From positions 905-64,904 of the forward strand of contig CAYMLT010000001.1 of NCBI GenBank assembly GCA_964391265.1: a DNA stretch of 64,000 bases. Direction: 5' to 3'. The notes under the pieces were generated by a model. That model ran no database searches. It was not told the origin of the DNA and worked only from the letters and a program-made list of their open reading frames with translations. The position numbers were made by a program, and so were the translations under genes. Below, one piece after another: positions 1-64,000 of the stretch. Within the stretch, counting starts at the first letter, position 1. The number at the start of each line of letters is the position of its first letter. This stretch comes from an uncultured archaeon. GTDB lineage: Archaea > Asgardarchaeota > Thorarchaeia > Thorarchaeales > Thorarchaeaceae.

Positions 1-92
1 CTCAAGGCCTCTTAAACGTGTTCTAACTGCCATATAACAATAGAGCTAGAGCCTAACTTAGCTTAAATCGTACGATGTATGTCATTCCATAG

Positions 93-644
93 GTGAACTC
101 TATGACACTATTTGACCCTTCCATTGAATATTATGTCCTACATGAAAAGGCTTGGAAATTTGGTGGAGGAGAGATATATGATCCGCAAGGAACCAAAGTA
201 GGCCTTATGAAACGAAAACTCATCTCTATGCGTGCTGAAATTCGTCTAGAAGAAGTTGATGAAACGCCGGTATGCTTGATCCACAAAAAGCTAGTGAGCG
301 CTAGACCAATCTACGATGTGAAAGCTCCTGATGGTGAATTGATTGGCAGAGGAAAACGACCATTGGTTGCAATTCGTGGTTCAGTTGATATGTATGATGC
401 CGATGACAACATGATATACAAAGCACAAGGCGGTGTAACGAAATGGAACTTCACAATAACAGACCCCAAAGATAAGAAGAAGGTCTATGCAGAAATCAAA
501 AAAGCCGATAAATGGCGAGATGTTTTTGCTCCAATGTTTAATTTCAAAGATCGATATGTCATTCGCATTCTTGATTCCAATGCTCCGCGTATGATGTTAT
601 TGGCATATGCAATTATCATTGATAACGTCTATCATGACAAGTGA
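93..644 (+). CDS. LURP-one-related / tubby C-terminal-like (DUF567-type) protein
   Basis: 183-aa ORF whose length and pattern match the LOR/tubby-like family. It is followed by a hairpin plus T-run. Confidence 0.4.
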   Translation: MNSMTLFDPSIEYYVLHEKAWKFGGGEIYDPQGTKVGLMKRKLISMRAEIRLEEVDETPVCLIHKKLVSARPIYDVKAPDGELIGRGKRPLVAIRGSVDMYDADDNMIYKAQGGVTKWNFTITDPKDKKKVYAEIKKADKWRDVFAPMFNFKDRYVIRILDSNAPRMMLLAYAIIIDNVYHDK

Positions 645-667
645 TAATTCATTCTATTAGTTTCTTA

Positions 668-697
668 AACGCGACAAAATGTCGCGTTCTATTTTTA
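668..697 (+). terminator. Hairpin followed by a T-tract downstream of the 93-644 gene
   Basis: Inverted repeat AACGCGAC-aaaat-GTCGCGTT at 668-688, followed by ctATTTTTaat. Confidence 0.4.
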
Positions 698-720
698 ATA
701 TATCACCTTAGATATTCATT

Positions 721-732
721 GAACACGTGTTC
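721..732. promoter_or_regulatory. Perfect 12-bp palindrome GAACACGTGTTC, copy 1 of a recurrent motif
   Basis: Exact palindrome with a CACGTG core, about 135 bp upstream of pan. The same 12-mer recurs at 15289-15300, 20008-20019 and 53634-53645, with variants at 15833-15846 and 15499-15511. Confidence 0.35.
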
Positions 733-864
733 CAATATTGTATTACAAGTACTACCAATTCTAAAACGCGCGAATTCACCTATTAGGTTACTAATGTAAT
801 AGCTCGTTGACCACTAAGGATATGCTTAAGTAATTTGAAAAGGATGGAAGGTTGAGGTGCCATT

Positions 865-2073
865 ATGCCTGGAAGCACAGATACAAAGAAAAATGGTGAG
901 GTAGAAGATGAAACTTACAGTCAGAGCTACGCAAGACACCTTGAACGTCGACTTCGTGCCCTAGAAACCGAAAAACAAATTCTCCAGGCAGAGAGAGGAA
1001 GACTCGAAAAGGAGACTCAAACTCTTCGCACCGAGCTTGAAAAGCTTAGACAATCACCATTAATCACCGCAACCATCTCTGAAATGTTGGAAGATGGTAG
1101 AGCAGTTGTTAAAAGCTCTACCGGTCCAAATTTTGTTGTTCATGTATCATCAAGCATATCTAAAGAAAAGCTTCAACCTGGTATGCGGGTCGCCTTAAAC
1201 CAACGAAGTTTTGCCATTACACAAGAACTTCCACCCTCGAGAGATCCTATGATAAGAGCAATGGAAATTGAAGAAGCTCCCTCGATATCATACTCTGACA
1301 TTGGAGGGTTGCATGATCAGCTCAGGGAAATTCGTGAAACTGTTGAATTACCTCTTTCGAGTCCAGAGCTTTTTGAGCAGGTTGGAATTGAGCCTCCAAA
1401 GGGAGTATTACTTACTGGTCCTCCAGGCACTGGCAAGACGCTGAGTGCTAGAGCGGTCGCCCATGAAACAAATGCAACGTTTATTCGGGTAATTGGATCT
1501 GAGCTTGTTCAGAAGTTTATAGGAGAAGGAGCTCGTCTTGTTAGAGAAATCTTCATGATGGCAAAAGAGAAAGCCCCAGCTATTGTCTTTGTAGACGAAC
1601 TTGATGCTGTCGGTTCACATCGATTGGATATTGCCACATCTGGCGATCGTGAGGTCCAACGAACTCTAATGCAATTGCTATCAGAACTTGATGGATTTGA
1701 AACACGAGGACAGGTCGCAATTATTGGAGCAACTAACCGACCGGATATTCTAGACCCCGCTCTGCTCAGACCCGGACGTTTTGATAGAATAATAGAATTC
1801 CCTTTTCCAGATGTTGATAGCCAAAAGGAAATTTTCAAAATTCATACTCGTGGAATGAATATCGAGGCAGGAGTGAACTTTGATCAGATTGTATCTAGTA
1901 ACGCAAAGCTTACTGGGGCCGATATCAAAGCCATATGTACGGAAGCAGGAATGTTCGCAATTCGAGGTGGGCAGACATGTGTATCGCAAGATCACTTCCG
2001 AAAAGCGATTGCCAAAGTCGAAGAAAGAGGCAAAGGTACTGATGGGTCAGTTCCCTCTGGTATTTACTGCTGA
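865..2073 (+). CDS. pan: Proteasome-activating nucleotidase (PAN, AAA+ ATPase)
   Basis: N-terminal coiled coil and OB region; Walker A GPPGTGKT, Walker B IVFVDELD and a second region of homology. Length of 402 aa is typical for PAN. Confidence 0.9.
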
Positions 2074-2114
2074 GTATTGTAATACAATAAATACACACTG
2101 TTTGTTGATAGAAT

Positions 2115-2957
2115 ATGCGGTATAAAGAGTATCTTTGGAAAAAGTTAGGGGATTCATGCCCCGATAATTTTCCGTTCCCAAAAGGTTATCATCTCGTAGG
2201 ACATGTTGCCCTATTAACATTAAATTTTGAAAATCGCGATTTTGCAAAACGGATTGGAAAATGCACGCTCGAATATGATAGCAGGGTACGTTCGGTGGCA
2301 ATTAGAACTGGACCTACTTCTGATATTATCCGGAAGCCGGCATACGAATTAGTCGCAGGGCAATCAAATACCCTTACCACGCATATCGAAAATGGTGTGA
2401 TGTTCCGAGTAGATCCATTGAAGGTTACGTTTTCAGGGGGCAATAGAAAGGAGAGAATTTCCCTTCCGCGATATATCCAGTCGCATGAATATGTTGTTGA
2501 TATGTTTGCATGCGTGGGACAGTTTGGACTTCATATTGCCAAGACTGCAGGCGCAAAGGTTTTAGCTATTGAATTGAATCCAGAGGCACATGCACTGCTT
2601 GAAGAGAATATTAAGATAAATCATGTGGAGGATAGAATGCACGCGATTCTTGGCGACTGCCGTGACGAACACCCCAATGCTGTTGCTGATCGGGTTATTA
2701 TGGGATATCTTCCTGGAACGATAGATTATCTTCAAGCAGGATTAGAAACTCTTTCTCAGGAAGGGGGAATTATTCATTTGCATGATTCGTTACCTGAAAC
2801 AGAAGTTACAAAATACTGTAATACTATTAATACATTAGGACTTGGATTAGGATTTATTGCACAAATTCAGGTCAGAAAAATAAAGCACTACTCACCTGGC
2901 ATAACACATTTTGTATTTGATATATTGTTTCAGCCTTCTGATACGTCTGAAACATAA
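2115..2957 (+). CDS. Met-10+ like SAM-dependent tRNA methyltransferase (Trm5/Tyw2 family)
   Basis: Motif VVDMFACVGQFGLHIA, typical of Met-10+/Trm5-type class I methyltransferases. At 280 aa it is closer to Taw2/Tyw2 than to full-length Trm5. Confidence 0.55.
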   Translation: MRYKEYLWKKLGDSCPDNFPFPKGYHLVGHVALLTLNFENRDFAKRIGKCTLEYDSRVRSVAIRTGPTSDIIRKPAYELVAGQSNTLTTHIENGVMFRVDPLKVTFSGGNRKERISLPRYIQSHEYVVDMFACVGQFGLHIAKTAGAKVLAIELNPEAHALLEENIKINHVEDRMHAILGDCRDEHPNAVADRVIMGYLPGTIDYLQAGLETLSQEGGIIHLHDSLPETEVTKYCNTINTLGLGLGFIAQIQVRKIKHYSPGITHFVFDILFQPSDTSET

Positions 2958-2998
2958 TCGTTTTATCATCAATGGAGATGTAGCAATAAGAGGAATCT

Positions 2999-3385
2999 TT
3001 GATGGGATTTAGAGGAATGTCACCCAAACAAATGGCGCGTATGATGAAAAAAATGGGTATTTCGCAAGATGATTTGAAAGGTGTGAAGGAAGTCATTATT
3101 CGTTTTGATGACAAAGAATGGGTGATTGTGAATGCACAGGTCGCTGTCGTTAAACAAGCTGGAAGTGAATCCTATCAGGTATCTGGAAGTAAAACTGAAA
3201 GACCTTTAACTACAGGTATATCTGCTGATAGCGATGTAGAACCAGAACCCGAGATTGAGATACCTATTGAAGATGCAGCTCTTGTTGCAGGACAAACAGG
3301 AGTGAATATTGAAACAGCTACTCAAACTCTTAAGGATACCAAAGGGGACTTGGCTGCTGCAATTCTGAAACTTAGGCAGTCTTAG
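2999..3385 (+). CDS. nac: Nascent polypeptide-associated complex protein (NAC alpha)
   Basis: N-terminal MGFRGMSPKQMARMMKKMGI is typical of archaeal NAC. A C-terminal UBA-like tail is present. Confidence 0.75.
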   Translation: MMGFRGMSPKQMARMMKKMGISQDDLKGVKEVIIRFDDKEWVIVNAQVAVVKQAGSESYQVSGSKTERPLTTGISADSDVEPEPEIEIPIEDAALVAGQTGVNIETATQTLKDTKGDLAAAILKLRQS

Positions 3386-4020
3386 AAGGATTGTTCTAAC
3401 TGCATTCGATCACGAATAATCTTTAGCCGTATGAAATCTTCTCGTTCGCGTTCTTCCAGAGCAAGTTTCACGAAACGAGCAGAGGCATCCAGGCGAGGAA
3501 TCACTACAGTTTCCAAAGCGGATACACGACGCTTTGTTCGTTCTATCTCCAGAGCTAAACGTTTGACGGTTGATTCAATTTCTGCGAGACGAACTAATGA
3601 CTTCAATGCTTCTCTAAACTTAATACTCATTGTATCAAGTCTTGCACTGGAATCAGGTAGTGAATATGGTAACTCTGGTATGTGTTGTTCTACTGAAAGA
3701 ACAGGAACCCGGACGCCCATCATGGACCGGGTGGCAATGCTGATTTCTGTTTTCACCTTACTGGCATATGCGAATTCAATTACTCTAGCTGGTCCCATAA
3801 TCATTTTGGCTTGGGTCAAACTTGAGAAAGCTTCCGCCAACGCAGATTCCACTGTCTGTCTGGCTTCCTTAATTTCTGCAATTGCATTAAAAAATTCCAT
3901 AATTAGTGAATCACGTTTTTCTTTGAGTAAGTTATGGCCACGTTCGGCAAGACGCATTCTGTTCTTCAATCGAAGAAGTTCCATTCGGGTAGTCTTAGTA
4001 CCTGCTAATACCTTGCTCAT
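3382..4020 (-). CDS. atpD: A/V-type ATP synthase subunit D (solitary copy)
   Basis: MSKVLAGTKTTRMELLRLKNRMRLAERGHNLLKEKRD matches the subunit D signature. Start trimmed to the internal Met, because the upstream 48 codons are an unlikely extension. No other atp genes are adjacent. Confidence 0.7.
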   Translation of the reverse strand: MSKVLAGTKTTRMELLRLKNRMRLAERGHNLLKEKRDSLIMEFFNAIAEIKEARQTVESALAEAFSSLTQAKMIMGPARVIEFAYASKVKTEISIATRSMMGVRVPVLSVEQHIPELPYSLPDSSARLDTMSIKFREALKSLVRLAEIESTVKRLALEIERTKRRVSALETVVIPRLDASARFVKLALEEREREDFIRLKIIRDRMQLEQSF

Positions 4021-4103
4021 TGGGGTCACTTCAATGCAATTTTTAGCCGCCGTATGCAGTAAACTACACGAAATACAATTTCCTAAAACTGTTGTGATGG
4101 CCT

Positions 4104-4382
4104 TTATGCGAGGGTGAATGCTAGCGCACCCACTACAACACCTATCAAGCATATGACTAGCCACTCACGAACGTATTTCTGTACCAACTGAGGGCGGTCA
4201 CTGATTTGCCCAGTTGCAATAAGAGTCATCATGGAAACGAATAGAAATGCAAATGGAAGGGAAGCTGTTGTGCCATCAATGGGGGCATCAGCAATGAATA
4301 TGACACCAACGAGAAGGCCGAATATCATGAAGCTAAGTATCATCAAAGAGTTCAAAATTCGTTGAATCCTGCTTACGTCCAT
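4104..4382 (-). CDS. Small integral membrane protein (3 predicted TM segments)
   Basis: 92-aa ORF, strongly hydrophobic. Confidence 0.3.
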   Translation of the reverse strand: MDVSRIQRILNSLMILSFMIFGLLVGVIFIADAPIDGTTASLPFAFLFVSMMTLIATGQISDRPQLVQKYVREWLVICLIGVVVGALAFTLA

Positions 4383-4570
4383 ATTATGATTCTCCTGGTT
4401 TGCAGATCATACTAAAATGCCTGCCCGCCGCAATCACGGTTTTATTCAGTTCAAAAAGGTTGTGTATTGAACTTGCTGTCCTTCGTATGTTTCTCTCACA
4501 ATCTTTATCAGGCATTTCATTGTACAAATTGTATTACAATAACTAATTGTGATACAACGAGGTTGTAGCC

Positions 4571-5545
4571 ATGACGATTGCAATTCATGAGTCCGCGCTC
4601 ATTCGACATTTCAACACACGAAAAGAAACACTTCGTGCATGGGAAGAAAAAATAGGAGCACGTTTTAGCCCCTTTAGGGGTTTTAAGATGCCTGACTCGC
4701 GACTCTACTGCGAGCATCCAGATTTTCTTGATTCTATAGTTGATTTAATCATCACTAATGAGAGACATATCTTTCTGCGAGGACCGGTTGGATCGGGGAA
4801 GAGCACCTTGATGCTTTTGGCTTTGAGAGATTTACCCACCCTTGCAGATCGAAGAGGTAACAAATTCATAACTGGATACGTAGGTATGACGGGACTTTAT
4901 GAAAAACAGATGTCAGCAGCTATTGCTGATTCATTAAGAATCAAATATCGACGTTCTTGGGAGTCTAGTCAAATTATTGATGCGGTTGCTCAAGAGAGTG
5001 TGCGAAGGTATATCGAGGAAAAAAGTCGTACCGCTCTCTTCATTGAAGACGTAGCTGATAATCAAGAAGCTGCCTTCCACAAGCTCAGATATTTGGCTGA
5101 TTTGCCAACTGAGGAAATGAAGGATGGTTATGGGTCTGCACTTGATGAACCAATTGTAACATTAGTCATGAGTGGAACCAAGCTTTATTGGAATGCAATG
5201 CTCTCATTCCTTCCACAAATAGCTGACAGGACAGAGCCATTAGATGTTCCGGCACTGGGTGATAACAAAGCGAGGGAGTTTATTGGTCGCAGGATTGCGT
5301 ATGCAAAAGGAACCATCGACTCTTTCGACCCTACTAATTACGACATCTATCCGTTTCATGAGGACGCAATAACAGTGCTTAACACTGCTGCAAGAGGGAA
5401 TCCTCGTGACCTTCGAATGTTAGCCAGAGGGTGCCAACAAGTTGCAGCTGAGAATTTCAAGCGGGCTGGTAGCCCTGATGTGGATCCAGAGATAGCTCGG
5501 CTTGTATCAGAAGCCTATGAAACTATTCTCAAGGAGGTCAGATAA
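4571..5545 (+). CDS. AAA+ P-loop ATPase (ORC/AAA_22-like, no winged-helix domain)
   Basis: Walker A GPVGSGKST, Walker B LFIEDVAD, sensor-2-like ARGNPRDLRML. Translationally coupled to the next ORF. Confidence 0.5.
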   Translation: MTIAIHESALIRHFNTRKETLRAWEEKIGARFSPFRGFKMPDSRLYCEHPDFLDSIVDLIITNERHIFLRGPVGSGKSTLMLLALRDLPTLADRRGNKFITGYVGMTGLYEKQMSAAIADSLRIKYRRSWESSQIIDAVAQESVRRYIEEKSRTALFIEDVADNQEAAFHKLRYLADLPTEEMKDGYGSALDEPIVTLVMSGTKLYWNAMLSFLPQIADRTEPLDVPALGDNKAREFIGRRIAYAKGTIDSFDPTNYDIYPFHEDAITVLNTAARGNPRDLRMLARGCQQVAAENFKRAGSPDVDPEIARLVSEAYETILKEVR

Positions 5546-5547
5546 TT

Positions 5548-5823
5548 ATGAGTGTACTGGGTAAGTATAGAAAGGACGAAGAAAGAAGAGATGATGAAGA
5601 TAAAACGACTGACGCCTTACCAAAAACAGATACTGTGCCAGTTGCTGTGCCAAATAATGAAAGAAGGAGCCCAATTATGTCCTTCAGCGTGACAACAGAA
5701 CTCAGATCCTGCTTGAAGGCAGTGAGAAACGAAAAGGCAATCAATCTGAGTATGTGGGTAGAACGCAAGTTGAGGGATGCATTATCTGAAGAATTTCCTG
5801 ATATTGCAGAGGCACATCTTTAG
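5548..5823 (+). CDS. Ribbon-helix-helix (CopG/Arc/MetJ-like) DNA-binding protein
   Basis: A C-terminal beta-strand plus two helices (MSFSVTTELRSCLKAVRNEKAINLSMWVERKLRDAL). The start lies 3 nt after the stop of the ATPase gene. Confidence 0.4.
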   Translation: MSVLGKYRKDEERRDDEDKTTDALPKTDTVPVAVPNNERRSPIMSFSVTTELRSCLKAVRNEKAINLSMWVERKLRDALSEEFPDIAEAHL

Positions 5824-5852
5824 AAGCTATATTGTAATACAATTTATACAAG

Positions 5853-7235
5853 TTAGGATCTATTGTTAAGCATATCCGCATACTCTGCAGTTTTTGCCAT
5901 ACATAGGACAGCGAGAGTGGGATCATCGTAGCACGGTATTCTGTTCATCTCCAACAAATCCTTCCCGGGCTTTCCAACATCACCTGCAAGCCAAACACCT
6001 ACTACTGGTTTATCGGTTGCGGCTATCCTGACACCTTCCAATGTTCCCGCTGCATGCTCTGCTTGAGTCATTCCCGCAAATGTAGGGACAGCACATATCA
6101 CTAGTAACATATCCACACCGGAATCTTTCAGAAGAAGCTCAGTTGCAATACGATACTCCCGTCTGCCGCCGCTGGCTAAAACATCTATTGGATTGTTTAG
6201 TGATGCCATTGGTGACAGGACTTGGCGTAGCTCGTTATATGTTTCTTTTTCGAATTGTGCGATATTGAGTCCTAATTCTGAAGCAGCATCTGTAGCAAGG
6301 ACTCCTGCTCCTCCTGTATTACTGATAATACCAATATTACATCCTTTAGGCATTGGTTGGTAATCAAATATCTTACAAATTTCAAGTAAGGAATCAAGAG
6401 TGGGTGCAGATACACATCCAGCTTGTCGCATCATTCCATCAAACACTTCAGTAGATCCGGCAAGCGATCCTGTGTGGCTCTGAGTCGCTCGTCCACCAAT
6501 CTCACTACGACCACCTTTCAGAACAACGACGGGTTTTTCACGAGATGCACTTTGAAGCGAGTCAAAGAATTCTCTGCCATTGTCAACTCCTTCTACATAA
6601 ACAGCAATAGCTTTCGTTCTCTGATCATCACGGAAGTAATTAAGAATTTCAACAAAACCAACATCAGCAGCATTTCCCACACTCGCGAATTTACTGACTC
6701 CAATCCTCTTCGCACGTGTGGTGTAGATAATCATTCCGCCAAGGGCTCCACTTTGAGAGAGTAGAGCAATATTTCCACGTTCGGGCATCATGGTGAATGT
6801 GGCATTGAAAAGACGACTATTAGAAACTCCAACGCAATTGGGTCCAATAATGCGAACTCCAGCTTTATTAGCTGCATTCATGAGGTCTTTTTCAAGCCTT
6901 GCACCATCGGAATCGACCTCGCTGAATCCTCCAGAAATAATAACTGCATGACTCGCTCCAGCCTTTTTCACCTCTGCCATTAACCCTGGACAATATTTAG
7001 CTGCCACAGCTATAACCACCAAATCTACTGGGTTAGGTAAATCTGTCAGGCTTGGGTATGTCTTCACACCAAGAACATATTCGCTTGATCTGCTTATAGG
7101 GTAGATATCGATTTCTGATGCAAGAAGATTCATCAGAATTGAATTGCCAAGTTTTCGATAGTCTGATGATGCCCCAACAAGTGCGACTGACTTTGGATTA
7201 AAGAACAAATCAATGGAAGATTCTTGTCTGCTCAT
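5853..7235 (-). CDS. acdA: Acetyl-CoA synthetase (ADP-forming), alpha subunit (CoA-binding plus CoA-ligase domains)
   Basis: KSVALVGAS CoA-binding Rossmann fold and a succinyl-CoA-synthetase-like alpha domain. Start trimmed to the internal Met. Confidence 0.7.
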   Translation of the reverse strand: MSRQESSIDLFFNPKSVALVGASSDYRKLGNSILMNLLASEIDIYPISRSSEYVLGVKTYPSLTDLPNPVDLVVIAVAAKYCPGLMAEVKKAGASHAVIISGGFSEVDSDGARLEKDLMNAANKAGVRIIGPNCVGVSNSRLFNATFTMMPERGNIALLSQSGALGGMIIYTTRAKRIGVSKFASVGNAADVGFVEILNYFRDDQRTKAIAVYVEGVDNGREFFDSLQSASREKPVVVLKGGRSEIGGRATQSHTGSLAGSTEVFDGMMRQAGCVSAPTLDSLLEICKIFDYQPMPKGCNIGIISNTGGAGVLATDAASELGLNIAQFEKETYNELRQVLSPMASLNNPIDVLASGGRREYRIATELLLKDSGVDMLLVICAVPTFAGMTQAEHAAGTLEGVRIAATDKPVVGVWLAGDVGKPGKDLLEMNRIPCYDDPTLAVLCMAKTAEYADMLNNRS

Positions 7236-7310
7236 AAGATAAGGAAAATGCACACGTAATTTATGTCTGTCGTGTTGTACCATCTATTTGCGATAATTGT
7301 ATTACAAGTA

Positions 7311-8564
7311 TTAAGATGCTTTCCAGTTCTCCCTGTAAAACCGCTGCAGTGCAGAAGAATTCTTGCAATCTGATAATAGAGTATTCTCAACTATAGTGCG
7401 AGTTTCGGGGCATCTGTGTTTGATATTCTTAAGAGACACAAGAGCAGATTCTTGAACCTTTTTACTTCGTGTTGTACAGATGGTGTTGATTAGTACACTT
7501 ACAATTGATTCGTGATAGTAATTGGCAAGTGCCCAAATAGCGGGGGTCACTAATCGAGGGTCTTTTTCACAAGTCATTTCATTCAGTATAATTGCAGATT
7601 CAAGCATGCGTATAGATACGTGATCTCTAATCAATGAAAGTAGAGTGCGATATGATTGGCTGGACTCAGTAGATTTGTACTCGTCAATCGCGCTACGTAG
7701 TAAATGGTCCAATGTTAATAAGGAGTGCTTGCTACCAAGTGTGCATAGTCCTTGCGTATCATGATTGATAATGAAATCAAGTAAGTTCGTGTAATTAGAA
7801 TTCAGTGAGGGCTTAACAAACAATTTTTCACCCTTGGTATCTCGCCTAAGTATCTGGATCTTTTTCTTGATTGATGGTGATACCTGTATTACTGATAATA
7901 CTAATTCGTATTTTTCCTTTGATATTGTATTACCACGAATACCAAGATCAGCTAGAGCTCTACGTCCAGGTTCCGTGTGCCAGATATCTTCAATTAGGAG
8001 TGAGTCATTTTGCCGTATTACATCAACTAATGCAAAGTTTTTGATTTGCGATTCTTCTATTGCCATTGCTAGCTTGGTCGGAATTTGATTGGCAGGATTT
8101 GATACATCGAAAAACAATGTATTACCGTTTGCGGTCTGATTTTCAGCAGATTTGATGACTGTATTCATAAAGAATCGCATTGCATCAACACTTGAGTCAA
8201 CAGATGTTGTTCCCAAAAGCAATTCTTCTGTAGGTTCTGGAATCGATTCTAATCCTAAACAGCCAAGTGTTTCGAATACAACCTCTCTGAATTTTAAGGG
8301 CTCCACCATAACTCGAGGATGGGTGTATCCTATAGGAACTGAATATTGCGTTTTACTAGCACTGATGAGATATTCAATCACTGTTGGCCACCCATAAGCT
8401 ACATCCAAATTGATTATGATATCGCTCAAGTCTTTGATTCGCCTATCGCCTATGGCATTGGCGATTTTCTGAATTGTCGTTTCTTCTTCTATTTCCTTGA
8501 TTTTCTGTTTACTTGCATTCATGATCCGACGTAACGGATTATCGCCATTATTCAATAATATCAC
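7311..8564 (-). CDS. HEAT/ARM-like repeat protein, function unknown
   Basis: 417 aa with repeated helical hairpins near the C-terminus. Confidence 0.3.
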   Translation of the reverse strand: MILLNNGDNPLRRIMNASKQKIKEIEEETTIQKIANAIGDRRIKDLSDIIINLDVAYGWPTVIEYLISASKTQYSVPIGYTHPRVMVEPLKFREVVFETLGCLGLESIPEPTEELLLGTTSVDSSVDAMRFFMNTVIKSAENQTANGNTLFFDVSNPANQIPTKLAMAIEESQIKNFALVDVIRQNDSLLIEDIWHTEPGRRALADLGIRGNTISKEKYELVLSVIQVSPSIKKKIQILRRDTKGEKLFVKPSLNSNYTNLLDFIINHDTQGLCTLGSKHSLLTLDHLLRSAIDEYKSTESSQSYRTLLSLIRDHVSIRMLESAIILNEMTCEKDPRLVTPAIWALANYYHESIVSVLINTICTTRSKKVQESALVSLKNIKHRCPETRTIVENTLLSDCKNSSALQRFYRENWKAS

Positions 8565-8978
8565 GAACCAATTGTACAGACCAGAAACAGGGATGCGAAT
8601 AAGATTTTGTAATAAAATGCGGATATTACTTGTATTACAGGAACTCTAGCCGTGGGAAACTTGGAAAATGCTGGTTCTAGGATTAGAACTATGTACAATT
8701 GTGATTGATTATGGTATGAGTGTGTCGTATCAATAGTAAACGGTTAGCTGTAGGATAGGTTTCACATACAGCCACAATCGATCACTGTTGCTATCTCTAT
8801 CTCCTCAAATGCAATAAACTAGTAGATACAATGGTGATGCAAAGCGGTTGGAAACCAATCCATGTTGACAGTGATTCGTGTTTGAATACGACACATTCGT
8901 GCTGCTCTTTATTTTCCTCATTTTTGAAAATATTCTACAAATATGATATCATTTGGAAATGTAATACAATTAATACTT

Positions 8979-9536
8979 CTATTCTGACTCAGAATTTACG
9001 CGTTTTTTTGAAATCCCAGATTTTAAAACTAGGGGAGAAGCTAGTTCATTTAGAGCTTCGTTAATCGATTGTTCTGCAATCCTATAGCTCTCCATATCCT
9101 CATTACTTAGCTCTTCTCTGCCTGCTAGGACCTCCCTAATTCTACGATAGTCACCTATCTTTGATGCCATTTCCTCAAAGGGCCGGAACACAGCGAAATC
9201 GAATAGGTCAAGGTATGCTAGGAGTAGCATAGTATACATACATCGGGTTACATTTCGTCGTGATTGATGTAACGTTCGATTGAAGGAACCTCGAGACACA
9301 CCTCTTGTTCTCTCAGTAGATTTGCTGCGGATTGTTGCCTTTTCTTCGTAGGGGATATGATTACCAAGTTGATCTTCTACCACCAAATCAATCAGCAGTG
9401 TTTCCAATTGTGCTTTTGTAAGTAATGACCGATCTAGTAGAATTTTCATAATTGGTTCGTTCATGACTCTGCGTGCCCTCTGTCCAATACTTCTCATGCC
9501 TTGAGGGTGTTTAGATTCTTGTAAATCTTCATTCAT
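8979..9536 (-). CDS. Hypothetical protein
   Basis: 185-aa ORF with no recognised motif. Confidence 0.25.
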   Translation of the reverse strand: MNEDLQESKHPQGMRSIGQRARRVMNEPIMKILLDRSLLTKAQLETLLIDLVVEDQLGNHIPYEEKATIRSKSTERTRGVSRGSFNRTLHQSRRNVTRCMYTMLLLAYLDLFDFAVFRPFEEMASKIGDYRRIREVLAGREELSNEDMESYRIAEQSINEALNELASPLVLKSGISKKRVNSESE

Positions 9537-9700
9537 CTATTGTAGACCTCTGTAGTTTCGTAATTGTACCCAGAAAGCCACTAGGACAACATTTATGATG
9601 CATTTCGCTAGAGTATCTGAGCGGATACACATTTGTATACAATCGGAAAACCACTTATAGATATAACTTAATGGAACTGTGATACTTGTAATACAAATCT

Positions 9701-10114
9701 CTAACTTGGAAGTGTCCATTCGGCTTCTGGGGAAACCTCAACAAATCCAAGAATGAGGTTTCCTCGAATCTCATCAAACTTGTAGACGCCAAAGACGTAT
9801 CGCTCTCGCCCAAGATCCCATTCGAATCTTCCTCTAGCGAGAGTGTATTGGAAAACATTCCGGCATTGTTTTCGTACTGATGCAAAGAGATTCTTGAATC
9901 TCCTGCGCTGCGATGGGCGAATACCCCAACGTTCGAGTATGAATCTGTTGGCAAGACTATTACTTGAAATCAGTATAGCTCTCTTTTTTCGGTTGCTGGC
10001 ACGTGAAGAGTCTCTCAATACATTACGCAAGCAATCGGGTAAGTTTGCTAGAATGGAAGGAGTGGTTTCAGGTTCACGTATGAGGTAACCCTTGTTTTCT
10101 GAAGACGGCTGCAA
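9701..10114 (-). CDS. Hypothetical basic protein
   Basis: 137-aa ORF with no recognised motif. Confidence 0.25.
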   Translation of the reverse strand: MQPSSENKGYLIREPETTPSILANLPDCLRNVLRDSSRASNRKKRAILISSNSLANRFILERWGIRPSQRRRFKNLFASVRKQCRNVFQYTLARGRFEWDLGRERYVFGVYKFDEIRGNLILGFVEVSPEAEWTLPS

Positions 10115-10264
10115 CTTTAATCATACTTTGGTACTGCTGACACCTTAAGAGCACCTACAAATATTTTGTAATACATGTATTATATATAATAGATGGGGAT
10201 TATATTGCCATTTCATTTGATTTAATATCAGCTGGTATTCTGATGGGGTTAGAGGTCCCACCAA

Positions 10265-12631
10265 TTGCAAAAGAGAGCTTCAATTCATGTGAATGGGATT
10301 GTGCAGGGAGTAGGATTCAGGCCCTTTGTATATCGTAAGGCAAAGCAACTTTCTTTGCTAGGATATGTTCTGAACTTGGGAGATGCCGGAGTCAGAGTCG
10401 TAGTTGAAGGGGAAGAAAATCATATTGAAATGCTAATCGATCAAATCCAGGCTAATCCACCATCTATATCCAGGATAGATTCATTCATAGTAGATTGGCA
10501 CAAAGCACAAGGGGATTTCGACGAATTCTTAATAATGAAGTCATCAACCAAGAGGAGCGAAAATTCAGAACCAGTTATACCACCCGACATTGCAATTTGT
10601 GATGATTGTGTATCGGATTTATTGAATCCTGGTTCTCGTTGGTATCGCTACCCATTCACATCGTGTGCCGCATGTGGGCCACGTTTCTCAACTATCACGG
10701 ATCTTCCATATGATAGACCCAACACGACAATGTCTGATTTTCCCCTTTGTGATACATGTAATACAGGATATACAAATCCTTTGGATCGTAGATATCATGC
10801 CCAAACCACTGCTTGTGAAAACTGCGGACCGATTTACCGGCTATATGACTGCAAAGGAAACGAATTGACCTCTTCGTATGCTATTCAAGAGGCTTCCAAG
10901 TTACTTGAGCAAGAATCAATCATTGCTATGCAAGGAATAGCTGGAACTCATCTTGTGACAACCACTTCCAGTCCCGAATCTATTCGCGAGCTCAGAAAGA
11001 GAAAGAAGAGGTTTCAACGACCATTTGCAATAATGGCACGTTCCTCAGATGTTGCAAATGAATTGTTTGATATCTCTTCTGAAGAACTTGCATTGATGCA
11101 TACTTGGAGGAGACCTATTGTGCTTGTAAAGAAGAAGGAACTCCATCGCACAAAATTGGGTGTATTAAGTGTAATACCAGAGAAATCATTGGAAGAAATA
11201 GCACCTGGTCTGAATTCATTGGGTGTTATGCTTCCTTATGCACCAGTACACCACCTACTCTTTCAGAATCTCGATGAAGCCGCATTAGTGATGACTAGCG
11301 CAAATCCGTCTGGTGTACCCATGTATATTGCCCCAGAAAAAGTAATGTCATCATTGAACGATATAGCAGATTATTTTCTTCTTCATAATCGGAAAATCTA
11401 TCAGCGTGCAGATGATTCAGTTGTGAAATTTACCACTAACGATAATCCCGTTTTTATTAGAAGAGCAAGAGGCTATGTACCTGAACCTATCCCGACCAAG
11501 GGGGTTTCAAAGGCAGTAAGACTTCTTGCTGTTGGTCCAGAGGAAAAGGCAACAACTTCCATTCTGAAATCGGGAATGATATATCCATCACAGCATATTG
11601 GGGATACAAATAACGTAGAAAGTATCGAGTTTCTTGAGAATGCATACCATCATTTGATGAATCTCGTTGGACTTGATAGTATTGATGGCGTTGTATGTGA
11701 TCTACATCCTGAATTCTTGAGCACACTTCATGCCGAAGCTATTTCCGAAGAAAAGAAAGTTCCACTCTACCGCATTCAACATCACCATGCCCACCTTGCT
11801 TCGATGCTTATAGACCACAAACTATCTCTTGATACAGGTATTGTTTGTATTACAACTGATGGATTTGGTTTTGGACAGGATAAGACTGCGTGGGGTGGCG
11901 AAGTTTTAGTTGGCAATGCAAAGCATTACCTGAATCTGGGAGGTTTGAAGTCTCATGTACTCCCCGGGGGAGATTTGACCGCCATCTATGCTGCCAGATC
12001 ATTGCTAGGTATATTACATAACACCATAGATGAGGATGCCATTCTCAAAATCACTAAAGGCATGCCCATATCGCAAAACGAAATCATCTCATCAAGTACA
12101 CTCGAAATGATAAGAGGTGCGATTGTTCGGGAGGTCAATATCGTAAGAAGTTCAAGTGCTGGAAGATTGTTGGATGCATCTGCAGCATTATTAGGAATTT
12201 GTAATGTGAATACGTATGATGGTGAGTGCCCAATGAAACTTGAGGCTTTTGCCAAAAAAGGTACATTGGTTTTGACACCTAAGATTCTTAGTGATGGAAA
12301 AAGACAGATTCTAGACACATCTAGTATGTTACTGGATTTGGCAAACTTACAGAGAGCAGGTGCAAAAAGATCGGAACTGGCCCATGCTGTTCAGTGGTGT
12401 TTGGGTGATACTCTGGCGTGTATTGCAGTTGACATTGCTGAGGAAAGAGATGTGAAACTCATTGGTTTCTCGGGAGGTGTTGCACTTAACACCATTATCT
12501 CAAAAGCCATAATACACAGGGTGAAAGAGTGTGGCTTAATGCCGCTGCTTCACGAAGTTGTTCCTCCTGGTGATGGAGGCATATCAATTGGTCAGATTGC
12601 AGCGGGAGCAGCCTCAATAATGGATAAATGA
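10265..12631 (+). CDS. hypF: [NiFe]-hydrogenase maturation carbamoyltransferase HypF
   Basis: Acylphosphatase domain, two CxxC-x18-CxxC zinc fingers, a YrdC domain and a Kae1-like domain with the HHHAH motif. Confidence 0.9.
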   Translation: MQKRASIHVNGIVQGVGFRPFVYRKAKQLSLLGYVLNLGDAGVRVVVEGEENHIEMLIDQIQANPPSISRIDSFIVDWHKAQGDFDEFLIMKSSTKRSENSEPVIPPDIAICDDCVSDLLNPGSRWYRYPFTSCAACGPRFSTITDLPYDRPNTTMSDFPLCDTCNTGYTNPLDRRYHAQTTACENCGPIYRLYDCKGNELTSSYAIQEASKLLEQESIIAMQGIAGTHLVTTTSSPESIRELRKRKKRFQRPFAIMARSSDVANELFDISSEELALMHTWRRPIVLVKKKELHRTKLGVLSVIPEKSLEEIAPGLNSLGVMLPYAPVHHLLFQNLDEAALVMTSANPSGVPMYIAPEKVMSSLNDIADYFLLHNRKIYQRADDSVVKFTTNDNPVFIRRARGYVPEPIPTKGVSKAVRLLAVGPEEKATTSILKSGMIYPSQHIGDTNNVESIEFLENAYHHLMNLVGLDSIDGVVCDLHPEFLSTLHAEAISEEKKVPLYRIQHHHAHLASMLIDHKLSLDTGIVCITTDGFGFGQDKTAWGGEVLVGNAKHYLNLGGLKSHVLPGGDLTAIYAARSLLGILHNTIDEDAILKITKGMPISQNEIISSSTLEMIRGAIVREVNIVRSSSAGRLLDASAALLGICNVNTYDGECPMKLEAFAKKGTLVLTPKILSDGKRQILDTSSMLLDLANLQRAGAKRSELAHAVQWCLGDTLACIAVDIAEERDVKLIGFSGGVALNTIISKAIIHRVKECGLMPLLHEVVPPGDGGISIGQIAAGAASIMDK

Positions 12632-12633
12632 AT

Positions 12634-12657
12634 GTATTACAGTTAATACATTCATTA
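12634..12657. terminator. Bidirectional terminator-like inverted repeat between convergent hypF and iorB
   Basis: GAATGTATTA-cagt-TAATACATTC, a perfect 10-bp inverted repeat. Confidence 0.4.
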
Positions 12658-13281
12658 TTCTTTCATAGACTCCGTGATCATTGCGAAACCTGCTTCAAAA
12701 GCCTTCACATTAGCTTCTTCAAACCTAGCTGAAAATGCTTCTTTAGTAATTTGAATAGCAGACTCCTTACGGATGGGTGTGATTCTGCTTCCGATTATAG
12801 CTCCGAACATTACAATGTTCATGGATCTACTGCTCCCAGCTTCTTTTGCAAGCTTCATGGCATCAAATTCATGTATGGAGTTAGTAAAGCCCCTGATACT
12901 ATTTCTAATCGCATCTTCTGATGGATACTCCGCTTTGCCCATTGATACTGCCACAGGATATTGTACGTGTGAGTTCATAATGGCGACACCATCTTTCCTG
13001 ATGAGGTGTATCTCTCTCAGAGTTTCGACCGGTTCGAATCCTATAACTAAATGAGCTGCACCAGAATCAACAATGGGACCTTTTGCTTTCTCACCTATTC
13101 GAACAGTGCATACCACATGACCACCTCTTTGTGCCATGCCATGAATTTCTCCTACGCGAACATTATACGAATCAAGCAAAGCAGATTTAGCTAAAATCTC
13201 TGCAAGGGTCAGAACCCCTTGTCCGCCAACTCCAGCAATGACAATATTAATGATTTCTGTATTATTTGTAATACCGGCCAT
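12655..13281 (-). CDS. iorB: Indolepyruvate ferredoxin oxidoreductase beta subunit
   Basis: 208 aa with a gamma-type domain; lies immediately downstream of iorA. Confidence 0.85.
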   Translation of the reverse strand: MAGITNNTEIINIVIAGVGGQGVLTLAEILAKSALLDSYNVRVGEIHGMAQRGGHVVCTVRIGEKAKGPIVDSGAAHLVIGFEPVETLREIHLIRKDGVAIMNSHVQYPVAVSMGKAEYPSEDAIRNSIRGFTNSIHEFDAMKLAKEAGSSRSMNIVMFGAIIGSRITPIRKESAIQITKEAFSARFEEANVKAFEAGFAMITESMKE

Positions 13282-15216
13282 CTATTTCTCCTCCTGCTTA
13301 ATTGCACCTTGTGGACAGACGGATACACATGTTCCACATAAGTTACAAAGTGTTTCATCTATCACGGCTTGTTGAGTTTCAGTATCTTGGTACATTGCGG
13401 GACATGACAATCGATTAAGGCAACGTTTGCACGCATTACATACTTCAGTGTCAACATAGTACTTTGGAGGGTATTCACCGCTTTTTCGCCGATCAGCAGC
13501 AGTAAGAAGTGCACATGGGTCCCTTGATATTAAAACCGCAGGAGACTTATTCTCTCGAGTCCACTTGACCATCTCACGTATTTCTTTAACAAGCTCAGCC
13601 ATTGATTCAAAGGTTTTGATAGTCTTTACATACTTGACACCTAACCCCTTGGAAACCTCTTCGATATCGATTGGTGGGACTTCCTCTCGCATACCAGTAA
13701 TCCCAGTTCCAGGATGGGGTTGATGACCGGTCATGGCCGTCGTCCGATTATCAAGGACAACAAGATTTACGGCGTGTTTATTGTATACCGCATTCACCAA
13801 ACCAGGAAGTGCGGAAGCAAAGAATGTGCTATCCCCAACTGATGCCACGATATCTTGACCAGTAACTTGGGCTAGACCACAAGCAGTTGTAATTGACGAT
13901 CCCATGTCAAAGAGAATGTCTGCTGTTTCCAGTGGTGGTGCAATGCTAAGAGTATAACATCCAATATCTGAGGGATATATCGCCTTGCCTCTGGTTGCAG
14001 TCCGAATAGCAAAATAGGTTGCTCGGTGAGGACAGCCTGCGCATAATAATGGAGGCCGAGGAGGTATCTCGGGAATTTCTTCAGCTTGTTTATCTATATC
14101 CTTCCAGTTAATACGTGTATTACGATTAGTAATTTTGCTTAGTGCTTCTATTACGATTCGGGGGCTATACTCACCCACTCGGGAGAAGTATCCCTGTTCT
14201 TTCCCGAGAATACTAACACTAACTTCATTCAATTGAGCAAGTCTTCTTGCGTGTGTTTCCAAGAATGGTTCCAGTTCTTCAACAACTGCAATACGTTTGT
14301 GGCGTTTTAGGAATTCAACCAAACTCTTTTCGGGAACAGGGTGAGTTATTCCAAGTTTGTAAATCTCAGCCTCTAGCTCTAAGTGATCAAGCGCTTCAAC
14401 CACATAATTGTAAGCTACGCCGCTAGTAAGTATTCCAAGGTCACCACGGCCTTCAAAGAAATTAAGTGGGCTAGTTTCAGCTATCTCTTTGGCTTTCTCA
14501 ATCTTGCCTAATAATTTAGGATGTAGCTTGCGAGCGACCGCCGGAATGGGGACGAGTTGAAATGGATCCTTTTCAAATTCAACAGATTCCGGTCGCCCCG
14601 TGATAATGTCTAGTACAACAGGTGCTCGTGTGTGATTTACACGAGTTGTTGTTCTTAGTAAAACAGGCAGTTCAAGTTTTTCAGAGAGTTCAAAGGCTTC
14701 ATGAACCATATCCTTTGCCTCGGCGGGGTCAGCGGGTTCTACCATTGGCATATTACCCATGAGAGCATAGTAACGACTATCATTCTCATTTTGTGAGCTC
14801 CACATACTGGGGTCATCGGCAACTACGATAACCATACCTGCACGAACTCCGATGTAAGCCAAAGAAAAGAATGGATCAGCTGCAACATTCAATCCTGGAC
14901 CTTTACATACCATCATAGATCTTACACCTGCAATTGCGGCAGCTCCTGAAACTTCAAGGGCTACTTTCTCGTTAGTGCTGAATTCAAAGTAAAAGTTAGG
15001 AATGTGAGGTGCCATGAATGTTAGATTGTTACCAATCTCACTACTGGGGGTGCCAGGATATAGTGCAACAAGTCGAACACCAGCCTCTAACACACCTCGA
15101 GCTATTGCCTCATTAGCCAGAAGAAGTACTTTCTTCCCAGGAGCATCTTCTAGTAGATCTTTTGGTTTGGTCATTGGGAGTCCTCCACGTCCCGTCGTGG
15201 ACAAATTGCCCGGCAC
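13282..15216 (-). CDS. iorA: Indolepyruvate ferredoxin oxidoreductase alpha subunit
   Basis: 644 aa with a TPP-binding region and two 4Fe-4S ferredoxin CxxCxxCxxxCP motifs at the C-terminus. Confidence 0.9.
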   Translation of the reverse strand: MPGNLSTTGRGGLPMTKPKDLLEDAPGKKVLLLANEAIARGVLEAGVRLVALYPGTPSSEIGNNLTFMAPHIPNFYFEFSTNEKVALEVSGAAAIAGVRSMMVCKGPGLNVAADPFFSLAYIGVRAGMVIVVADDPSMWSSQNENDSRYYALMGNMPMVEPADPAEAKDMVHEAFELSEKLELPVLLRTTTRVNHTRAPVVLDIITGRPESVEFEKDPFQLVPIPAVARKLHPKLLGKIEKAKEIAETSPLNFFEGRGDLGILTSGVAYNYVVEALDHLELEAEIYKLGITHPVPEKSLVEFLKRHKRIAVVEELEPFLETHARRLAQLNEVSVSILGKEQGYFSRVGEYSPRIVIEALSKITNRNTRINWKDIDKQAEEIPEIPPRPPLLCAGCPHRATYFAIRTATRGKAIYPSDIGCYTLSIAPPLETADILFDMGSSITTACGLAQVTGQDIVASVGDSTFFASALPGLVNAVYNKHAVNLVVLDNRTTAMTGHQPHPGTGITGMREEVPPIDIEEVSKGLGVKYVKTIKTFESMAELVKEIREMVKWTRENKSPAVLISRDPCALLTAADRRKSGEYPPKYYVDTEVCNACKRCLNRLSCPAMYQDTETQQAVIDETLCNLCGTCVSVCPQGAIKQEEK

Positions 15217-15286
15217 TTTTACAGTGTATCAATATTGTGGTAGTATACACAGTTGTATTAGCTGTAATACATGTCACCATGTTCTT

Positions 15287-15300
15287 GGAACACGTGTTCC
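15287..15300. promoter_or_regulatory. 14-bp perfect palindrome GGAACACGTGTTCC
   Basis: Contains the recurrent GAACACGTGTTC 12-mer. It flanks the left ORB of the candidate origin and lies about 70 bp upstream of iorA. Confidence 0.35.
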
Positions 15301-15324
15301 AGTGTGTATTGCCCAGCTAATACA

Positions 15325-15344
15325 CCCCTCGATTTCCACTGGAG
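15325..15344 (-). repeat. Origin recognition box (ORB), inverted copy
   Basis: The reverse complement reads CTCCAGTGGAAATCGAGGGG. Confidence 0.5.
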
Positions 15345-15465
15345 AATTAAAAATGAAGAGATTATGGGCGTGTATTATAATAATAATTAAAAATGGAGAT
15401 AAATACTGGCTATTAATTTGTATATTTATACTTTTGTATTTTTAGCTAGTTTGAATCTGCATTAT

Positions 15466-15486
15466 TTCGAGTGGAAACAAGGGGGT
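15466..15486 (+). repeat. Origin recognition box (ORB), direct copy
   Basis: TTCGAGTGGAAACAAGGGGGT. Confidence 0.5.
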
Positions 15487-15521
15487 TGCACTGGTTTTGG
15501 AACACGTGGCCGCATTTTTAT

Positions 15522-15812
15522 CTATTTTATCTCAGCAGCCACTTCATAGATTATGAGATCCATAATATCCGAATACTCATCGAATAGCATATCAAATACT
15601 CCCCGGTGTTCAGCAGGAACGAGAATTGCAGAATCAGCAACTGCTTTGGAACCTGGACACTCTTCGATTAGTCCAACCTTCCGTTTCTCTTTGACACCAT
15701 ACTTTGTCTTCCAAGAATATGTAAACCCATATAGCTCCTTGGTAAAAGAAACCCGTTTAGCATTTGACTGACGTGCCTGCCTACAATCATAAAGATAGAG
15801 ATATTGTGTCAT
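15522..15812 (-). CDS. Hypothetical small protein
   Basis: 96-aa ORF. A palindrome sits 20 bp upstream of its start. Confidence 0.25.
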   Translation of the reverse strand: MTQYLYLYDCRQARQSNAKRVSFTKELYGFTYSWKTKYGVKEKRKVGLIEECPGSKAVADSAILVPAEHRGVFDMLFDEYSDIMDLIIYEVAAEIK

Positions 15813-15832
15813 TTCTTATAGACCCTAATACT

Positions 15833-15846
15833 AGAACACATGTTCT
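15833..15846. promoter_or_regulatory. 14-bp perfect palindrome AGAACACATGTTCT (variant of the recurrent motif) in a divergent promoter region
   Basis: Lies between the 15812 minus-strand start and the 15946 plus-strand start. Confidence 0.3.
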
Positions 15847-15945
15847 GAATTTCATTATGTGTAATACAACGTAGTAAAGGAAAGGTTAAAGCGTGGGTGA
15901 TTTTGCTGACCGGTTGCCCACAATCTACACTTTGGAGGAGTTCTG

Positions 15946-17250
15946 GTGAATAAGATTGGCCTACGAAAGGAAGAGAAAGCCTTTGAAACACGAGTAGCTA
16001 TTGTTCCAGAGCATGCTGCTCTTTTGCATGAGAAGCATGGAATTCAGTTTATTCTTGAACCGAGTAATCAGCGTGCCTTTCATCCTGATGAGTATGCAGC
16101 GTCTAATGTAGATTATGGCCCTCTCAAAGGGAGTTCTGCTAATGTTATCTTAGGAATCAAGGAAATGCCCATTGCATTCTTTGAGCCGAATAAGGTGTAC
16201 ATCTTCTTTAGTCACACCATAAAATGCCAAGACTACAACATGGATATGCTTAACCATATCATGGAAACTGGTGCAACTCTCATCGATTATGAGAAGATTG
16301 TCGACGCAAACGGTCGACGACTCATCTATTTTGGTAACTGGGCTGGCCTAGCTGGAATGTCCGATACGCTTCGCACACTTGGCAAACGACTTTCGTATGA
16401 AGGATTAACTCCAAACCCATTTGCAGCGATGACGCCAACTTTGGAATTAAAATCACTCTCTGATCTCAAAGACGAATTCAGAGCATTAGGTAAACGGATT
16501 GAAGAAGAGGGCCTTCCCCATGATTTAACTCCATTTATTGTGGGATTTGCAGGGTATGGACACGTATCACGCGGGGCACAGGAACTATTCGATATCCTTC
16601 CACACAAGGAAATTGAACCCGAGGAGCTCGAAAATACACCTCCCACTGATCGACTTCTCTACAAATGTGTTTTCAAGGAAGAACACATGGTCACTCCAAT
16701 TGACCCTAATTCCGTTTTCCAACTGCAGGATTATTACGAGAACGGTGCTACAAAGTATGAAGGCAATTTTCACAGATATTTGCCATACCTGACCGTTCTG
16801 ATGAATTGTATTTACTGGACTGATAAATACCCCCGTCTTATCACAAAGGAGTTCATCCACAATTACTGGAACAACGATAATCGCAGGTTTCGAATTGTTG
16901 GGGATATCTCATGTGATGTAGAGGGGGCAGTTGAATTCACCATGAAATGTACAAAACCCGATAGACCTGCATTCACATATATTATCGAAGAGGACCGTCC
17001 AGAGCTAGGTGTCAATGGAAATGGTCCTGTTGTAATGTCTGTAGACAATCTCCCATGCGAGCTACCTCGTGAAGCATCTACCTCATTCAGTAATACCCTC
17101 CATAATTATGTTCCTGCATTAGCGAAGGCTGACTTCAGCGTTCCATTCGAGGAACTTGAATTGCCTCCTGAACTCCTTGGTGCGATTATCGTATATCAAG
17201 GGAAACTAACCAAGAATTTCGAATATCTAGAAGATTGTTTATCAAAGTAG
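15946..17250 (+). CDS. Lysine-ketoglutarate reductase / saccharopine dehydrogenase (L-lysine-forming), AlaDH/PNT-type
   Basis: An N-terminal AlaDH/PNT substrate domain and a C-terminal NAD domain. At 434 aa it resembles the LKR half of eukaryotic LKR/SDH. Confidence 0.6.
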   Translation: MNKIGLRKEEKAFETRVAIVPEHAALLHEKHGIQFILEPSNQRAFHPDEYAASNVDYGPLKGSSANVILGIKEMPIAFFEPNKVYIFFSHTIKCQDYNMDMLNHIMETGATLIDYEKIVDANGRRLIYFGNWAGLAGMSDTLRTLGKRLSYEGLTPNPFAAMTPTLELKSLSDLKDEFRALGKRIEEEGLPHDLTPFIVGFAGYGHVSRGAQELFDILPHKEIEPEELENTPPTDRLLYKCVFKEEHMVTPIDPNSVFQLQDYYENGATKYEGNFHRYLPYLTVLMNCIYWTDKYPRLITKEFIHNYWNNDNRRFRIVGDISCDVEGAVEFTMKCTKPDRPAFTYIIEEDRPELGVNGNGPVVMSVDNLPCELPREASTSFSNTLHNYVPALAKADFSVPFEELELPPELLGAIIVYQGKLTKNFEYLEDCLSK

Positions 17251-17262
17251 GTGAATTGAAAC

Positions 17263-18579
17263 ATGAAGAACGTACTATGTTTGGGTGCAGGTCTTGTTGC
17301 CCGCCCCTATATCCAGTATCTATGTAAACATGGATTTCATGTAACTGTGGCCAGCAGAACCAAAGAAAAGGCTGAGCGTCTAATCCAAGGCTGTGATAAT
17401 GCAATTGCTGTAGCATTCAATATTGTCAAGGATGATGAGCTTCTTGATAGCCTAACATCCAAGACTGACTTAGTCTGTTCGCTTCTGCCCTACACATTCC
17501 ATGTAAAGGCTGCCAAAATAGCCATTCGGCATAAGAAACACTTCTGCACCACATCGTATATCTCTCCAGAAATGAAAGCACTCGATGATGCCGCAAAGAA
17601 TGCTGGAGTTCTCATTCTGAACGAATGCGGTGTCGATCCAGGTATCGATCACATGAGTGCTATGAAAATTATTGATAAAATTCACAATGAAGGAGGTAAA
17701 GTGGCAAGCTTCACCTCATTCACCGGAGGGTTACCAGCACCTGATGCTAACAATAACCCCTTTGGTTACAAACTCTCCTGGAGTCCAAGAGGAGTACTAC
17801 TTGCCGGTAGGAACGACGCACAATTCCTGAAAGATGGCAAAGTAGTAACTATCCCCGGTAAAGACCTATTTGATAACTATGAATTAATGGAAGTCCCAGA
17901 TATGGGCCAATTCGAAGGGTACCCAAATCGCGATAGCCTTTCGTATATTGACATATACAACATCTCCGAAACTAAGACAATGTTACGCGGAACATTTCGC
18001 AACTTGGGCTGGTGTTCGACTCTGAAAAAGATAGCCGATATGGGTCTTTTAGACATCGAAGAACGAGATTTTGCTAATGTTTCTTACGCAGAAATGACGA
18101 AGCAGTTAGTTTCTTCCGATGAAAGTGATGTGTCGACAGCGGTAGCAAAACAACTGGGTCTGAAAAGAAATGATCCAATTATTGCTCGTTTCGAGTGGTT
18201 AGGTCTATTTGATAACAAATCAATTCCCAATGGCATCAATACGTACTTGGATGCATTATGCCATCTATTCGAAGAAAAGCTTCAGTATGCTCCTGGAGAA
18301 CGAGATATGATTATTATGCATCATGACTTCATTGCAGAATATACTGACCGCCGAGAACGAATAACCTCAACCATGATTGACTATGGTATTCCTAATGGTG
18401 ATAGTTCAATGTCTCGTACCGTTGCACTTCCCATAGCAATTGCAAGTCGTTTAATCCTAGAAGGAAAAATAGACTTAATCGGCGTACATCGACCAATCAT
18501 ACCCGAAATCTATGATTTAGTCTTGGAAGAACTTGAAACTCTCAATATCAGTCTGGAAGAGAATACCACTCAGCTATGA
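17263..18579 (+). CDS. Saccharopine dehydrogenase (NADP+, L-glutamate-forming) family protein
   Basis: N-terminal Rossmann fold LCLGAGLVARP and an SDH-like C-terminal domain. The start lies 13 bp after the previous gene. Confidence 0.65.
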   Translation: MKNVLCLGAGLVARPYIQYLCKHGFHVTVASRTKEKAERLIQGCDNAIAVAFNIVKDDELLDSLTSKTDLVCSLLPYTFHVKAAKIAIRHKKHFCTTSYISPEMKALDDAAKNAGVLILNECGVDPGIDHMSAMKIIDKIHNEGGKVASFTSFTGGLPAPDANNNPFGYKLSWSPRGVLLAGRNDAQFLKDGKVVTIPGKDLFDNYELMEVPDMGQFEGYPNRDSLSYIDIYNISETKTMLRGTFRNLGWCSTLKKIADMGLLDIEERDFANVSYAEMTKQLVSSDESDVSTAVAKQLGLKRNDPIIARFEWLGLFDNKSIPNGINTYLDALCHLFEEKLQYAPGERDMIIMHHDFIAEYTDRRERITSTMIDYGIPNGDSSMSRTVALPIAIASRLILEGKIDLIGVHRPIIPEIYDLVLEELETLNISLEENTTQL

Positions 18580-18634
18580 AAAAAGGATGAAGGTCTTTGG
18601 CTTCCAAGTTACTTGGTTCTCAGACCTCATTCGG

Positions 18635-19267
18635 CTATTTTCCAATTCGAATTTGAATAGCAGCGAGTATAGTTTCAGCTCGCTCTATCTCTTTTTGAAC
18701 TTCATCGTTTTCTGTCTTAAGACGATATGTATAACCTGACCTATTGCCAAGCCGTTCTAAGTGACCTTTTCCACTATTCCACATTCGAGCTAGGTATGTC
18801 GATGCTGTGCTTTTTGGCAAATCATCCTCCTCAAATGTGTCCTTGTAAATCTCTGTCACATCCATAGAGGAGAACTTCCCATGTTTGAATGATGCATAGA
18901 TAACCATCTGGAGTTTCTCATAATTGCTCATCGATTCATAATCGGTATTCCCTAGGTCTTGTTCGACAAGATCAGTTTCAGCAACTACAAAAGTATATCC
19001 AGTACTTGCTTCTAGAAAGACCCTAAATTTTTCAAACATCTTTTCAAGTCCACTGCCCTTGACTTGGAAGCTTGATTCCTCACCTGTGGACTCATCCGAA
19101 ATATCAATCCTGAAATCGAATGGTGATGGTGCTAGTGCTAGCATTTTCTGGAAACGTTTGAGTGCCTCATCAGGTTGTACATATTTGCACTGGAAAATCT
19201 CCTTGGTTCCAGGAGCCGCGTTGTATGTAAAGACATACAGATAATTCGTTCTTTCATTTCCAGACAA
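18635..19267 (-). CDS. Hypothetical protein
   Basis: 210-aa ORF. Confidence 0.25.
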   Translation of the reverse strand: MSGNERTNYLYVFTYNAAPGTKEIFQCKYVQPDEALKRFQKMLALAPSPFDFRIDISDESTGEESSFQVKGSGLEKMFEKFRVFLEASTGYTFVVAETDLVEQDLGNTDYESMSNYEKLQMVIYASFKHGKFSSMDVTEIYKDTFEEDDLPKSTASTYLARMWNSGKGHLERLGNRSGYTYRLKTENDEVQKEIERAETILAAIQIRIGK

Positions 19268-19587
19268 CTATTTTTCACCATTTCTGTTTTTATCACAGGA
19301 TACAATACTAATCTTATTCACAACAATCCTTGTTCACACTTCAAATAAGTGTGAGTATGTGAATCATGTATATCAAGGTAAGTGGAAGATAATCCCTACA
19401 TAGCTATTCAGGACTCATATCAGCTGTACATCCTGTGTTAGCACCTTCTATGGAAGCTATGTCCGAAACTAAGGACTATGACCGCTTATTTCGCAAAAAA
19501 AAAGCTTTTTTCCTTTTACTTCGATATTCACTAAACTATGATGATTGTGAATGAGTATTTCAAGATATCATAACTCTAATTGCCTAG

Positions 19588-19608
19588 TTCCAGTGGAAAC
19601 GAAGGGGT
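19588..19608 (+). repeat. Third ORB element in a 490-bp AT-rich intergenic region
   Basis: TTCCAGTGGAAACGAAGGGGT, the best match of the three to the canonical ORB. The surrounding region carries a poly-A tract and repeated ATTCACAA/TTGTGAAT motifs. Confidence 0.45.
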
Positions 19609-19756
19609 GGCTTTATTCACAAGGCATATCGGGACTATGCTTGCTTCATTCAACTATCACAGGTTTTATGATAACTCTTTTACAATGCTCATTCACAATA
19701 ATGGCGCCATTCACAACATTTCACTGTGAATCATGTTAATTTGTTTTCATCAGGAA

Positions 19757-20770
19757 TCATATTGAACATGGTAGCAAGTAGTCTGTGTTGCTTTCTCCCA
19801 AAACAAGCTGCAACCAGTTTCGACCATCACGATGGTTTACTTTCTCGAGTGTTCCTCTTGCAGTCGCACACATTCCTTCATGCACATGCTCAGTATACCG
19901 ACCTCTATAGCTTACTACACTCACAAGATCAGGAATCTCTTGGCATTTAACAATGTATTCACAGGGTGTAAATATCGCTTGTGTATCATCTAATACCTCG
20001 AATTTTAGAACACGTGTTCCTATAGATTCGAATCTAAGGTCATCATACGTGAATTCCATTTCCTCTGGAGTTTTTACTATTCGGATGAAAAATTCTTGAC
20101 TATCGAAAATCCCCTGAAGCAACTTATTGCTTTCAATGGATCTGAGTGTTTCCAAATCTGGATTATTTGAACCCCATCTAAACTGTGTATGTTGCAGTAA
20201 ATACTTCCCCGAATATCGTTCCAGCCCCCTAATCGTTTCACTGTTTTTCTCCAAACCTTGATACAGCATTTTGCCTGCGTTTTCGCCGTATACTACTAAA
20301 TCAATATCAGAACTCTCCGTTGCAAGACCAACAAGCTGTGATCCGGTAACACCAATTGAATTCCATGGAATCCCAAAAGCATCAACTATGGACTCTGCCA
20401 ATTCAATGGTCGTGTGTTGAAGATTACTCAGATGCCTGCCCCGGTCCCTAATCTGACCAAGTGCATCAATGGGATTTAATATGATATCTACACAATCGAG
20501 TGGTACTACTTGTAATACACGGTTGTGTCTATCATCAAAACTTAGATAGTGAGGGTAATTCTCTCTAAGGTAGACTTCACGGTCCTTCAACGGGTAGATT
20601 TTCTTGTATGCAATACCATCTTCCGATTTTCTATCACCAGATGTATCAATCACATACCGAAGATACGCTATGTATTGACGTTCGGGATGTAAATTCCCTT
20701 TAATTTCAAAAACCAAACTTTCGTTTGTTATGAGGAAGTAGCCTTCAATTGGATCGTCCATCAACTTCAT
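19757..20770 (-). CDS. Pol-beta-superfamily nucleotidyltransferase domain protein
   Basis: A central GSQLVGLATESSDIDLVVYG motif (GS-x9-DxD). N- and C-terminal domains are unknown. An internal GAACACGTGTTC palindrome lies at 20008-20019. Confidence 0.45.
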   Translation of the reverse strand: MKLMDDPIEGYFLITNESLVFEIKGNLHPERQYIAYLRYVIDTSGDRKSEDGIAYKKIYPLKDREVYLRENYPHYLSFDDRHNRVLQVVPLDCVDIILNPIDALGQIRDRGRHLSNLQHTTIELAESIVDAFGIPWNSIGVTGSQLVGLATESSDIDLVVYGENAGKMLYQGLEKNSETIRGLERYSGKYLLQHTQFRWGSNNPDLETLRSIESNKLLQGIFDSQEFFIRIVKTPEEMEFTYDDLRFESIGTRVLKFEVLDDTQAIFTPCEYIVKCQEIPDLVSVVSYRGRYTEHVHEGMCATARGTLEKVNHRDGRNWLQLVLGESNTDYLLPCSI

Positions 20771-20818
20771 CCTGTAAATCGTACACCATTACAATTAAAG
20801 GCCATTGTTTCCTTCCTA

Positions 20819-22039
20819 ATGTCCGAAGTGAAGGTTATGGATATCCGTGCTGACTTTGCAATACTTGAGAATAATCCCGAGTTAGCGTACTTTGATTCAG
20901 CAAGCACAACACTTGTACCCAAGGTTGCAGTGAATGCAGTTAATGATTTTCTAACTCACACAGTTGCATCTACAAGACGTGGTGCACACAGTATGGCGAC
21001 AAGAGGCGCCACTGCCGTTGAAAACGCAAGAAAAACTATGGCAAACTTCCTGAATTCTGAAACGTCCCAACTTTCATTCCAAAAGTCAATCCCGTCTGCA
21101 GTAGCATCATTTGCTTTTGGATACAATTGGTATCACAATAACAAAGATACCATAGTCATTGCAGAAAATGAAGAGCATTCCGTCTTGGTCACTTTGCAGA
21201 GAGTTGCACAGATTTTAAACTTGAAAATCAAAATAATCCCAATAAATGAAAATGGAAGACTCGAAATTGGGACCCTTACTGATTTGATTGATAAGAAAAC
21301 AGGTATTGTGGCGGTAGGTACGACGACAGTAGGATGGGGTGTCAATAATCCTGTTTCAGCCATATCAAAAATAGCACATGAGAATGAGGCAGTCGTCTTG
21401 TCTGATGTCAGTCGTTCCATAGCCTTCAGTGAGAAATTGCCTGAGCAAGAAGGAGTAGATATTGCTGTGTTTTCTGGCAATGTTGGACTTATGGGGCCTC
21501 CTGGATTGGCCGTCCAGTGGATTGGAAGTGCTCTTGGAAGCAATCATATACCTGGAATCTTGGGAGGTTCAAGTGTAACAAACGTTCAATCCACTGAATT
21601 CGAGTTGGCATTATTACCTGATAAGTTCGAATCAGGAACAATCAACGTTCCTGCGATTGTTGGACTTAATGCGGCCTTAAACTACCTAGAAGAGTTGCAT
21701 GCCAAATCTATACAAACTCACATGAGGAATATATCAACATATTTGCAAAAGCGTCTATCTGCGATTCCCGAAGTTGTGGTGTTCAACAATACCATTGAAG
21801 AAACAACAATCTTTGGTTTTAATTTGGGAAATGATGATGTCATTAGTTGTCACGATATCGCGTTGTTCCTAGACGAATCTGGCATAGCTGTACGGAGTGG
21901 TTTACTATGTGCTCACCCACTTGTGAAGAAAGTATCATCTGAGGGAATAATTCAAGCTTCGCTACATGCTTACAACACTCTAGAAGAAATTAATCGTCTT
22001 GCGGATAATCTGGAAATTATTGCAAAAGATCTTGTTTGA
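20819..22039 (+). CDS. Class V aminotransferase / cysteine desulfurase-like (SufS-type) protein, apparently lacking the PLP lysine
   Basis: Fold-type I PLP enzyme with a group II active-site loop RSGLLCAHPL. The position of the SGHK PLP-lysine motif reads FSGNVGLMGPPG, with no Lys. Confidence 0.6.
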   Translation: MSEVKVMDIRADFAILENNPELAYFDSASTTLVPKVAVNAVNDFLTHTVASTRRGAHSMATRGATAVENARKTMANFLNSETSQLSFQKSIPSAVASFAFGYNWYHNNKDTIVIAENEEHSVLVTLQRVAQILNLKIKIIPINENGRLEIGTLTDLIDKKTGIVAVGTTTVGWGVNNPVSAISKIAHENEAVVLSDVSRSIAFSEKLPEQEGVDIAVFSGNVGLMGPPGLAVQWIGSALGSNHIPGILGGSSVTNVQSTEFELALLPDKFESGTINVPAIVGLNAALNYLEELHAKSIQTHMRNISTYLQKRLSAIPEVVVFNNTIEETTIFGFNLGNDDVISCHDIALFLDESGIAVRSGLLCAHPLVKKVSSEGIIQASLHAYNTLEEINRLADNLEIIAKDLV

Positions 22040-22051
22040 TTATACACTCTG

Positions 22052-22321
22052 TTATAGGATAAATGCCGGAGGATATGTTACGAAATACTGGATGACAATA
22101 GCAAGCATTATGCCACTAAAAACAAGACCTTTTCCTCGCTTAGAATTCACCTCAGTGAACCATAAGATTGCACCGACCAACACTACAATTACTGCCGAAA
22201 TTCTGCCTATGAATATTAGAAACTCCCAGATTTCTGCAAAATATCCCGCAATGAGGTTAGCGAAATCGGTTAACGGTGTTTGAAGCATGTAGAACATTGG
22301 TTTCACACAATGAACTATCAC
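22052..22321 (-). CDS. Small membrane protein
   Basis: 89 aa, two hydrophobic segments. Confidence 0.25.
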   Translation of the reverse strand: MIVHCVKPMFYMLQTPLTDFANLIAGYFAEIWEFLIFIGRISAVIVVLVGAILWFTEVNSKRGKGLVFSGIMLAIVIQYFVTYPPAFIL

Positions 22322-22342
22322 TCGATAGACAATATAAGCCCC

Positions 22343-24175
22343 TCATAGTACAGTTACAGACTTTGCCAAATTTCGAGGTTTATCAGGATCATACCTTTTC
22401 CGCGTAGCCATATAGTAACTGAATAGTTGTAATGGGACAATATATGGCATAATGGAAAATTCTGCCTCAACACCATGTGGAATCGAAAAGAACTCATTTG
22501 AAAGGGATTCCAATTCGGTGTCTTCTTCTTCAATCACTGAAATTACTGAGGCACCCCTTGCTTTCATCTCCATTATATTACCTATCAACCTAGAACGAGT
22601 ATCATCGTTGGGAGCTACAAATACGACTGGATACCCATCTTCTACCAATGCGATGGGACCATGTTTTGATTCACCGGCGGAGTAGCCCTCCGCATGATTG
22701 TACGCGATCTCCTTAAGCTTTAAAGCACCCTCAAAAGCCGTCGCCATGGAAATTCCTCTTCCTAGAAACAACATACTTGGACTCGTATAATAATCTCCAG
22801 CGATGCGTCTTGCATTTGCCTCTTGGGTAGCAATTACATTCGAAACAATATCAGGCAATCTACCGAGGGCCTCTCTTTTTCGTGAGATTATTTCACTATC
22901 AATAAATGAACTGCGATATCCAGCTGCTAAGGCGATTTGAGCAAGAGAGGTTAGCTGAACCATGAAAGTCTTTGTGGCCGCTACGCCTATCTCAGGACCT
23001 GCCTGTGTAATTATTGTATGATCCGCTAGTCGCGTAATTGAGCTACCTACAACATTTGTTATGGCCAATATTTTAGAGCCTAGTTTTTTCGCATATTTGG
23101 CAGCAACTACGGTATCAGTAGTTTCACCTGATTGAGTGATTGCAACCACAAGGTCAGTATCATTGATTGCGCCATATACAGTATCTTGAAACTCACTTGC
23201 AAGTTCAAGTGAGGGAAGAGTGCCACTAAGAGAGGCTAACATATGCCGCCCAGCCAATGCTGCATGACCTGAAGTTCCCATTGCAAGAAAGTAGGTCTTG
23301 CCAGCATTCAGTATCAAGTCCGCAGCCTTGTCAATTGCCTCTTGCGGCAATCTCAATGTATTGCGGATAGCTTCTGGCTGCTCGTGAATTTCCTTCAGCA
23401 TAAAATGGGGAAATCCACCTTTTTGCGCTTGATCAGCTGTCCAGCTAATCTTGATAGTTTCTCGATTGACTTGTGAACCATCAGAGAGTTTCTCAAATTC
23501 GATGCCATCAAGTGTCAATGTTGCGATTTCTCCATCCAGTAATAGCATCATATTATTAGTCATGGGTAAAAATGCGGGGATATCAGACGACACATAGGAA
23601 GTTGACCCATTCCGCCCAATGACAAGAGGATTTCCATCTCGAGTTACAACTATTTTGTCAGGTTCATTGATACACATGGCCACTACCGCATACGTGCCCT
23701 CAATCCGCTTCGTAACATACTTCATCGCTTCTTTCAGTGACATTCCATCAGCGATACAATCCTCAATTAGATGAGGAATAACTTCTGTATCAGTTTCCGA
23801 ATCAAACTTATGTCCCTTAGATAGAAGCTCTTCTCTAAGCGCAAGAAAGTTATCAATCACACCATTATGTACTACCGCTATTTCATTATTACAATCAAAG
23901 TGAGGGTGCGAATTGTATAGCGATGGAATCCCATGAGTCGCCCATCTTGTATGTCCAATACCTATTCGGCCAGGTAAATCATCAAGATTGAGTTTCCTAT
24001 GCACATCATCAATCTTACCTTTATCCTTCTTCGAGTATAGTCTACCCATAGATATGGTGGTCACTCCTACAGAATCATACCCTCTATACTCTAATCTCTT
24101 CAATGCCTGATGAATGAAAGGCGCTACTTCTCCTTTCTCCTGTATGACTCCGATAATGCCACACATACTTTTCAA
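22343..24175 (-). CDS. glmS: Glutamine--fructose-6-phosphate aminotransferase
   Basis: N-terminal MCGIIG Ntn glutaminase domain and two SIS domains; 610 aa. Confidence 0.9.
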   Translation of the reverse strand: MKSMCGIIGVIQEKGEVAPFIHQALKRLEYRGYDSVGVTTISMGRLYSKKDKGKIDDVHRKLNLDDLPGRIGIGHTRWATHGIPSLYNSHPHFDCNNEIAVVHNGVIDNFLALREELLSKGHKFDSETDTEVIPHLIEDCIADGMSLKEAMKYVTKRIEGTYAVVAMCINEPDKIVVTRDGNPLVIGRNGSTSYVSSDIPAFLPMTNNMMLLLDGEIATLTLDGIEFEKLSDGSQVNRETIKISWTADQAQKGGFPHFMLKEIHEQPEAIRNTLRLPQEAIDKAADLILNAGKTYFLAMGTSGHAALAGRHMLASLSGTLPSLELASEFQDTVYGAINDTDLVVAITQSGETTDTVVAAKYAKKLGSKILAITNVVGSSITRLADHTIITQAGPEIGVAATKTFMVQLTSLAQIALAAGYRSSFIDSEIISRKREALGRLPDIVSNVIATQEANARRIAGDYYTSPSMLFLGRGISMATAFEGALKLKEIAYNHAEGYSAGESKHGPIALVEDGYPVVFVAPNDDTRSRLIGNIMEMKARGASVISVIEEEDTELESLSNEFFSIPHGVEAEFSIMPYIVPLQLFSYYMATRKRYDPDKPRNLAKSVTVL

Positions 24176-24257
24176 CTCACGTTCTATAGAATGGCATTGT
24201 TACCAACACTTCATCTCTAGAAAGAGTTTGTGTTAGGCTAATGAGTATGAAATTTAT

Positions 24258-24569
24258 TTATCCGGTCAACTCAATCTCAATATAGACTGAATCAGGAATT
24301 CTGACACGCATTATTTGACGAATTGCTCTTTCATCAGCATCGATATCAATAAGGCGTTTATGAACTCTCATTTCCCACTTATCCCAAGATTCAGACCCTT
24401 GTCCACAAGGTGTCTTTCGTGTGGGAATGACCATTCTACGAGTAGGCAGCGGAATAGGACCTGACATACGTACACCTGTTTTACGAGTAATTCTTCTAAT
24501 TTGATTACAAACGCCATCAAGGTGTTCTGTGCTCGTGCTGGATAGTCTAATTCTTGCTCTTTGGGTCAT
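24258..24569 (-). CDS. rps10: 30S ribosomal protein S10 (uS10)
   Basis: QRARIRL...GPIPLPT...RLIDI is a near-textbook archaeal uS10. Start trimmed to the second Met. Confidence 0.85.
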
Positions 24570-24951
24570 CTTGGATCCCGCTCCGCTTCGGTAGGCGTTC
24601 AACCCAACGGAATTTGGTTTCGATAAAAACCTTGTCTTCTAACCTATTACCTTCAATTTGATGAATAAACATCAACAAGAAACTTCTGTTTCCGTCCCTC
24701 TCCTGCCAATGTCACGTCTTTTTCTTATACCAGAAGAAATACAAGAATTAGCAGGAGCATTGTCTGTCATCATCGAGATGGAATCCCTCCTACAGACCTA
24801 GCTTCTTTTTGTATTGGTACTAATCTATCCCATTAAACAGCAAAGAAAGAGAGAGTTCTCTCGGCATTTTGGAACGCGGGTCATTAACACGCATTTCGGT
24901 TTTATTAATGAAGAGCAATCTCCATAAGCAACATTCCTTATTTTCTATTCC

Positions 24952-25755
24952 GTGAGTCAATTGAACGAATTTGTACTGGTGAAACTTGGAGGCTCAGTAA
25001 TTACTAAGAAAGATATGGTCCCTCCAACAATCAACATACCTGAAGTTATTCGAATTGCGAAGGAAATTCAGGGATCAACAAAACCTTTGGTAATAGTATT
25101 GGGCGGTGGGGCATATGGGCATCAAGCGGCTCACAAATATGGATTTGAAAACGCTGATACTCCTGCATCTAGACTACTTTCAGGGATTCCAGCAATTAGA
25201 CATAATATGAACCTTCTATCAGGCGGAGTTGAAACTCTATTACAATCCGAAGGCGTTTCATCAGTTGTAATCCCTCCATTTCCTATAGTGAATCTTATCG
25301 ATGGTCAGATAGAACGATTTCCTCTAGAAATAATAACAAAGACACTGAACTCAGGCCACACAGTTATTACTCATGGAGATGTTTGTTACGATAGCACCAG
25401 AGGAGCATCCATACTGAGTGGGGATACAATAATAGCGTATCTTGCAAATCAGCTCAATGCAAGCAGTGTTTTTGTTGGAACCAACGTTGATGGTGTCTTA
25501 GATGCAAATCCAAATGAAAATCCATTCGCACAAATAATTCCAACTATTAGTGAAGGCAACAAGGAACAAGTCATTCGAGTAGCTGGTCCATCGAGTTCTA
25601 CAGACGTGACAGGAGGAATGGCGAAGAAGATACATGATCTTTTTCTAATATCGCAACAAGGAATAGAGGTAGCAATCTTCAATCTGTCCGTCCCAGGGCG
25701 CCTCGAGGGTCTTCTGAAAGGTGATCAAGTCATATGCACTCGGATTTTGGCTTAG
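24952..25755 (+). CDS. ipk: Isopentenyl phosphate kinase (amino-acid-kinase fold)
   Basis: LVKLGGSVITKKD...VLGGGAYGHQAA, the IPK pattern; 267 aa. Confidence 0.7.
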   Translation: MSQLNEFVLVKLGGSVITKKDMVPPTINIPEVIRIAKEIQGSTKPLVIVLGGGAYGHQAAHKYGFENADTPASRLLSGIPAIRHNMNLLSGGVETLLQSEGVSSVVIPPFPIVNLIDGQIERFPLEIITKTLNSGHTVITHGDVCYDSTRGASILSGDTIIAYLANQLNASSVFVGTNVDGVLDANPNENPFAQIIPTISEGNKEQVIRVAGPSSSTDVTGGMAKKIHDLFLISQQGIEVAIFNLSVPGRLEGLLKGDQVICTRILA

Positions 25756-28700
25756 ATTAGAATCGAAGCCAAATCATCATCCATAGTTTTCATAATCAAG
25801 TTTGAGGGCGTAACAACACTATCATCAAGATACTCTGATGCAGTAAGAATGCAAATCATTTCGGTAGACTCACAAGTTCTACAAGCAATTTCACTATGAA
25901 GCCTTAGCAGAGTATTCAATTCCTGCTGTGTTGGAAAAATCACATAGGATTTCTTATCCGCACAAAGGTCATAATAGCCATGTCCCTCGTGAACAACTGT
26001 TGCTCGTTTTTTGAGCTCATTCGTAAGTTCATGTATGGCTTGATCTTTCAGTTCTCTTAGTACTGCGGTATTGACAATCCATAGTCCCTCTTCAATGTCA
26101 ACTAGTCCCTTATCCTTCCCCATTCTTACAGCCACTAACATTTCATCTGCCAATAACTCAGTGAGCGCTCTCCTGCCCTCTTCAGCGTTCATGGGGGCTG
26201 CTCTTCCTTTTTTGGACTGCAATGCAGTTGTGTCAATAAATTCCAATAGTGCTTCCCAGACAACCTGTCCCTTCGAAATATCAACAAAATCTTGGATTAA
26301 CCCAAACCAAAGCCGCATTTGCACTGCACGACTAGTCGCTGGCCCCACATCATGTACCGCCTCTATTAAATCAACTCTCGTAGATTCGGGATCAGTATCA
26401 GACAAATCAAGAAAACCTTTCTCAGGAGCATATAGCCCCCCGCTCATGTCCATAATCAGTTTGTCTAGAGAACTTGGAAACGCAGACACAACCGAAACAG
26501 CCTCGAATTCTTCATGCTTGTCTAAAGTTTCTCTAAGTTTAGCTGCAGCAACACTACCTCGAATAATTACAATAAGTTCCTTAACACCATTTCGTAGATT
26601 TCTCATATGATGACGAATTACCTCTGCAACGGAATCGAAAGAAGATGCCTTCAGATGCTCTGGAATTATTATTATTGCGGAATCATCAACTAAGATATCC
26701 GGGCCATCTTGATCCTGATCATTGACCTGGCAGCTTTCTCCTAATCTATTTAGAAAATAATTGACAATAACCCTCTTGACCGCAGAAAGTCCCTTTCCCG
26801 AAGCTGAATATACAAACCCCCCTGGAACAAGAGGGATTGCTTCACGTTGGATTGTTGATAGTGAAACAAGGTCTCTAAGGATTTCTGTGGCATCAGCATC
26901 TGACATTTTTGAATCAAGGGATTTTAGAAAACCTAGGATATCTTCTTGAGTTGTGATTTCTTGTGATGCAAGAAGTGCTATGACGTGACTTGCAATTCCT
27001 CCAATTCTATCAAATACAGCTGGTTTCTCATTCTCCTCTTGAACTGAAATCAGCTTACTTTCACTAGTTAGAACGGATACCGGTTCAATAGCCCCAATGG
27101 ATTTGCTTTCCTCTGATGAGTGAGGAGCTGTTTCTTCAATGGAATCGATGTAATTTGAGATTATGAATGGATCTGTTTCAATTTCGAATGCATTACATTG
27201 TGGTATCAAAATAAGAGCTCGACCGCGTTGCATCGTTCTTAGATATTGTTCTTGACTTGGTTCTATTGACATAAAGCGTCCTCCAACTTGACTATCATAA
27301 GGAAGTCTGAATGTAATCTTAGTTGAGGTGTTTGCCAAGATATTAGTAGAAATGTTAGGGCGTGTGGAAACTACAATGACCCCTTGTCCAGTAGCTCGCT
27401 GAAGTATAACCATTGATTCTCCAGTCGTCACATCAGCAGCTGAATCTCTTGTGTAACTCTCGGGTACAAGGTTACTTGCCTCTTCAAGAACAACTACATG
27501 ATGAAGTCCTGGAATGATACCTCTTTTCATTGCCGAATCAAAAATTCGCTTTGCTACAAGATTGTAAAGTAATCTTGCAGAATCCATTCCACCTGTTCGA
27601 GAAACATAACGCAAATCAAATACAACACGCCTATCCATCAAGCTAGAGATACTGAAGGAATTCGGTCCTCCCCTAAGTATCGTCCCTAAGGGTTCTCTAG
27701 TCAATATCTCCAATCTATTTAGTAGTGCATCTCTCGTCATCTGTCCAACTCGATCATCCTTTGCAATGGAGTTTACCTTCTTTATCAAGAAATCCAATGA
27801 ATAACCATCTGTTTCATGGAGTGCGGTTGCTGTAACCGATTCACGGAGTAACTTTTCCATAGCTGGTGACAGCTCAGAAGAGCTATTTTCACGAAGCAAC
27901 TCTCGCAGAAGTACGAATGTAGAATGAGCTTGGTGAGAATCGTTTTCAAAATCAAAAAGGTCAATCACAAATGCTGGGTCTAGTCCTGGCCGTAGGATAA
28001 CCACATCACTCAATTTTTCCAAATCGGAATATTCTGAGCCTTTGACATCAAAAATCCACCATGGTACATTTGTTTTGGTTGAGAGCTCAGCTATTAGTTT
28101 TTTCACAAGTGTAGTTTTTCCTGTTCCGGTCGCTCCAAGAATGGCAATGTGTTCGCGTAACCAATCAATTTGTAAACCTACAGAACCAAGTCGCTTTTCT
28201 CCATATATTGCCCAACCTATTGGAATATCATTTTCAATATAATCACTAGATGGTATTTGGAAGAGTGGCCCTTCGGTAGAAGCAATAGCAGGCAGCTGTT
28301 GAACTGGCGTATTTACGTATGCAGCTAGCGTATTAGCATGCATTCTTTGTTTCTTGACATGCCGCCGCATAAGCAGTCTATAAGACATTCTTTGGCTTAT
28401 CGGCTTTTCCTGTATTGATAGTGAATCATCTCCTCCCCAAAGTGAGAGAAAAAGGCCTTTCACTCCCTCAAGACTCGACTGCAAATCTGCGGAATTTGTC
28501 CCTCTAACAACAAGATAGAGTGACGAATCAAACCAACCTGAATTCTCATTAATTTCCTCATACCGTCCAAGTAATGCTTTCTTTTCTGCTTGATCGGCTA
28601 GAGAATCGTCATTCGTCTTCTCCTTAGCTTTAATACTTCTCCACTTTCGTTCCATTGCCCTGCGTTCCTTGCCTGGCTTTGTTCTGGAAAATACAGTTGT

Positions 28701-29600
28701 TAATGACAACGAGTAACCTTGCCTAAGTGCTGTTGAGATGAAAGTACCTATCTGTGATGTTTTCTCCGTCGGAAACACTTTTGGAGTGCCATTAATCACT
28801 AGTATCGCTTCTTTCCCAAAATCACTTGGTGCCTTTTCTAAACTCTCAATTAGTGATGCGCCTATGGAAGATTGGATTACCTTTGATAATTCATCCTTTT
28901 TTGCTAGATTGACTTCCACTCTCTCAAGTGAAGCAAGAAGAATTGCTTCAGTTCTAGTTGCCTCTCTTCTAAGGACATCCTTGATTTCATCAGTGTGTTT
29001 TGCCGAAGTTGTTATGAAAATGCGAAGAAATGGTCTTCCAGACATTATTCCAACCTCATAGGCAAAACTGGTTCTCCTATCCATACCTGCACGTAACGCA
29101 AGCAACATAGCAGTGTTATACATTGGTTTATCCTCATACTCAATAACAGATCCTGCGGCTGTAGTTAGATTGAGGCAAACGAAACCCAATGTATGGTCAT
29201 AGATATTAAGAAACAAAAACTCATCATCCAGTACAATATCAATTCCTGCTTGAGATACGCTGTATTTTGTAATCGCACTACCTATGAGAAGTGGCAACAA
29301 ACACAGAAGAGATTCGACAAATAATCTATTTGGAATAAAGACAGAATATGTAGCACCAAATAGAGGCATCAGGTAAACGACCAATAGGTAGACACCACTG
29401 ACTATCATACATGTAATCCAACCAAGTCTGATTAGACTCACATGACGGTTACTTAAAGCGAAATAACCTGATTTATCTGATTCAGGTCTAATGCGAATCA
29501 TATCAAGATACCACGTATAGATGCACTGGAATGCTATGCTATAGTATACCATAACACACTGCACGAATTTGTTTCCCACTATCCCATATGAACTACCCAC
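25752..29600 (-). CDS. Membrane-anchored HerA/FtsK/VirB4-like P-loop ATPase with long unknown N- and C-terminal domains
   Basis: 1282 aa with about four N-terminal TM helices. Walker A ILGATGTGKTT, a DxKGE-like FDVKGSE motif and Walker B HVVVLEEASNL (HerA/VirB4-type). The roughly 480-aa C-terminal extension matches no motif I recognise. Confidence 0.55.
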   Translation of the reverse strand: MGSSYGIVGNKFVQCVMVYYSIAFQCIYTWYLDMIRIRPESDKSGYFALSNRHVSLIRLGWITCMIVSGVYLLVVYLMPLFGATYSVFIPNRLFVESLLCLLPLLIGSAITKYSVSQAGIDIVLDDEFLFLNIYDHTLGFVCLNLTTAAGSVIEYEDKPMYNTAMLLALRAGMDRRTSFAYEVGIMSGRPFLRIFITTSAKHTDEIKDVLRREATRTEAILLASLERVEVNLAKKDELSKVIQSSIGASLIESLEKAPSDFGKEAILVINGTPKVFPTEKTSQIGTFISTALRQGYSLSLTTVFSRTKPGKERRAMERKWRSIKAKEKTNDDSLADQAEKKALLGRYEEINENSGWFDSSLYLVVRGTNSADLQSSLEGVKGLFLSLWGGDDSLSIQEKPISQRMSYRLLMRRHVKKQRMHANTLAAYVNTPVQQLPAIASTEGPLFQIPSSDYIENDIPIGWAIYGEKRLGSVGLQIDWLREHIAILGATGTGKTTLVKKLIAELSTKTNVPWWIFDVKGSEYSDLEKLSDVVILRPGLDPAFVIDLFDFENDSHQAHSTFVLLRELLRENSSSELSPAMEKLLRESVTATALHETDGYSLDFLIKKVNSIAKDDRVGQMTRDALLNRLEILTREPLGTILRGGPNSFSISSLMDRRVVFDLRYVSRTGGMDSARLLYNLVAKRIFDSAMKRGIIPGLHHVVVLEEASNLVPESYTRDSAADVTTGESMVILQRATGQGVIVVSTRPNISTNILANTSTKITFRLPYDSQVGGRFMSIEPSQEQYLRTMQRGRALILIPQCNAFEIETDPFIISNYIDSIEETAPHSSEESKSIGAIEPVSVLTSESKLISVQEENEKPAVFDRIGGIASHVIALLASQEITTQEDILGFLKSLDSKMSDADATEILRDLVSLSTIQREAIPLVPGGFVYSASGKGLSAVKRVIVNYFLNRLGESCQVNDQDQDGPDILVDDSAIIIIPEHLKASSFDSVAEVIRHHMRNLRNGVKELIVIIRGSVAAAKLRETLDKHEEFEAVSVVSAFPSSLDKLIMDMSGGLYAPEKGFLDLSDTDPESTRVDLIEAVHDVGPATSRAVQMRLWFGLIQDFVDISKGQVVWEALLEFIDTTALQSKKGRAAPMNAEEGRRALTELLADEMLVAVRMGKDKGLVDIEEGLWIVNTAVLRELKDQAIHELTNELKKRATVVHEGHGYYDLCADKKSYVIFPTQQELNTLLRLHSEIACRTCESTEMICILTASEYLDDSVVTPSNLIMKTMDDDLASILI

Positions 29601-29742
29601 AGTTTTGGAATAATCTTCTATCCGAATCTATAGGAGATTAAAAGGAATTCAGGTTGACTCAAATAGGAAACACAAAACATGCTTCAGTTTCGCTCAGCCA
29701 TGAGACCATTCATTCCAACAATAGTCGCTAGGTGGTAAACTC

Positions 29743-31704
29743 ATGAAAACAATCAGATGTGCAACAATCCTCTTCATTGGACTTATTTTCATAGTTGGAA
29801 TTAGTACACATCCGGTATTCGCTGAAGAAACGACAGTCGTATCACGCGGAGAACTTTTCACCCTTACAGCTACACTTTTTTCAAATGGCACTTCTGGGAT
29901 CCCTTTGCCCAACCAAGTTGTTTGCTTCTTTGACCAATCATACAATGAATTGATGTCACAAGCAATCACCAACGGCGAGGGAATCGCTTCTATTGACTAT
30001 TCGTTTGATTATGACCACCCTCTTGGACCCACACTTGTAAATATTACATTTACTGGAAATGAATCGGTATCACTAGCACCTACATGCCAATGGCTGACAC
30101 TGGTGGTTACTTCCTCGACCACCATAACTATCACTACATTAGATACGGTATACGCTCCAAATGATCATCTAAGTTTCTCATCCCGATTGTCTGATGACTC
30201 AGGAACTCCAATCAATAACGCAGAACTGTCAATTCTTTGTGATTCCAAATTCATTACATCTAGCTTAACAAATACAACAGGGCATGTTCTATTTGACATT
30301 ATCCTTGATTTTACCAATTTTAGTTTGGGGCAGCATACAATCGATGTTGTCTACAACGGCGACCAAAGCAGATTTTATAGAGGAGCTACAATAAGCTTTC
30401 AGATAGCCATTAATCAACTCCTTCCTACCATAGAACTAGATGGCATTACCAACAATCCAGTAATATTAAACCAAACATGGAATGCATCTATACAGTTACA
30501 GGCTGAAGACAAAACGCTAGCATATAGTCCGATAGATATTCTCCTAGATGATACCTATTTGTATACAATATATACAGATGAACTGGGAAATGCTGAAGTA
30601 CGTCTTCACATCAATCAAACTTTTGAAATCGGCGAGCATAATCTCGTATTCGAGTACACAGGAAACAATCGATATCACTCATCGACGACAGATGTGGTAA
30701 TAAACATAGGAAGTCCAATCTGTCTAAATGTGACACCTTTGAACTTTGCTGAGATTGGAAGCTTCTTGAGGCTTAGAATCACTGCATTCGATTTATATTC
30801 TCGGTCGCTACCGTATGGTATTATTCAAGTTTCAGACCAACTATCAGGTAACAATATCACGACTACAATTTCAAATGCAGCAAAGATTGAAGTTTTATTT
30901 CCAGTTGAAGGTGAGATAGGAATTCGAACCCTTCAGGTGCAGGTTACGAATGGCGCATTACTGACCAACAATACTGTTTCTCTAATTATTGACGTTTTTT
31001 CAAGACCTCAGATGGAAATAGCAAACACCAACATTCTTGGATATGCTTATCCTTCTCAAACATGGATTCTATCTGTCCATATACACGATTATCGTGGCAA
31101 CCTTAGCAACCGAATTCTAGAATATTCCTTATCAGGCACTTCACAGATATCATCAACCATAACTGAAAACGATGGAATGTCCACCAATGAAGTGATTTGT
31201 CCTGATACAGAAGGGGACTATTTCTTATATGTAATATACAAAGGTAATGTATCTGAATATGAACTGCCTTGTAATCAAACACTTGCATTTACAGTCAGTC
31301 AAAAGATACCAATTGTAGTGTCGCTTGAAAAGTATGAAGTAATCAGACCATTGAACACAATTGAAGTCACTTTGCGTCTCCAGAGTTTGAATGGGACTTA
31401 CCCAAAGGATGTAGTAGTAATTTACCAATGGTTGTCTGTTGAAAGTTCAAAACCTTCTAGTTTGGAAGGATATCTTGACATCCAGCTCCCAATACCATCT
31501 AATTCAGGTGTGTATTTGTTAATGTATGAAATATCACCAACCAACGGAATATTATCGCATTCCGGGGTTATTTACATCATCATTACTTCTACTGACGCTA
31601 ATGCATCTGAAGGAATTGGACTATATGGTATCACTCTTGGATTCGTGGGATCTGTGTCCATTTTTTCCATTCCGTTTGTTAGACGCCGACTTATTGTTCA
31701 CTAA
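29743..31704 (+). CDS. Secreted, C-terminally anchored surface glycoprotein (Ig-like repeat-rich)
   Basis: Signal peptide, at least 14 N-x-S/T sequons, a C-terminal TM helix followed by RRR. 653 aa. Confidence 0.5.
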   Translation: MKTIRCATILFIGLIFIVGISTHPVFAEETTVVSRGELFTLTATLFSNGTSGIPLPNQVVCFFDQSYNELMSQAITNGEGIASIDYSFDYDHPLGPTLVNITFTGNESVSLAPTCQWLTLVVTSSTTITITTLDTVYAPNDHLSFSSRLSDDSGTPINNAELSILCDSKFITSSLTNTTGHVLFDIILDFTNFSLGQHTIDVVYNGDQSRFYRGATISFQIAINQLLPTIELDGITNNPVILNQTWNASIQLQAEDKTLAYSPIDILLDDTYLYTIYTDELGNAEVRLHINQTFEIGEHNLVFEYTGNNRYHSSTTDVVINIGSPICLNVTPLNFAEIGSFLRLRITAFDLYSRSLPYGIIQVSDQLSGNNITTTISNAAKIEVLFPVEGEIGIRTLQVQVTNGALLTNNTVSLIIDVFSRPQMEIANTNILGYAYPSQTWILSVHIHDYRGNLSNRILEYSLSGTSQISSTITENDGMSTNEVICPDTEGDYFLYVIYKGNVSEYELPCNQTLAFTVSQKIPIVVSLEKYEVIRPLNTIEVTLRLQSLNGTYPKDVVVIYQWLSVESSKPSSLEGYLDIQLPIPSNSGVYLLMYEISPTNGILSHSGVIYIIITSTDANASEGIGLYGITLGFVGSVSIFSIPFVRRRLIVH

Positions 31705-31717
31705 AAAGCATAATTGG

Positions 31718-31792
31718 TGCTCCGGCCGGGATTCGGACCCGGGTCGGGGAATCGAGAACCCCCCATGCTTGGCCGGACTACACTACCGGAGC
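31718..31792 (-). tRNA. tRNA-Glu (anticodon CUC), with CCA encoded at 31715-31717
   Basis: Cloverleaf by hand: acceptor GCUCCGG/CCGGAGC, T-arm CCGGG-UCCGAAU-CCCGG, anticodon loop UUCUCGA. Confidence 0.75.
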
Positions 31793-31900
31793 AAGAAATA
31801 TCCAGCCGCACTACATCAGGACCTCCAGGCTGGATAAATAAGGATTTCCTATGAAGATAAAAGATCTAGATACGAATGATGTATCTATGGATTAGAAAAA

Positions 31901-32104
31901 CTAGGGAAAGAGGTTCGTTAGACCGCTCCAACTATCCTGAAGCAGTTGTAGTAGTCCCGATATTGCTTCTTGCGCCCATCCGGTAGCTTGAAGGATTACT
32001 GCAATAACAATGGATATCGTAATAACAGCGAGTCCAAGAAGAAGGCTTTCTTCTACCAGAGGGCCGCCGTTTTCATCATCTATAAGCGAAGAAGGACCAG
32101 TCAT
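31901..32104 (-). CDS. Small single-TM protein at the end of the rpo8-tfb-ATPase operon
   Basis: 67 aa with one long hydrophobic helix. There is no basic class-III signal peptide, so a pilin identity is unsupported. Confidence 0.25.
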   Translation of the reverse strand: MTGPSSLIDDENGGPLVEESLLLGLAVITISIVIAVILQATGWAQEAISGLLQLLQDSWSGLTNLFP

Positions 32105-32184
32105 AGTACTACACCTTACATTAAGATTCCCTAGTTGCTATTTAAGCCCCACAAATCAAAATCGAAATCGGAAAGATTCTAGTA

Positions 32185-33885
32185 TCATTTTTGAGAAGCT
32201 TTCGAAAATAATGGATATGAATTTGACCAGAGTGTGCTTCCAATATTGGACACATCATTACTTCCGTCAATAATCTTTTTGTGAAGAACCCTTACAAGAG
32301 CATCATACGCAACACGATAATTCTCAATCCCTTTTGCATTTGCCGAGTCATAGAATATACCATCCTTTGACCAAGAATCATTTCCAACCGGATTTTGTCT
32401 ATCATAGATTATATTTAGGCCATTGAAATCAATAATTCCCCGTTGTTCGCTTCGCTTAACTTCTGCTATCTGCTTCACATAACGAAATGACTCTCCAGGT
32501 CGAGGACGTTCAAGTGTCACAATTATATCCAGTAACGCAATGCTTGATTCATTGATATTGTGGTTCTTTGTCCAGCGTGTAACAAGACTGGATGCTGAAG
32601 AGCTATGACACGTCTGGATTGAACACAAGCCGGCAGCAATTGAATGAAACAAAGCAAGGCTGTGTTTCGCAGTCTGAATTTCTCCTAATATCAAATAGTC
32701 TGGAGACCTATGCAAGCTTTTCACAATTTCTGTAGATTTATCAAAGGTACCACCTGTTTCATCTACAGGATCAACTCTAATTCTAACTTGATGATGGTTT
32801 TCATACAAGCGACTTTCAATGGCGTCTTCTATGTAGACTTTGCGCCATATCTGTGGAGTTGTTCTGTCAAGTGCATTCATTAGAGTAGTTTTACCTACTC
32901 CTGGTCCTCCAGTAATCGTAATATTCATTCTGGAGTTGATTGCGAGTATCAGCAGAGCGGCTGCTTCAACACTTAATGTATCGTTTCTTATCAAATCCAA
33001 TATTGTGTATGGTTCGGAACGCGCACGCCTGATTTCAAGATGCATCCCTTCTGCCGCTAGAGGAGGAAGGCTTGCAGAAATTCGAAGGGGTACATTATAG
33101 ATTGTGATATCCGTTTTCAATGAAGGATTTCTTCTATCTAAATGCAGGTTGCTTTCAGCCCGTAGGAACGTTACTAATCTCACTAAATCTTCCTCCTCGG
33201 GCTTCCAGGATATCAGGACCCGTCCTAACCTACGGTGATCAAAATATACTTGACTACCAGGACGATCGAGGTATATTTCCTCAACTTCATCATCTAAAAT
33301 AAGTGGGAATAGGAATTTAAGAATGGTAGAATTGTGTGCTATGATTTCCGAAATGTTGCCTTTTGTAGTAGAATTAATCTCTGGTAATGAAGACTCAATC
33401 TTTGTTATTACATCTGCAGACATATTTTGCAGCTTCTGCTGAAGCTTCCTCCTAGTTGGTTTCTGTCCTATAGAGTAACTTGTGATTTGGCTCAAATCAC
33501 ACACCAATGAATGTTCTAAAGAAGTTCTGGTACGCGGAACCGCATGATGCCAAGTATGGTCAGTAGTTTCATTATGAAAGAAAAGAGAAACGTAGGGGCC
33601 AACTATGTAGGCATCAACAAGATATTGTGCATTATCAACCAGAATATCTATAGAATCCATATAGACTGATTCCCAACTGTTCCCATACCATGGTGGTTCA
33701 ATGGGCAACATTGGACATTGAAGAGGTAAATGGATAAGATTCCTATTAGCTTCAATGAGAAGAAGTTTCTGCGATCTAGAAAACTCAGCAGCAATCAGCT
33801 CACAACCACGTGAAGCGACACGATGCACACATCCTTCACAGCGTGTATCTGGACATGTAATTGACCGTATTTTATCCATATACAT
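32185..33885 (-). CDS. VirB11/FlaI/GspE-family secretion ATPase with an N-terminal Cys4 cluster
   Basis: Walker A GGPGVGKTT, Walker B and Asp box PDYLILGEIQ, His box GLCSIQTCHSS. The N-terminus carries Cys11, Cys16, Cys19 and Cys28. Confidence 0.75.
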   Translation of the reverse strand: MYMDKIRSITCPDTRCEGCVHRVASRGCELIAAEFSRSQKLLLIEANRNLIHLPLQCPMLPIEPPWYGNSWESVYMDSIDILVDNAQYLVDAYIVGPYVSLFFHNETTDHTWHHAVPRTRTSLEHSLVCDLSQITSYSIGQKPTRRKLQQKLQNMSADVITKIESSLPEINSTTKGNISEIIAHNSTILKFLFPLILDDEVEEIYLDRPGSQVYFDHRRLGRVLISWKPEEEDLVRLVTFLRAESNLHLDRRNPSLKTDITIYNVPLRISASLPPLAAEGMHLEIRRARSEPYTILDLIRNDTLSVEAAALLILAINSRMNITITGGPGVGKTTLMNALDRTTPQIWRKVYIEDAIESRLYENHHQVRIRVDPVDETGGTFDKSTEIVKSLHRSPDYLILGEIQTAKHSLALFHSIAAGLCSIQTCHSSSASSLVTRWTKNHNINESSIALLDIIVTLERPRPGESFRYVKQIAEVKRSEQRGIIDFNGLNIIYDRQNPVGNDSWSKDGIFYDSANAKGIENYRVAYDALVRVLHKKIIDGSNDVSNIGSTLWSNSYPLFSKASQK

Positions 33886-33930
33886 CTAAATCTCACACCT
33901 ACTATTCCCACGACAACAGGACACGTCCAC

Positions 33931-34971
33931 TTAAACGGCTAAAGCCGCTTCTGCTTCAACAATGCTCTTTATCATACCAAAATGATCGCGGATACTGTAC
34001 TCAGCAACTTCTGTCGCTTGCGAGGCAAGCTTCTGAGTTAACACGCAGCGTTTTCCATGTTCGGATGCCAACAAACGATCACTTGCATACGTAGCAGATA
34101 CTGTGAATATGAATGGATTGCGCCCTCCGCGCTTTGAAGAAGGTACAAGATTCAAGACAAAAAGTACTTTCTCTCGTAGAAGGTTTTCGTAATCACGTGA
34201 AGTCCAACCGCGTGATTCAATTTTGCCTTTCACTTTCGTGTCATTAATTAACATTGATAAGACTCGCGGAACATAATCTTCTGGTTTCCTAATCTTAGGA
34301 GAGTGTCCTGTAAGGGATCGTATTTTTAGAGCTTCTCTAACAATTGCTCGCACATTCACTCGATGCCCACATTTCTCAAATGTATCTGCAATTTCTTCCA
34401 ATGTAATTGGAGCTCCCTCTTTGAATTCGCGAACAGACATCAATAAACAGACTGCTATAAGTAGAATATTATTAGTTACCTTTTCGGGGGACTCGTCTAT
34501 AATCTTCTTATAGAGATATGCTGTTCGATCACGAACCTGCTCGTTAAGCATAAGAAGTTTAGACACATGATTTAAAGTCCTGAGAGCTCGATATTTAGCC
34601 TCATTTTTTCCTATTCGAACCCTCGTACTGTAAACGTTTTTCAGTCTCTTGTATTTTTTCTGCATGGAACCAGGAAGAGACTGCCCATTCGCATCACGAA
34701 AGTATACATCCTTATGAAAACCAATATAGCTTCCAAGTCCATCCACAATGTGCATCCTATTTCCCAAGGAGCCATATACACTAGCATCCGGAGTTCCTGC
34801 CTTCTGCCGTTCTCCCATTTGATATGTAGGATTAACATACTCTTTAGAAATTACTACGCCACAATCAGAGCAAACAACAAAACCTCTGTTGATTATGATA
34901 GTGCCAGCGCACTCTGGGCATACCCCAGAAAGAACATTTGTTTCAATTGATACATCGACCAATGACCACAC
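33931..34971 (-). CDS. tfb: Transcription initiation factor IIB (TFB) paralog
   Basis: N-terminal zinc ribbon CPEC-x15-CSDC and two cyclin-like repeats; 346 aa. Confidence 0.7.
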   Translation of the reverse strand: MWSLVDVSIETNVLSGVCPECAGTIIINRGFVVCSDCGVVISKEYVNPTYQMGERQKAGTPDASVYGSLGNRMHIVDGLGSYIGFHKDVYFRDANGQSLPGSMQKKYKRLKNVYSTRVRIGKNEAKYRALRTLNHVSKLLMLNEQVRDRTAYLYKKIIDESPEKVTNNILLIAVCLLMSVREFKEGAPITLEEIADTFEKCGHRVNVRAIVREALKIRSLTGHSPKIRKPEDYVPRVLSMLINDTKVKGKIESRGWTSRDYENLLREKVLFVLNLVPSSKRGGRNPFIFTVSATYASDRLLASEHGKRCVLTQKLASQATEVAEYSIRDHFGMIKSIVEAEAALAV

Positions 34972-35144
34972 CCATATTGGCCATTACATTTGTTTCCTAA
35001 CTAGATTTCAGAAGGTTGTTGTTAGTTCCTTCTACTGGTTTGTCCATTTTATCGAATGCAAAACAACATTAGTGGAACATCAGGGGCATGGTGAGAAAGT
35101 GAGATAACCGAAAGTATTCGTGGATAATTGGCGTAATCATCAAT

Positions 35145-35543
35145 TCAATTCAAAGCTATGAAAATCCTTTCAGAATCGAACGCTTTTCTTTGTGTAGGCT
35201 TCGGTGATGGAATCTCAAATTCAAGACGAAGTCCTCCAATGGTTGCAACCACCTCAAAGTTTTCCATCTCATTAATTTTGAATACAGTTCCTTCTGCATA
35301 GAGCTTGGCATTCTCTCCTCTTGGAATTGGCTCGGAGCTAATTGTAACAACAACAGAATCCTTGACATTAAATGGATCACAAAGTGCATCAGGAAGCTCA
35401 AGTGTCAGTGTTGCGCTTTCTAATTTTGATGTTATCTTTAGTACTTTTAGCTTCTTTGTTTCCGCATCATCAATTGAACTAATTATAGCATCCTTTATTC
35501 GCACTGACATTATATCCATGTCTCCAATACCTTGCTGGGGCAT
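35145..35543 (-). CDS. RNA polymerase subunit Rpb8-like (Rpo8/RpoG-type OB-fold protein)
   Basis: TLTLELPDALCDPFNVKDSVVVTISS and YAEGTVFKI...TIGGLRLEFE align to the Rpb8 segments KLTLDIN..LFPVAAQDSLTVTIASS and MYGTAYKF...SFGGLLMRLEG. The alignment was made from memory. Confidence 0.5.
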   Translation of the reverse strand: MPQQGIGDMDIMSVRIKDAIISSIDDAETKKLKVLKITSKLESATLTLELPDALCDPFNVKDSVVVTISSEPIPRGENAKLYAEGTVFKINEMENFEVVATIGGLRLEFEIPSPKPTQRKAFDSERIFIALN

Positions 35544-35631
35544 GCCTTCAGCTGTCAGTGCTGAATTAAACCTGTCGATAAAGTCATGGGGTGTTTTTTA
35601 GGCATTATAACGACAACTTTCCGGTGATTAT

Positions 35632-38271
35632 TTGCGACCATATCTAGCTGTCATAATATCATTTGCAGCACTAGTGACTTTCTGTTTTGTTGTTCCAGTG
35701 TCGGCTTTGTATCTCGACTTTGAGTATTTTGAAACTGACCAAATGACGTATGAAGTAGGTGAAACAATCAATATGGTCACAAAAATGACTGCAAATTACG
35801 ATGAAGGTGGCTGGTGTTATGCATCATTTGCAGTAGTTACCGATCAGGGACCTGTTTTTGATGACAGCTACTATGTTGATTCATCGCCAGATGTCCGGTA
35901 TCTCACTTCATCTTACACTGTCATGCCTCAAGATACATCTCCATTTCCTGACCCCATAGTTGCATATGTAATCTTTAATGTCGAAATCTTTGACAAGTAT
36001 TCGCAAGGAGTGAGTGAAAATGTCGAAGTCAATATAACAAGAGGCATTATTCAGGTTCGCCCACTTTCTTCGCTGTCAATTGAAGCAAATAGCAATGCTT
36101 CCATTTCTCTAAGTATGGCAAGTCGCTACAATGAAAGTGTCCCATACGCGAATCAGGCTGTTTCAGTGGAAATCTATGATTTCAGTTCTTCACTTGTATT
36201 TGAAAATGTGACAAACACCGATATGTATGGTCATATCCTTCTTGAATGGGATTCTCTTCCCTTTCCTCTAGGAACCTATTCAATCCAAGTTGGCGGAAAT
36301 GACACCTCCTCATTCCATTCTTTTTCCGATTCACTGATTATGACTGTGGAACCTGAGAATTCAAGTATTAATATTGTTGCCGCCACTGAAGACATGTATT
36401 GTCAAACACCAAGTGGGATGGGCTTTGAATCAGCTAACATTGTTATTGAGCATGTAGATAAGAATGAAAATCCAATCGAGGGATCAATTATTTCATGGGA
36501 AACCGATTTTGCTAATGGCACCTTTAATTCTCAAGGTAATGGAATATACAATACAAACATATCATTCGTAACATCACCCGGTACATATATCGTAAACATC
36601 AGCGCCTTCAATTCTCAATATCAAAATGCAACCAACTATGTTTCAATAGATGTTTTCCCTCGAAATCTTCTAATCACAATAACAAATCAACAAGTCCTTA
36701 CTACGTCTGATGTAGAAATCGCAGTCGCGTTAAAAGACTGGCAGTCTGTAGAACAAATAGAATCACTTCCTGTTGAAATGAGTCTGGTTCTGGGGTCCTG
36801 GAATTATAGTGTAATAGAACTGTCTAACTCTTCAGGGATAGCATTATTCACAGTGAGTATTCCAAGTTCCAAATGGGGTACTGCAGAGATAACTGTAAAT
36901 GTGACTGCATCGCTCTATTATAACGAAGTACATACAACAACAAACATTGATGTTCTCTATGTGCCCCATATAACTAGCGAAATTATATTATCACCCATTC
37001 GAAACGAATTCGCACTTGCAAACCTAACAATTTTGGATCCATTAGGCTTTCCTTCTATTGGTCTAGAGATTTACCTCTTGGATTCCCAAGGCACTTCGAT
37101 AGAATCTGGATCTACCGACTCGCATGGAATAGTTAGCCTAAGATGGTTGATACCGTTTGATGCTCCACTAGGACCTTACAACTACACTATTCTTATTGAA
37201 ACAAACTCTCAATTTGTCCAAGCTATTTCGACTCCCTTGCAAACTGTAATTCATTACCCTCTATGGGTATCATCCACAAATACAACCTGGAATTTTGTTC
37301 GAGGGAGTAATACGGAAGTAGGAATTCTTTTGAAATCAGAAGACGGATTAATGCAATCTATTCCCCTTCTCCTGAATGATAGTCTGGGAGAATTTATGGA
37401 ATACATAATGATACCACTAGGAGTCTTGACAAATATTTCAATCAACATTGGTCCTACCGTGACAATTGGATTTCGGTCAATTGAAATCCTGATTCTGGAT
37501 TCAAATTTTGCACTAATGGGCAATCAATCAATTGACTCATCTATTCTTACAACAATTATATCGACAATCGACAATATTACTGTATTTCAAGGCGAAAATC
37601 TGGAATTTGATTTATTCACTTTAGATGACGCTATGCAAGAAGTGGAAGTCATAAATGTGAATATTTACCAGGGGGGGAATGAAACTCCATTTGCAAATCT
37701 GGTGAATGTGAATACGAACATACGCCAGATAATCCCCCTTCCCCAATGGATTTCTCCCGGGTCCCAACAGATTATAGTTGAAACATTCGGGAATTATTCG
37801 ATTCATGACTACAAGTGCTTGCTAATTGTGGTATGGATTCGAACAACGATTACAATTTCTATTGTTACAAAATATGGAGGAGCCATGATTCCGCAATCTG
37901 AAACTATGCCATACACTCCTTTCCATCAAGAAACTGCAGCAATAATCTCTTCAGGCGTAATAAGCAACCCGCCTCCAATCTTGTTTAATGGAACTACTAC
38001 AGAAGACTCCACAACCCGTGAAATTTCCCCTACCAGTTGTCCAAGGTTTAATTCAGGAACAAGTAACTTCTCAACTGTTTTCGAGAATGCTTTCAACTCA
38101 GTATCCGGAAATGGCCAAAGGGTTCGCAGTCTGATAGATTTAAAGGATGATTTACTTTCAATCATTGCCTCATCAACGGATCTTGAAGTGCTGCCAAATG
38201 AAACCACCCCCCATTCCGCCTTTTCCGGACCCGAAACAACAACATCTGAAATGAGATTCCTCTTTGTTTGA
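35632..38271 (+). CDS. Large secreted surface glycoprotein; the ORF runs 345 bp into the convergent korA gene
   Basis: Signal peptide, many N-x-S/T sequons and a candidate TM anchor near residue 730 (about 37.8 kb). The roughly 130 aa beyond the anchor overlap korA antisense and may be read-through. Confidence 0.45.
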   Translation: MRPYLAVIISFAALVTFCFVVPVSALYLDFEYFETDQMTYEVGETINMVTKMTANYDEGGWCYASFAVVTDQGPVFDDSYYVDSSPDVRYLTSSYTVMPQDTSPFPDPIVAYVIFNVEIFDKYSQGVSENVEVNITRGIIQVRPLSSLSIEANSNASISLSMASRYNESVPYANQAVSVEIYDFSSSLVFENVTNTDMYGHILLEWDSLPFPLGTYSIQVGGNDTSSFHSFSDSLIMTVEPENSSINIVAATEDMYCQTPSGMGFESANIVIEHVDKNENPIEGSIISWETDFANGTFNSQGNGIYNTNISFVTSPGTYIVNISAFNSQYQNATNYVSIDVFPRNLLITITNQQVLTTSDVEIAVALKDWQSVEQIESLPVEMSLVLGSWNYSVIELSNSSGIALFTVSIPSSKWGTAEITVNVTASLYYNEVHTTTNIDVLYVPHITSEIILSPIRNEFALANLTILDPLGFPSIGLEIYLLDSQGTSIESGSTDSHGIVSLRWLIPFDAPLGPYNYTILIETNSQFVQAISTPLQTVIHYPLWVSSTNTTWNFVRGSNTEVGILLKSEDGLMQSIPLLLNDSLGEFMEYIMIPLGVLTNISINIGPTVTIGFRSIEILILDSNFALMGNQSIDSSILTTIISTIDNITVFQGENLEFDLFTLDDAMQEVEVINVNIYQGGNETPFANLVNVNTNIRQIIPLPQWISPGSQQIIVETFGNYSIHDYKCLLIVVWIRTTITISIVTKYGGAMIPQSETMPYTPFHQETAAIISSGVISNPPPILFNGTTTEDSTTREISPTSCPRFNSGTSNFSTVFENAFNSVSGNGQRVRSLIDLKDDLLSIIASSTDLEVLPNETTPHSAFSGPETTTSEMRFLFV

Positions 38272-39047
38272 ATCTTCTGTTTCAACCTACGGACTAGATT
38301 ATCATGAGTCATGGCATCTGAAGTTTTTCTGAAGCCTCTATTATCATGTGTAGAACCTGTCACCAATAAGTTGTGACCATCTCCAAATCTTGGCATCAAA
38401 GCATGACCATCAGCTGATTCACCACCATAATGTGGGTCTGTTAATGAAATCAGTTTTCTTTGGACTATTGGGTCCGTGATATCGCTCACAGTAACTTTTT
38501 CACGTGAATGTGCTACTATCTCATCAGATAGAAGTATTACAGGATGTCTAAGCATTTCCGAAAGGGCGAATGCCTTGATAGTTAACTCGTATGATTCTTG
38601 TGCTGAGTTAGGTGCAAGAACAATGCTTTCATGGTCGCCATGTGTTCCCCACCGCGCCTGCATGACATCCCCCTGTGCTACTTTTGTGGCTTGACCAGTG
38701 CTTGGTCCAGAACGTTGAACATCAACTATGACACAAGGAGTTTCAGTCATTGTCGCATATCCAATGTTTTCTTGCATTAGACTGAAACCAGGTCCTGATG
38801 TGGCAGTCATCGAAAGAAGGCCTCCCCAAGATGCACCAATTACCGCTGAAATAGCAGCAATTTCATCTTCCATTTGCAGGTAAGTTCCATTTATTCTGGG
38901 AAGACGGTGTGACATGACTTCGGCGATTTCTGATGCAGGTGTTATTGGATATCCCGCAAAAAATCTACAACCCGCAGCAAGAGCTCCTTCGGCACAAGCT
39001 TGGTTGCCTTGCCAAAAATGAACTTTAGAATCTTGAGAAGACATCAT
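37926..39047 (-). CDS. korA: 2-oxoacid:ferredoxin oxidoreductase alpha subunit (KorA/PorA-like), no adjacent beta subunit
   Basis: GNQACAEGALAAGCRFFAGYPITPASEI N-terminus; 373 aa. No korB/TPP-binding ORF lies on either side. Confidence 0.75.
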   Translation of the reverse strand: MMSSQDSKVHFWQGNQACAEGALAAGCRFFAGYPITPASEIAEVMSHRLPRINGTYLQMEDEIAAISAVIGASWGGLLSMTATSGPGFSLMQENIGYATMTETPCVIVDVQRSGPSTGQATKVAQGDVMQARWGTHGDHESIVLAPNSAQESYELTIKAFALSEMLRHPVILLSDEIVAHSREKVTVSDITDPIVQRKLISLTDPHYGGESADGHALMPRFGDGHNLLVTGSTHDNRGFRKTSDAMTHDNLVRRLKQKIQTKRNLISDVVVSGPEKAEWGVVSFGSTSRSVDEAMIESKSSFKSIRLRTLWPFPDTELKAFSKTVEKLLVPELNLGQLVGEISRVVESSVVVPLNKIGGGLLITPEEIIAAVS

Positions 39048-39168
39048 AAGAAACTCAATCCGTTACCAAATTGCCCCTCAGATAAAATTTGAGATTTGAC
39101 CTCGAAACATGAATATTATCAAAACAATACGATATTCTTTTATCGTAATACAAAACTGAACCTTTTCA

Positions 39169-39200
39169 GCGGCCATTGTCTAGTTTGGTTAGGACGGAAT
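39169..39200 (+). other. tRNA-like 5' fragment (acceptor strand GCGGCCA plus a complete D-arm)
   Basis: GCGGCCAUUGUCUAGUUUGGUUAGGAC closely resembles the 5' thirds of the tRNA-Gly and tRNA-Pro in this window. No complete tRNA follows. Confidence 0.35.
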
Positions 39201-39256
39201 TACTTCTTCTCCGGTCGGGTCTATTGACTTCATGGAAGAACCTTACAAGAGTTCTG

Positions 39257-40693
39257 TTAGTTTCTAGATCTCAACCGTTTCCGTAAATCAAGAGTTTTCC
39301 GCAACTTCATCAAGAACTCAGTTTTACCTCCTCTCACCTTCCACCCTTCAATTTCTTGAGAAAGTTCGTAGATTTGGTCAAGGACCTGTAATCTCATGGT
39401 TGGACTCACGGACTCAACAAAAACTTCATGCTCCATGAGGTCATTCTTGATTAGAAGTAACTCAATGAGATAGATTCTCCAACTATCTGTTTCTTCAGAC
39501 AATTTCTCCAGTTCTTTCTGAAGATCTTCCAACTGCCTGAACCCTTCCTTTACCTCCCCTCTAGCAATGACCTGTTGAACAGCCTTTTTCCTTGCAGAGT
39601 ATTCGAACTCGTTGGACCAGAGGGGTTTATTCGTTTCTTCGTCTAATTCTATGTATTGCAGACCGGTTTGGATTTGCACCTTACTCACCAGTTCAGGCTT
39701 GAATCCCTTAGCCTCCAGTAGTTCTCGGATATCCTCCGAGAGTTTCTCACAATCTCTGATCTTTTCTTCTGGTATGTGATAGGCAATACTCTCCAAGATT
39801 AGGTTTTGGTTGTGTTCCAGACTTGCTTGTGCATACAACGGAACTGTGAAGGTTTTTCCTTGGTACAATTGGTTTGAGGCATCAGAACTAGCTGACCACA
39901 CTACATGGTCAAAGGCCCACGTAACACTGACCTGCCACAGTTCCTTCCGCTCTGGAGGTCTTATTCCAGTTCGTTCTTGTTCCTCCAGTATCTTAGGTAC
40001 TAGTTTGCGATATGTTTCCACAATGGAATAACTCTCTCTGAACTCTTTCGGCAGGGTTGATATATCTGGTGTATTGAACTCGTGAATAATCCAATCTGAA
40101 CCTCTTTTGTATACCAAAGCACCAGTCTTGAGGAGGGTGGTAAGGGCGTGCCCTTTCATCATTACAGAGTCAAGTCGTATGACATCCTCAGAGAGGTCAT
40201 CGTACTCAGGGATTACCCTCCAACACGCACCATGACCCTTGGTCGTTTCGAAATATAGGCTATCGGGTTGCCCCGGAGGTCCTTCTAAGTCTTGGAGGTA
40301 TCCATCCCTTCTGCTCTCATCCTTGAACGTCTTGTCCTTGGATAGTGTACTCTTAGTACATACTCCCTTTTCATGGGTGATTCGTAACTCAAGACCAGGC
40401 CATCTACGAGCTTGCACCAGTCCCTTCGCCGTAGGAGGAAGATTCAACTTGGTTGTAGGGAAAGGATTTCTTCTCTCCACCCAGGGCCTAAGAAGAGCCG
40501 TATCATCATCATAAGTGATAGATTTGTCACTGAATCTATCAAAGACCAATCTTTCCTTTTCCACTATCACAGGTTCGCATTCAAGACTGGGGCGTCGTAA
40601 AATCTCGATGATATCACTTGTACGCTTCACGACTAATTTCCCAATCACAGATCCATTATCATCAGGTTCTAAGAACTCTAGGTTATACATCAT
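39257..40693 (-). CDS. Hypothetical protein (478 aa) with a C-terminal coiled coil
   Basis: Long ORF; no motif recognised. Confidence 0.35.
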   Translation of the reverse strand: MMYNLEFLEPDDNGSVIGKLVVKRTSDIIEILRRPSLECEPVIVEKERLVFDRFSDKSITYDDDTALLRPWVERRNPFPTTKLNLPPTAKGLVQARRWPGLELRITHEKGVCTKSTLSKDKTFKDESRRDGYLQDLEGPPGQPDSLYFETTKGHGACWRVIPEYDDLSEDVIRLDSVMMKGHALTTLLKTGALVYKRGSDWIIHEFNTPDISTLPKEFRESYSIVETYRKLVPKILEEQERTGIRPPERKELWQVSVTWAFDHVVWSASSDASNQLYQGKTFTVPLYAQASLEHNQNLILESIAYHIPEEKIRDCEKLSEDIRELLEAKGFKPELVSKVQIQTGLQYIELDEETNKPLWSNEFEYSARKKAVQQVIARGEVKEGFRQLEDLQKELEKLSEETDSWRIYLIELLLIKNDLMEHEVFVESVSPTMRLQVLDQIYELSQEIEGWKVRGGKTEFLMKLRKTLDLRKRLRSRN

Positions 40694-40861
40694 TGACTCC
40701 TTATCCAGGGATACACTACATCGTGCTGTCTTGGTCTTCCCATAGGCTCTGGCAATAATCCTAAGCCCATATTTGATATCCTGCCCTAAGCTTCTTGAAA
40801 CATCTCTGACTTGTGATGCATTGATGCCCTGTAGTGATGGGTCGTTACGTAGTGTGTAACT

Positions 40862-41965
40862 CTAAAGCAAAGTTACATCTTCCTTAGCACGAATCCAGTA
40901 ATCGAACCGTCCAATTGGAATCCACCCACCATACCCCAGGTCGCTAATCCAGAGACCTCTGACACCTTGATATGTAGCGACCATAATTGGAACTCCTTTT
41001 GATACGTCTGCCTTTTCAGCCATGACTCTGAGTTTTGTCATATCGGTTTCACCCCAATAGGGACGGTCCCTGAGGATGTCCTGTAAGAGGGGAAAGATGT
41101 TCCATGTTGAAGAGAACGGGAGTTGGAGCAAATTAACGTTCATCTCAGAACTCCCAATTCTGGATTGGAATACTAACCAGATGGCTGATGGATGCCTCTC
41201 TTTCTTTTCTTTCACTGGGATTATCCGACCAAAGAGGACATCAGACGGACCATTCTTCTGGATGACTTCTCCAAGATTTCTGACCTTTCTTGATAATGTG
41301 TCTAGAAGCCTTCCTCTATTCAAAACGGATTTGCCAGTCTTGTGCTGTGCATGATAGAGTGGTGAAAAACCCAACGTCATCAATTGCCAAGGTAGAATGA
41401 ACTTCCAGAGTCTCTCAAGAAGACCGGTTGAGGGTTGTGAGATGTTGTTTTGTTCGAGTGCTGCAAGTAGTAAGAAGAAGAACTGATTACCTGTTAGCAA
41501 TAGGATTCCTGGGTACCTAAGAGAGAGTTTATACATTGCATCAGATGATTGTGGGGTCAGACCTTGGGGCGTCTTTAGTCTGAGAGGTCTGAGTGCTTTC
41601 CAGATTAGTTTTGTCTTTGAATAGTTCTCCAAAAGCTGAGAAACATCCCTCAAGACATGAAAGAGTTCGCGTCCCTTTTTCTTCCTGATTTTCTTAGGAT
41701 CTAGGATGACAGAGAGCTGATTCAAGAGTCCCTTCCATCGGTTGCTTTCACGGGACCTTAGAAGTCTGGTTGCTGCTCTCAAGCCATTCAGTTCCTTGCG
41801 AACCATGTCTGCAAGAAAGATAGACACATCGGTGCCCTGTGGAGTAAGGTCCGTCTTCTTGACCATGAAATCGCTCGTATTGTCGCTGCAAAGACTGTCT
41901 GGTTCTGTGAACAACATCAAGTACAGAAAATCTTCTTCGAGGACCTCAGGAGCTTTCAGGCTCAT
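40862..41965 (-). CDS. Hypothetical protein (367 aa)
   Basis: Long ORF. Its first roughly 40 codons are antisense to the TnpB remnant, so the real start is probably an internal Met. Confidence 0.3.
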   Translation of the reverse strand: MSLKAPEVLEEDFLYLMLFTEPDSLCSDNTSDFMVKKTDLTPQGTDVSIFLADMVRKELNGLRAATRLLRSRESNRWKGLLNQLSVILDPKKIRKKKGRELFHVLRDVSQLLENYSKTKLIWKALRPLRLKTPQGLTPQSSDAMYKLSLRYPGILLLTGNQFFFLLLAALEQNNISQPSTGLLERLWKFILPWQLMTLGFSPLYHAQHKTGKSVLNRGRLLDTLSRKVRNLGEVIQKNGPSDVLFGRIIPVKEKKERHPSAIWLVFQSRIGSSEMNVNLLQLPFSSTWNIFPLLQDILRDRPYWGETDMTKLRVMAEKADVSKGVPIMVATYQGVRGLWISDLGYGGWIPIGRFDYWIRAKEDVTLL

Positions 41966-42292
41966 GCAGGGTCGAAAGACCTATCGTACAATCTGAGTTC
42001 AAACCTCTGGGGAAAAGTCATCGACACGGTCAGATACATGCGAGAGTCCCTTGGACATAACAAATACTCAGTCTGGACAGTGAATCCCCAGTATATCTCT
42101 CAGACCTGTCATGTGTGTGGGGAGAGAGGGAAGCGAGTAGAAGATGAAACCTCCACCACTGAGAGAAAAGGTGGAGAGTACTTCTACTGTGTAAGGTGCG
42201 ATGAGCATTTCCATGCCGATGTGAATGCGGCTCGAAACATTATTCATGTACAAGATAACCTATCCAGTGTCGCTCCTGGACGTGCAGCTTGA
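41849..42292 (+). pseudogene. tnpB: TnpB (IS200/IS605 OrfB) C-terminal remnant: RuvC-II/III plus zinc finger
   Basis: Stop-free frame IFFEDL...VNPQYISQTCHVCG...YCVRCDEHFHADVNAARNI. The N-terminal roughly 250 aa are absent or scrambled upstream. Confidence 0.7.
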
Positions 42293-42414
42293 TATTCAAG
42301 TTTGTACAACTTACAATGAACGACAGGACGGAAGCTTCCCGCTAACCTGCCAAAAGACCAATCATATTAGCAATAATCTTAAATCACAGCCCAAACCTGA
42401 ATGTTTCCAGAATT

Positions 42415-42486
42415 GCGATCGTTGTCTAGTGGTTATGATGTAGGCTTCCCAAGCCTATGACCCGGGTTCGAGTCCCGGCGATCGCA
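42415..42486 (+). tRNA. tRNA-Gly (anticodon CCC), with CCA encoded at 42487-42489
   Basis: Acceptor GCGAUCG/CGAUCGC, anticodon loop UUCCCAA, T-arm CCGGG-UUCGAGU-CCCGG. Confidence 0.85.
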
Positions 42487-42590
42487 CCATTACTTCTAGT
42501 AGAGGGTTGGGCGAACCTAAATTCATGTCCAATATCTGCAATTCTTGAAATCCAAGCTTTCAACCCGTGACGGAATCCAGAGAATGAGTT

Positions 42591-42619
42591 CCGCGGGAGT
42601 TCAAATCCCGGTGGCCGCA
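42591..42619 (+). other. tRNA-like 3' fragment (T-arm plus acceptor 3' strand UGGCCGC plus discriminator A)
   Basis: CGGGA-GUUCAAA-UCCCG hairpin, then UGGCCGC-A-CC. The acceptor strand is exactly complementary to the GCGGCCA fragment at 39169. Confidence 0.35.
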
Positions 42620-42840
42620 CCGACTTCTTGTTTTCAGATGACATATAAGCCCAGGCTTATGACATGTCATGGCGAGCGATGAATGTCATGACCCCGATGA
42701 GTCGATATGACAATGACTTGGATCTTGAGTTAGGAGCTTGCCACTATTACTTTCGGCCACCTCTACCACCAGTGTGCGATTAATAGTACAATTCACACAA
42801 TCCTTTTAAGTTGCCTCTGACTTGATTACTTTGGTTTGGG

Positions 42841-44046
42841 ATGCCAAGAGACTATGTGGAAGACGAACTCAGTCGCAAGAGCGTATTCAAATCAGAACAC
42901 TATTTGTCGATTGATTATGTTCCAGAGAATCTACCCCATAGGGAAGGTGAGCTGAGAACATTAGCCCAAAATTTCAAGACTCTTATCACATCCCCTGGTC
43001 GCACAAGTCAGAAGTTCATAATCGAAGGTCCTGTAGGTACTGGAAAAACCGCTGTAGCAAAACGTTTTGCGGAACAAATGGTCCAAGCTGCTCAACGTCG
43101 TGATATTCGTTTCCACAAGCTGCATATCAATTGCAGAGTGAACAAGAGTGCTTATCTAGTCTATCTCAAGATTCTACGACAATTCAAGCCAAAATTTCCA
43201 CGAAGAGGGCATTCTCCAGAAGAACTTCTGCAAATAATTGTTGAAATATTAGAGGCTGAGGATCGATATCTCCTTCTAATTTTGGATGAGCTTGACTATT
43301 TCATAAAACAGAAAGGGGGAGATATTCTGTACAATCTCACTCGACTCATGGATGACCAGCTCAACGCACAACAAAGACTATCCATGATTGGCGTTGGTCG
43401 CCATATCCCTCTTGATAGTAGTATGTTTGATCCTAGTACACTGAGCACCCTGCAAAGGAATATTATCCGATTCGAGAAATATACTGATTCTGAATTGAAT
43501 GACATACTTGTTGAAAGAAACAAGATGGCATTTGTAGAGGGTGCGGTGATGCCTGAAGCATTGCAGTTAGTATGTGAGATAGCATCCGAACGAGGTGATG
43601 CAAGGTACGCAATAGAATTACTCTGGCGCGCAGGTAAACAGGCAGACAGATTGGAATCTTCTGAAATAATTCCAGATTATGTCAGAAAGGCCAAGGCCGA
43701 CACACACCCCGAAATAAGAAAGGAAGTCCTTGAAAGCTTACCTAAACAGAACCAGCTTCTACTTCTTGCAGCTGCTAGAAAACTGAAGGAAGGCCAAAGT
43801 GCGTATGTAACAATTGGAGAGGTAGAAGAAATGTATCGTTCAGTTTGTGAGGAGTACAATTTCGAATCGCGAGCTCATACTCAGGTTTGGGAATGGGTCC
43901 AAGATTTGAATGCTCATGGGGTAATCGATACAAAACGTTCTGGTGTTGGGCAAAGAGGCCAGACAACCCTGCTGGGTCTTTCTGACATCCCTGCTGACCT
44001 GCTCGAACAGTACCTACTTGGCATACTAGATAAAGGAAGGTTGTAA
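42841..44046 (+). CDS. orc1: Orc1/Cdc6 replication initiator
   Basis: LSIDYVPENLPHREGEL, Walker A GPVGTGKT, Walker B LILDELD, sensor 2 GDARYAIELL, and a C-terminal winged helix. Confidence 0.9.
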   Translation: MPRDYVEDELSRKSVFKSEHYLSIDYVPENLPHREGELRTLAQNFKTLITSPGRTSQKFIIEGPVGTGKTAVAKRFAEQMVQAAQRRDIRFHKLHINCRVNKSAYLVYLKILRQFKPKFPRRGHSPEELLQIIVEILEAEDRYLLLILDELDYFIKQKGGDILYNLTRLMDDQLNAQQRLSMIGVGRHIPLDSSMFDPSTLSTLQRNIIRFEKYTDSELNDILVERNKMAFVEGAVMPEALQLVCEIASERGDARYAIELLWRAGKQADRLESSEIIPDYVRKAKADTHPEIRKEVLESLPKQNQLLLLAAARKLKEGQSAYVTIGEVEEMYRSVCEEYNFESRAHTQVWEWVQDLNAHGVIDTKRSGVGQRGQTTLLGLSDIPADLLEQYLLGILDKGRL

Positions 44047-44050
44047 GGCA

Positions 44051-44335
44051 ATGAATCCAGAATCATACCCACGAATTCCTATTGAAGAATTATTTTCATC
44101 CAGAGGTAGAATGAAAGTACTGAAAGAGCTTGCAGAAGAAAAAGAATTGCTTATTTCAGAAATATGCAGACGAGTCAGTCTTAATCACAGCACAACAAAA
44201 ACACACCTTCGAGCATTGGTCAAATCGGGACTTGTAGAAGAGAAAATCCATGGTCGCATTAAGATGTATCGCTACAGAACGGAAGATATTCGAGCCCGTT
44301 CATTAAAGAATTTTCTTGACCTCTGGGATTCATGA
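44051..44335 (+). CDS. Small winged-helix DNA-binding protein cotranscribed with orc1
   Basis: 94 aa with a wHTH pattern (ELLISEICRRVSLNHSTTKTHLRALVKSGLV). Starts 4 bp after the orc1 stop. Confidence 0.45.
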   Translation: MNPESYPRIPIEELFSSRGRMKVLKELAEEKELLISEICRRVSLNHSTTKTHLRALVKSGLVEEKIHGRIKMYRYRTEDIRARSLKNFLDLWDS

Positions 44336-45179
44336 AGGAGAATCATCCTTGATAAATTACATAGCGCGTTTATTCTATCTTGGAGCATCATACCATGGGT
44401 CACAATGGCAGCCTAATGTACGTACTATTCAAGGAGAGTTAATAGATGCACTAAACTCATGGAGTGGTCAAGAGTATAACACTGAATCTGTTATACTGTC
44501 TGGTCGGACCGATAAAGGAGTAAATAGCATAGGTCAAGTTGTTAGATTTGATTCTAGAGAACCTCTTAACCTTGACAAGGTCAATGCGTATCTTCCAGAA
44601 GACATTGTCCTATGGGCACATTCAGAAGTTCCTGTTGCCTTCAATCCACGATATGATATTCTTTCTCGGCATTACAGGTACTATTTGAACAATGCAAATT
44701 TTTCTATGGATTTGGAAAGAATCAAAAAAGGAGCAAATTTGCTAATCGGAACTCACAACTATGCACTTCTTTCAAAACCAGATACAGGACGCAACACTCG
44801 AACCACAATCCTGAATGTATCCGTTAGGTCAACTAACGACACACTGGTTTTCGATTTCTTCGGAGTCAGATTCCTTTGGAAGCTAGTGCGAAAGTCTGTG
44901 ACGTTACTAAAGTGGATTGGCTTAAACCTCTATTCTCCAAGTATAATATCTGATTTACTTACTAGCAAGGAAAGAATCCCAGGGGGTATCGATCCCGCAC
45001 TTCCTGAGGGACTTGTTCTAGTAGAAGCAATTGTCCCGATAAGAATGAAACCAAGTATGAATGCTTTAAAGCTGATACGAAAAGTAGTGAATAGCAATCT
45101 CGGTTATTTCAGGAGATCTACAGCAATGCTTGAAGGGATTAACGCCGACTATCTTTTTGACCGAGTGCCCCTTTACTAA
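44316..45179 (+). CDS. truA: tRNA pseudouridine synthase A (TruA/Pus3 family)
   Basis: YLGASYHGSQWQPN, the TruA signature; 287 aa. Confidence 0.7.
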   Translation: MTSGIHEGESSLINYIARLFYLGASYHGSQWQPNVRTIQGELIDALNSWSGQEYNTESVILSGRTDKGVNSIGQVVRFDSREPLNLDKVNAYLPEDIVLWAHSEVPVAFNPRYDILSRHYRYYLNNANFSMDLERIKKGANLLIGTHNYALLSKPDTGRNTRTTILNVSVRSTNDTLVFDFFGVRFLWKLVRKSVTLLKWIGLNLYSPSIISDLLTSKERIPGGIDPALPEGLVLVEAIVPIRMKPSMNALKLIRKVVNSNLGYFRRSTAMLEGINADYLFDRVPLY

Positions 45180-46362
45180 CTCCAAGCCAAACCGCAAAAT
45201 CTTTTCGCTGGTTAGGGGCAATATCAACAATCACATCTATTGTACGAATACACTTTTCATATGCCCTTTCTCTAGAAACTCCCATAACCTCTGCTGCAAC
45301 AGAAATCACCTCTCCCTTCTTCTCCTTCCGTTTTCTCCCTTTCCATATAAGAAGGGACCAAACAGGTTGTGTGTACTCCACTTTTCGGTAAGGTGTCTTG
45401 CTTCTACTTGATACCATATTTGAGGAAAGAAAATCATATACATATGAAAGAAGTTTCCAGTTTTGTTGACGCATTATTCTTCCTAGGTACAAATCTGCTT
45501 TAGATAGTGCATCCAAACCCACTTCTAACTCTGAAGGGCTGGACAAGTGGAGGTGAATGTTTTCCTCTAGCCATGATAACAAAGTATCATGATCAACATC
45601 CGATTCAGAAACAATCATTCTTGCAGCATCAGGATCAGCTAGCATAAACAAACGACGAAGGGTCTGGGTTACATTCCTTCTTACATCTCTTCTACCCAAG
45701 CCCTCGTCATCTTCCTTCAATTGTCCCTCTATAATAGCTTCCAAATCCGATATTGCAGCCCTAAGATCCCCTCGAGAGCGCGTAACTATATTTTCCAATG
45801 CTTCATTTGACACTTGTCTAGGGTTATCTTCTACAATTCTTCGTAGAACTTTGATTGCCGAATCATTATCTATGACATCAAACTGGAATACTTGACAACG
45901 TTTCATTATATCTTTAAGCTTGGGACTCTCGTAATCATTAGCAGTCATAACAATAGGGTGTGCAGACACATCGATAATCCTGAGAATTGCATTAATGCCA
46001 CCCCTGTCACTTGTTCCCGATAATCCATCGACCTCATCAAGTAATATTACACGGGGTCTTCCATCCAAAGTATGTTGCATTGCAGATCGTGACACTTGTA
46101 TTTCGATGCTGCCTTTGTTGCGTTTATCACTCGCATTAAACTCAACCAACTCAAAACCGAGATCGTTTGCAATAGCCCCCACCACGGCAGTCTTTCCAGT
46201 TCCAGGAGGCCCAACAAGTAGAACAGCCCTCTTTCTTGGCGTTCCCACGCTCCAAGATTTCATCCAATTTACAAAACCTTGGACAATATCTTCATTCCCC
46301 ACCAATTCACGTATACTACTTGGACGATATTTTTCTGGCCAAGGAAGATTTCGTTTAGTCAT
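45139..46362 (-). CDS. rfcL: Replication factor C large subunit
   Basis: [15 protein letters not shown], and a long C-terminal tail; overlaps rfcS by 1 nt. Confidence 0.85.
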   Translation of the reverse strand: MTKRNLPWPEKYRPSSIRELVGNEDIVQGFVNWMKSWSVGTPRKRAVLLVGPPGTGKTAVVGAIANDLGFELVEFNASDKRNKGSIEIQVSRSAMQHTLDGRPRVILLDEVDGLSGTSDRGGINAILRIIDVSAHPIVMTANDYESPKLKDIMKRCQVFQFDVIDNDSAIKVLRRIVEDNPRQVSNEALENIVTRSRGDLRAAISDLEAIIEGQLKEDDEGLGRRDVRRNVTQTLRRLFMLADPDAARMIVSESDVDHDTLLSWLEENIHLHLSSPSELEVGLDALSKADLYLGRIMRQQNWKLLSYVYDFLSSNMVSSRSKTPYRKVEYTQPVWSLLIWKGRKRKEKKGEVISVAAEVMGVSRERAYEKCIRTIDVIVDIAPNQRKDFAVWLGVSKGALGQKDSRR

Positions 46363-47318
46363 TAGATATCCTGTCCTAGTGCAACGTGTGCAAACAAAGC
46401 AGCTAGTTGCACCTCACCATCAGCTCCTTCAGCTACTCGGAATTCTACTTCTGCTGTTCTTTCAAGGATAGTTTGTTTATTGTTCATGCTGATTTCCAAA
46501 CCGTATATCTCCCTGTGAATCTGTCTTATCAAGTCAAGAGGAGCAACGCCCTCTTGAGAAATCAAGACTCTTAGCATACCAAGAGCTTGATCGAAGTTAC
46601 CAGCAATGGCGGTATCTAATAATAATCGGATTCTTTCTGGATCTGCCCTACCAGATATCGCAAAGACTGTGGTGTCGGTTACTACTTTTGCTGAAGATGA
46701 TGCAGCCTGCAGAAGGTTAATCGCTACACGCATATCACCATTGGCCAAGTAGAGAATGGAATCTCTTCCTTTTGGATTGAGTTTGACTCCTTCTTCATTT
46801 GCAACATATTCAAGCCTTTCAGCAATATCTTCTTCACTCAGGCGAGCAAACTTGAAGACTGCACATCTTGATTGAATGGGTGGAATAATTCTGCTTGAGT
46901 AATTACAAATCAAAATCATTCTGCATGAAGAGGCATATGATTCCATTGTCCTTCTCAATGCATGTTGTGCGTCATTTGTAAGATGGTCTGCTTCATCCAA
47001 AACAAGAATTTTGAATGGTGCGCCACCAGCAGGTAACGATCTAGCAAAGGATTTGATTTGGTTTCTAACAACATCTATGCCACGCTCATCACTTGCATTA
47101 AGTTCCATAAAGTTTCTTTCAAAAAACTCGCCGAACAAATCTCTTGCCAAGGCTAATCCTGCTGTGGTTTTTGCAGTTCCCGGGGGGCCTGCAAAAAGAC
47201 AATGAGGTAAGGTTTTCTTCTCTACAAATTTGGCAAGTCTTTCGACAATAATGTTTTGACCTACGATTTCAGTTAGGGTTCGCGGTCTATGTTTCTCAGT
47301 CCAGAGATCAATTTCCAT
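46362..47318 (-). CDS. rfcS: Replication factor C small subunit
   Basis: WTEKHRP, GPPGTAKTT, DEADHL, SRC motif. Start trimmed to the second Met. Confidence 0.85.
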   Translation of the reverse strand: MEIDLWTEKHRPRTLTEIVGQNIIVERLAKFVEKKTLPHCLFAGPPGTAKTTAGLALARDLFGEFFERNFMELNASDERGIDVVRNQIKSFARSLPAGGAPFKILVLDEADHLTNDAQHALRRTMESYASSCRMILICNYSSRIIPPIQSRCAVFKFARLSEEDIAERLEYVANEEGVKLNPKGRDSILYLANGDMRVAINLLQAASSSAKVVTDTTVFAISGRADPERIRLLLDTAIAGNFDQALGMLRVLISQEGVAPLDLIRQIHREIYGLEISMNNKQTILERTAEVEFRVAEGADGEVQLAALFAHVALGQDI

Positions 47319-47477
47319 TTGGAAGTACCATCCAGAATAGCTGAGGCAAATTTCCACTCTCAGCCAAACGCCTTAATGGTTTACCTCGTTTGAATCTTAA
47401 AAGCTTGTTTTTCAAGAGATTCCAATGCTTTAGTCGATAGTAAGGGCTTTATCAGTATGAGCATCAAGACAGAATAA

Positions 47478-48044
47478 GTGTGGTCTATGATACGACTGAG
47501 CAATACAACAAGTGAAATTGTTGAACGATCTCAAATGGAATTCTTGAATCACAATAGAAGGTGTGTGTTTGTAAAGGACACTCCAGAGATAACTATTGGT
47601 GGGGAAAAAATCGGACCATTTACTTCCACATCCCAAGTGGATTTGCCAAACTGGGCAATCGAGAAACTTGTGGCTCATGGAGTTGCCGAGCTGGCCCAAG
47701 ATGAGGACTTGGAATCATTAGAAAATCTCCAAAACATCTCAAGAAATGAAGAAGGTAGCTCACAGCTTCAATCCCTTCACCCTCTAGTTTATTCAGCAAT
47801 TAGTAGGAGAATTCAGAATCTCCAAAGTGACAAGTCCTCATTGGATGAACGCCTATACGACGAGATTGAGAAATTGCAGCGAATAGTACCTATGCTTCTT
47901 GAGTCACGTCTATCCAAAATCATTCGTGTTGCGAAATCTGGCGCATTGCCGGATAAGCGAAAGGACATGGCATTAGAAGAACGGTGGTTCTGTGAAGAGT
48001 TAGCCAATTTAGTTTCGGACTGGCGAAAATCGCTCTTCAACTAA
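47478..48044 (+). CDS. gins23: GINS subunit (Gins23-like: beta-rich domain first, helical domain second)
   Basis: Domain order B then A, and a position immediately upstream of mcm, the classic gins23-mcm operon. Confidence 0.55.
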   Translation: MWSMIRLSNTTSEIVERSQMEFLNHNRRCVFVKDTPEITIGGEKIGPFTSTSQVDLPNWAIEKLVAHGVAELAQDEDLESLENLQNISRNEEGSSQLQSLHPLVYSAISRRIQNLQSDKSSLDERLYDEIEKLQRIVPMLLESRLSKIIRVAKSGALPDKRKDMALEERWFCEELANLVSDWRKSLFN

Positions 48045-48159
48045 GGCCGCTGGTCATACAGGTGCTTAAATATGACCTGAGTAGTCTAATTCATGAAGCA
48101 CAGGCAGATGCTCGGCCGATTGCATACACTTACAACACAATTACGAGAGGCAAACACAT

Positions 48160-50247
48160 ATGTCCGGCTACGAGGGAGGTGCGCAAGAACGATTCGAAGA
48201 ATTCTTGCGGACGCACAAGGATGAGCAAGGAAGCTTGGTTTATTGGTCAAAAATTCAACGATTTTCTATAGACGGAGCTACCTCTCTAAACATTGATTTT
48301 AAGGATATGACCACCTTTGATAATGTTGTTTTTAGCACGTTGGCAAAAGAGTCCCCATCCCAATTCCTAGATATGCTTGACTCCGTTCTCAGGTCCGTTC
48401 TGCGAACAGAAGACCCAGATTATATTGATGGACTTGATGAAAGCCTAATCAAGGTAAGAATAATCAATTACGTAAGTAAGACGACTCATGTACCTTTACG
48501 AGCGATTAGATCACGTCATATTGGAAAATTGATCCACATCAGTGGTATCATGATGCGTGCAAGTGAAGTAAAGCCACTGCTGGTTAATGCAACTTTCAAG
48601 TGTAGAAGATGTGGTGAACTTATTCTACAAACCCAAGAAGATGGACGCTATATGGAACCGGACCAGTGTCCTGTTTGTGGCAAGAAAACACCCGTGAGTT
48701 TGATTCCGGAACAATCAAAGTTCCGTGACTGGCAGAAAGTAAGAATACAAGAGTCTCCTGATGAGCTCCCTCCTGGTTCAATGCCTCGTTCAGTTGATGT
48801 GATACTGGAAGGTGATATAGTTGACATTTCCCGACCTGGGGATCTTGTAAAGGTAACTGGAATCCTGCTAACAACACCTGATTTTGCAAGAAGGGGCGGC
48901 AAGCTAGCAACATTCAATGTATATATTCAAGCAAATGGTGTTGAAATCGCTGAAAAAGAGTATGAGGAGTTGGAACTATCCGAAGACGATAAAGAAGAAC
49001 TCCAAAAGCTGGCCAATGACCCTTTTGTGCATAGACGAATTTATGCCTCAATAGCACCATCAATTCAGGGACATGAAAGAATTAAAGAATCAATTGCATT
49101 GCTTCTCTTCGGAGGAGTTGGAAAAACACTTCCTGATGGAACCCGACTGCGTGGACGTTCAAATATATTGATGATTGGCGATCCTGGAACAGGTAAAAGC
49201 CAGATACTAAAATTCATTTCAGGCCTTGCATCAAGGAGTCTATACACTTCCGGAAAAGGAACTACCGCAGCTGGCCTAACTGCTGCCGTAGTTCATGATA
49301 CAGATACCGGAGCAATGACTCTTGAAGCAGGAGCCCTTGTTCTAGCTGATCAAGGAATTGCATGTATAGATGAATTCGACAAAATGGATCCAAATGACAG
49401 AACGGCTATACATGAGGCTATGGAACAGCATACAGTAAGCATTGCGAAAGCTGGCATAGTCGCTACACTCAATGCCCGAACTTCTATATTGGCTGCCGCA
49501 AATCCAACGTTAGGAAGGTATGAACCATCACTATCTGTTCAAGAGAATATCAAATTACCATTTACAATTTTATCCAGATTCGATTTGACTTGGATTCTTG
49601 TTGATACAGTTGAACCGGAGCGCGATCGTGAAATAGCACAATTCATCCTAGGTATGCATCAAACGCAAAAAACGCCAGTAGAAGCAAAAACACCCCCTAT
49701 TCCTAAAGATTTTCTTAAGAAGTACATTGGTTATGCGAACAGATACGCTGAACAACCACAATTGACTACTGAAGCTAGTAAGATAATAGAAAATTTCTAT
49801 GTTGAGTTGCGAAAACAAGCAGAGGGAGGGGCAGGTCCAGTACCCATCACAGCTAGGCAATTAGAAGCACTGGTGCGTCTTGCAGAAGCTCGTGCTAAGA
49901 TGGCCCTCCGTCCAAAAGTAATAGAAGAAGATGCTCAAGCTGCAATAGAGCTTGTGGAAGCCTCTCTAAGGATGGTGGCTTATGATAGCGTAACTGGTAA
50001 AATCGACATTGATCGCTATATTTCTCCGATGAGTGCTTCCCAACGCGGTGACTCGGATAAAATTCTCAAGGTTATGAAAGATATGGAAGATGCTGGCACC
50101 TCAGTGGTTAATGAAGAGGAGCTACTTCGTAAAGTGGAGGGCATGGGTTTATCCCGGGATAGTGCTGAAAAAATCATTGCAAAATTGCATGATGAAGGCA
50201 TTCTGTACAATCCTGCACCGGGCAAGTGGAGCCGAGTCCAGAGCTAA
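48160..50247 (+). CDS. mcm: MCM replicative helicase
   Basis: Zinc finger C-x2-C-x18-C-x2-C, Walker A IGDPGTGKSQ, Walker B CIDEFDKM, arginine finger SRFDL. 695 aa with no intein. Confidence 0.9.
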   Translation: MSGYEGGAQERFEEFLRTHKDEQGSLVYWSKIQRFSIDGATSLNIDFKDMTTFDNVVFSTLAKESPSQFLDMLDSVLRSVLRTEDPDYIDGLDESLIKVRIINYVSKTTHVPLRAIRSRHIGKLIHISGIMMRASEVKPLLVNATFKCRRCGELILQTQEDGRYMEPDQCPVCGKKTPVSLIPEQSKFRDWQKVRIQESPDELPPGSMPRSVDVILEGDIVDISRPGDLVKVTGILLTTPDFARRGGKLATFNVYIQANGVEIAEKEYEELELSEDDKEELQKLANDPFVHRRIYASIAPSIQGHERIKESIALLLFGGVGKTLPDGTRLRGRSNILMIGDPGTGKSQILKFISGLASRSLYTSGKGTTAAGLTAAVVHDTDTGAMTLEAGALVLADQGIACIDEFDKMDPNDRTAIHEAMEQHTVSIAKAGIVATLNARTSILAAANPTLGRYEPSLSVQENIKLPFTILSRFDLTWILVDTVEPERDREIAQFILGMHQTQKTPVEAKTPPIPKDFLKKYIGYANRYAEQPQLTTEASKIIENFYVELRKQAEGGAGPVPITARQLEALVRLAEARAKMALRPKVIEEDAQAAIELVEASLRMVAYDSVTGKIDIDRYISPMSASQRGDSDKILKVMKDMEDAGTSVVNEEELLRKVEGMGLSRDSAEKIIAKLHDEGILYNPAPGKWSRVQS

Positions 50248-50286
50248 GTATTCCTAGCCAGATGAAATCTGTGGAGTGGAAGAGAA

Positions 50287-52506
50287 ATGCAACTGGATGA
50301 TTTATCAATTAATAGAAAAATAATTGACCTCCTGAAACAATCAGGAGTATCAACTCTATTTCCAACTCAAGAAAAGGCATTTGCGACTAAAGTACTTGAA
50401 GGCAAAAACCTCATACTAGCTGTTCCCACAAGTTCAGGAAAAACATTGGTTGCAGAGATATGCATGTTACGAAATATATTGGATGGATTGGGCAAGGCTC
50501 TATACCTTGTTCCTCTAAGATCTTTAGCACAAGAAAAGTACTTGGAATTCAAAAAATACGAAACCCTAGGCATAACAGTAGCAATGTCAATTGGCGACTA
50601 CGATTCAAAGGGAACCCAATTGGCTGAAGCAGATATAGTTATTCTAACAACCGAACGAGCTGACTCAATTATTAGACACAATCCCGATTGGATTCATGAA
50701 ATCGGCATAATTGTCGTTGACGAAATTCATCTGATAAACGATTCTTCCAGAGGTCCAACTTTGGAGATGGTTCTTGCCAAAATGCTTCAAATTTTGCCGG
50801 ATGTTCAAGTAGTAGGACTAAGTGCAACCATATCAAATGCTGATGAAATCGCAGGATGGCTCAATGCAGAGCTTGTAAAAGGCACTTGGCGACCTGTTGA
50901 GCTAAAAGAAGGAGTCTACCTTGATGGAGAAATCAAATTTGCTGACAGATCCACAAGGAGCATACCCCGAAAACGGAAGGATGAGATTGCAGATCTTATT
51001 TGTGACATTTTAGAAGAAAATGGACAGGTTCTAGTTTTTGTGTCATCTCGGAAATCAACGGTATCGGTATGCAAGAAGGTTGCTAGTTCTATTCGACCTT
51101 ACCTATCCAAGGAAAAACTGGGCTTGCTGAGTAGTGTTGCAAAACGCATTGCTAGCACTCCTACTATACCAGAGTCAACAAAGACACTCTCTCGGTTGGT
51201 AGGTATGGGTGTAGCATTTCATCATGCAGGCCTCACAAACCAAGAACGCAGCATAGTAGAGGATGGGTTTAAGAACGACCTTCTAAAAGTCATCGTTGCA
51301 ACACCAACTCTAGCCGCAGGTGTGAATCTCCCTGCACGCAGAGCAATAATTAGGGACTACCGTCGTTTTGAACAGAATCGCGGAAGCTATCCCATACCAG
51401 TCCTTGAATATAAACAGATGGCTGGTCGTGCTGGTCGCCCCAAGTATGATAAATATGGTGAAGCCATATTATTTTCCAGAAGCGAAAGCGAACAAGAATT
51501 CTTGCTTGAACACTACTTGTATTCAGAAACTGAATCAATTTCATCTAAACTGGCATCTCAGGAGGCTGTTCAGACACACATACTATCCGCAATCGCAACA
51601 GAGATGACAAAAAATCGAGCTGAAATTGATAAATTGATTGATGGAACATTCTTTTCATATCAATCCGAAAGATGGGAAATAGATCATCATGTAACCTCTG
51701 CTTTGGACTTCCTTGAACATGGCGACCTTATAGAAATAAATCAGGAACAAATGTATGCAACACCTCTTGGGCAACGGGCATCCAAGTTGTATATTCATCC
51801 ATATACAGCAATTATGCTGAGAGATGCCTTAACAAAAGCCCAAGAACTCACTGAGATAGGAATTCTACAATTAGTTGCCCATTGTCCTGACCAACCTCTT
51901 TCTTATGTAACACAATCCGAAGTGGAAGAAATTACCGCATATCTCGAAACTAATCATGACGAATTTCTGATGCCGATACCAGATAGTTGGGAAGACCCTG
52001 AAGGGTATTCCCGGCTATTGGCAGAAGTAAAAACAGCAAACATATTACAGGACTGGATTTCGGAAGTTTCAGAAACCAAGCTGACCGAACACCATAATGT
52101 TGGTATGGGCGATATCCATAGGTACGTAAGGTCCGCAGAATGGCTTCTGTACTCCGCAGCAGAAATAGCAAGAGTAGTGGGGGTACCTGAGCACATATCA
52201 ATCTTACAGACACTTAGATCTAGAGTAAAATACGGTATTAAGAACGAATTACTGGAGCTCGCAAATCTAAGAGGAATTGGTAGGGTTCGTGCAAGAATGA
52301 TGTATAATAACGGTATCAAAGGCTTAGTAGACCTCTATAATATATCACTGCCTAATCTTGCACGAATCCCAACTATTGGCACATCTATAGCAGCCTCGAT
52401 TAAAAGACAGCTAGGCTTAGATATAACAACTACTCCGGAAGATGATCCCGATGCATCCCACGGTCAAGATACTGATTCTCTTCAAACACTGCTGGAGGAT
52501 TTTTAG
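50287..52506 (+). CDS. hel308: Hel308/Hjm Ski2-like DNA helicase
   Basis: Q-motif FPTQ, motif I PTSSGKT, DEIH, and the C-terminal winged-helix, ratchet and HhH domains. 739 aa. Confidence 0.85.
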   Translation: MQLDDLSINRKIIDLLKQSGVSTLFPTQEKAFATKVLEGKNLILAVPTSSGKTLVAEICMLRNILDGLGKALYLVPLRSLAQEKYLEFKKYETLGITVAMSIGDYDSKGTQLAEADIVILTTERADSIIRHNPDWIHEIGIIVVDEIHLINDSSRGPTLEMVLAKMLQILPDVQVVGLSATISNADEIAGWLNAELVKGTWRPVELKEGVYLDGEIKFADRSTRSIPRKRKDEIADLICDILEENGQVLVFVSSRKSTVSVCKKVASSIRPYLSKEKLGLLSSVAKRIASTPTIPESTKTLSRLVGMGVAFHHAGLTNQERSIVEDGFKNDLLKVIVATPTLAAGVNLPARRAIIRDYRRFEQNRGSYPIPVLEYKQMAGRAGRPKYDKYGEAILFSRSESEQEFLLEHYLYSETESISSKLASQEAVQTHILSAIATEMTKNRAEIDKLIDGTFFSYQSERWEIDHHVTSALDFLEHGDLIEINQEQMYATPLGQRASKLYIHPYTAIMLRDALTKAQELTEIGILQLVAHCPDQPLSYVTQSEVEEITAYLETNHDEFLMPIPDSWEDPEGYSRLLAEVKTANILQDWISEVSETKLTEHHNVGMGDIHRYVRSAEWLLYSAAEIARVVGVPEHISILQTLRSRVKYGIKNELLELANLRGIGRVRARMMYNNGIKGLVDLYNISLPNLARIPTIGTSIAASIKRQLGLDITTTPEDDPDASHGQDTDSLQTLLEDF

Positions 52507-52513
52507 GCTCTCA

Positions 52514-53614
52514 TCACAGATGCATTTCCAAAATACTTCCTTTGAGAACATCGATGAGTTTTTCATTATATTCAGTGCAAGTTTTACTTTCTCTGTAGCT
52601 ATCGTTAAACTGTGTAATACTGCTTCCACACATTACCTCAACAAGGTTAAGTGAGCCCCGTCCCATTGCTGTGAGATTGTATCCTCCCTCTAAGAATGTA
52701 ACAATTCTCCCCCTTGAGTGCTTATCAGCAATATTCTTTATTCTTGAGTTAATCATAGCAAGACCAGCTGTAGTCAAACCCAAATTGGTTAGTGGATCTT
52801 CAAAATGCGCATCAAATCCAGCTGAAACCAAAACAATTTCTGGCATGAATGAATCTGCAATAGGTTCTATTATTTCATCAAAGGCCAAGTTATACGATGC
52901 ATCTCCAGCACCTGGATACATTGCCAGATTGACGTTGTATCCTCTGCCCTTGCCACTACCAATCTCATCTGGAAATCCAGAACCTGGGAAAAGTGTGCGT
53001 CCATCTTGATGCATTCCAATGTATAGAACATCATCTCTATCATAGAATGCATCTTGAGTACCGTTACCATGATGAGCGTCATAATCTAGTATCAGTATTC
53101 TCTTGATTCCACATTCTGAAGTGAGATGATGTGCGGCTACTGCAATGTTATTGATGAAACAAAAACCAAAAGCGCGAGCGGTTTCTGCATGATGCCCCGG
53201 AGGACGACATAGAACAAAGGCGTTTGTGCATACTCCTTCAACTACTCGATCTACTGCCATAATTCCACCCCCTGCTGCTAGAAGTGCGGCTTCGTAGGTA
53301 AATTCATTTACAGACGTATCCAGTGTAAAAAATCCGCCGCCTTTCTCTGACTTCTCACGTATTTGGTCTAGATATGACTGATGATGCAAAGGACGAATAG
53401 CATTCAAATTTGCTTTCTCAGCTGTAACAATGTTCACACTATCTGTATCGAAGAGTCCTGCCTCCCTAATGTATTTCAGAGCAGACATCAAACGTTCCGG
53501 GCTTTCCGGATGACCTGGTTGCAGTACATGCTTAGTGAATAGTTCGTGATATACGATGTCTGTAGTCATTATAATTGCACCACCTGAGCCACCTAAACCA
53601 TATGCCGCCACCAC
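52514..53614 (-). CDS. Histone deacetylase / acetoin-utilization AcuC family deacetylase
   Basis: Conserved HDAC pattern (GFCFINNIAVAAHHL) and metal-binding residues (DYDAHHGNG). GTG start. A GAACACGTGTTC palindrome lies 20 bp upstream. Confidence 0.8.
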   Translation of the reverse strand: MVAAYGLGGSGGAIIMTTDIVYHELFTKHVLQPGHPESPERLMSALKYIREAGLFDTDSVNIVTAEKANLNAIRPLHHQSYLDQIREKSEKGGGFFTLDTSVNEFTYEAALLAAGGGIMAVDRVVEGVCTNAFVLCRPPGHHAETARAFGFCFINNIAVAAHHLTSECGIKRILILDYDAHHGNGTQDAFYDRDDVLYIGMHQDGRTLFPGSGFPDEIGSGKGRGYNVNLAMYPGAGDASYNLAFDEIIEPIADSFMPEIVLVSAGFDAHFEDPLTNLGLTTAGLAMINSRIKNIADKHSRGRIVTFLEGGYNLTAMGRGSLNLVEVMCGSSITQFNDSYRESKTCTEYNEKLIDVLKGSILEMHL

Positions 53615-53633
53615 ATAAATACCAATATATTTG

Positions 53634-53645
53634 GAACACGTGTTC
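53634..53645. promoter_or_regulatory. GAACACGTGTTC palindrome immediately upstream of the deacetylase gene
   Basis: Exact 12-mer, 20 bp from the GTG start codon. Confidence 0.35.
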
Positions 53646-53747
53646 TAAATGTTCATCATCGTTCAAAGTAAAAACAAACTGATGTTTGGTAATCTTTATC
53701 TTCAATTCGTATCAGCTTAGCGTCAGGCTATATAGGCTTTGAAATAT

Positions 53748-53882
53748 GGGTCGGTAGTCTAGATTGGTATGATTCATGCTTGGGGTGGTACTGAACTTTT
53801 CGTCGGTATCCCAACATGCATGAGATCGGGAGTTCAAATCCCCTCAGGATTTCCCTTCGGGGTGAAGATCTCCCCCGGCCCA
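53748..53882 (+). tRNA. tRNA-Pro (anticodon GGG) with two introns: canonical 37/38 (about 31 nt, 53786-53816) and non-canonical T-loop 59/60 (about 30 nt, 53840-53869). CCA encoded at 53883-53885
   Basis: Exons fold by hand: acceptor GGGUCGG/CCGGCCC, anticodon stem CAUGC/GCAUG with loop UUGGGG, T-stem GGGAG/CUCCC with loop UUCAAAU interrupted by 30 nt. Confidence 0.6.
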
Positions 53883-54004
53883 CCACATAACTATTGTTAA
53901 TTTGTTTTATTAGCCTGATGCAGATTCCATGCAATTCGTGAGAAATCTACTGTATTGCTCAAGCCATTGCACCAATTTTCGACATTTTCAACAAAGCGCA
54001 CAAT

Positions 54005-54577
54005 CTATTGATTAGGTACTTCCCATAGGGTTTCATAGATAGGACCTGATGGTGTTAGCGTGCTTTTTGTCATTCTTATACCATTGACAGTCATTGTTCC
54101 AACAGTTTCATCAGATAGGCTTTGTAAATTCTCAAAAATGCCATCACGATTGCTTACTGCTCTCACCCGAGCTATTGTGGCATGCGGAATGAATTTCTTC
54201 TTCTCAATCTTATATCCGAGTTTAGCCAACAAAGAATCAGTTTGATTTTTCAAATCCCTCACCAACTCAGTGTTCTGTTCTACACCAACCCAAATGACTC
54301 TTGGTCGTCGAATACTTGGAAAAGCACCAATACCACCTATTACAATATCAAATGGGGCTATTTCGATGTGACTCATCTCGGAACGAATCGCGTTCACGCT
54401 CTCTACTGGAGTATCTCCAAAGAATCGCCAAGTAAAATGAATATTCTCTCGTTCTACCAACTTCATTTTTGCTGATTGAGAATCAAGCTGGGACTGGAGT
54501 GATTGAATTCTAGATAATAAAACATCATCATCGATATCAACACTTAGAAAGACACGAACATTATCAGTCAAATACAT
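54005..54577 (-). CDS. thpR: RNA 2',3'-cyclic phosphodiesterase (2H phosphoesterase, ThpR/LigT)
   Basis: Two H-x-T-x motifs (HFTWRF and HATIAR). Confidence 0.75.
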   Translation of the reverse strand: MYLTDNVRVFLSVDIDDDVLLSRIQSLQSQLDSQSAKMKLVERENIHFTWRFFGDTPVESVNAIRSEMSHIEIAPFDIVIGGIGAFPSIRRPRVIWVGVEQNTELVRDLKNQTDSLLAKLGYKIEKKKFIPHATIARVRAVSNRDGIFENLQSLSDETVGTMTVNGIRMTKSTLTPSGPIYETLWEVPNQ

Positions 54578-54691
54578 CTACTCCAGTTAGATAGTACTGA
54601 ACAACTATTGCTTCATTAGGATAGTGGTAGAATCCCCTACGGTAATTCTTAAAGCACAACCAGCTGATGTCCGGTTGGTGTAACAAGGCAG

Positions 54692-55819
54692 TTGAAGAAG
54701 CGAAAAGACTCTGGAATCGATGTTGTTGCTCCGTCACGAGATACAGGAACAAAAACTGTAAAGAAACACAATCTCGAAGTTCCCAAGGCCAAAGAGTTGG
54801 TTCTTATTGATATTGGCTATCCGTTCAGGATGAAAGGGGATCCAAAACCCGCGGGATTAGAAGTAGATAACGCGGAGCTTTTTGCAGACTATGCAAGAGA
54901 ACAATGGACTGGTACGGTTGTACGAAGGGACATGTATTTGTTTGATAGGTATATCATTCCTGATTTTGCATTCCAAGTGTTACAAGCAAATCCACCAGAA
55001 TCTATAATCACAGGAAAGACCAAGATAATCCTGAAACCAAATAAAACGGACCCAACTATCCCCGGTCGTATCATTGGACTGAGTGACGTCATCGGGCATG
55101 AAACTGTAAAACAAAAGTGTCGCATTATTCTCAGTTATCTTGCTGACCCATCACGTTTCGGAGAGTGGGCTCCACGAGCGGTCCTTTTTCATGGCGCCCC
55201 AGGAACAGGAAAAACATTAACTGCACGAGCTTTAGCGCATGAGGCTGACGCAAGTTTCATGATTTCAAAGGCATCTGATCTTATTGGAACACATGTTGGT
55301 GATGGCGGTCGTCGAATAAGCTCACTATTCGAAGAAGCGAGGAAAAAGGCGCCTTGTATTGTATTTATTGACGAACTGGATGCGATTGGTTTGGCGCGTT
55401 CATTTCAATCCATCCGTGGTGATGTTTCAGAAGTTGTTACAGCCCTATTAGGGGAGCTTGATCAATCCGATGAGGATTCTGGCGTTGTTATCATTGGTGC
55501 CACCAATGCCGTATCATTAATTGATAATGCAATAAGGAGTAGATTTGATTCTGCATTTACATTTCAGTTACCCAATGCCGAAGAACGTCTAAGAATTCTA
55601 AAAATGTACGCCGAACGCCTTCCAATTCCGATAAACTTTGATTTACATTCATTGATTAATCTAACAGATGGTTTTTCTGGTAGAGATCTCAGGGATAAGG
55701 TGCTTAAGGAGGCTTTACATCGAACAATATCTGAGGATGCCACAGAGATATCCTTTGAAACAGTCACCAACATAATCAAAGGACTGGAAAAGAGAAAGAG
55801 TCCGGACTATATGGTGTAA
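54692..55819 (+). CDS. AAA family ATPase (single AAA module, unknown N-domain)
   Basis: GAPGTGKT, IVFIDELD, and a second region of homology. Confidence 0.6.
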   Translation: MKKRKDSGIDVVAPSRDTGTKTVKKHNLEVPKAKELVLIDIGYPFRMKGDPKPAGLEVDNAELFADYAREQWTGTVVRRDMYLFDRYIIPDFAFQVLQANPPESIITGKTKIILKPNKTDPTIPGRIIGLSDVIGHETVKQKCRIILSYLADPSRFGEWAPRAVLFHGAPGTGKTLTARALAHEADASFMISKASDLIGTHVGDGGRRISSLFEEARKKAPCIVFIDELDAIGLARSFQSIRGDVSEVVTALLGELDQSDEDSGVVIIGATNAVSLIDNAIRSRFDSAFTFQLPNAEERLRILKMYAERLPIPINFDLHSLINLTDGFSGRDLRDKVLKEALHRTISEDATEISFETVTNIIKGLEKRKSPDYMV

Positions 55820-55836
55820 ATCATACCTCTATACCA

Positions 55837-56391
55837 ATGGGGAAAAAAGACATGCAACTTGTATTGATATCCGGAATGCCTGGGGCTGGAAAGAGCGTAT
55901 TAGCAGAAGAATTTCGATCTGCAGGAGTTCCAGTCATTATTATGGGCGACATCATTCGAAATGAAGCGAAACGAAGAGGTTTGGAACCAAATCCTGCCAA
56001 TACCAAGAAGGTAATGCTTGATTTACGAGCACAGGATGGAATGGGAGCTGTAGCTAAGCGATGTGTGAGAGCTCTCAAAGATGAAAAAACTAGTACAGTC
56101 GCTATTGAGGGATGCCGAAGTATTGCCGAAATTGATGTTTTTGATGCTTACGCAGAGGACCTGAAAATAATATCTGTTCACTCGTCCCCAGCAGTCAGGT
56201 TTGAGCGTCTGAAAAATCGTGGCAGAGACGACGCTCCTCAAGAGTGGGAAACATTTCGAGAACGCGATCTGCGCGAAATATCAGTGGGCCTTGGCGGAGT
56301 TATAGCATTAAGTGATATTATGCTGGTGAACGAAGGGTCTCTTGAGGTTTTTCAAAAAGACATACAGAACACAGTTAAGAGGTTCATATGA
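55837..56391 (+). CDS. P-loop nucleotide kinase-like protein (adenylate-kinase fold, archaeal UPF0200-like)
   Basis: LISGMPGAGKS near the N-terminus; 184 aa. Confidence 0.4.
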   Translation: MGKKDMQLVLISGMPGAGKSVLAEEFRSAGVPVIIMGDIIRNEAKRRGLEPNPANTKKVMLDLRAQDGMGAVAKRCVRALKDEKTSTVAIEGCRSIAEIDVFDAYAEDLKIISVHSSPAVRFERLKNRGRDDAPQEWETFRERDLREISVGLGGVIALSDIMLVNEGSLEVFQKDIQNTVKRFI

Positions 56392-56392
56392 C

Positions 56393-56815
56393 ATGCGAAT
56401 AATCATCCGTTGCCCCTTCTTTCCAACTGAAGCAAGTGATTTGGTCACAAATGCAATTCACCATATAGTTCCAAATGTGGAATTAGGCTCTATAAAAGGA
56501 ACAGAATGCATATGGATACAAAGTGAGGAAATGAATGAATCGGTTTTAGTCCCTCTCCGAGAAATGATACATGAAAACAGGATAATCGATGCAGCAAGAA
56601 AGACGCTCAGGAAAAGTTGGACCGGGACCACTGCGATTATGAAGTTAGACAAACAAGCTGCATGCTATCAAAAGCTTCGATTGGTCGACCAATCTGAAAG
56701 CCCTCCCCTTGGTACAATTGATATCATAATCTCCTTTGAGGATGATAATCAATACGATAATTTTCTAACATGGTTTACACCCCCAACAAAAGATGGAAAA
56801 ATCGTAAGAGGTTAG
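56393..56815 (+). CDS. Conserved archaeal protein coupled to the kinase gene (UPF0201-like?)
   Basis: ATG at 56393 sits 2 nt after the stop of the previous gene. The ORF-track start at 56342 overlaps and is less likely. Confidence 0.3.
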   Translation: MRIIIRCPFFPTEASDLVTNAIHHIVPNVELGSIKGTECIWIQSEEMNESVLVPLREMIHENRIIDAARKTLRKSWTGTTAIMKLDKQAACYQKLRLVDQSESPPLGTIDIIISFEDDNQYDNFLTWFTPPTKDGKIVRG

Positions 56816-57894
56816 AGTTCCACGGCGATAATGTTACGAGTCAATCCACTGTGTACTGGAATCAGCATATCATATTTAACATTCAATCCAGCGTCATCGA
56901 AAAGATTCCTCATATTCATTTCTTGACTGCCACATATGCAGATTTTACCCCTAGGTTCAATAAAATCGACTGATTGTTCTATTAATGAGTTAACGAGACG
57001 GACAGCATTCTCTCCACGAGTTGAGCTTGTTCTACCATATGGAGGATCAGTGACAATAGAATCCATACGAGCAACCGGAATTTTTCTGGAATCTCCTTGG
57101 ATTAGTGAAAAATCAGAAATATTGAGATTAATGAGATTTTTCTGAGCTCCTTTGAGGAGCTTCCAATTCATATCAATCCCAGTTACTTGTGCACCAATTA
57201 GCGCAGCCTCGCAAAGAATGCCCCCACCTCCACAAAAAGGATCCAATACAGATTGGTTTGGTTGCACACTGGCCAAGTTACACATGACTCGGGCAAGCAA
57301 TGCATTCATCATGCTCGGATGGAAGAACGCTCTTGTATTTGGATTCCGTTGCGTAAGGGCCTGTCGTTGATACGATCTGAATGTTTCACATAGGACTGCC
57401 TTGTCGTGTATTATATTAACAACAATATTCACATCTGGATGACTAAGCGAAACAGAAGCTCGGGTAACATCCTGAATTCTTTTTCCCACATCAATTATGA
57501 ATTGTTGTTTCTCTTCTTCTTCGAAAAGATAATCTGTTGTGTAATTCCTTACAGAAAAGCTTCGTTTCGCGTTCAGAATATCTGTCAAAGGTTCATTTGT
57601 TATTCCATTAAGTAAGGCTTCAGGGTCACTACCCTCATACAATACGTATCCAGCTTCTCTTACCAAGGCCGCTCTGCTAAGAAGAAAGGGAATAGGATCT
57701 GGTTTGCATTTAATGAATCCTAATCTTCCATGCCAACAGATACCAACACCGATAGAATGAAGGTCAACTAATGATTCAATTTCGGCTCGTGCTAGTTCGA
57801 TATCACTTCCGGAAATATGCACATAATATTTGAACACAGACCCATCACTCGTAGAGATTATCGCCACCAAGGAGTATCCTCTGAAATTCACCAT
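56812..57894 (-). CDS. THUMP-domain tRNA (guanine-N2)-methyltransferase (Trm14/TrmN-like)
   Basis: N-terminal THUMP domain, DPFCGGGG SAM motif and DPPYG catalytic motif. Confidence 0.75.
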   Translation of the reverse strand: MVNFRGYSLVAIISTSDGSVFKYYVHISGSDIELARAEIESLVDLHSIGVGICWHGRLGFIKCKPDPIPFLLSRAALVREAGYVLYEGSDPEALLNGITNEPLTDILNAKRSFSVRNYTTDYLFEEEEKQQFIIDVGKRIQDVTRASVSLSHPDVNIVVNIIHDKAVLCETFRSYQRQALTQRNPNTRAFFHPSMMNALLARVMCNLASVQPNQSVLDPFCGGGGILCEAALIGAQVTGIDMNWKLLKGAQKNLINLNISDFSLIQGDSRKIPVARMDSIVTDPPYGRTSSTRGENAVRLVNSLIEQSVDFIEPRGKICICGSQEMNMRNLFDDAGLNVKYDMLIPVHSGLTRNIIAVEL

Positions 57895-58609
57895 AGAGTG
57901 TTTCGAAACCAGTTACCTGCTTGCCGGAAACAGGTATCACACTTGGCCCGCCCCCCATGTCGTCCAACATTCTTAGCACAAACGAAGAGAATTCACGCAC
58001 CAATCCACTTGAGGAGGCATTAAGAGCCTCCTCAAGACGGTATGGTTCCGCAGACCACTCAACGATGTCAGCAATCTCCACATCAGAGAGAATATCAGCC
58101 TTACTAAGTAGGTTGAGTTGAGGAAGGCCAAAACGGATATTTAATGAAAAACCGAGGAGCATGGAAGCGAGATACCCATCCGGTTGTCGGGCGATATTGG
58201 AATCAAGAAGATACAGTGATAATGCAGGGTCCTGACCGGCCAAGGAGGACACCATGAGTGGGCCTGAATTGCGATAGGCAAAGAGTTCCATCTGTCCTGG
58301 ACAATCAACAATGACATAGTCTCGACCCAGGTCTGCAATCTCTTCACGTAAGTCATTCGCACTGCCGACCGCCATATCCAAGGAAGCGACAAGAGCACCA
58401 TTAGGTCCGAGGCCAAACTGTTGCATGATATCCCCGTAGTCTACATAGTCACGGATATCGACATCAGAAGTGTAGGGAGGAGATTCTACACCCGGATCAA
58501 GGTTTACGATAGCAACACTAACCCCGGATGACACAAGCCAGTCCTCAAGAGAGGCTGACAAGATGGACTTACCTGCACCAGCAGTTCCAACAACGAACAA
58601 GAAGAACAT
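57845..58609 (-). CDS. GPN-loop GTPase
   Basis: GTAGAGKS P-loop, the LGPNGAL GPN motif and DCPGQ. Start trimmed to the third Met. Confidence 0.75.
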   Translation of the reverse strand: MFFLFVVGTAGAGKSILSASLEDWLVSSGVSVAIVNLDPGVESPPYTSDVDIRDYVDYGDIMQQFGLGPNGALVASLDMAVGSANDLREEIADLGRDYVIVDCPGQMELFAYRNSGPLMVSSLAGQDPALSLYLLDSNIARQPDGYLASMLLGFSLNIRFGLPQLNLLSKADILSDVEIADIVEWSAEPYRLEEALNASSSGLVREFSSFVLRMLDDMGGGPSVIPVSGKQVTGFETLYGEFQRILLGGDNLYE

Positions 58610-58739
58610 GAACCATAGCCACACCATCAAGTGCTTTGAGTGCTTTGGTCAGGACGTCTTGGAGGGGAATTCGACTCTTGACGAATTGCGTGTACAGCCT
58701 TTGAACAATGCTTATCTTATCCAGCGAGAATATCAGTAT

Positions 58740-59483
58740 ATGGACCAAAGTGAGGCGCTTCAGAGGCTTGCAGAAGCGATGGCGGGTGAAATCTGCTTGG
58801 CAGAGAATGACCCCGGTGCAGTGATGAAAAGGTGGCGAGAACGATTCCAGATATCCCAGAAGAATCTGGCAAAGCACCTTGAGGTTTCCCCTTCGGTGAT
58901 AAGTGATTATGAAAGCGGCAGACGAAAGTCACCTCGTGTAGAAACTATCAAACGGTTTGTAGAGGGTCTCATTGCCATGGATGCAGCTAGCGGTGGTCGA
59001 ATTGCTATAGCCCTTGAAAAGCTGGTAACACCTGAGATAGCATCCGATGCAATATTGGATAGTCGGGAATTCGGAGTTCCAATACCAGCTCGCCTGCTAG
59101 TTGAGAAGCTTGATTGCAAGGTCCTAACCCACAAGAGTCTCTTGGATCGGGACATCTATGGATATACCGCACTTGACAGTATCAAAGCAATAGTGACTCT
59201 GACTCCGCAACAGCTCCTGCTTCTGTATGGGGGAACAACACAGAGAGCCGCAATCCTCACTAACGTTACAACAGGTAGGTCTCCAATGGTTGCGATTAAA
59301 GCAAGTCAGATTGGCACATCAGTAGCTGTGAAACCCGCTGTTGTCATTTTGCAGGGTGTAAAGGAACTTGATCCCCTTGCGGTAAAAATTGCTGACAGTA
59401 TCCACGTCCCCCTCTGCGTATCAGAGATACAGACACCCGAAGAGCTGGTACGCGAGCTACGAACGTTTGAGCCGCACAGATGA
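58740..59483 (+). CDS. XRE-type HTH transcriptional regulator with a C-terminal unknown domain
   Basis: HTH ISQKNLAKHLEVSPSVISDYESG. Start trimmed to Met60, because the longer ORF overlaps the divergent GTPase gene. Confidence 0.45.
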   Translation: MDQSEALQRLAEAMAGEICLAENDPGAVMKRWRERFQISQKNLAKHLEVSPSVISDYESGRRKSPRVETIKRFVEGLIAMDAASGGRIAIALEKLVTPEIASDAILDSREFGVPIPARLLVEKLDCKVLTHKSLLDRDIYGYTALDSIKAIVTLTPQQLLLLYGGTTQRAAILTNVTTGRSPMVAIKASQIGTSVAVKPAVVILQGVKELDPLAVKIADSIHVPLCVSEIQTPEELVRELRTFEPHR

Positions 59484-59502
59484 TTATACAGAAGTGAATC
59501 TC

Positions 59503-60798
59503 ATGAATTTCGACATGGAAATCAATGACCCAGTCCACGGATTCATAGGACTGACCGACGTAGAAACGAAGATCGTAAATTCTGAACCATATCAACGACT
59601 TCGTAGAATTAAGCAGCTCTCAGGCGCACATTATGTGTATCCAGCTGCGGAACACACACGTTTTGGACATTGCTTAGGAGCAATGTACTTGTCAGGTCTT
59701 GTCGGAAAGCGACTTCTAGGTCAACTAGACCTTGGTGAAGATACACTACAAGAAGTACGACTTGCGGGGCTCCTACATGATTTAGGACATGGACCATTTA
59801 GTCATGTATTTGAAGAACCATTAATTGAGAGGCAGGGGAAAAACCATGAAGATGTGACCGAGTGGATTATTCGTGAGAGTGAAGTTGGTGACATTCTTGA
59901 GAATGCCGGAATCTCAAAGAACCGAATAGGTGATTTAGTCCGAGGGCGCAGAACAAAAAAGAAGGACAGCATTGTCAGTGCCATTGCCGCAGGGCAAGTA
60001 GATGCGGATAAGATGGACTATCTAATTCGTGACTCGTTTTACTGCGGTGTGAACTATGGATTGGTTGATATCCACCGACTAATCAATAGTATGGAAATAT
60101 CTCGAGATCATGAATTGCATTTTGATTTAGCTGCACGGGGGTCACTAGAATCATTTCTGGTGGCACGCTATGAGATGTTCTTGAATGTGTATTACCACAA
60201 AGCAGTACGTAGCGTGGAAGTAATGCTAATCAGACTCATCGGTGCCGCTGATAAAGTTCTGAACCTCACAGCATTCAAAACACCAGAGGAGTTCCTGTCT
60301 CTTGATGATATGTCACTTGTTTCTCGTATACGACGAATAAATCCCTCTGAGTCTGATAATGCACGTGAGGCATCAAAAATGATGCAAATGTTGGATTCCA
60401 GAATCCTCTACAAATCAGCATTTGAAAAGGTTCTACATACAGATGATCGGTTCGTGTCCAAAGTACTAACTAAAAGAAAAGTGCGCGAGAGTCTAGAAGA
60501 GGAAATTGCAGAATCAGCCAAGGTTCCATCAGATGAAGTCATTGTAGATGTACCCACTCTTCCATCGGTGCCTTACAATCCCCACCAACTCGACCCGATG
60601 GAGATTGCAATCTTTGAACTCGTTGAGGGAAAGCGCGTTCAAAGGAAGCTATCTGAGTTCTCCAAATTTGCGGAAATGATGAAGGTCTATCTTGACGTGA
60701 TACGAGTATACACATTCGATAAGCACCGAGCCAAAGTTGGACGTGCTGCACGAGAGATCTTCCAAGAGTCTCCTGATGCCGCCATGATACACATGTGA
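59503..60798 (+). CDS. HD-domain phosphohydrolase (dGTPase/SAMHD1-like dNTP triphosphohydrolase family)
   Basis: HTRFGHCLG...LLHDLGHGPFSH. Start trimmed to the internal Met. Confidence 0.7.
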   Translation: MNFDMEINDPVHGFIGLTDVETKIVNSEPYQRLRRIKQLSGAHYVYPAAEHTRFGHCLGAMYLSGLVGKRLLGQLDLGEDTLQEVRLAGLLHDLGHGPFSHVFEEPLIERQGKNHEDVTEWIIRESEVGDILENAGISKNRIGDLVRGRRTKKKDSIVSAIAAGQVDADKMDYLIRDSFYCGVNYGLVDIHRLINSMEISRDHELHFDLAARGSLESFLVARYEMFLNVYYHKAVRSVEVMLIRLIGAADKVLNLTAFKTPEEFLSLDDMSLVSRIRRINPSESDNAREASKMMQMLDSRILYKSAFEKVLHTDDRFVSKVLTKRKVRESLEEEIAESAKVPSDEVIVDVPTLPSVPYNPHQLDPMEIAIFELVEGKRVQRKLSEFSKFAEMMKVYLDVIRVYTFDKHRAKVGRAAREIFQESPDAAMIHM

Positions 60799-60879
60799 TT
60801 TTGCACCCTACAAATTTGTGGGGGTTATATAGTCAATACCGAGATTCATCAGTGGACCTTAGGTTCTGGAGCTGAGCCC

Positions 60880-61827
60880 TTGACTGATGATCTCAATGAA
60901 TCCCTGCAAAACATCAAGATGATTACTGGAGTTGAGAATGTAGTTCTTATTCAGAAAGATGGACTCCCAGTTGCGAGTGCAGGAGTATGGTTTAGCAAAG
61001 AAGAGGTCTTTGCAGTGGCATCATCGACCTGTGCGATTTTTGGAGTTGCTAGACTAATCCACGGTGATTTCAAGTACCTCTTAATGGAATCTGAAACGTC
61101 CAAGGTATTTCTTGCATCACTTCCAAACAATCCCGATTATTTTCTCACAATCACTACTGCACCAAGAGTCAATCTTGCAGCACTCTTTATAGAAATGCGA
61201 GATAGTATGACACGGGTTTCATTTATACTACGACAACATGCAGATGGGCGACTTCCTCCGCTTCGTTCATATAGCGTAGAGGAAACACAGCAAGTACTTA
61301 GCGGCTTTGCAGTCGCTGATGGAAACGCGCCAACTTATTCAACTTCCCGTTCCACAATTTCACTCGACCGTTCCCAAGCTCTAGCTCTTAGATCCGTACT
61401 TCGCCAACTTCACGACAGTATTCCCAATATTGAATCTGTTTTTCTTTCACTGAGTGGAGGTGTCAGGGTATCCCTTGAAGGCTTCACAAATGATCGTCTT
61501 GCTGCTATGTCATTTGCGTTACACGATGCATCTGAGAGAGTTGTGCGCACACTACGTAACAGTTCACTTCAGACAGTATTGTGCGAAACAGGAGAGAACC
61601 GTCATTTTATCTATGCTGTCCCTAATGGCGTATTCAGTCTGTGGGTGAAAAAAGATAACCAAAAGCTAGGATTGATGCGTCTTCTTCTGAAACACTATAT
61701 CGCAGAAACGCAGAGAGTTCTAAGTTCCGCTTCAGTTACTCGCCCTGCACTACCTCAGGATTTACGCGAACTGCTGCTTTCTGAACGCCCCAAGAGGGAC
61801 CTTCTCGTAATGAGGAAACGAACATGA
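60880..61827 (+). CDS. Tandem Roadblock/LC7 (MglB-like) domain protein
   Basis: ITGVENVVLIQKDGLPVASAG is a typical roadblock start; a second roadblock-like half begins IESVFLSLSGGVRVSLEG. Confidence 0.55.
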   Translation: MTDDLNESLQNIKMITGVENVVLIQKDGLPVASAGVWFSKEEVFAVASSTCAIFGVARLIHGDFKYLLMESETSKVFLASLPNNPDYFLTITTAPRVNLAALFIEMRDSMTRVSFILRQHADGRLPPLRSYSVEETQQVLSGFAVADGNAPTYSTSRSTISLDRSQALALRSVLRQLHDSIPNIESVFLSLSGGVRVSLEGFTNDRLAAMSFALHDASERVVRTLRNSSLQTVLCETGENRHFIYAVPNGVFSLWVKKDNQKLGLMRLLLKHYIAETQRVLSSASVTRPALPQDLRELLLSERPKRDLLVMRKRT

Positions 61828-62741
61828 ATTATTCAGTAATGCGACTAATCGAGCTAATGGGTGAGGATTTCCCCCTTCTGCTAAACTCGATATTAAACCG
61901 TCTTCCAATTCTGGTAGTAGGAAATGATATCGAGATAGTAGATGATGTTGTAGAGAGCACTGCACAATTAGGCCCACACAGACATAAGATGGTCTTCTGG
62001 AGGGATTTCACTTCCGAAGATGAGATTCTGTCAGTCTGGGAAGAAGAAAAACACAATTACGAAGTCAATCGAACCACCGTATGTTGCCTCGCCTCCAATT
62101 TACGATTAGCATTGGAGAGGATTAGGCAATTTACAGGATGGATTATCGGAATTCCTCTTGGGAAGCTATCACTTGGAATGCATGTCAATGAAGAAACGTT
62201 AGATGAGGTAATCGCTCATATCTCACAAACGACAAAGTCCTGTGGTGTTCTAAAGGTGTCTTCTCCTTCAGTGATGGAATTCACTCTTGTAAACCTCGAA
62301 CAAGATAATCTTGAAGTAGAGAAACGAATCGTTGACAAGATTCTGACAAGAAAGAATCAATCTCTTGAGCGTATTAGAAGACTCCTGGGTAAATCACTAC
62401 GTGAGGCCAAAGTATCAGATGGCATTATGAATGCAGTACTGAAGTTAGATGACGAATCGGAGAAAATCACTCATGATATGTTTGTTGAGGAAATTAACAG
62501 CTTTGTCCATGCAGCTAGAAGAGCAGTCACACTTCTCTCACGAGTACGTCTTGCAAGAGAGCTAGGCACAAACACCGTTCTTACTGAACGCAACCTTTAC
62601 GAAGCAATTGGGTGGGAAGGAGGGTCTCTTCCCGATCTCATTAGATTTATTCATGCTGAATGGCACGAAGACTTTTCCGATTGTATTAAACTTGGAACGC
62701 TATCCGGGCTTGGAGCTTGGGTCGATAGTATGTGGGGTTAG
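61824..62741 (+). CDS. Hypothetical protein inside the roadblock-GTPase operon
   Basis: 305 aa; overlaps the stop of the upstream gene by 4 nt. Confidence 0.3.
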   Translation: MNYSVMRLIELMGEDFPLLLNSILNRLPILVVGNDIEIVDDVVESTAQLGPHRHKMVFWRDFTSEDEILSVWEEEKHNYEVNRTTVCCLASNLRLALERIRQFTGWIIGIPLGKLSLGMHVNEETLDEVIAHISQTTKSCGVLKVSSPSVMEFTLVNLEQDNLEVEKRIVDKILTRKNQSLERIRRLLGKSLREAKVSDGIMNAVLKLDDESEKITHDMFVEEINSFVHAARRAVTLLSRVRLARELGTNTVLTERNLYEAIGWEGGSLPDLIRFIHAEWHEDFSDCIKLGTLSGLGAWVDSMWG

Positions 62742-62753
62742 GAGGTCTGGCTT

Positions 62754-63335
62754 TTGATAGTAGACTACGGTAACCGAACTGTTGGATTGAAAATAGTATT
62801 CTTTGGACCTGCAATGAGTGGAAAGACAACATCAATCAGATGGTTGTTTAAGAGTCTTGATTGTGCAGATCGACTAACATCAATTGAAAATACCGTTGGT
62901 CGGACCATGTTTTGTGATTTTGGAACTATTCCCTTTACGCTTGGAGACAGCTGGACAATCAACACTCATATATGGTCTGCGACAGGCCAAGATTTCTATC
63001 GCTCAACTAGAGAGGTCGTACTTGTAGGGGCCGACGGTATAGTATTTGTTGCGGATTCCAAAGAATCATTATTGAATGAGAATTTGGCAAGCTGGAATGA
63101 ATTAATGGCTCTTGTGTCAGAGGATGAAAGACCATTTCCAATAGTCATCTGCCTCAATAAGCAAGACCTTCCAGATGCAATTGACGAAGAACGAATACGA
63201 ACACATCTTCATATTCCTTCTTCGATTCCAGTACTGAAGAGTGTTGCAATGAATGGATTGAATGTTCTCGAGGCATTCGAAATCCTCTTTCACGATGCAA
63301 TGCGAGCAAGTGCAACAATGCAACCAATGCAATGA
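62754..63335 (+). CDS. Small Ras-superfamily GTPase (MglA/Arf/Rag-like)
   Basis: P-loop GPAMSGKTT, G3 motif SATGQD and G4 motif NKQD; 193 aa. Confidence 0.7.
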   Translation: MIVDYGNRTVGLKIVFFGPAMSGKTTSIRWLFKSLDCADRLTSIENTVGRTMFCDFGTIPFTLGDSWTINTHIWSATGQDFYRSTREVVLVGADGIVFVADSKESLLNENLASWNELMALVSEDERPFPIVICLNKQDLPDAIDEERIRTHLHIPSSIPVLKSVAMNGLNVLEAFEILFHDAMRASATMQPMQ

Positions 63336-63441
63336 TTTGGTAGTTTCAGCGATTACTTTATACGAATTTGAAATGGTCGGTCAAATGACTTGGTTACTTA
63401 ATCAGAACCAATAAGAAAACATTGAGGCAGTGCTATTGGGA

Positions 63442-64000
63442 TTGAACAAAAACAATGTCAAATTCATATTTGTTACAGGTGGAGTACTCTCAGGTATTGG
63501 TAAAGGGGTGACCACTGCTTCAATTGCGAAGCTTCTGCAGTTTAGAGGTTACAATATCAAGATTATGAAAATCGATCCATACCTGAATATCGACCCAGGG
63601 ACAATGAATCCAATCGAACATGGAGAGGTCTTCGTCACCGATCAAACATGGACTTTCAGGCCAGTAGATGATTCTGAGTTCAATATATGTGAAATTGACC
63701 TAGACTTCGGAACATATGAGAGATTTACAGGTATTGAGGCACACCCTTCAGAGAACATAACATCGGGGCAAATTTACTTGTCCGTTATTCTTAGAGAGCG
63801 GAAAGGAAGCTATCTTGGTCGCACCGTACAAATCATACCCCACATTACAGACTATATTAAACAGCGAATATGGGATGTAGCTTCCCGCGATCCTTCGTTG
63901 GACGTAGTTCTAGTTGAGATTGGAGGTACTGTAGGTGACATTGAAGCGATGCCCTTCCTAGAAGCAGTGCGTCAACTAGCTCGAGAGGAAGGACGAAGCA
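63442..64000 (+). CDS. pyrG: CTP synthase, N-terminal part (gene runs off the window end)
   Basis: [16 protein letters not shown]...[18 protein letters not shown] or GTG start is likely (63430-63442). Confidence 0.8.

Follow-up and report, generated by a model that had tools for sequence, protein, structure and literature searches.

Where does DNA replication begin in a Thorarchaeota chromosome? Asgard archaea are the closest known prokaryotic relatives of eukaryotes, yet how they start DNA replication is essentially unknown. In the literature we could search, Asgard origins have only been guessed from cumulative GC skew, with several lineages said to show no bidirectional pattern at all (PMC9246712, PMC11291895), and we found no published origin defined at the level of origin recognition boxes (ORBs) for any Asgard archaeon. 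The question is raised here by a 225-bp non-coding cassette, 15287-15511, within a 64-kb stretch of a Thorarchaeota contig (CAYMLT010000001.1; this whole stretch of 64,000 nucleotides is referred to as the window). A sequence-only reading had proposed this element as a candidate origin, on the basis of an inverted ORB pair flanking an AT-rich segment, bracketed by palindromes and not adjacent to orc1. As described below, sequence analysis supports this proposal, although firing of the origin remains an inference.

Inspection of the window confirmed all four sequence elements. The first ORB, on the iorA side, lies on the minus strand: CTCCAGTGGAAATCGAGGGG at 15325-15344, or as a 22-mer at 15323-15344, CTCCAGTGGAAATCGAGGGGTG. 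The second, on the side of a small open reading frame (ORF), lies on the plus strand: TTCGAGTGGAAACAAGGGGGT at 15466-15486, or as a 22-mer at 15466-15487, TTCGAGTGGAAACAAGGGGGTT. In both, the G-string points away from the 121-bp spacer between them (15345-15465). The spacer is 78.5% A+T, rather than over 80% as originally claimed, but it is nevertheless the most AT-rich 121-bp stretch of the 64 kb and is the candidate duplex unwinding element. The bracketing palindrome, designated P1, is GGAACACGTGTTCC at 15287-15300 on the iorA side. On the other side, GGAACACGTGG at 15499-15509 belongs to a half-degenerate copy, GGAACACGTGGCC (15499-15511), which is a full palindrome in nearly all relatives. 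Since iorA starts at the ATG at 15174, the intergenic region is 15175-15521. The orc1 gene at 42841 is 27.4 kb away, consistent with the sequence-only reading.

To ask whether the ORBs could have arisen by chance, we scanned the window with a 20-mer degenerate ORB consensus of 18 specified positions. Three sites scored 18/18, the two above and a third at 19588-19609, whereas forty first-order Markov shuffles gave none at 17/18 or better. In contrast, the short core CCAGTGGAAA alone is not significant, with 9 hits against 4.5 expected. For the palindrome, GGAACACGTG with up to one mismatch gave 13 hits against 2.4 expected, and none of 100 shuffles reached 13. P1 is not private to this locus, however, as further copies lie at 720-733, 15834-15845, 20007-20020 and 53633-53646. 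The copy at 15834-15845 (GAACACATGTTC) lies between the small ORF and the divergent AlaDH-like gene and is conserved at -656 to -861 relative to the iorA ATG in most relatives. Across 122 copies, the extended P1 consensus is TTRGAACAYGTGTTCYAA, and P1 is more than 500-fold enriched around the module.

The ORB sequence is canonical, with the dyad TCCAGTGGAAA followed by a G-string. Indeed, the consensus of 107 Thor sites, TTTCCAGTGGAAACGAAGGGGTG, matches the published archaeal consensus, CTTCCAGTGGAAACGAAAGGGGT (PMC4153887). A close match is to the predicted ORB pairs of Methanomassiliicoccales (Pelve et al. 2013, as tabulated in PMC4153887), in which the ORB is nearly identical, including the one-base-shorter spacer before the G-string (GTTCCAGTGGAAATGG-AGGGGTA there, TTTCCAGTGGAAACGA-AGGGGTG here). 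Those pairs are also inverted, and isolated ORBs also occur there away from orc1. However, they lie directly beside orc1/cdc6.1, and no flanking palindromes or inversions are described for them. A metagenome scan yielded 80 loci with the 20-mer, of which about a quarter carry an orc1 homologue, in most of them within about 1.5 kb of an ORB. Among the non-Thor inverted pairs, 11 of 13 point outward, as in the Thor module, and 2 point inward. Start-to-start spacing in the loci of other archaea is mostly 170-230 bp, against 139-149 bp (mostly 143-149) in Thor, and P1 is absent from all 78 non-Thor loci.

The module is fixed at the same locus, upstream of iorA, in about 38 species-level genomes. 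Both ORBs score at least 16/18 in 36 of 39 Thor sequences, with conserved position and orientation. Spacers in relatives are 119-129 bp (median 125) and 61-79% A+T, running about 10 points more AT-rich than the locus. The distal P1 keeps a fixed 13-nt gap (core-to-core) to the ORB. After normalization for orientation, two elements inside the spacer are at least 90% conserved: a 13-mer core, TTATCTCCATTTT (15390-15402, minus strand), and a TATA-box-like element, AAAAGTATAAATA (15423-15435, minus strand), about 21-22 nt upstream of it. The same alignment showed a second copy of the (C/T)TCCATTTT element, ATCTCTTCATTTTTAATT (15345-15362, minus strand), abutting the ORB. The 13-mer is specific to the module, with one exact copy per Thor locus and none elsewhere in 208 loci.

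Comparison of relatives also revealed that the P1 sites are inversion breakpoints. Two loci, L029 and L032, differ by an inversion running exactly from P1 to P1, with breakpoints inside the palindromes. The whole cassette is inverted relative to iorA in at least five separate clades, representing at least five independent events, and the strand of the 13-mer flips together with the cassette. The cassette is therefore not tied to the orientation of either neighboring gene. This bears on an alternative in which the ORBs are operators, with Orc1 or a paralogue acting together with the P1-binding factor as a transcription regulator of iorAB and the neighboring genes, the AT-rich spacer being simply promoter DNA. 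Several features are in keeping with such a role: the module lies 149-313 bp upstream of the iorA ATG, the spacer contains a TATA-like box, P1 is conserved upstream of an HDAC-like gene and also occurs upstream of PAN, and Orc1-2 of Sulfolobales is a transcription regulator (PMC9738581). A regulatory role therefore cannot be excluded. However, we consider it unlikely, as the cassette, including its directional interior, has stayed conserved through repeated inversion, and the fixed spacing of two outward-facing ORBs is the origin layout rather than an operator layout.

The inversions also suggest an invertible promoter switch, or inverton, in which the P1 palindromes are recombination sites and the interior TATA-like promoter points either toward iorA or toward the small ORF. 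As in bacterial invertons such as fimS and hin, a short segment bounded by inverted repeats is found in both orientations, and the interior has a directional, promoter-like geometry. Nevertheless, in comparisons between genomes rather than within populations, orientation follows phylogeny, with whole clades of 5, 9 and 12 genomes sharing one state, so that flips are rare evolutionary events and not phase variation. Moreover, no recombinase domain was found among the neighbors scanned, and the putative transcript would meet a T-run within about 10 nt. Unlike these invertons, the segment carries initiator-binding sites rather than only a promoter, and this reading explains neither the two perfectly conserved ORBs nor the skew switch described next. 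It is accordingly very unlikely.

Strand composition was examined as strand-corrected third-codon-position GC (GC3) skew. The skew changes sign exactly at the module in 27 of 27 genomes tested, for genes of both orientations, and this is the strongest switch in the window (z = -4.3 at 15348). The module-side sign persists 39-60 kb away in another genome. This orientation-independent switch argues against the operator reading. Its bearing on origin function is less clear within the 64 kb or less that was read, as the polarity is that of a cumulative maximum, which is terminus-like under the bacterial rule (leading strand G-rich), and the magnitudes are unequal, about +0.045 on the iorA side against -0.12 to -0.15 on the other. 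In the window and two relatives the strong skew fades 26-32 kb away, near orc1/RFC. Calibration on orc1-adjacent ORB loci of other archaea leans to the same polarity as the Thor module but is weak (n = 7, five negative, two near zero or positive). Neither outcome that would have counted against the sequence-only reading, the lack of a skew inflection or randomly scattered ORBs, was observed in the sampled neighborhood.

The polarity raises the possibility that the module is a replication terminus or polar fork barrier, at which Orc1 bound to the ORB pair, or the P1-bound factor, arrests forks, the true origin lying elsewhere, for example near the orc1-RFC-MCM cluster. Indeed, in the window and in loci L077 and L079, a switch of the opposite, origin-like sign lies near orc1 or the RFC-S/MCM boundary. 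However, this second switch is absent in loci L207 and L208, and no ORB or other repeat was found near orc1 or in the RFC/MCM intergenic region. ORB pairs around an AT-rich spacer are the defining origin element, and no ORB-based terminus is known. Moreover, an origin and a terminus only about 30 kb apart are implausible for a chromosome of about 3 Mb. A terminus is thus a remote possibility.

The presumed initiator that reads the ORBs is the Orc1-1-type protein encoded at 42841-44046 (plus strand), which heads an orc1-RFC-MCM-Hel308 cluster. It has Pfam Cdc6_C, Cdc6_lid and AAA domains and matches the NCBIfam ORC1-type equivalog NF001623 at 356.6 bits against a cut-off of 311. The best solved relatives are 1FNN, 2QBY_A and 2V1U. 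A TnpB remnant and a tRNA fragment initially suggested that this orc1 was part of an integrated element, but we rejected this because it is a core Thor gene, with orthologues sharing 70-92% identity, and sits in a conserved replisome cluster. Most characterized archaeal origins abut their initiator gene. In contrast, the module is 27.4 kb from orc1 in the window, about 23.7 and 23.2 kb away in two other genomes, and about 49 kb away, with the orc1 cluster inverted, in a fourth. No ORBs lie within 10 kb of orc1 in the window or in five other Thor genomes, so the three sites are the only ORBs in the sampled neighborhood.

This detachment would also fit a dormant or accessory origin, captured long ago from an extrachromosomal element and still bound by Orc1 but not the main start site. 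Origin capture appears to be a route to extra origins in Sulfolobales (Robinson and Bell 2007), and the module lies next to a Thor-specific small gene with a predicted Cas2-like fold. Against this, the module is under strong constraint on sequence and spacing across the genomes in which it is fixed, the ORB 20-mer and the P1 18-mer each have only 2 hits in 2.9 million viral contigs, and the strand-asymmetry switch may argue for current use. We therefore regard this reading as improbable.

Taken together, these results suggest, with moderate confidence, that the cassette is a chromosomal replication origin of this Thorarchaeota genome, of the archaeal oriC1 (Orc1-1/ORB) type, detached from orc1 and bracketed by palindromes. 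In the mechanism we infer from sequence alone, two Orc1 monomers bind the inverted ORBs, with their G-string (AAA+) sides facing outward and their dyad (winged-helix) sides facing the spacer. Together they would recruit MCM, encoded at 48160-50247, onto the roughly 125-bp AT-rich spacer, which would melt, with forks leaving in both directions. The flanking 18-bp P1 palindromes would bind an unidentified dimeric factor that delimits the origin. Because each P1 is its own inverted repeat, recombination between the two copies would have flipped the whole cassette several times, without harm, as expected for a symmetric, bidirectional element. If correct, this Asgard lineage still uses sequence-specific, Orc1-read origins of the general archaeal type, and the palindromic brackets, recurrent flipping and promoter-like core would be new accessory features for an archaeal origin.

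The closest characterized system is the Sulfolobus/Saccharolobus oriC1, in which ORB3-DUE-ORB2 is bound by Orc1-1 and the ucm element is bound by UBP. In S. islandicus, oriC1 is a 130-bp ORB3-DUE-ORB2 unit in which both ORBs and an interior motif are essential (PMC12141716). Like the Thor module, oriC1 has two inverted ORBs flanking an AT-rich region of about 100-130 bp, a conserved short element inside that region, an Orc1-1-type initiator (the best solved relatives include S. solfataricus Orc1-1, 2QBY_A, E = 3e-48) and an additional sequence-specific site class. We infer that the interior core, a TATA-like box followed after about 21-22 nt by the 13-mer, plays an accessory role analogous in position to ucm. 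Any resemblance is functional analogy only. The Thor core is unique to the module while ucm has more than 300 genomic sites, and the extra motif class, P1, lies outside the ORBs. The Thor module is also not next to orc1, its third ORB is 4.1 kb away rather than within the origin, and recurrent cassette inversion is not reported for oriC1. The small ORF (15522-15812) is not supported as a UBP-like or other DNA-binding origin factor: its model is confident (pLDDT 90), but the best fold matches are Cas2 proteins at weak E-values (0.02-0.06), UBP is not among them, and a sequence search of solved structures gave no hit.

A more speculative and rather doubtful extension is that Thorarchaeota replicate from a self-contained, orientation-free cassette, detached from its initiator gene and bounded by palindromic sites for a still unknown factor that also serve as the recombination points that flip the origin. 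Here the AT-rich region would carry a built-in promoter-like core, a TATA box with a start site about 22 nt downstream, at TTATCTCC, running straight into a T-tract, which opens or primes the origin by abortive transcription. In this view the leading strand is C-rich, so that the skew rule is the reverse of the bacterial one.

The third ORB, TTCCAGTGGAAACGAAGGGGTG (19588-19609, plus strand), lies 4.1 kb from the pair, in a conserved 490-bp non-coding region full of ATTCACA repeats (19268-19756). A single conserved ORB sits upstream of a winged-helix-like gene in Thor and in non-Thor contigs. This looks regulatory and indicates, as do the isolated ORBs of Methanomassiliicoccales, that single ORBs occur in apparently non-origin contexts. 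The winged-helix assignment of the 210-aa gene next to the third ORB rests on sequence pattern and predicted secondary structure only: there is no Pfam, NCBIfam or solved-structure sequence match, the model has low confidence (pLDDT 62), and a fold search was uninformative. No Rfam match was found in the module, the third-ORB region or the orc1 upstream region apart from the tRNA. In the third-ORB region, RNAalifold pairs only the invariant inverted ATTCACA/TGTGAAT repeats, equally on both strands, and these are therefore DNA-level repeats.

The four sequence elements reported by the sequence-only reading are all present: the palindrome GGAACACGTGTTCC at 15287-15300, an ORB on the minus strand at 15323-15344 (CTCCAGTGGAAATCGAGGGGTG), an ORB on the plus strand at 15466-15487 (TTCGAGTGGAAACAAGGGGGTT), and a half-degenerate palindrome, GGAACACGTGGCC, at 15499-15511. 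To assess chance occurrence, we scanned the window with a 20-mer degenerate ORB consensus of 18 specified positions. The window holds exactly three perfect sites, the two above and a third at 19588-19609, whereas 40 Markov shuffles gave none at 17/18 or better. In contrast, the 10-mer core alone is not significant. The spacer at 15345-15465 is 78.5% A+T, slightly below the figure of over 80% in the sequence-only reading, but it is the most AT-rich 121-bp stretch in the 64 kb. The palindrome 10-mer is also strongly over-represented, with 13 hits in the window against 2.4 expected, and none of 100 shuffles reached 13.

The neighboring gene is iorA, whose closest relatives in a species-level genome collection are all Thorarchaeota, at 71-94% amino acid identity. 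iorA starts at the ATG at 15174, so the element lies between iorA and the stop codon of a 96-aa ORF (15522-15812, minus strand). This ORF encodes a Thor-specific protein that always lies next to the cassette and is flanked by copies of the palindrome. Its predicted fold is Cas2-like (pLDDT 90), although the best matches, which are Cas2 structures, have weak E-values; an invariant Asp is found at the end of strand 1. Between the cassette and the iorA start (15200-15285 and in relatives) are further conserved blocks, including palindromes of the form TATTACnnGTAATA placed a few bases after sites of the above palindrome (P1) and an invariant ACCACAAGACTGATACA about 50 bp before the ATG. These are probably iorA promoter or leader elements.

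The ORB pair is conserved. In 36 of 39 Thor sequences, both ORBs score at least 16/18, sit at the same place upstream of iorA, and point outward. The spacer is 119-129 bp (median 125) and 61-79% A+T, about 10 points above each locus average. The iorA proteins in these genomes are only about 75-80% identical, so the noncoding elements are under strong constraint. After orientation normalization, the interior is conserved at 90% or more in three blocks: a TATA-like AAAAGTATAAATA; about 21-22 nt further on, the 13-mer TTATCTCCATTTT; and a second (C/T)TCCATTTT next to the far ORB. The 13-mer occurs exactly once per Thor locus and nowhere else in 208 loci.

The palindrome, here called P1, has the extended consensus TTRGAACAYGTGTTCYAA and brackets the ORB pair in virtually all relatives, with one junction fixed as P1, 13 nt, ORB. 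P1 occurs 118 times within 850 bp upstream of iorA in 38 loci, but only 3 times in the other 444 kb of those loci. Closer inspection showed that the interior is reversed in ten loci, and two close relatives, the loci designated L029 and L032, show how. Their flanks are collinear at 88-90% identity, whereas the segment from -348 to -96 relative to the iorA start is inverted at 80.8% identity; this is exactly P1 to P1 and includes both ORBs. On an iorA tree, the reversed state appears in at least five separate clades, while large clades are uniform. The cassette is therefore an autonomous unit that tolerates either orientation, and the palindromes are its recombination boundaries. The flips are rare evolutionary events, not phase variation. 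Because orientation follows phylogeny and no recombinase domain was found among the neighbors scanned, an inverton is a less likely reading of the cassette. The repeated inversion relative to iorA also weakens the proposal that the ORBs and P1 constitute an Orc1/P1 operator for iorA.

P1 is not exclusive to the candidate origin. Copies lie upstream of the PAN proteasome-ATPase gene (720-733) and about 20-85 bp upstream of an HDAC-like gene next to MCM/Hel308 (53633-53646). The HDAC-side copy is conserved in L077-L079, loci from at least two other Thor genomes (L077 20785; L079 20813). The most economical reading is that P1 is a binding site for an unidentified dimeric factor that is concentrated at the origin; the additional copies suggest a small regulon or a nucleoid-protein-like factor. 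Any role for P1, as for the interior core, is inferred. A further P1 palindrome (20007-20020) and, 40 bp away, an ORB-like dyad without a G-string (CTCCAGAGGAAATGG, minus strand) lie at 20007-20075, inside the coding region of the 337-aa nucleotidyltransferase-domain gene. This P1 copy is shared only with the closest relative, locus L001.

The Thor ORB consensus TTTCCAGTGGAAACGAAGGGGTG matches the archaeal consensus CTTCCAGTGGAAACGAAAGGGGT and also the Methanomassiliicoccales variant with the same one-base-shorter spacer (PMC4153887). A scan of metagenome contigs for the exact 20-mer returned 80 loci with G+C from 24 to 72%. About a quarter of these carry an orc1 homologue, in most of them within about 1.5 kb of an ORB. 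Only two of the 80 are Thor, and both show this same locus; P1 is absent from all the others. Among inverted ORB pairs in non-Thor loci, 11 point outward, as here, and 2 point inward. In S. islandicus, oriC1 is a 130-bp ORB3-DUE-ORB2 unit in which both ORBs and an interior motif (ucm) are essential, the ucm being bound by UBP, a nucleoid protein with more than 300 sites (PMC12141716). The Thor module has the same ground plan, and this origin-like geometry also weakens the operator reading.

The gene at 42841-44046 encodes an Orc1-1-type protein. It has the Pfam Cdc6 domains and passes the NCBIfam ORC1-type equivalog at 356.6 bits against a cutoff of 311. Its best solved relatives are 1FNN, 2QBY_A, and 2V1U, and it has 70-92% identical orthologues across Thor. 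It heads a conserved cluster (42841-53614) of orc1, pseudouridine synthase, RFC large subunit, RFC small subunit, a 185-aa gene, MCM, a Hel308-like helicase, and an HDAC-like gene; in the locus L208, the MCM gene carries an intein with a LAGLIDADG domain. Where both features lie on one contig, the distance from the module to orc1 is 27.4 kb in the window, about 23.7 kb in SHMX01000002.1, about 23.2 kb in JAFGAR010000088.1, and about 49 kb in CAYWJO010000005.1, where the orc1 cluster is inverted. No ORB lies within 10 kb of orc1 in any genome examined. The candidate origin is thus detached from orc1 but sits in the same neighborhood as the replisome genes.

Three other features were noted upstream of orc1. 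At 40862-42290, a 367-aa ORF with no family match lies next to a C-terminal TnpB-like zinc-ribbon fragment (…CHVCGERG…FHADVNAARNI…). Together they form an insertion upstream of tRNA-Gly and orc1 that is absent from L077 and L079 and is probably an IS200/IS605-type remnant. About 100 bp after the intact tRNA-Gly(CCC), at about 42584-42621, is a fragment resembling the 3' half of a tRNA (…GGGAGTTCAAATCCCGGTGGCCGCACC), which may be an old integration scar. Between tRNA-Gly and orc1, at about 42661-42731 and just upstream of orc1 in L077 and L079, lies a conserved element of about 70 nt with a closing stem GGCGAGC…GCTYGCC and repeated GATGA/ATGA boxes. It could be a small RNA of the C/D-box or k-turn kind, but it has no Rfam match.

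To separate gene orientation from position, we measured G-C skew at third codon positions, expressed on one reference strand. In the window, the cumulative curve peaks at the end of iorA, and the strongest jump in a ±10-kb breakpoint scan is at 15348 (z = -4.3). To the right, genes of both orientations are C-rich on the plus strand (about -0.15) out to roughly 41-46 kb, whereas to the left the skew is weakly positive. The same switch is seen in 27 Thor loci. In locus orientation, genes upstream of the module (small-ORF side) have skews of +0.133 on the + strand and +0.107 on the - strand, and genes downstream (iorA side) have skews of -0.024 and -0.074, respectively. Third positions are saturated at these divergences, so the asymmetry is being maintained now. 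This maintained asymmetry, together with the tight conservation, speaks against a dormant captured origin, and the skew switch is a further argument against the operator reading.

The C-rich domain, about 26-32 kb in extent (15500 to about 41000-47000), is bounded sharply by the ORB module. In three sequences (the window, L077, and L079), the strong skew also ends near orc1 or the RFC-S/MCM boundary. However, that far boundary is absent in two other genomes; in the locus L207, the skew continues past that point. In the genome where the orc1 cluster is inverted and 49 kb away, genes 39-60 kb from the module still carry the module-side sign, while the skew of orc1 itself flips with its orientation. 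The polarity at the module is a cumulative maximum, which would be terminus-like under the bacterial rule, and the two sides are unequal. The alternative that the module is a terminus or fork barrier rests only on this rule. Seven orc1-adjacent ORB loci of other archaea lean to the same polarity (five negative, two near zero or positive; mean -0.06), but this is too weak to settle the rule. We conclude that the module is a boundary of a strand-asymmetric process, most simply replication, although the sign neither supports nor excludes an origin and the analysis was confined to 64 kb of this genome and 14- to 21-kb pieces of the others.

Taken together, the best-supported reading is a chromosomal origin of the oriC1 type. 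We hold this with reasonable but not high confidence. Nothing in these sequence data shows binding or firing; the operator, terminus, inverton, and dormant-origin readings each rank lower. In the literature searched, we found no description of ORBs or of a sequence-defined origin in any Asgard archaeon. The published statements found rest on cumulative GC skew only, and a recent study of Asgard replisome evolution deals with proteins, not origins. Origins of this type are already known, but in the literature searched none has been defined in this lineage. The features that vary here are the detachment from orc1, the palindromic brackets that double as inversion breakpoints, and the module-specific promoter-like core.

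The third ORB, ORB3 (19588-19609), sits in a 490-bp noncoding region (19268-19756) that is highly conserved. This region holds about nine ATTCACA/TGTGAAT repeats, an invariant 23-mer, CAAATAAGTGTGAGTATGTGAAT, and an invariant GGCGCCATTCACA, and it lies upstream of a conserved 210-aa gene whose C terminus looks like a winged helix. There is no RNA structure beyond the DNA repeats and no Rfam match. Three non-Thor contigs of about 52% G+C (L113 150-1000, L142 550-1400, and L156 5500-6400) show the same unit, a single ORB and TTCACA-type repeats lying about 100-250 bp upstream of a homologue of that gene. This may be an Orc1-controlled promoter or a second origin-associated element.

Follow-up and report, generated by a model that had tools for sequence, protein, structure and literature searches.

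To our knowledge, chromosomal DNA-exchange machines derived from type IV secretion systems (T4SS) are known among archaea only in the Thermoproteota (Ced and Ted), and no paper connecting Asgard archaea with VirB4, Ced or DUF87 proteins turned up in literature searches. CedD, which is needed for DNA import, consists of a transmembrane (TM) segment, a VirB4-like N-terminal domain and a HerA/VirB4-like ATPase, and CedB and CedD each match just part of the VirB4 N-domain (PMC11868833). The window analysed here is a 64-kb stretch of a thorarchaeal contig that encodes an ATPase sharing the N-terminal TM region, VirB4-like N-domain and HerA-clade core of the Sulfolobales CedD and CedB proteins (PMC11868833); the genes are alike chromosomal and vertically inherited. 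We infer, with a probability of roughly 40%, that this ATPase is the motor of a DNA-translocation system of the Ced and Ted kind that derives from T4SS and is fixed in the chromosome; the system would be inherited vertically in Thorarchaeota and have relatives across the Asgard archaea.

The open reading frame (25752..29600, minus strand) gives the 1282 aa of the first-pass annotation when counted from its most upstream GTG at 29600. The frame itself stands, but the likely product by sequence comparison is 1249 aa, because the identical database protein and ~120 orthologs, all ~1250 aa, begin at the ATG at 29501 (MIRIRPESDK). With this start there are two hydrophobic helices (residues 15–48 and 59–84; AF2 and hydropathy scan) instead of the roughly four TM helices counted earlier, and the fused two-TM N-terminus is possibly VirB3-like. 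The domain that follows is present as described but is ~310 aa rather than ~250 aa in length and has a VirB4-type fold in place of an unknown one. Its alignment to TrwK/VirB4 spans 308 residues within a single protein, whereas CedB and CedD each cover a part. The P-loop core carries all of the motifs already picked out in the first-pass annotation, including FDVKGSEY as the DxKGE-like motif, and all are invariant across orthologs. Conservation is strong over the full length, including the ~480-aa C-terminal extension; this proves to be real and consists of two repeats of a winged helix with an alpha/beta domain. The protein thus combines a two-helix anchor, a VirB4-type N-domain, an intact core of the HerA/CedD clade and two C-terminal repeats (Table 1).

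Table 1. Coordinates of the ATPase gene, its domains and motifs, and neighbouring features in the window.
Feature	Coordinates	Strand	Evidence or remarks
81-aa two-TM hairpin protein (TM1, KRGKG loop, TM2), candidate partner	22052..22297	-	VirB2/CedA1-like topology
VirB4/CedD-like membrane ATPase, 1249 aa from ATG	25752..29501	-	identical 1249-aa database protein; >200 full-length orthologs
ATPase C-terminal repeat 2: winged helix + alpha/beta domain (residues 1054-1249)	25755..26342	-	conserved His/Cys cluster
ATPase C-terminal repeat 1: winged helix + alpha/beta domain (residues 829-1020)	26442..27017	-	
ATPase FtsK/HerA-superfamily P-loop core (residues 422-768)	27198..28238	-	Pfam DUF87, NCBIfam CedD and PDB HerA profile matches
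ATPase TRPN motif	27342-27374	-	invariant across orthologs
ATPase Walker B, VVVLEEAS	27474-27506	-	invariant across orthologs
ATPase Walker A, GATGTGKTT	28110-28136	-	invariant across orthologs
ATPase VirB4-type N-terminal domain (residues 88-400)	28302..29240	-	
ATPase N-terminal hairpin, two TM helices (residues 15-84)	29250..29459	-	hydropathy scan; AF2 helices
653-aa Ig-like surface glycoprotein, divergent partner of the ATPase	29743..31704	+	signal peptide, Big_3_5 Ig-like domain, 16 NxS/T sequons, C-terminal TM anchor
tRNA-Glu(CTC), putative	31715..31792	-	ARAGORN only; beside Ig-like gene
67-aa single-TM protein, prepilin-like N-terminus	31901..32104	-	G at -1, [GS]PL[VI]EE with Glu at +5, hydrophobic helix
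566-aa T2SSE-family (TadA/FlaI-like) ATPase, Cys-rich N-terminus	32185..33885	-	PF00437
Divergent TFB/TFIIB paralog, Zn ribbon + cyclin repeat	33931..34971	-	PRK00423, 57.8 bits against a cutoff of 384
132-aa Rpo8 (RpoG)-like protein	35145..35543	-	Pfam RNA_pol_RpbG, E 0.007, below cutoff, weak

The winged helices in the tail are of a generic type. Profiles of each alpha/beta domain found nothing significant in the PDB, and Foldseek matched only FokI and YaeQ, weakly and with E-values above 1e-3, so the nuclease-like character of these domains is tentative; the nuclease-like residues are not strictly conserved, and the alpha/beta domain of the first repeat is possibly restriction-endonuclease-like.

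Profile searches place the core with HerA and CedD. The Pfam DUF87/HerA central domain matches at E 9e-16, and PDB profile searches return HerA proteins but no VirB4 chain. The best NCBIfam match is CedD (NF053655; 2.7e-10, 39.5 bits against a cutoff of 600, residues 455–801 of the 1282-aa form), as it also is for the deep relative P0140 (1e-27, 97 bits). Scores for CedB (NF041017; 19.6 bits, cutoff 700), VirB4_CagE (TIGR00929; 18.4 bits, E 5e-4, cutoff 643) and HerA_Thermprot (26.6 bits, cutoff 800) are lower still. Among 29 family members, 23 match HerA_antiphage, 16 CedD, 11 VirB4_CagE (weakly) and eight CedB. Because every curated-family score lies far below its cutoff (39–97 bits against 600 for CedD), the ATPase is, by these scores, the equivalog of no known protein. 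Among characterised proteins it is most closely related to CedD and CedB, which belong to the Ced system for DNA import in Crenarchaeota. The likeness to TrbE/VirB4 and Ced ATPases proposed at first holds for the VirB4-type N-domain and the CedD-like core, but not at the level of equivalog scores.

There are also clear differences from the described proteins. CedD has 527 aa against 1249 aa, the thorarchaeal protein having the added 480-aa tail of winged helices and alpha/beta domains, and we know of no VirB4 protein with a comparable C-terminal tail. Relative to VirB4, TrwK and TrbE of bacterial T4SS and TedB of Thermoproteales, the VirB4 sequence matches are marginal, no VirB6, VirB8, VirD4 or relaxase was found, and the gene lies off mobile elements. 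Unlike Ced, the family is found in Asgard archaea rather than Thermoproteota, its partner is an Ig-like glycoprotein, and no CedA-like channel gene was found near the ATPase gene. It also departs from HerA of the HerA-NurA pair in having a membrane anchor and a VirB4-like N-domain rather than a HAS-barrel, and family searches found no NurA, Mre11 or Rad50 genes near it.

In Thorarchaeota the ATPase gene belongs to the chromosomal core, and relatives occur across the Asgard archaea; it is no plasmid remnant. A genome-wide scan, restricted to the full-length subgroup, finds a usually single full-length copy in ~75 species-level Thorarchaeota genomes (one closed chromosome included) at 39–87% identity and in a shared neighbourhood of IPK, S10, GlmS, OFOR and Cdc6 genes. 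Named relatives at 26–34% identity are all Asgard (Hel, Loki, Odin, Hod, Jord, Baldr, Ran, Njord and Frey lineages). The first-pass annotation regarded the locus as a degenerate integrated conjugative system, and VirB4-like and VirB11-superfamily ATPases do lie with surface proteins within 10 kb, with the putative tRNA-Glu gene adjoining the Ig-like gene; that tRNA, also predicted in three other loci (L005, L011 and L066), has no Rfam match at the gathering score. An integrated element or plasmid remnant is nonetheless extremely improbable. A mobile origin is contradicted by the synteny across ~75 species, with the same IPK/S10/GlmS/OFOR flanks, by the uniform G+C at the locus, and by database searches that turned up no relatives in IMG/VR, PLSDB or INPHARED, the latter two yielding just weak matches to part of the core. 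No relaxase or VirD4 was seen, and family profile searches found no integrase in the region, as had been noted; the patchy distribution of such elements is likewise not observed. Nor is the gene degenerate, since it is conserved over its full length with intact catalytic motifs.

Conserved chromosomal synteny, together with a best match to HerA/NurA or FtsK-like housekeeping proteins, had been named as pointing away from a transfer system; the synteny is indeed present, although the ATPase is neither HerA/NurA nor FtsK. A housekeeping pump similar to FtsK is fairly unlikely, although several features suit it. Such a pump, a membrane-anchored hexamer, would clear chromosomal DNA or segregate it during division or where the membrane constricts, with the winged helices standing in for the FtsK gamma domain. 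The gene is core and mostly single-copy: ~75 Thorarchaeota species have it, and every Asgard class sampled has relatives. It lies among replication and translation genes with Cdc6 ~13 kb away, and its product is strongly conserved full-length. FtsK/SpoIIIE also belongs to the same superfamily of hexameric pumps and likewise runs from TM helices at the N-terminus through the motor to a winged helix at the C-terminus. However, the N-domain is VirB4-type with no FtsK linker, the ATPase clade differs, and the models that the core scores with are those of HerA, CedD and VirB4, the FtsK matches being marginal (Pfam FtsK_SpoIIIE, PF01580, 20.6 bits against a cutoff of 24, E 3e-4, 52 residues only; PDB FtsK, E 0.1). 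A segregation pump would not be expected to be so tightly paired with an extracellular glycoprotein, nor to have small membrane proteins recurring near it (both described below).

The HerA matches also bear on a role as a HerA-type anti-phage defence ATPase, for which PADLOC gives matches to mad8 (4e-17) and several HerA defence models, and HerA_antiphage is the NCBIfam model that matches most family members. All of these matches are confined to the P-loop core and far below cutoffs, and the defence reading was rejected on that ground. A defence function is very improbable for a membrane-anchored protein with a VirB4 N-domain that is encoded by a universal, syntenic core gene rather than a variable island gene, and an effector partner (Sir2, nuclease or DUF4297) is lacking.

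The surface glycoprotein reported beside the ATPase gene has the features listed in Table 1, and its gene adjoins the ATPase gene in 80 of the 88 loci compared, that is, in every locus with upstream DNA. Within Thorarchaeota alone this adjacency carries little weight because the 25-kb block is syntenic as a whole. It is kept in four rearranged loci (L043, L066, L069 and L074), and L006 and L089 have an orthologous pair even though their ATPase is only 27–29% identical. In the Baldrarchaeia (L010) and Helarchaeota (L009) loci the ATPase gene stands alone among housekeeping genes. The second large glycoprotein (35632..38271), assigned at first to the same system, occupies a variable slot and does not qualify as a conserved partner; comparison does not support the two as paralogs.

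By analogy with the export of T4SS effectors or with EccC/EssC of type VII systems, the ATPase might power the secretion, insertion or remodelling of the Ig-like glycoprotein or another surface structure. Such a role in protein export or surface assembly seems quite unlikely. With its ordinary signal peptide at the N-terminus and its C-terminal anchor, the Ig-like protein needs no dedicated motor. WXG-like substrates were not seen, the conserved tail of winged helices and nuclease-like domains suggests nucleic acid, and the closest characterised relative works in DNA import.

Under the favoured reading as a DNA-translocation motor, the ATPase would act as a membrane-bound hexamer that uses ATP to drive passage of DNA across the cytoplasmic membrane in cell-to-cell exchange, with its C-terminal modules binding or handling the DNA and the divergently encoded glycoprotein serving in extracellular contact or recognition.

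The 81-aa hairpin protein is conserved in ~67 thorarchaeal loci, and in L008 and L091 a homolog is encoded 68–81 nt upstream of the ATPase gene (tblastn to the window, E 1.7e-14). From its topology and position it may be a VirB2/CedA1-type subunit, and would then perhaps contribute to the conduit. A firm VirB2 identity was rejected: Pfam TrbC matches one of 23 members, NCBIfam models give no match, and of 658 relatives in a large database at E ≤ 0.001 the 120 listed are all unannotated. Neither the 64-kb window nor any of seven distant related loci yielded a polytopic channel protein like VirB6, CedA or TedA.

The second ATPase, described initially as VirB11-like, is a T2SSE-family protein (T2SSE 1.9e-18, TadA-type 1.3e-26); its best matches are to TadA/FlaI-type models, and it belongs to a separate module with the Rpo8-like protein, the TFB paralog and the small 67-aa TM protein. 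The last may be a prepilin, judging from its sequence. Two of 20 members of its family have sub-threshold matches to Flp_Fap (E 9e-4) and Flp1_like (E 0.047), one non-thorarchaeal member each, and a Flp identity was set aside on these numbers. Orthologs of the T2SSE ATPase occur near the VirB4-like gene in L089 (35% identity) and the Helarchaeota locus L090 (40%), as do those of the 67-aa protein; TFB paralog orthologs are present in L089 (44%) and in L090 (40%), there directly upstream of the ATPase gene. All three lie at most 14 kb from the VirB4-like gene in three deep lineages with differing gene orders. No platform protein (TadB/C, PilC or FlaJ) or prepilin peptidase was found in the 64-kb window, and two ORFs at 39–42 kb have no family or PDB matches.

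The TFB paralog, TadA/FlaI-like ATPase and prepilin-like protein may together take the role that Ups pili and TFB3 have for Ced in Sulfolobales. A doubtful extension of the motor reading is an Asgard-wide DNA-exchange machine composed of a VirB4/CedD-like motor, Ig-like recognition, a VirB2-like hairpin and a pilus-like module under a dedicated TFB paralog. If correct, this would be an Asgard counterpart of Ups/Ced/TFB3 and would place regulated chromosomal DNA exchange in the lineage ancestral to eukaryotes. The motor reading itself, if true, offers in a core Asgard-wide VirB4/CedD-like ATPase and its surface partner a concrete candidate for DNA exchange or cell-cell interaction, which is relevant to horizontal gene flow and to scenarios of eukaryogenesis that involve contact between cells, and the few Asgard strains now in culture make the ATPase testable. 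Even if it serves segregation or secretion instead, the protein represents a large Asgard family that is universally conserved, has so far escaped annotation and has a clear domain map.

The separate module has a described parallel in the T4P-like clusters of subclade 4D in Pyrobaculum and Thermoproteus, which contain a TFIIB homolog, RPB8 and a secretion ATPase whose small N-domain is rich in Cys (Makarova et al. 2016, PMC4858521). As in these Thermoproteales systems (PMC4858521), a Cys-rich ATPase, a Zn-finger/cyclin TFIIB homolog and an RPB8 protein are clustered at 31901–35543 of the window. The likeness to subclade 4D (arCOG05558/05559) is drawn from gene architecture, and the window module is Asgard; its membrane partner is the 67-aa single-TM prepilin-like protein, whereas theirs has 4–5 TM segments. 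The Rpo8-like gene stands beside the TFB paralog in half of the loci (44/88).

The window is archaeal, with genes for isopentenyl phosphate kinase (IPK), a TFB homolog, 2-oxoacid:ferredoxin oxidoreductase (OFOR), S10 and GlmS, and the nearest database proteins belong to the Asgard class Thorarchaeota. The ATPase ORF is present, but because a 100%-identical database copy and ~120 orthologs (~1250 aa) start at ATG 29501, its product is likely 1249 aa rather than 1282 aa as in the first-pass annotation; residue numbers count from this Met. Two hydrophobic N-terminal helices follow from this start (hydropathy; AF2 helices 15–48 and 59–84), not about four as first thought. The HerA/FtsK/VirB4-type core was correctly recognized: its Walker A (GATGTGKTT), FDVKGSEY, Walker B (VVVLEEAS) and TRPN motifs do not vary among 40 aligned sequences, and conservation (mean column identity 64%) spans the full protein including the C-terminal extension of ~480 aa.

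Coordinates of the features discussed (window unless a related locus is named)
Feature	Position	Strand	Remark
2-TM hairpin homolog	22052–22297	-	
VirB4-like ATPase ORF	25752–29600	-	
Ig-like surface glycoprotein	29743–31704	+	653 aa
tRNA-Glu(CTC)	31715–31792	-	ARAGORN prediction
Small TM protein	31901–32104	-	67 aa
T2SSE ATPase	32185–33885	-	
TFB paralog	33931–34971	-	
Module from small TM protein to Rpo8-like protein	31901–35543	-	
Surface glycoprotein ORF	35632–38271	+	879 aa
Flank of two-ORF stretch	37926–39047		
Two ORFs	39257–41965	-	478 aa, 367 aa
Flank of two-ORF stretch	42415–42489		
L005, TnpB gene	8537–9808		
L089, Arf-family GTPase	21205–21693		
L090, row downstream of VirB4-like gene	17565–24182		

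By sequence the core belongs to the HerA/Ced/VirB4 part of the FtsK-HerA superfamily. Pfam DUF87 matches at 9e-16; the NCBIfam matches to CedD (2.7e-10), HerA (1.8e-6), CedB (3e-4) and VirB4 (5e-4) are all far under cutoffs. Run against the PDB, a family profile matches HerA structures (1e-13 to 1e-15) and no VirB4 chain. The N-domain is VirB4-type, its alignment covering 308 residues of TrwK/VirB4, and the C-terminal tail is of the kind that binds nucleic acid. Among 29 family members the NCBIfam models matched are HerA_antiphage (23), CedD (16; best 1e-27), VirB4_CagE (11) and CedB (8); that the protein is a defence ATPase is very improbable.

A complete HMMER search through 1.84 billion cluster representatives yielded ~10 full-length 50%-identity clusters, below which lie relatives of 26–34% identity that have the N-domain and ATPase core in common, with 1–6 N-terminal TM helices and variable tails. 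All source-named clusters are Asgard (Thor, Hel, Loki, Odin, Hod, Jord, Baldr, Ran, Njord, Frey, ‘Asgardarchaeia’ and Sif). Five Helarchaeota and Lokiarchaeota members (P0144, P0146, P0150, P0165 and P0198) have 4–6 predicted N-terminal TM helices versus two, and the extra helices might reflect fusion with a membrane-channel part; this region has no family match in the three members scanned (P0146, P0165 and P0198).

The first-pass annotation read the region as a degenerate integrated conjugative or type-IV-like system, or an undescribed one. However, when one genome was scanned for each GTDB species, 78 ATPase loci turned up in ~73 genomes of Thorarchaeota type, some of which bear the labels Promethearchaeota or Hermodarchaeota (full-length identity 39–87%), and one hit is a closed 2.58-Mb chromosome; in five assemblies another, shorter contig matches in part, either a second gene copy or assembly redundancy. 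Relatives with ~50%-identical ATPases keep the whole neighborhood: Cdc6, OFOR-alpha, a variable surface protein, an Rpo8-like protein, the TFB paralog, T2SSE ATPase, a 68-aa protein, the Ig-like protein, the ATPase, IPK, S10, GlmS and an aminotransferase. The G+C level across the region is flat (0.39–0.42), neither an integrase, as already reported, nor a relaxase is present there, IMG/VR contains no relatives, and PLSDB and INPHARED matches cover only about a quarter of the query, inside the ATPase core. Given the conserved neighborhood, flat G+C, lack of integrase and relaxase and lack of IMG/VR relatives, a mobile-element origin is not supported, and a degenerate conjugative element is extremely improbable.

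Gene order is shared so widely inside Thorarchaeota that it cannot by itself establish a functional link, and rearranged and distant loci were therefore examined. In a tblastn table of 88 loci the Ig-like gene adjoins the ATPase gene in all 80 that have upstream DNA, and the adjacency holds in L043, L066, L069 and L074, where the T2SSE, 67-aa and TFB genes have moved. A deep relative (P0140 and P0286, 937–940 aa; ATPase 27–29% identical) lies in another housekeeping context with an Arf GTPase nearby, and its divergent neighbor of 647–649 aa is a full-length homolog of the window Ig-like protein (23% identity, E 1e-20). In Baldrarchaeia (L010) and at one locus of Helarchaeota (L009) the ATPase gene is solitary among housekeeping genes. 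In one Thorarchaeota relative (L005) an IS605-type TnpB gene (OrfB_IS605/Cas12f-like TNB) sits between the Ig-like and VirB4-like genes, and the divergent intergenic region therefore tolerates insertion.

A gene for an ~80-aa 2-TM hairpin protein lies 68–81 nt upstream of the ATPase gene in L008 and Ranarchaeia (L091), and homologs occur in the window (E 1.7e-14) and ~67 Thor loci; a large-database search returned 658 proteins at E ≤ 0.001, the 120 matches listed being all unannotated. In several lineages its position is that of virB2, and by topology and position it is a candidate VirB2-like subunit. No polytopic membrane protein was found in the 64-kb window, and no VirB6/CedA-like channel in the window or related loci.

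Among characterised proteins, CedD and CedB come closest: both are HerA-clade ATPases that are encoded on the chromosome, anchored in the membrane, equipped with a VirB4-like N-domain and needed for Sulfolobales DNA import (PMC11868833); Ced and Ted are regarded as domesticated type IV secretion systems (T4SS; PMC9905601). The Thor protein has a VirB4-type N-domain, an intact motor and a nucleic-acid-type tail; its linked partner is an extracellular Ig-like glycoprotein, joined in several lineages by the 2-TM hairpin protein in the virB2 position. On these grounds we tentatively favor a chromosomally fixed, T4SS-derived DNA-translocation system (probability about 0.4). As rivals, an FtsK-like housekeeping pump for DNA and a motor for protein export or surface assembly are both unlikely. 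The alternative of an undescribed type-IV-like system is partly supported, and the original observation as a whole partly confirmed. Ced/Ted/T4SS-type VirB4-family motors are already known; we regard the domain architecture, conserved partner and phyletic range of this one as new. In the source records the protein is annotated as ‘ATP-binding protein’ or ‘DUF87 domain-containing protein’, and we found no literature linking Asgard archaea with VirB4, Ced or DUF87 proteins.

The ATPase first called VirB11-like is a PF00437 member with a Cys-rich N-terminus whose best matches are TadA-type and FlaI models. With a TFB paralog (Zn ribbon, one detected cyclin repeat), an Rpo8/RpoG-like protein (weak match) and a small TM protein, it has the architecture of the enigmatic T4P-like ‘subclade 4D’ of Pyrobaculum and Thermoproteus. 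There, as described by Makarova et al., a secretion ATPase whose small N-domain is Cys-rich goes with a TFIIB homolog and RPB8 but no pilins, and a transcription-related role was suggested (PMC4858521). Subclade 4D has been reported solely from those genera (PMC4858521); the window module is kept throughout Thorarchaeota, two further Asgard lineages (L089 and L090) have orthologs, and its membrane partner is the 67-aa protein. L089, a locus of the deep relative, has orthologs of the TFB paralog (44%), T2SSE ATPase (35%) and 67-aa protein (37%) 7 kb away. In L090 (Helarchaeota) the ortholog of the TFB paralog (40%) lies directly upstream of the ATPase gene, that of the 67-aa protein 2.3 kb downstream, and that of the T2SSE ATPase (40%) 8 kb downstream beside another signal-peptide, C-terminally anchored protein. 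The 67-aa protein has an invariant G, then [GS]PL[VI]EE and a hydrophobic helix, a motif resembling a class III (type IV prepilin) signal with Glu at +5, and is a candidate prepilin on this basis; the two non-Thor members of its family give sub-threshold Pfam matches (Flp_Fap 9e-4, Flp1_like 0.047). In Sulfolobales a single DNA-damage response unites Ups (a T4P module), the Ced ATPases and TFB3 (a TFB paralog), and the Thor parallel is suggestive by analogy only.

Downstream of the L090 VirB4-like gene are, in a row, a Roadblock/LC7-like protein, an Arf-family small GTPase, a 599-aa signal-peptide/TM-anchored protein, a 77-aa very hydrophobic protein and the T2SSE ortholog; an Arf-family GTPase also lies near the L089 locus. 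The tRNA-Glu(CTC) between the 3′ ends of the Ig-like and 67-aa genes has no Rfam match at gathering score; the same prediction recurs at the equivalent position in L005, L011 and L066 and is missing from L001, L003, L013, L039 and L063. The 879-aa ORF has 25 NxS/T sequons, a TM anchor near residue 728 and no significant similarity to the Ig-like protein; it shares 345 nt with the convergent OFOR-alpha gene, its last ~130 aa being antisense to OFOR, and its slot varies among relatives: L001 has no called gene there, L003 one of 551 aa and L005 one of 644 aa. The two ORFs between OFOR-alpha and tRNA-Gly(CCC)/Cdc6 (G+C 0.45 versus ~0.41) have no family or PDB match, and since their flanking genes are directly adjacent in L001 and L003, the stretch looks like a ~3.2-kb lineage-specific insertion beside a tRNA gene.

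Follow-up and report, generated by a model that had tools for sequence, protein, structure and literature searches.

An rpo8-linked TFB paralog, pilus-type ATPase and Flp-pilin-like membrane protein encoded in series on a Thorarchaeota chromosome

Genes for a secretion ATPase and for transcription components have been found together before. In Thermoproteales, the loci of 'subclade 4D' combine a secretion ATPase with a Cys-rich N-terminus (arCOG05558, 'PAE2119-like'), a membrane protein (arCOG05557/13890), a TFIIB homolog (arCOG05559) and RPB8, and in Thermoproteus/Pyrobaculum rpo8 adjoins the module (Makarova, Koonin, Albers 2016, Front Microbiol 7:667; PMC4858521). Their function was left unassigned and a transcription-related role was raised; TFIIB homologs were also the commonest predicted regulators of archaeal T4P loci (PMC4858521). 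In Sulfolobales, the TFB paralog TFB3 controls the Ups type IV pilus and the HerA/VirB4-like Ced DNA translocase, so that control of pilus genes by a TFB paralog has a precedent (PMC6101594, PMC11868833).

Here, we analysed a locus in a 64-kb stretch of a Thorarchaeota chromosome (the window, meaning the whole of the DNA under analysis). An earlier note on this DNA had taken its gene combination to be undescribed, but the Thermoproteales report of 2016 already contained it (PMC4858521), and the present locus is a further member of an uncharacterised kind.

The four-gene series and its chromosomal setting

Four minus-strand genes follow one another: rpo8, a divergent TFB gene, a pilus-type ATPase gene and the gene of a tiny pilin-like membrane protein (Table 1). 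The gaps between them, in gene order from rpo8, are 173, 45 and 80 nt; the co-directional arrangement and the coordinates previously assigned therefore stand, whereas tight spacing applies to the last three genes only. The spacer behind rpo8 is long throughout Thorarchaeota, with a median of 227 nt over all loci separating the rpo8 stop codon and the first Cys codon of the Zn ribbon, and we infer that it probably holds the promoter of a tfb-like/ATPase unit. The small gene is predicted from its upstream sequence to have a strong promoter of its own, as its conserved BRE/TATA-like box is followed by a GGTG ribosome-binding site and the alignment of 41 upstream regions yields the consensus 'ggGgactTaAAaa'.

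Table 1. Features of the locus and its flanks, in coordinates of the window
Feature	Position	Strand	Details
DUF87 (HerA/VirB4/CedD-like) ATPase, membrane-anchored	25752..29600	-	1282 aa; Pfam DUF87 9.4e-16
Secreted Ig-like (Big_3_5) protein, C-terminal anchor	29743..31704	+	653 aa; conserved neighbour; fast evolving
tRNA-Glu(CTC)	31715-31792	-	Rfam 47.4 bits
Flp-pilin-like single-helix membrane protein	31901..32104	-	67 aa; motif ..DENG|GPLVEESLLLGLAVITISIVIAVIL..; ORF 32104-31901
BRE/TATA-like box	32137..32150	-	GGGGCTTAAATAGC; ~38 nt upstream of small-gene ATG
TadA/FlaI-clade secretion ATPase	32185..33885	-	566 aa; Pfam T2SSE and precomputed PF27713 'UCP018868'; ORF 33885-32185
ATPase N-terminal Cys cluster	33802..33855	-	C11-x4-C16-x2-C19-x8-C28; near-invariant in 20 orthologs
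TFIIB/TFB-family paralog	33931..34971	-	346 aa; ORF 34971-33931
Spacer between rpo8 and tfb-like gene	34972..35144	-	173 nt
rpo8, RNA polymerase subunit Rpo8/Rpb8	35145..35510	-	121 aa; ORF 35543-35145
Secreted Ig-like protein, divergent from rpo8	35632..38271	+	879 aa; conserved neighbour; fast evolving

The order rpo8-tfbl-atp-small gene (tfbl, TFB-like gene; atp, ATPase gene) is kept in ~70 Thorarchaeota species, in which the locus is syntenic together with its neighbours, tRNAs included; the rearranged loci L073 and L075 still have the parts nearby. Synteny also extends to the wider neighbourhood (Cdc6, tRNA-Gly, POR, amino-acid kinase and S10). The region is core chromosome, which contradicts its previous description as an accessory-looking, tRNA-flanked setting. 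tRNA-Glu adjoins the small gene in L001, L006, L007, L072 and the rearranged L075; it is a conserved chromosomal landmark downstream of that gene and no integration site. An integrated mobile or conjugative element with tRNA-Glu as its attachment site might be suspected from a tRNA lying beside VirB11-type and VirB4/HerA-like ATPases, but GC content is flat across the region, the locus sits in the same place in ~70 species and the tRNA is its conserved neighbour. Moreover, 2.9 million viral contigs yielded no relatives, an integrase is lacking and PADLOC returned nothing meaningful. These observations contradict such an element, which we consider extremely improbable.

Identity and conservation of the encoded proteins

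The rpo8 reading frame is open from 35543, yet orthologs begin at M12. Its product has the Rpb8 fold, and residues G92 G93 L94 R95 are invariant in 34 sequences, giving a C-terminal GGL(L/R)x, which we take to be a conserved Rpo8/Rpb8 motif; 'AGGLQLRL' is present in the L086 homolog. The assignment as Rpo8/Rpb8 proposed in the earlier note is thus correct by fold and motif, although the match to Pfam RNA_pol_RpbG (E 0.0072, 16.8 bits) is under the curated cut-off of 27. A phmmer search of the PDB with the protein gave no match. Asgard genomes possess Rpo8 according to the literature.

The second gene encodes a full-length but divergent TFB, as had been recognised, with a Zn ribbon (C18/C21/C34/C37), a disordered, putative reader/linker region, two cyclin-fold repeats and a C-terminal HTH ('VAEYSIRDHF'). 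In 21 diverse members, three of these Cys (C18, C34, C37) never vary and the fourth, C21, is conserved in at least 90%; the predicted model has a three-stranded ribbon, and the match to Pfam Zn_Ribbon_TF (4.1e-5) is under the cut-off. Residues 50-82 have pLDDT <50, and an LGSYI motif is conserved. Scores are also under the cut-offs for canonical TFB (NCBIfam PRK00423, 57.8 vs 384 bits; Pfam TFIIB, 21.8 vs 23.6), and the divergent family comprises 247 representatives at E<=1e-10. Some lineages have the paralog without the ATPase (Hodarchaeales L089, and a second Heimdall paralog in L087). Its median identity over Thorarchaeota is 71%, compared with 73.5% for Cdc6 and 70% for POR.

The ATPase exceeds the Pfam T2SSE cut-off (1.9e-18, 66.7 bits; cut-off 24.9), and its four motifs are intact and invariant in 20 orthologs (Walker A GGPGVGKTT, Asp box IEDAIES, Walker B PDYLILGEIQT and His box QTCHS), which places it in the secretion ATPase superfamily. 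Its closest solved structures are A. fulgidus GspE2 (2oap, 8.6e-22) and then CpaF, with FlaI also matching (5e-15), and its top NCBIfam match is the TadA family (1.3e-26). Some 125 aa extend beyond the ATPase core at the C-terminus. The N-terminal Cys cluster presumably binds a metal, either as Zn or as Fe-S. It can be aligned with portions of the far larger Cys-rich N-terminal domain of the Frey/Jord and L086 ATPases and is missing from those of Baldr and Heimdall. In agreement with these data, the reading of the gene as a VirB11/FlaI-type ATPase with an N-terminal Cys4 cluster holds, as does that of the last gene product as a 67-aa single-helix membrane protein.

This small protein is very conserved (75% median identity in Thorarchaeota), and the motif [KR][GA]|[SG]PL[VI]EE[GS] is common to the small proteins of Thorarchaeota, Frey, Jord, Baldr, Heimdall and L086; its shorter form [KR][GA]|[SG]PL[VI]EE, together with a hydrophobic helix, is conserved in five lineages. 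Searches against Pfam and NCBIfam gave the protein no match to a pilin HMM. Its N-terminus nevertheless appears Flp-pilin-like when the motif is set against bacterial Flp as we presume it to be, making the protein a candidate filament subunit with a putative class III signal-peptide cleavage site. The housekeeping-like conservation of the TFB paralog and the small protein would be unusual if the one were a local regulator and the other a major pilin, and speaks against a filament.

Linkage beyond Thorarchaeota and possible functions

As the whole Thorarchaeota region is syntenic, from Cdc6 and tRNA-Gly to POR, the amino-acid kinase and S10, conservation inside the class proves little, and it would suit a chance or purely syntenic adjacency of unrelated neighbours. 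However, the trio of tfbl, atp and small gene is also found in Frey-, Jord-, Baldr- and Heimdallarchaeia, rearranged and usually accompanied by two TadB/C-like platform genes (platA and platB), and a lineage labelled 'Thermoprotei' has it as well, again beside rpo8. In Frey/Jord loci, the ATPase gene is divergent from the small gene and tfbl and has two platform genes behind it. Baldr has the order tfbl-atp-small gene, its first two genes sharing 23 nt, and in Heimdallarchaeaceae a small gene on the opposite strand is followed by tfbl-atp-platA-platB, the genes of which are separated or overlap by <=14 nt. The order rpo8-tfbl-p135-atp-platA-platB-small-DUF87-XPD is common to L086 and L091 and is maintained at just 51% ATPase identity; among the L086 genes read, start and stop codons overlap. 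Since the trio remains linked across classes while flanks, order and orientation differ, and coding regions overlap or nearly touch in several of them, chance adjacency is excluded for the trio, and the tfb-ATPase linkage on which the earlier note had made its proposal depend is conserved well beyond Thorarchaeota. Unrelated neighbours are accordingly a very unlikely explanation. The module is old, being present in several Asgard classes and in the lineage labelled Thermoprotei.

Among the window ORFs scanned, we detected no T2SSF platform protein and no A24 peptidase, consistent with the previously noted lack of a FlaJ/TadC platform or prepilin peptidase. HMMs built from the platform proteins of related loci had no match in the 64-kb window, and in no Thorarchaeota or Baldr locus did the flanks of the module (<=8 kb) contain a gene for a platform protein or a prepilin peptidase. 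The platform protein of a related locus matched Pfam T2SSF at 1.3e-4, under the Pfam cut-off, and the orthologous platform pairs of related loci match each other at 1e-22 and 1e-14.

Because the fuller form of the module has two TadB/TadC-like platform proteins, we favour, at slightly better than even, a minimal type IV filament machine of the Tad/Epd-like kind that comes with a dedicated TFB initiation factor, the Asgard counterpart of 'subclade 4D'. Of the two functions suggested earlier, a surface machine carrying its own transcription factor has the most support (platform genes in related loci, the Flp-like N-terminus of the small protein), and an ATPase-coupled transcription module less. 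In such a machine, the TFB paralog and TBP would recruit RNA polymerase to the module promoters and perhaps to a wider regulon, and an ATPase hexamer on the platform proteins would pull the small protein, once processed, out of the membrane and polymerise it into a surface filament. The platform proteins of Thorarchaeota would then be encoded elsewhere or replaced, and the large Ig-like neighbours (median identity 32% for the 653-aa and 35% for the 879-aa protein) could be surface or adhesin partners.

The combination of a secretion ATPase with TFIIB and RPB8, on record since 2016, emerges as a core, strongly conserved Thorarchaeota feature. What was a Thermoproteales curiosity becomes a widespread module of the two archaeal groups with Rpo8, its tfb-like/ATPase/small protein core running through several Asgard classes. 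The Flp-like small protein supplies a candidate filament subunit, and the two Tad-like platform proteins of the fuller form are relevant to the kinds of surface filament that Asgard archaea produce. Should the TFB paralog prove to act as a dedicated initiation factor, promoter-class specialisation would be cleanly exemplified in the archaea most closely related to eukaryotes.

The position of rpo8 bears on a different possibility, in which the ATPase and its membrane partners build no filament and instead control the TFB paralog and, via it, RNA polymerase. The factor might be sequestered, released or remodelled when the Cys-rich domain senses a redox or membrane signal, a logic that would resemble bacterial anti-sigma or FlgM-export coupling. 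rpo8 lies beside the module in three settings, namely all Thorarchaeota loci, L086/L091 and, according to the literature, Thermoproteus/Pyrobaculum, and among the loci seen this adjacency occurs only where the ATPase N-terminus is Cys-rich. A transcription role was raised by Makarova et al. for 4D (PMC4858521), conservation of the TFB paralog matches that of core replication genes, and Thorarchaeota and Baldr loci are without platform genes. Nonetheless, in most lineages the module still includes platform-like genes and a pilin-like gene under its own strong promoter, pointing to a structural product; rpo8 is not adjacent to the module in Frey, Jord, Baldr or Heimdall loci; and no fusion of the TFB paralog to the ATPase occurs among multidomain family members. 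We therefore regard this mode of action as unlikely. As for chance adjacency, rpo8 itself may well be a mere syntenic bystander. A broader version, to which we assign a low probability, is an ancient signal-coupled transcription switch predating the Thermoproteota/Asgard split, in which a membrane-docked Cys-cluster secretion ATPase would govern the availability of a dedicated TFIIB-family factor working with Rpo8-containing RNA polymerase. If true, surface assembly or a redox or membrane signal would reprogram initiation directly, in an archaeal parallel to sigma/anti-sigma export coupling that possibly arose early as TFIIB-like factors diversified.

DNA exchange or uptake is suggested by the DUF87 ATPases, and would involve a Flp-like pilus that contacts or captures DNA, import by the CedD-like DUF87 protein and activation by the module's own TFB paralog, as for TFB3 and Ups/Ced. 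Nearly every Thorarchaeota locus has the DUF87 gene, which possibly belongs to the module's system; in L086 and L091 a soluble 442-aa DUF87 ATPase closes the cluster, with an XPD-type helicase after it. CedD, which is required for DNA import (PMC11868833), is the top NCBIfam match of both the 1282-aa protein (2.7e-10) and the 442-aa protein (9.1e-22), and their ATPase domains are 25% identical (E 2e-10). On the other hand, the CedD scores of 39 and 77 bits are far under the curated cut-off of 600, the neighbourhood of the module in Frey, Jord, Baldr and Heimdall loci contains no DUF87 gene, and we identified no VirB6/CedA-like channel or VirB2-like component. In addition, Ced/Ted systems have neither a VirB11-type ATPase nor a TFIIB homolog. 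Taken together, we view this function as unlikely.

Comparison with described systems

Compared by description, 'subclade 4D' is alike in having an ATPase with a Cys-rich N-terminus, a membrane protein, TFIIB in the predicted operon and RPB8 in or beside it. The 4D ATPases are smaller (335-343 aa, compared with 566 aa in Thorarchaeota) and do not have the C-terminal extension, and the 4D TFIIB homolog has one cyclin repeat where the Thorarchaeota paralog has two. The membrane partner is a 4-5 TM protein in 4D and a 67-aa single-helix Flp-like protein in Thorarchaeota, whereas related Asgard loci (Frey, Jord, Heimdall) and L086 combine the small protein with two polytopic partners. Furthermore, the Thorarchaeota locus is flanked by genes for secreted Ig-like proteins and DUF87, while 4D was described without pilins or secreted proteins.

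Tad/Flp (type IVc) and archaeal Epd-like pili share with the locus a TadA/CpaF-type ATPase and, putatively, a tiny pilin-like protein with a G/A|xxxxE motif, and the related loci resemble Tad/Flp further in their two separate single-domain platform proteins. The Thorarchaeota locus differs in having no platform or prepilin peptidase gene, and its small protein in having no Flp/pilin HMM match. To our knowledge, Tad loci carry no TFIIB-type factor. TFB3 is a truncated, UV-induced TFB encoded outside the Ups/Ced loci, whereas the Thorarchaeota module itself contains the gene of its full-length paralog; the DUF87 proteins are weakly related to CedD. The archaellum differs by its archaellin, FlaJ, FlaH and FlaG/F genes, which the locus does not have. 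FlaI (ArlI) and A. fulgidus GspE2 share superfamily and size class with the Thorarchaeota ATPase, which is set apart from both by its Cys4 N-terminus and by the family-specific motifs SNLHLDxxNPSLK, LHRSPDY and QTCHS.

Genomic setting and the rpo8 gene

The window belongs to the core chromosome of an archaeon and carries genes for MCM, Orc1/Cdc6, two RFC subunits, GINS and Hel308, as well as for a proteasome ATPase, ribosomal protein S10, POR subunits and Roadblock/LC7, which is typical of Asgard archaea. Close homologs of the module genes (tfbl, encoding the TFB paralog, the secretion ATPase gene and the small gene) come from MAGs named Candidatus Thorarchaeota. GC content is ~0.40 and flat across the locus. 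The region is core, not accessory-looking as an earlier note on this DNA had described it. The truly variable, accessory-looking part is a ~3-kb piece beside tRNA-Gly, since POR and Cdc6 are only ~0.4–0.65 kb apart in two other Thorarchaeota loci (L001 and L003). The coordinates of these and other features are collected in the table.

Coordinates of features in the window and in related loci
Feature	Location	Strand	Remarks
Scramblase/LOR-like protein	93–644
DUF87 (HerA/VirB4-like) ATPase, Thorarchaeota	25752–29600		1282 aa; N-terminal TM segments; ~480-aa C-terminal region of unrecognised fold
tRNA-Glu(CTC)	31715–31792	minus	3′ of the four ORFs; Rfam 47.4 bits, cut-off 29 (600 nt searched); 3′ CCA encoded
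big879/POR alpha-subunit overlap	37926–38271		345 nt; convergent genes, big879 ORF on plus strand
Region between POR and tRNA-Gly(CCC)/Cdc6	39257–42489
478-aa ORF in this region	39257–40693		no Pfam match
367-aa ORF in this region	40862–41965		no Pfam match
GPN-loop GTPase (ATP_bind_1)	57845–58630
Roadblock/LC7 protein	60880–61827		315 aa
big879/POR overlap, Thorarchaeota	L001 3578–3962		comparable to that of the window
Match of big879 tail, Baldrarchaeota	L085 12408–12665		POR antisense frame
LSm protein with Lsm_C domain, Baldrarchaeota	L085 7003–7434		adjoins module
LSm protein with Lsm_C domain, Heimdallarchaeaceae	L088 5001–5441		adjoins module
135-aa coiled-coil protein, L086/L091 lineage	L086 7866–8273; L091 8111–8536		between tfbl and ATPase
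DUF87 ATPase, L086/L091 lineage	L086 12311–15444; L091 12437–14484		442 aa, soluble; followed by XPD-type helicase
Two tfbl paralogs of one Heimdallarchaeota MAG	L087 8001–12069		OEZ01_05515, OEZ01_08630; P0496/P0503

The four minus-strand ORFs are as first described, and tRNA-Glu follows them. A 10-kb Rfam search at the gathering threshold did not report this tRNA, which is an effect of the tool's filter and not a property of the tRNA; no RNA family besides tRNA was found by Rfam in the 29–39 kb part of the window. Tight spacing had been claimed for all four genes, but with gaps of 173, 45 and 80 nt only the last three are tightly packed, rpo8 being the one set apart. Next to the locus, the 3′ end of the ORF for a secreted Ig-like protein (big879) overlaps the POR alpha-subunit gene. 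As this overlap recurs and the tail also matches the POR antisense frame, the last ~115 residues may be a by-product of conserved POR sequence rather than functional protein.

Judged on its sequence alone, the first gene would fail as Rpo8: the Pfam model RNA_pol_RpbG gave 16.8 bits (E 0.0072), below the cut-off of 27, and no PDB sequence was matched. Its homologs, 45 of 45, are exactly 121 aa long, with an invariant GGLR motif; this length places the start at M12 (35510). Since a 2026 survey (PMC13257274) records Rpo8 from Thermoproteota and from almost every Asgard genome, the gene is probably the organism's ordinary rpo8. For the first gene of L086, a locus from a lineage labelled Thermoprotei, an rpo8 identity is supported by hhalign (probability 94.7%, E 6e-8).

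Predicted products of the trio

With the tfbl protein as a single sequence, matches were weak (Zn_Ribbon_TF 4e-5, TFIIB repeat 2e-4, human TFIIB 0.002), and the NCBIfam TFB model gave 9e-16 and 57.8 bits against a cut-off of 384. A profile of 21 diverse family members matched the Pyrococcus TFB core at 1.8e-18 and human TFIIB at 6.7e-17, bearing out the reading of a full-length, divergent TFB. All four Zn-ribbon cysteines are invariant or almost invariant in the same alignment, where the motifs LGSYI, RGGRNPY and VAEYSIRDHY also appear. An exhaustive search of 1.84 billion representatives uncovered a distinct family: hits numbered 544 at E ≤ 1e-3, of which 247 reached ≤ 1e-10 and 89 reached ≤ 1e-30, most of them full-length and 24–58% identical. 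The tfbl product is a divergent, full-length TFIIB-family protein. Named members belong to Baldr/Odin, Jord, Heimdall, Hod, Hermod and Sigyn lineages and to MAGs labelled Thermoprotei; the only names that came from three cluster look-ups were those of Asgard lineages and "Thermoprotei archaeon" MAGs.

Five members of the family (P0304, P0317, P0330, P0348 and P0423) are multidomain proteins of 796–2330 aa, some long members having extra cyclin repeats, others 300–1900 aa at the N or C terminus that the HMMs used did not recognise. Such proteins may be genuine fusions or may result from faulty gene calling; an HMM search of the long members found no Rosetta-stone fusion of TFB paralog and ATPase.

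Constraint within Thorarchaeota was compared as median identity to the window proteins over about 65 species. The small protein stood at 75%, Cdc6 at 73.5%, tfbl at 71% and POR at 70%, followed by DUF87 (51%), Rpo8 (50%), the ATPase (49%) and the secreted Ig-like proteins of 879 aa (35%) and 653 aa (32%). The TFB paralog, close to Cdc6 and POR, is thus constrained like a housekeeping gene. This agrees with a factor that keeps its contacts with TBP, DNA and RNA polymerase, and it would allow for functions beyond local regulation.

An exact look-up of the window ATPase gave no match, and homologs were used instead. The family matches (T2SSE 1.9e-18, TadA family 1.3e-26, FlaI 2.5e-22) and the best solved relatives (A. 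fulgidus GspE2 8.6e-22, CpaF 1e-15, FlaI 5e-15) identify the protein as a secretion ATPase of the TadA/FlaI clade. Its Walker A, Asp, Walker B and His boxes do not vary among 20 orthologs, in which the N-terminal cysteines C11, C16, C19 and C28 are also nearly invariant. The Cys cluster noted earlier is therefore conserved, but its Cx4Cx2Cx8C spacing is unlike that of a classical two-knuckle zinc ribbon, and the ligand may be Zn or an Fe-S cluster. Frey/Jord and L086 ATPases have the same Cys positions within a Cys-rich N-terminal domain that is ~150 aa larger; Baldr and Heimdall ATPases are without a Cys-rich domain. For "UCP018868", a precomputed Pfam domain (PF27713), the searched literature yielded nothing.

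The last gene encodes, as described, a 67-aa protein with one hydrophobic helix, and five orthologs share 86% mean column identity. Its N-terminal signature reads KDDKG-SPLVEEGILIGL in Frey, KDEKA-SPLIEEGLLIGL in Baldr, KDNRG-SPLTEEAMLIGL in Heimdall, KNRTA-SPLVEEGILL in L086 and (D/K)E(N/R)G-GPLVEESLLLGL in Thorarchaeota, that is, a charged leader, K/R-G/A, a glutamate at +5 and a long hydrophobic helix. We take this to be the class III signal peptide pattern, that of Flp pilins in particular. As the small proteins matched none of the Pfam/NCBIfam pilin and Flp models, we describe the protein as pilin-like rather than as a pilin. In 41 loci (the window and 40 from Thorarchaeota), the sequence upstream of the gene has a G-rich element in common, as well as a TATA-like box (GGGGCTTAAATA) located ~38 nt ahead of the ATG, with a GGTG ribosome-binding site after the box. 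This agrees with a separately and strongly expressed structural gene.

Linkage across lineages and the kind of machine

A genome scan with an 8-sequence alignment listed 80 loci, 70 from Thorarchaeota and about ten others. Practically all of the ~70 species-level Thorarchaeota loci keep the order big879 (−), rpo8, tfbl, ATPase and small gene (+), big653 (−), DUF87 (+), which is weak evidence by itself because the wider neighbourhood is also syntenic. Elsewhere, arrangements differ. The ATPase gene of Freyarchaeota/Jordarchaeia is divergent from the small gene and tfbl and is followed by two membrane protein genes; Baldrarchaeota have tfbl-ATPase-small gene, where the first two genes share 23 nt; and Heimdallarchaeaceae have the small gene on the opposite strand and then tfbl-ATPase-platA-platB, whose genes are separated or overlap by ≤14 nt. 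L086 and L091 share a nine-gene order (rpo8-tfbl-p135-ATPase-platA-platB-small gene-DUF87-XPD) with ATPases only 51% identical; L086, whose genes were read, shows overlapping start and stop codons, and its ATPase and platform proteins are closest to those of Frey/Jord. A further metagenomic group has a ~500-aa platform-like protein after the ATPase, with tfbl ~8 kb off. The exceptions with tfbl and no ATPase are one Hodarchaeales locus and a second Heimdall paralog.

The tfb-ATPase linkage is thus kept across Asgard lineages, and that of the whole trio, with differing flanks and arrangements, is the decisive evidence for a functional unit. Pure chance adjacency is contradicted by these comparative data and is very improbable. 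So is residence on a mobile element, a reading we consider scarcely credible and have rejected, a search of viral contigs having turned up nothing related to the TFB paralog or to the ATPase.

The 135-aa helical coiled-coil protein, without family matches, occurs in the L086/L091 lineage only and in L086 overlaps the start/stop codons of its neighbours. An LSm protein adjoins the module in Baldrarchaeota and Heimdallarchaeaceae, as does FtsZ in Baldr, and in L087 the gene after the first of the two paralogs, in the ATPase's place, encodes a product of 986 aa that matches nothing in Pfam.

Each of the two membrane proteins of Frey has its ortholog in L086 (E 1e-22 and 1e-14), and one matches Pfam T2SSF at 1.3e-4, just under the cut-off. 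The minimal parts list of a Tad/Epd-type type IV filament machine would be complete with a TadA-type ATPase, a pair of single-domain platform proteins and an Flp-like subunit. The likeliest reading, towards which we lean with some reserve, is a Tad-like filament system of minimal make-up that has its own dedicated TFB paralog and adjoins rpo8. As noted earlier, the 64-kb window contains no platform gene, nor do the Thorarchaeota or Baldr loci, and no prepilin peptidase was found among the window ORFs scanned; either the genes for these parts lie elsewhere, or Thorarchaeota have a version that works in another way.

The missing platform genes would also suit a transcription-coupled machine, as would the high conservation of the TFB paralog and the recurring adjacency of rpo8, which is joined to the trio in Thorarchaeota, in L086/L091 and, per the literature, in Thermoproteales, and which co-occurs with Cys-rich ATPases; we hold this reading to be unlikely. 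Equally doubtful is a role in DNA exchange, suggested by the linked DUF87 ATPases, both forms of which have CedD as best NCBIfam match, and by the XPD helicase in L086/L091. However, the CedD scores are far under the cut-off, most non-Thorarchaeota loci lack the DUF87 gene, and Ced/Ted systems have neither a VirB11-type ATPase nor a TFIIB homolog. A defence system was rejected, PADLOC giving only generic HerA/mad8 matches, on the DUF87 protein.

Comparison with subclade 4D systems

The gene combination had been thought undescribed, wrongly, as the T4P-like "subclade 4D" systems of Pyrobaculum and Thermoproteus (Makarova, Koonin and Albers 2016, PMC4858521) have the same four-part composition; the linkage was real, but its novelty was overstated. 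In 4D, the ATPase (arCOG05558, 335–343 aa) has an added N-terminal Cys-rich region, the membrane protein has 4–5 TM segments and is possibly a diverged TadC, and the TFIIB homolog is arCOG05559; the RPB8 gene is part of the operon in Thermoproteus and is divergently placed in Pyrobaculum. No pilins were found there, and the authors suggested a transcription-related role; TFIIB homologs are the commonest predicted regulators in archaeal T4P loci (PMC4858521). The searchable, incomplete literature yielded neither later work on the 4D arCOGs nor a description of the Asgard module.

The likeness seen here is one of gene content. Unlike 4D, the Thorarchaeota locus has a longer ATPase, a two-cyclin TFB paralog and a single-helix Flp-like partner, and it is flanked by secreted Ig-like proteins and a DUF87 ATPase. 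It is an Asgard member of a known, functionally uncharacterised kind of system, to which the loci compared here add a conserved candidate filament subunit and a platform pair, both unreported in the original 4D systems.

Follow-up and report, generated by a model that had tools for sequence, protein, structure and literature searches.

Two pieces that resemble the ends of one tRNA lie roughly 3.4 kb apart in the 64-kb window considered here, by which we mean the whole stretch of DNA that was analysed, and the question they raise is whether they belong to a genuinely split or permuted tRNA or to a single gene broken by inserted DNA. Comparison with related genomes leads us to conclude that they are very probably the remnants of a single Thorarchaeota tRNA-Gly(CCC) gene, interrupted by a composite insert of 3,352 bp. 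The locus is a recent insertion-disrupted tRNA gene with parts that are all of known kinds, and the disruption is as such fairly ordinary.

The host gene and its counterparts in relatives

The gene is located directly upstream of the replication-origin gene orc1, its other neighbour being a 2-oxoacid oxidoreductase alpha gene, and an uninterrupted tRNA-Gly(CCC) is found at the same spot in eight related Thorarchaeota genomes (L001, L002, L003/L004, L006, L038, L041 and L042), the adjacency of the flanking genes being taken from gene calls for L041, L042 and L001-L006 and from sequence for L038. The two flanking genes are 420-490 bp apart in the relatives as opposed to about 3.8 kb in the window, the flanks of which are collinear with the relatives on both sides. 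The approximately 3.4 kb of extra DNA described in an earlier sequence-only reading is thereby confirmed, and the alignment to orthologous loci that it proposed indeed reveals an uninterrupted tRNA, with related and not unrelated sequence at the two sites; the strings that it quoted are likewise all found at the coordinates it gave. A promoter-like block (CGATAkTCTTTTATC; 39130-39145, plus strand) is kept at all orthologous loci, about 25 nt before the tRNA start in the alignments, and presumably acts as a promoter.

The 5' piece (39169-39199, plus strand) corresponds to gene positions 1-31, that is the acceptor 5' strand, the D-arm, G26 and G27-A29, and is real as proposed, since it is identical to the start of the intact L001, L002 and L006 genes at 31 of 31 positions, the match ending at 39199. 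The gene resumes at 42552, which is 17 nt before the position previously claimed, with a stretch beginning CCAAGCTTTCAACCCG (C35-G53; 42552-42569, plus strand) that holds the 3' part of the anticodon loop, the 3' strand of the anticodon stem, the variable loop and the T-stem 5' strand CCGTG; from 42552 onward 16/16 positions agree with the orthologs, with a single difference at the variable position 52. Exon 2 (42600-42621, plus strand) comprises the T-loop, the T-stem 3' strand, the acceptor 3' strand, the discriminator A and CC, is identical to the orthologs and ends the gene with ...TTCAAATCCCGGTGGCCGCACC. That this 3' end belongs to the same gene as the 5' piece, the acceptor strands being complementary, had been recognized correctly.

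The insert interrupts the gene within the anticodon stem and loop, its junctions with the host being 39199/39200 and 42551/42552, and across these outer junctions GCTTC is missing from the host sequence. These bases are included in a 16-nt segment, AGGACGGAAGCTTCCC (42325-42340, plus strand), which spans the break as an exact match to host gene positions 23-38 (A21-C36) with a chance expectation of 1.4e-4. The host gene is present as three fragments (39169-39199, 42325-42340 and 42552-42621), with first 3,125 bp and then 211 bp of other DNA between them, and the 64-kb window holds no contiguous transcribable copy. Reassembled from gene positions 1-22, the 16-mer and the 3' piece, it is a clean tRNA-Gly(ccc) according to ARAGORN; with the pieces as arranged in the window, an Rfam search gave no match. 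The old gene is in all likelihood dead, since the 5' piece reads directly into the insertion sequence, the 3' piece is left without a 5' partner and no pairing joins them. The disruption can furthermore be called recent because the exon pieces are identical to L001/L006 at 68 of 69 positions, as opposed to 55-66% for flanks and intron.

The intron in question is a feature of the gene itself, as the orthologs mostly have a bulge-helix-bulge (BHB) intron of 19-30 nt in the T-arm at position 53/54. In the window this non-canonical BHB-type intron is 30 nt long (42570-42599, plus strand), and its junction is fixed by the ortholog of L038, which reads CCGGG|TTCAAAT without any insert and shows that an intron-less homolog exists. 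The central helix CCCG x CGGG has 4/4 pairs in six lineages and 3/4 in L042, the bulges are of 3 nt (NG|A/T and AA|T, the latter being AG|T in the window), the predicted cuts lie symmetrically 2 nt 3' of the central helix on both strands, and the inner hairpin covaries across seven lineages (4-9 bp). An outer helix on the exon-2 side could not be drawn by eye, and the motif is for that reason a relaxed one. Spliced sequences are predicted to fold as tRNA with a proper exon junction, and the insert at 53/54 is, judged from its sequence, a BHB intron that would be spliced. Intact orthologs score 39.7-42.1 bits against Rfam RF00005 with the intron and 67.1 bits without it (GA 29), and ARAGORN reports tRNA-Gly(ccc) once the intron is removed. 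Asgard archaea possess an (alpha-beta)2 EndA with an L1 loop, a kind of endonuclease able to cleave introns of this sort (PMC5829648), and tRNA introns at non-canonical positions are frequent in these archaea (PMC11291895); no description of the 53/54 intron of Thorarchaeota tRNA-Gly(CCC) was found in the literature searched. Because of this T-arm intron, standard tRNA finders overlook a conserved, origin-adjacent gene, and apparent holes in Asgard tRNA sets can stem from such intron-bearing genes, as anticipated previously (PMC5829648). The intron also explains why the joined pieces could not be folded in the sequence-only reading, the supposed T-arm hairpin (CGGGA/GTTCAAA/TCCCG) of which pairs the 3' end of the intron with the T-stem, the real T-stem 5' strand being 42565-42569. 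The joined halves, a 77-mer, give no ARAGORN call at default settings and were never a molecule, since the anticodon arm is absent from them.

Composition of the insert

The greater part of the insert is a decayed remnant of an IS607-family element (39200-42324; 3,125 bp) that is absent at every orthologous locus. It has an exact right end and no left end, and what it retains of genes is the tail of tnpA, part of an orphan gene and the C-terminal third of tnpB. Its left limit is a breakpoint within tnpA, of which about nine last codons and the stop are retained (..NYFFSGRVY*; 39200-39227, plus strand), matching the C-terminus in L009 (HIASFSGRVYGF..) and in the IS607 transposase of L012 (LIASFSGRVYGL..). 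The complete reference element, L012, has the serine recombinase with a MerR-like HTH and scores 160.5 bits for IS607 transposase NF033518 (cutoff 110), with Pfam Resolvase at 2.2e-21 in addition to the HTH. The tnpB remnant (41789-42292, plus strand; C-terminal 167 codons, Pfam Cas12f1-like_TNB 1.5e-12) is twice as long as first stated and is 80% identical to L007 TnpB and 77% identical to residues 507-681 of the 681-aa L009 TnpB; TnpB reaches about 680 aa in family copies, and tnpB lies downstream, near the right end, in the window as in IS607 elements. The right end (42240-42324, plus strand) forms a conserved omega-RNA-like structure of two helices with compensatory changes in 4 of 10 pairs, is situated within 2 nt of the terminus common to 27 family copies, and exactly adjoins tRNA position A21. 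An invariant motif, CAAGTTTGTACAACTTACAATGAACG, found here at 42297-42322, occurs at 25 Thorarchaeota genome loci and once in the window. Inverted terminal repeats are lacking in family copies, in which unique flanking sequence begins directly after a tnpB-side terminus that is the same throughout the family, and the miniature copies, which are sharply bounded, show no duplication. In the window the right end adjoins A|GG|ACGG of the tRNA; across the family, left ends begin with GGG, and ..AACGGT is the reading at most right ends.

The orphan gene, gene X (39257-41965, minus strand), is the C-terminal fragment (at least 845 aa) of a giant-protein family and is listed as ORF478 and ORF367. These had been taken for two hypothetical genes but are one broken gene with a single in-frame stop at 40862-40864: residues 1-93 of P0122 match the C-terminus of ORF367 (75%) and residues 152-694 match ORF478 (63%), and the tblastn alignment runs through the stop in one frame. 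Residues ~50-274 of ORF367 match the middle of proteins of 1,000-1,880 aa, and searches of gene X against Pfam and NCBIfam gave no match. The locus reveals an IS607/TnpB family that exists in multiple copies in Thorarchaeota, miniature derivatives included, plus an unexplained giant orphan passenger gene.

The remnant alone is flanked by a 9-bp direct duplication, AGGACGGAA (39191-39199 and 42325-42333, plus strand), both copies of which equal gene positions 23-31; it arises from the 16-nt tRNA-identical segment and is the sole junction-associated duplication. Behind this segment comes a spacer (42341-42414, plus strand), the best-conserved block of which is a second promoter-like box (..ATTAGCAATAATCTTAAATCAC..), and then an intron-less tRNA-Gly(CCC) with the acceptor GCGATCG (42415-42489, plus strand; called by ARAGORN, 64.6 bits on Rfam RF00005). 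This second tRNA is identical at 70 of 75 positions to the resident tRNA-Gly(CCC) of a distant Thorarchaeota lineage, L036/L037, where 5' half, spacer and second tRNA have the same order at the locus. The 16-mer and spacer together are identical to the region upstream of the resident L037 and L036 tRNA at 63/95 and 63/96 positions (z 8.5 and 7.7; 0 of 500 shuffles as good), the 16 nt being in continuous homology with decayed 5' halves in L036/L037. The tRNA 3' half is lacking at the L036/L037 locus, and the 5' half of L037 is well preserved under the conserved promoter-like block. The 62 nt that link the second tRNA to the host 3' piece (42490-42551, plus strand) have no homology to the L036/L037 downstream flanks (z -0.3) or the other sequences compared. 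Judged within the 64-kb window, the intron-less tRNA is likely a functional replacement supplying tRNA-Gly(CCC). The locus would then represent a clean and datable case of tRNA gene turnover, an intron-bearing gene being disrupted with an intron-less gene of the same anticodon inside it, and the L036/L037 lineage a later stage of the same replacement.

Alternative explanations and proposed history

The notion of a disrupted tRNA pseudogene in the sequence-only reading thus stands, as the orthologous loci are uninterrupted, but the single transposon-like insertion of 3.4 kb bounded by an 8-bp target-site duplication, GACGGAAT, that it envisaged is almost certainly wrong. The 8-mer does occur at just these two sites on the plus strand of the window, and in shuffles the 82-nt 3' region and the 5' piece have an 8-mer in common with P ~0.015. 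The left copy in the window (39193-39200) is formed by tRNA positions 23-29 together with the first base of the insert, and its overlap with the true left junction is a coincidence of position. The right copy (42569-42576), however, is made up of exon base G53 and the first 7 bases of the T-arm intron and hence lies at an exon/intron boundary 17 nt inside the host 3' piece, where the orthologs have the related GGGATGGAAAC without insertion; deletion of 39201-42576 furthermore yields no tRNA, and the insert, which ends at 39200 and 42551, is composite. It is hardly more credible that the halves are transcribed apart and joined in trans as a GCGGCCA...UGGCCGCA tRNA-Gly(CCC), in the manner of Nanoarchaeum equitans and Caldivirga, although the 5' piece retains the conserved promoter-like block, the break is close to the canonical 37/38 site and the well-preserved L037 5' half stands under the same block. 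The longest complement between trailer and leader is 5 nt, their duplex (-20.7, shuffle mean -28.0) is weaker than 98% of shuffles, and no BHB motif can be drawn across the junctions; the 5' piece ends at A29 within the anticodon stem with the other anticodon-arm bases 3.1 kb off behind the insertion sequence, all close relatives are contiguous, L036/L037 lack the 3' half, and an intact tRNA of the same anticodon lies within the insert. The same contiguity and lack of complementarity speak against a permuted gene. An assembly chimera, in which two co-occurring strains, one of the intact type and one with second tRNA and IS, were wrongly joined, is somewhat less improbable but still very unlikely: two kinds of locus are mixed in what is MAG-derived sequence, and misassembly is classically met with at IS elements and in conserved tRNA sequence, yet the sequence shared at the four junctions (39199/39200, 42324/42325, 42340/42341 and 42551/42552) is 0-9 nt and too short to mislead an assembler, the flanks are collinear with relatives on both sides, and the ORF478 and ORF367 products (P0121, P0126) are recorded together on a single 72-kb NCBI contig. 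An integrase-mediated element was likewise rejected, as the insert has no integrase or recombinase domain and the tRNA sequence present twice derives from the 5' half.

For the disruption of a single host gene we propose, with moderate confidence, that the spacer and second tRNA would first have entered at the anticodon loop, so that the old gene was no longer needed, that an IS607-family element then inserted at A|GG of the residual 5' half, and that an illegitimate exchange with an IS-free copy finally truncated tnpA and duplicated the 9 nt of AGGACGGAA. Since IS607 elements normally generate no duplications (PMC6188088), the 9-bp repeat needs either such an extra, unobserved rearrangement or a one-step import. 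In the latter, which we consider possible but the less probable course, a 3,352-bp fragment of another strain's locus, with a decayed 5' half carrying the IS607 remnant followed by spacer and second tRNA, was taken up where an intact gene had broken in its anticodon stem, GCTTC being lost, and the duplication is merely homology of donor and recipient. Import accounts for both illegitimate junctions by a single event, explains a heavily decayed IS amid nearly undecayed tRNA pieces and draws on an arrangement known at the locus in other genomes; but the 16-mer agrees at 16/16 positions with the gene of the window's own clade as opposed to 14/16 (L037) and 12/16 (L036) with the known remnants, a donor with an IS inside the remnant was not found, and the 62 nt after the second tRNA are unlike the L036/L037 flanks. 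It is also conceivable, albeit rather unlikely, that spacer, promoter and intron-less tRNA-Gly(CCC) are a small, site-specific replacement cassette that entered the resident gene independently in the window and L036/L037 lineages. Its entry point would be right after the anticodon, essentially the canonical intron site, and the old 3' half, which is still there in the window, would have been lost in L036/L037; if true, a tRNA gene would spread by inactivating its own isoacceptor and taking its place, which is a new mode of spreading. By a related idea, the would-be guide RNA of the IS remnant could be the tRNA segment AGGACGGAAGCTTCCC, and the 9-bp duplication and tnpA truncation could be scars of aberrant TnpB-guided homing.

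Comparison with known systems

The intron resembles the archaeal non-canonical BHB introns of Thermoproteales and of the Asgard Atabeyarchaeia and Freyarchaeia in being short, outside the anticodon loop and built on a 4-bp central helix with 3-nt bulges (PMC5829648, PMC11291895, PMC4090602), as well as in having each splice site two bases beyond the 3' end of a helix strand and in its presence/absence polymorphism among relatives, but differs from strict hBHBh' introns in having no evident outer helix on the exon-2 side. The group of copies to which the element belongs agrees with the IS607 family (PMC6188088, PMC10691335) in that the complete copy has an IS607 transposase and TnpB, terminal inverted repeats are lacking in the copies, and the tnpB-side terminus is precise; atypical in the window copy are the absence of a left end and of nearly all of tnpA, the orphan-gene fragment that lies antisense in the space from tnpA to tnpB, and the flanking 9-bp duplication, which IS607 transposition does not normally generate. 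As with integrative elements that target tRNA genes, foreign DNA inside the gene brings sequence that keeps the tRNA function available, but there is no integrase, a complete tRNA gene of another sequence, with a promoter-like box of its own, is supplied instead of a duplicated 3' part, and the displaced remnant in L036/L037 is the 5' and not the 3' half. The locus finally shares with the split tRNAs of N. equitans and Caldivirga maquilingensis separated pieces, exactly complementary acceptor strands and a break near the anticodon loop, but unlike these it offers neither a BHB across the pieces nor leader and trailer sequences that could pair, a mobile element lies in between, and the relatives are contiguous. 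Halves of a tRNA-like sequence around an insertion should be compared with orthologous empty sites before a split tRNA is called.

The interrupted tRNA-Gly(CCC) gene and its probable T-arm intron

The 2-oxoacid:acceptor oxidoreductase alpha subunit gene (37926-39047, minus strand) and the Orc1/Cdc6 gene (42841-44046, plus strand), the latter followed by plus-strand genes for an ArsR-type HTH protein and TruA, are direct neighbours with a spacing of 420-450 bp in the relatives L001, L006, L002 and L003/L004 (Orc1 82-92% identical to that of the window), and lie ~3.8 kb apart in the window itself. By its Orc1 homologs the DNA comes from a member of the Thorarchaeota, among the Asgard archaea. 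The intergenic regions of these relatives can be aligned throughout with both window flanks, and the alignment, a check proposed in the sequence-only reading, shows that each carries one uninterrupted tRNA gene between the oxidoreductase gene and orc1. This intact gene reads GCGGCCA-TT-GTCT-AGTTTGGTTA-GGAC-G-GAAGC-TTCCCAA-GCTTT-CAAC-CCGGG-[27-30 nt]-TTCAAAT-CCCGG-TGGCCGC-A-CCA; unspliced, it scores 39.7-42.1 bits with the Rfam tRNA model (gathering score 29). ARAGORN misses it in these relatives and calls it tRNA-Gly(ccc) in each once the 27-30-nt block is removed. The same picture emerges from more distant relatives: in L041 and L042 (Orc1 79% and 78%) the block in this gene measures 19 or 25 nt, and L038 (Orc1 82%) has the gene without any block (67.1 bits, Rfam).

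The intron-less gene of L038 sets the exon junction CCGGG/TTCAAAT at 53/54, and the block around it is built alike in seven lineages including the window, with a central helix of exon CCCG and intron CGGG (4/4 pairs, 3/4 in L042), a 3-nt bulge on each strand (NG followed by A/T, AA followed by T), the splice site 2 bases 3' of the helix, and a remainder that is a 4-9-bp hairpin of wholly different sequence in each lineage. To judge from this pattern the block would be a non-canonical archaeal intron with symmetric bulge-helix-bulge (BHB) geometry in relaxed form. Other Asgard lineages have many tRNA introns of the non-canonical kind (PMC11291895), and the (alpha-beta)2 endonuclease of Asgard archaea, which has the L1 loop, processes introns of this type (PMC5829648). 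The intron is polymorphic at this one locus, being absent from L038 (2713-2786 of that locus) and present, at lengths of 19 to 30 nt and with unrelated hairpins, in L001, L002, L003, L006, L041 and L042; in the last two the mature T-stem would hold an A52-C62 mismatch.

The strings quoted in the sequence-only reading are all in place (GCGGCCATTGTCTAGTTTGGTTAGGACGGAAT at 39169-39200, ...GAGTTCAAATCCCGGTGGCCGCACC ending at 42621, and GACGGAAT at 39193 and 42569, its only plus-strand copies in the window), and the T-arm intron explains the two problems they posed: the right-hand GACGGAAT, taken for a junction repeat, is G53 plus intron bases 1-7 (42569-42576), and the apparent T-arm hairpin is the 3' end of the intron paired with the T-stem. 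The joined halves do not behave as a tRNA either, as ARAGORN makes no call on the 77-mer with default settings and, with relaxed thresholds, returns nothing better than a low-quality tRNA-Ser(aga) whose T-arm is broken. An 8-mer common to the 5' piece and the 82-nt 3' region is mildly unusual (P ~0.015 from shuffles) but, given where it lies, irrelevant. The start of the intron resembles the D-stem/anticodon-stem of its own tRNA, with GACGGAAT at both in the window (39191-39200 versus 42567-42577) and a similar likeness in L001 (AGGACGGAAGC at 1616-1626 versus GGGATGGAAAC at 1645-1655); this likeness, which misled the earlier reading, may be chance (P ~0.015) or may reflect the origin of the intron.

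ARAGORN calls only two tRNAs in the window, tRNA-Glu(CTC) at 31715-31792 and tRNA-Gly(CCC) at 42415-42489, and a permissive Rfam scan of 38900-42900 returns only the latter (64.6 bits). The tRNA-Glu(CTC), on the minus strand ~7 kb upstream, keeps its position in at least one relative (L002 2246-2323, minus strand); since ARAGORN is silent there in the otherwise syntenic L003, that copy may be hidden by an intron too. Between the tRNA and orc1 every orthologous locus holds a highly conserved non-coding block (42674-42760, GGCGAGCGATGAATGTCATGACCCCGATGAGTC...GGATCTTGAGTTAGGAGCTCGCC), probably origin-recognition-box and oriC sequence, which places the disrupted tRNA ~50 nt from a likely replication origin.

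A composite insert with an IS607-family remnant

Identity with the orthologs runs up to 39199 on the left (...GGACGGAA, tRNA A29) and back from 42552 on the right (CCAAGCTTTCAACCCG..., tRNA C35), so that five host bases, GCTTC, are missing from the outer junctions and nothing is duplicated there, contrary to the proposal of a transposon bounded by a target-site duplication (TSD). An exact 16-mer, AGGACGGAAGCTTCCC, at 42325-42340 corresponds to gene positions 23-38 and spans the break (chance expectation 1.4e-4). The host gene is accordingly in three pieces, positions 1-31 (39169-39199), 23-38 (42325-42340) and 37-106 (42552-42621), and a perfect tRNA-Gly(ccc) results when positions 1-22 are joined to the 16-mer and the 3' piece. 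Two blocks of other DNA thus lie within the gene, the first of 3,125 bp (39200-42324) with a 9-bp duplication, AGGACGGAA, on both sides and the second of 211 bp (42341-42551). Two further repeats were discarded: the 9-mer ATTACTTCT, found at the left junction and just past the second tRNA, is put down to chance, as the insert ends align locally no better than do 25% of shuffles, and a 13-nt inverted repeat round the second tRNA is on par with many chance pairs in the same list.

By homology the first block appears to be a decayed IS607-family element. Its tnpB remnant (41789-42292) shares 80% identity with the last 167 aa of the L007 TnpB and 77% with residues 507-681 of the 681-aa L009 protein. 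The right-end motif CAAGTYTGTNNANYTTACAATGRACG was found at 25 loci, all in Thorarchaeota metagenome-assembled genomes (MAGs) and often several per genome, and homology among the copies always ends within 2 nt of the end of ...AACG(GT/AC/AT/GC), an endpoint which puts the right end of the window element at 42324. A complete element, with tnpA, an antisense X-like gene, tnpB and the right end, is present in L012, whose 201-aa TnpA matches the NCBIfam IS607 family transposase model at 160.5 bits (cutoff 110) and the Pfam Resolvase and MerR-type HTH families. In the window only the last ~9 codons of tnpA are left (NYFFSGRVY*; compare LIASFSGRVYGL in L012 and HIASFSGRVYGF in L009), and the left junction is therefore a breakpoint inside tnpA and not a transposon end. 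Miniature derivatives of ~215 nt are sharply delimited, by GGGTTG..AACAGCTAC ... AACGGT, and lack duplications, in agreement with the biology of IS607, which lacks inverted repeats and TSDs and targets GG (PMC6188088). They join the left end to the tnpB-side end with its RNA-like helices (L011, L015, for instance at 5211-5431 on the minus strand of that locus, L016, L020, L024, L026 and L034) and are multicopy in several MAGs, two copies within one genome being 99.5% identical. As neither family nor miniatures make duplications, the 9-bp duplication is not a product of normal IS607 transposition, and a general 9-bp rule for this element was dropped, since L009 and the miniatures have none and the 7/9 match of L007 at the same register lies inside the conserved 3' end of tnpA. 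The right end of the element contains two helices, in which 4/10 pairs show compensatory changes; these would fit the scaffold of an omega RNA, the TnpB guide RNA, with the adjacent 16-nt tRNA segment as its guide. None of the viral contigs scanned carries the element end.

The "two hypothetical genes" of the earlier reading are one gene, X (39257-41965, minus strand), whose ~845-codon frame has as its sole break a single in-frame TAG at 40862-40864, most simply a nonsense mutation. The homologous protein P0122 matches the end of ORF367 with residues 1-93 and ORF478 with residues 152-694, a tblastn alignment crosses the stop in a single frame, and the N-terminal region of ORF367 corresponds to the central part of proteins of 1,000-1,880 aa. 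Gene X would then be a C-terminal fragment of at least 845 aa abutting mid-tnpB, which implies an internal deletion. Its homologs stand head-to-head with tnpB in L007 and L009/L010, and in L008, where the contig ends within tnpB. Members of the family also lie antisense between tnpA and tnpB in L007 (2669-4807), L009 (2715-4385) and L012 (3350-4339), and form giant antisense ORFs in L022 and L028, with sizes from 329 aa to >1,800 aa. A profile search gave 105 cluster representatives (25 at E<=1e-30), in many of which the X region is the C-terminus of a 1,500-1,880-aa protein, and none has a Pfam domain; Pfam, NCBIfam and profile searches likewise gave no annotation for X, the predicted structure of which has a mean pLDDT of 47. 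Other X-tnpB copies are damaged in tnpA as well, L009 retaining only the tail (orientation as aligned) and L007 having a frameshifted tnpA and an N-terminally truncated tnpB. Decay seems to be the rule in the X-bearing subfamily, and its copies are probably immobile.

The second tRNA and the proposed course of the disruption

The second tRNA has a GCGAUCG acceptor, in place of the GCGGCCA...UGGCCGCA of the host gene. A scan of viral contigs for it found none, as did an exact-match scan of metagenomes for its anticodon arm, and a gapped acceptor-stem pattern alone retrieved two metagenome contigs, L036 and L037, whose tRNA-Gly(CCC) is 70/75 identical to it. Both come from a distant lineage, the Orc1 of which is 70-74% identical to that of the window clade, and hold the orthologous locus (oxidoreductase, tRNA, orc1, HTH, truA). 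There the conserved upstream promoter-like block precedes a decayed 5' half of the tRNA, after which come a spacer that contains a second TATA-like box and then the GCGATCG-type tRNA; neither a 3' half nor an IS is present. The 5' half, directly upstream of the resident tRNA-Gly(CCC) (L037 ~838-876, L036 5273-5308, locus coordinates, minus strand), matches the host type at 32/39 positions in L037, where it stops right after the anticodon (GCGACCGTGGTCTAGCTTGGCCAGGACGAAAGCTTTCCA giving way to CTGACCTG...). The window 16-mer and spacer (42325-42414) are homologous to this region without a break across the junction of 5' half and spacer (63/95 identical to L037 and 63/96 to L036; z = 8.5 and 7.7, with 0/500 shuffles as good), and the 62 nt after the second tRNA are homologous to nothing found. 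Capture of the second tRNA at a cut made by TnpB was considered, since this tRNA starts exactly 16 nt from the element end; the idea is weakened by L036 and L037, which have the same junction of 5' half and spacer without any IS.

The window shows a physical break in the ancestral intron-bearing tRNA-Gly(CCC) gene of this locus and, within the break, a complete intron-less tRNA-Gly(CCC) that has a conserved promoter-like box; we infer that the old gene is non-functional and that the inner tRNA supplies its function. Rescue by trans-splicing appears excluded as far as sequence tells, because no more than 5 bases of trailer and leader are complementary and 98% of shuffles give a stronger duplex. 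The idea that the second tRNA lies within a giant intron at 37/38, spliced in cis, was likewise rejected, as no 4-bp helix with bulges could be seen by eye across 42340/42552. The disruption is recent: over the exon pieces, identity to L001 and L006 is 68/69, against only 55-66% for the neighbouring non-coding DNA and the intron. The single exon difference is at position 52, which varies among intact genes too, and reading the T52 of the window T-stem as decay was abandoned in view of the A at 52 in the intact L041 and L042.

Our preferred, if tentative, reading is that the locus was assembled stepwise in place. Spacer and second tRNA would have entered the anticodon loop first, after which the IS607-family element would have inserted next to the GG of the now redundant 5' half; illegitimate recombination with a copy lacking the IS could then have fused the 3' end of tnpA to tRNA position 29, duplicating 9 nt and deleting the left end of the element at once. 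This order is favoured by the window 16-mer, which is identical at 16/16 positions, versus 14/16 and 12/16 in the old remnants of L037 and L036. The same comparison weighs on the idea that a fragment of another strain's second-tRNA-type locus was taken up whole with the IS remnant already aboard; such a one-step capture would account for a very decayed IS between almost undecayed tRNA pieces, and we regard it as the less likely of the two routes, both of which fit the data. There is also a small chance that the arrangement is an assembly chimera.

Relation to known systems

The components of the locus are all of known kinds, namely an IS607/TnpB element, a BHB intron at a non-canonical position and an IS-disrupted tRNA pseudogene. 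It differs from the split tRNA class, to which the sequence-only reading had thought it might belong, in that the complementarity defining that class was sought and is missing, and it is neither a TSD-bounded transposon insertion nor an integrase-type tRNA integration. What appears modestly new is, as a specific case, a conserved origin-adjacent Thorarchaeota tRNA-Gly(CCC) with an intron at 53/54, furthermore the giant antisense orphan passenger of this IS607 family, and finally the probable replacement of that tRNA gene by an intron-less gene of the same anticodon, seen at two stages in two lineages.
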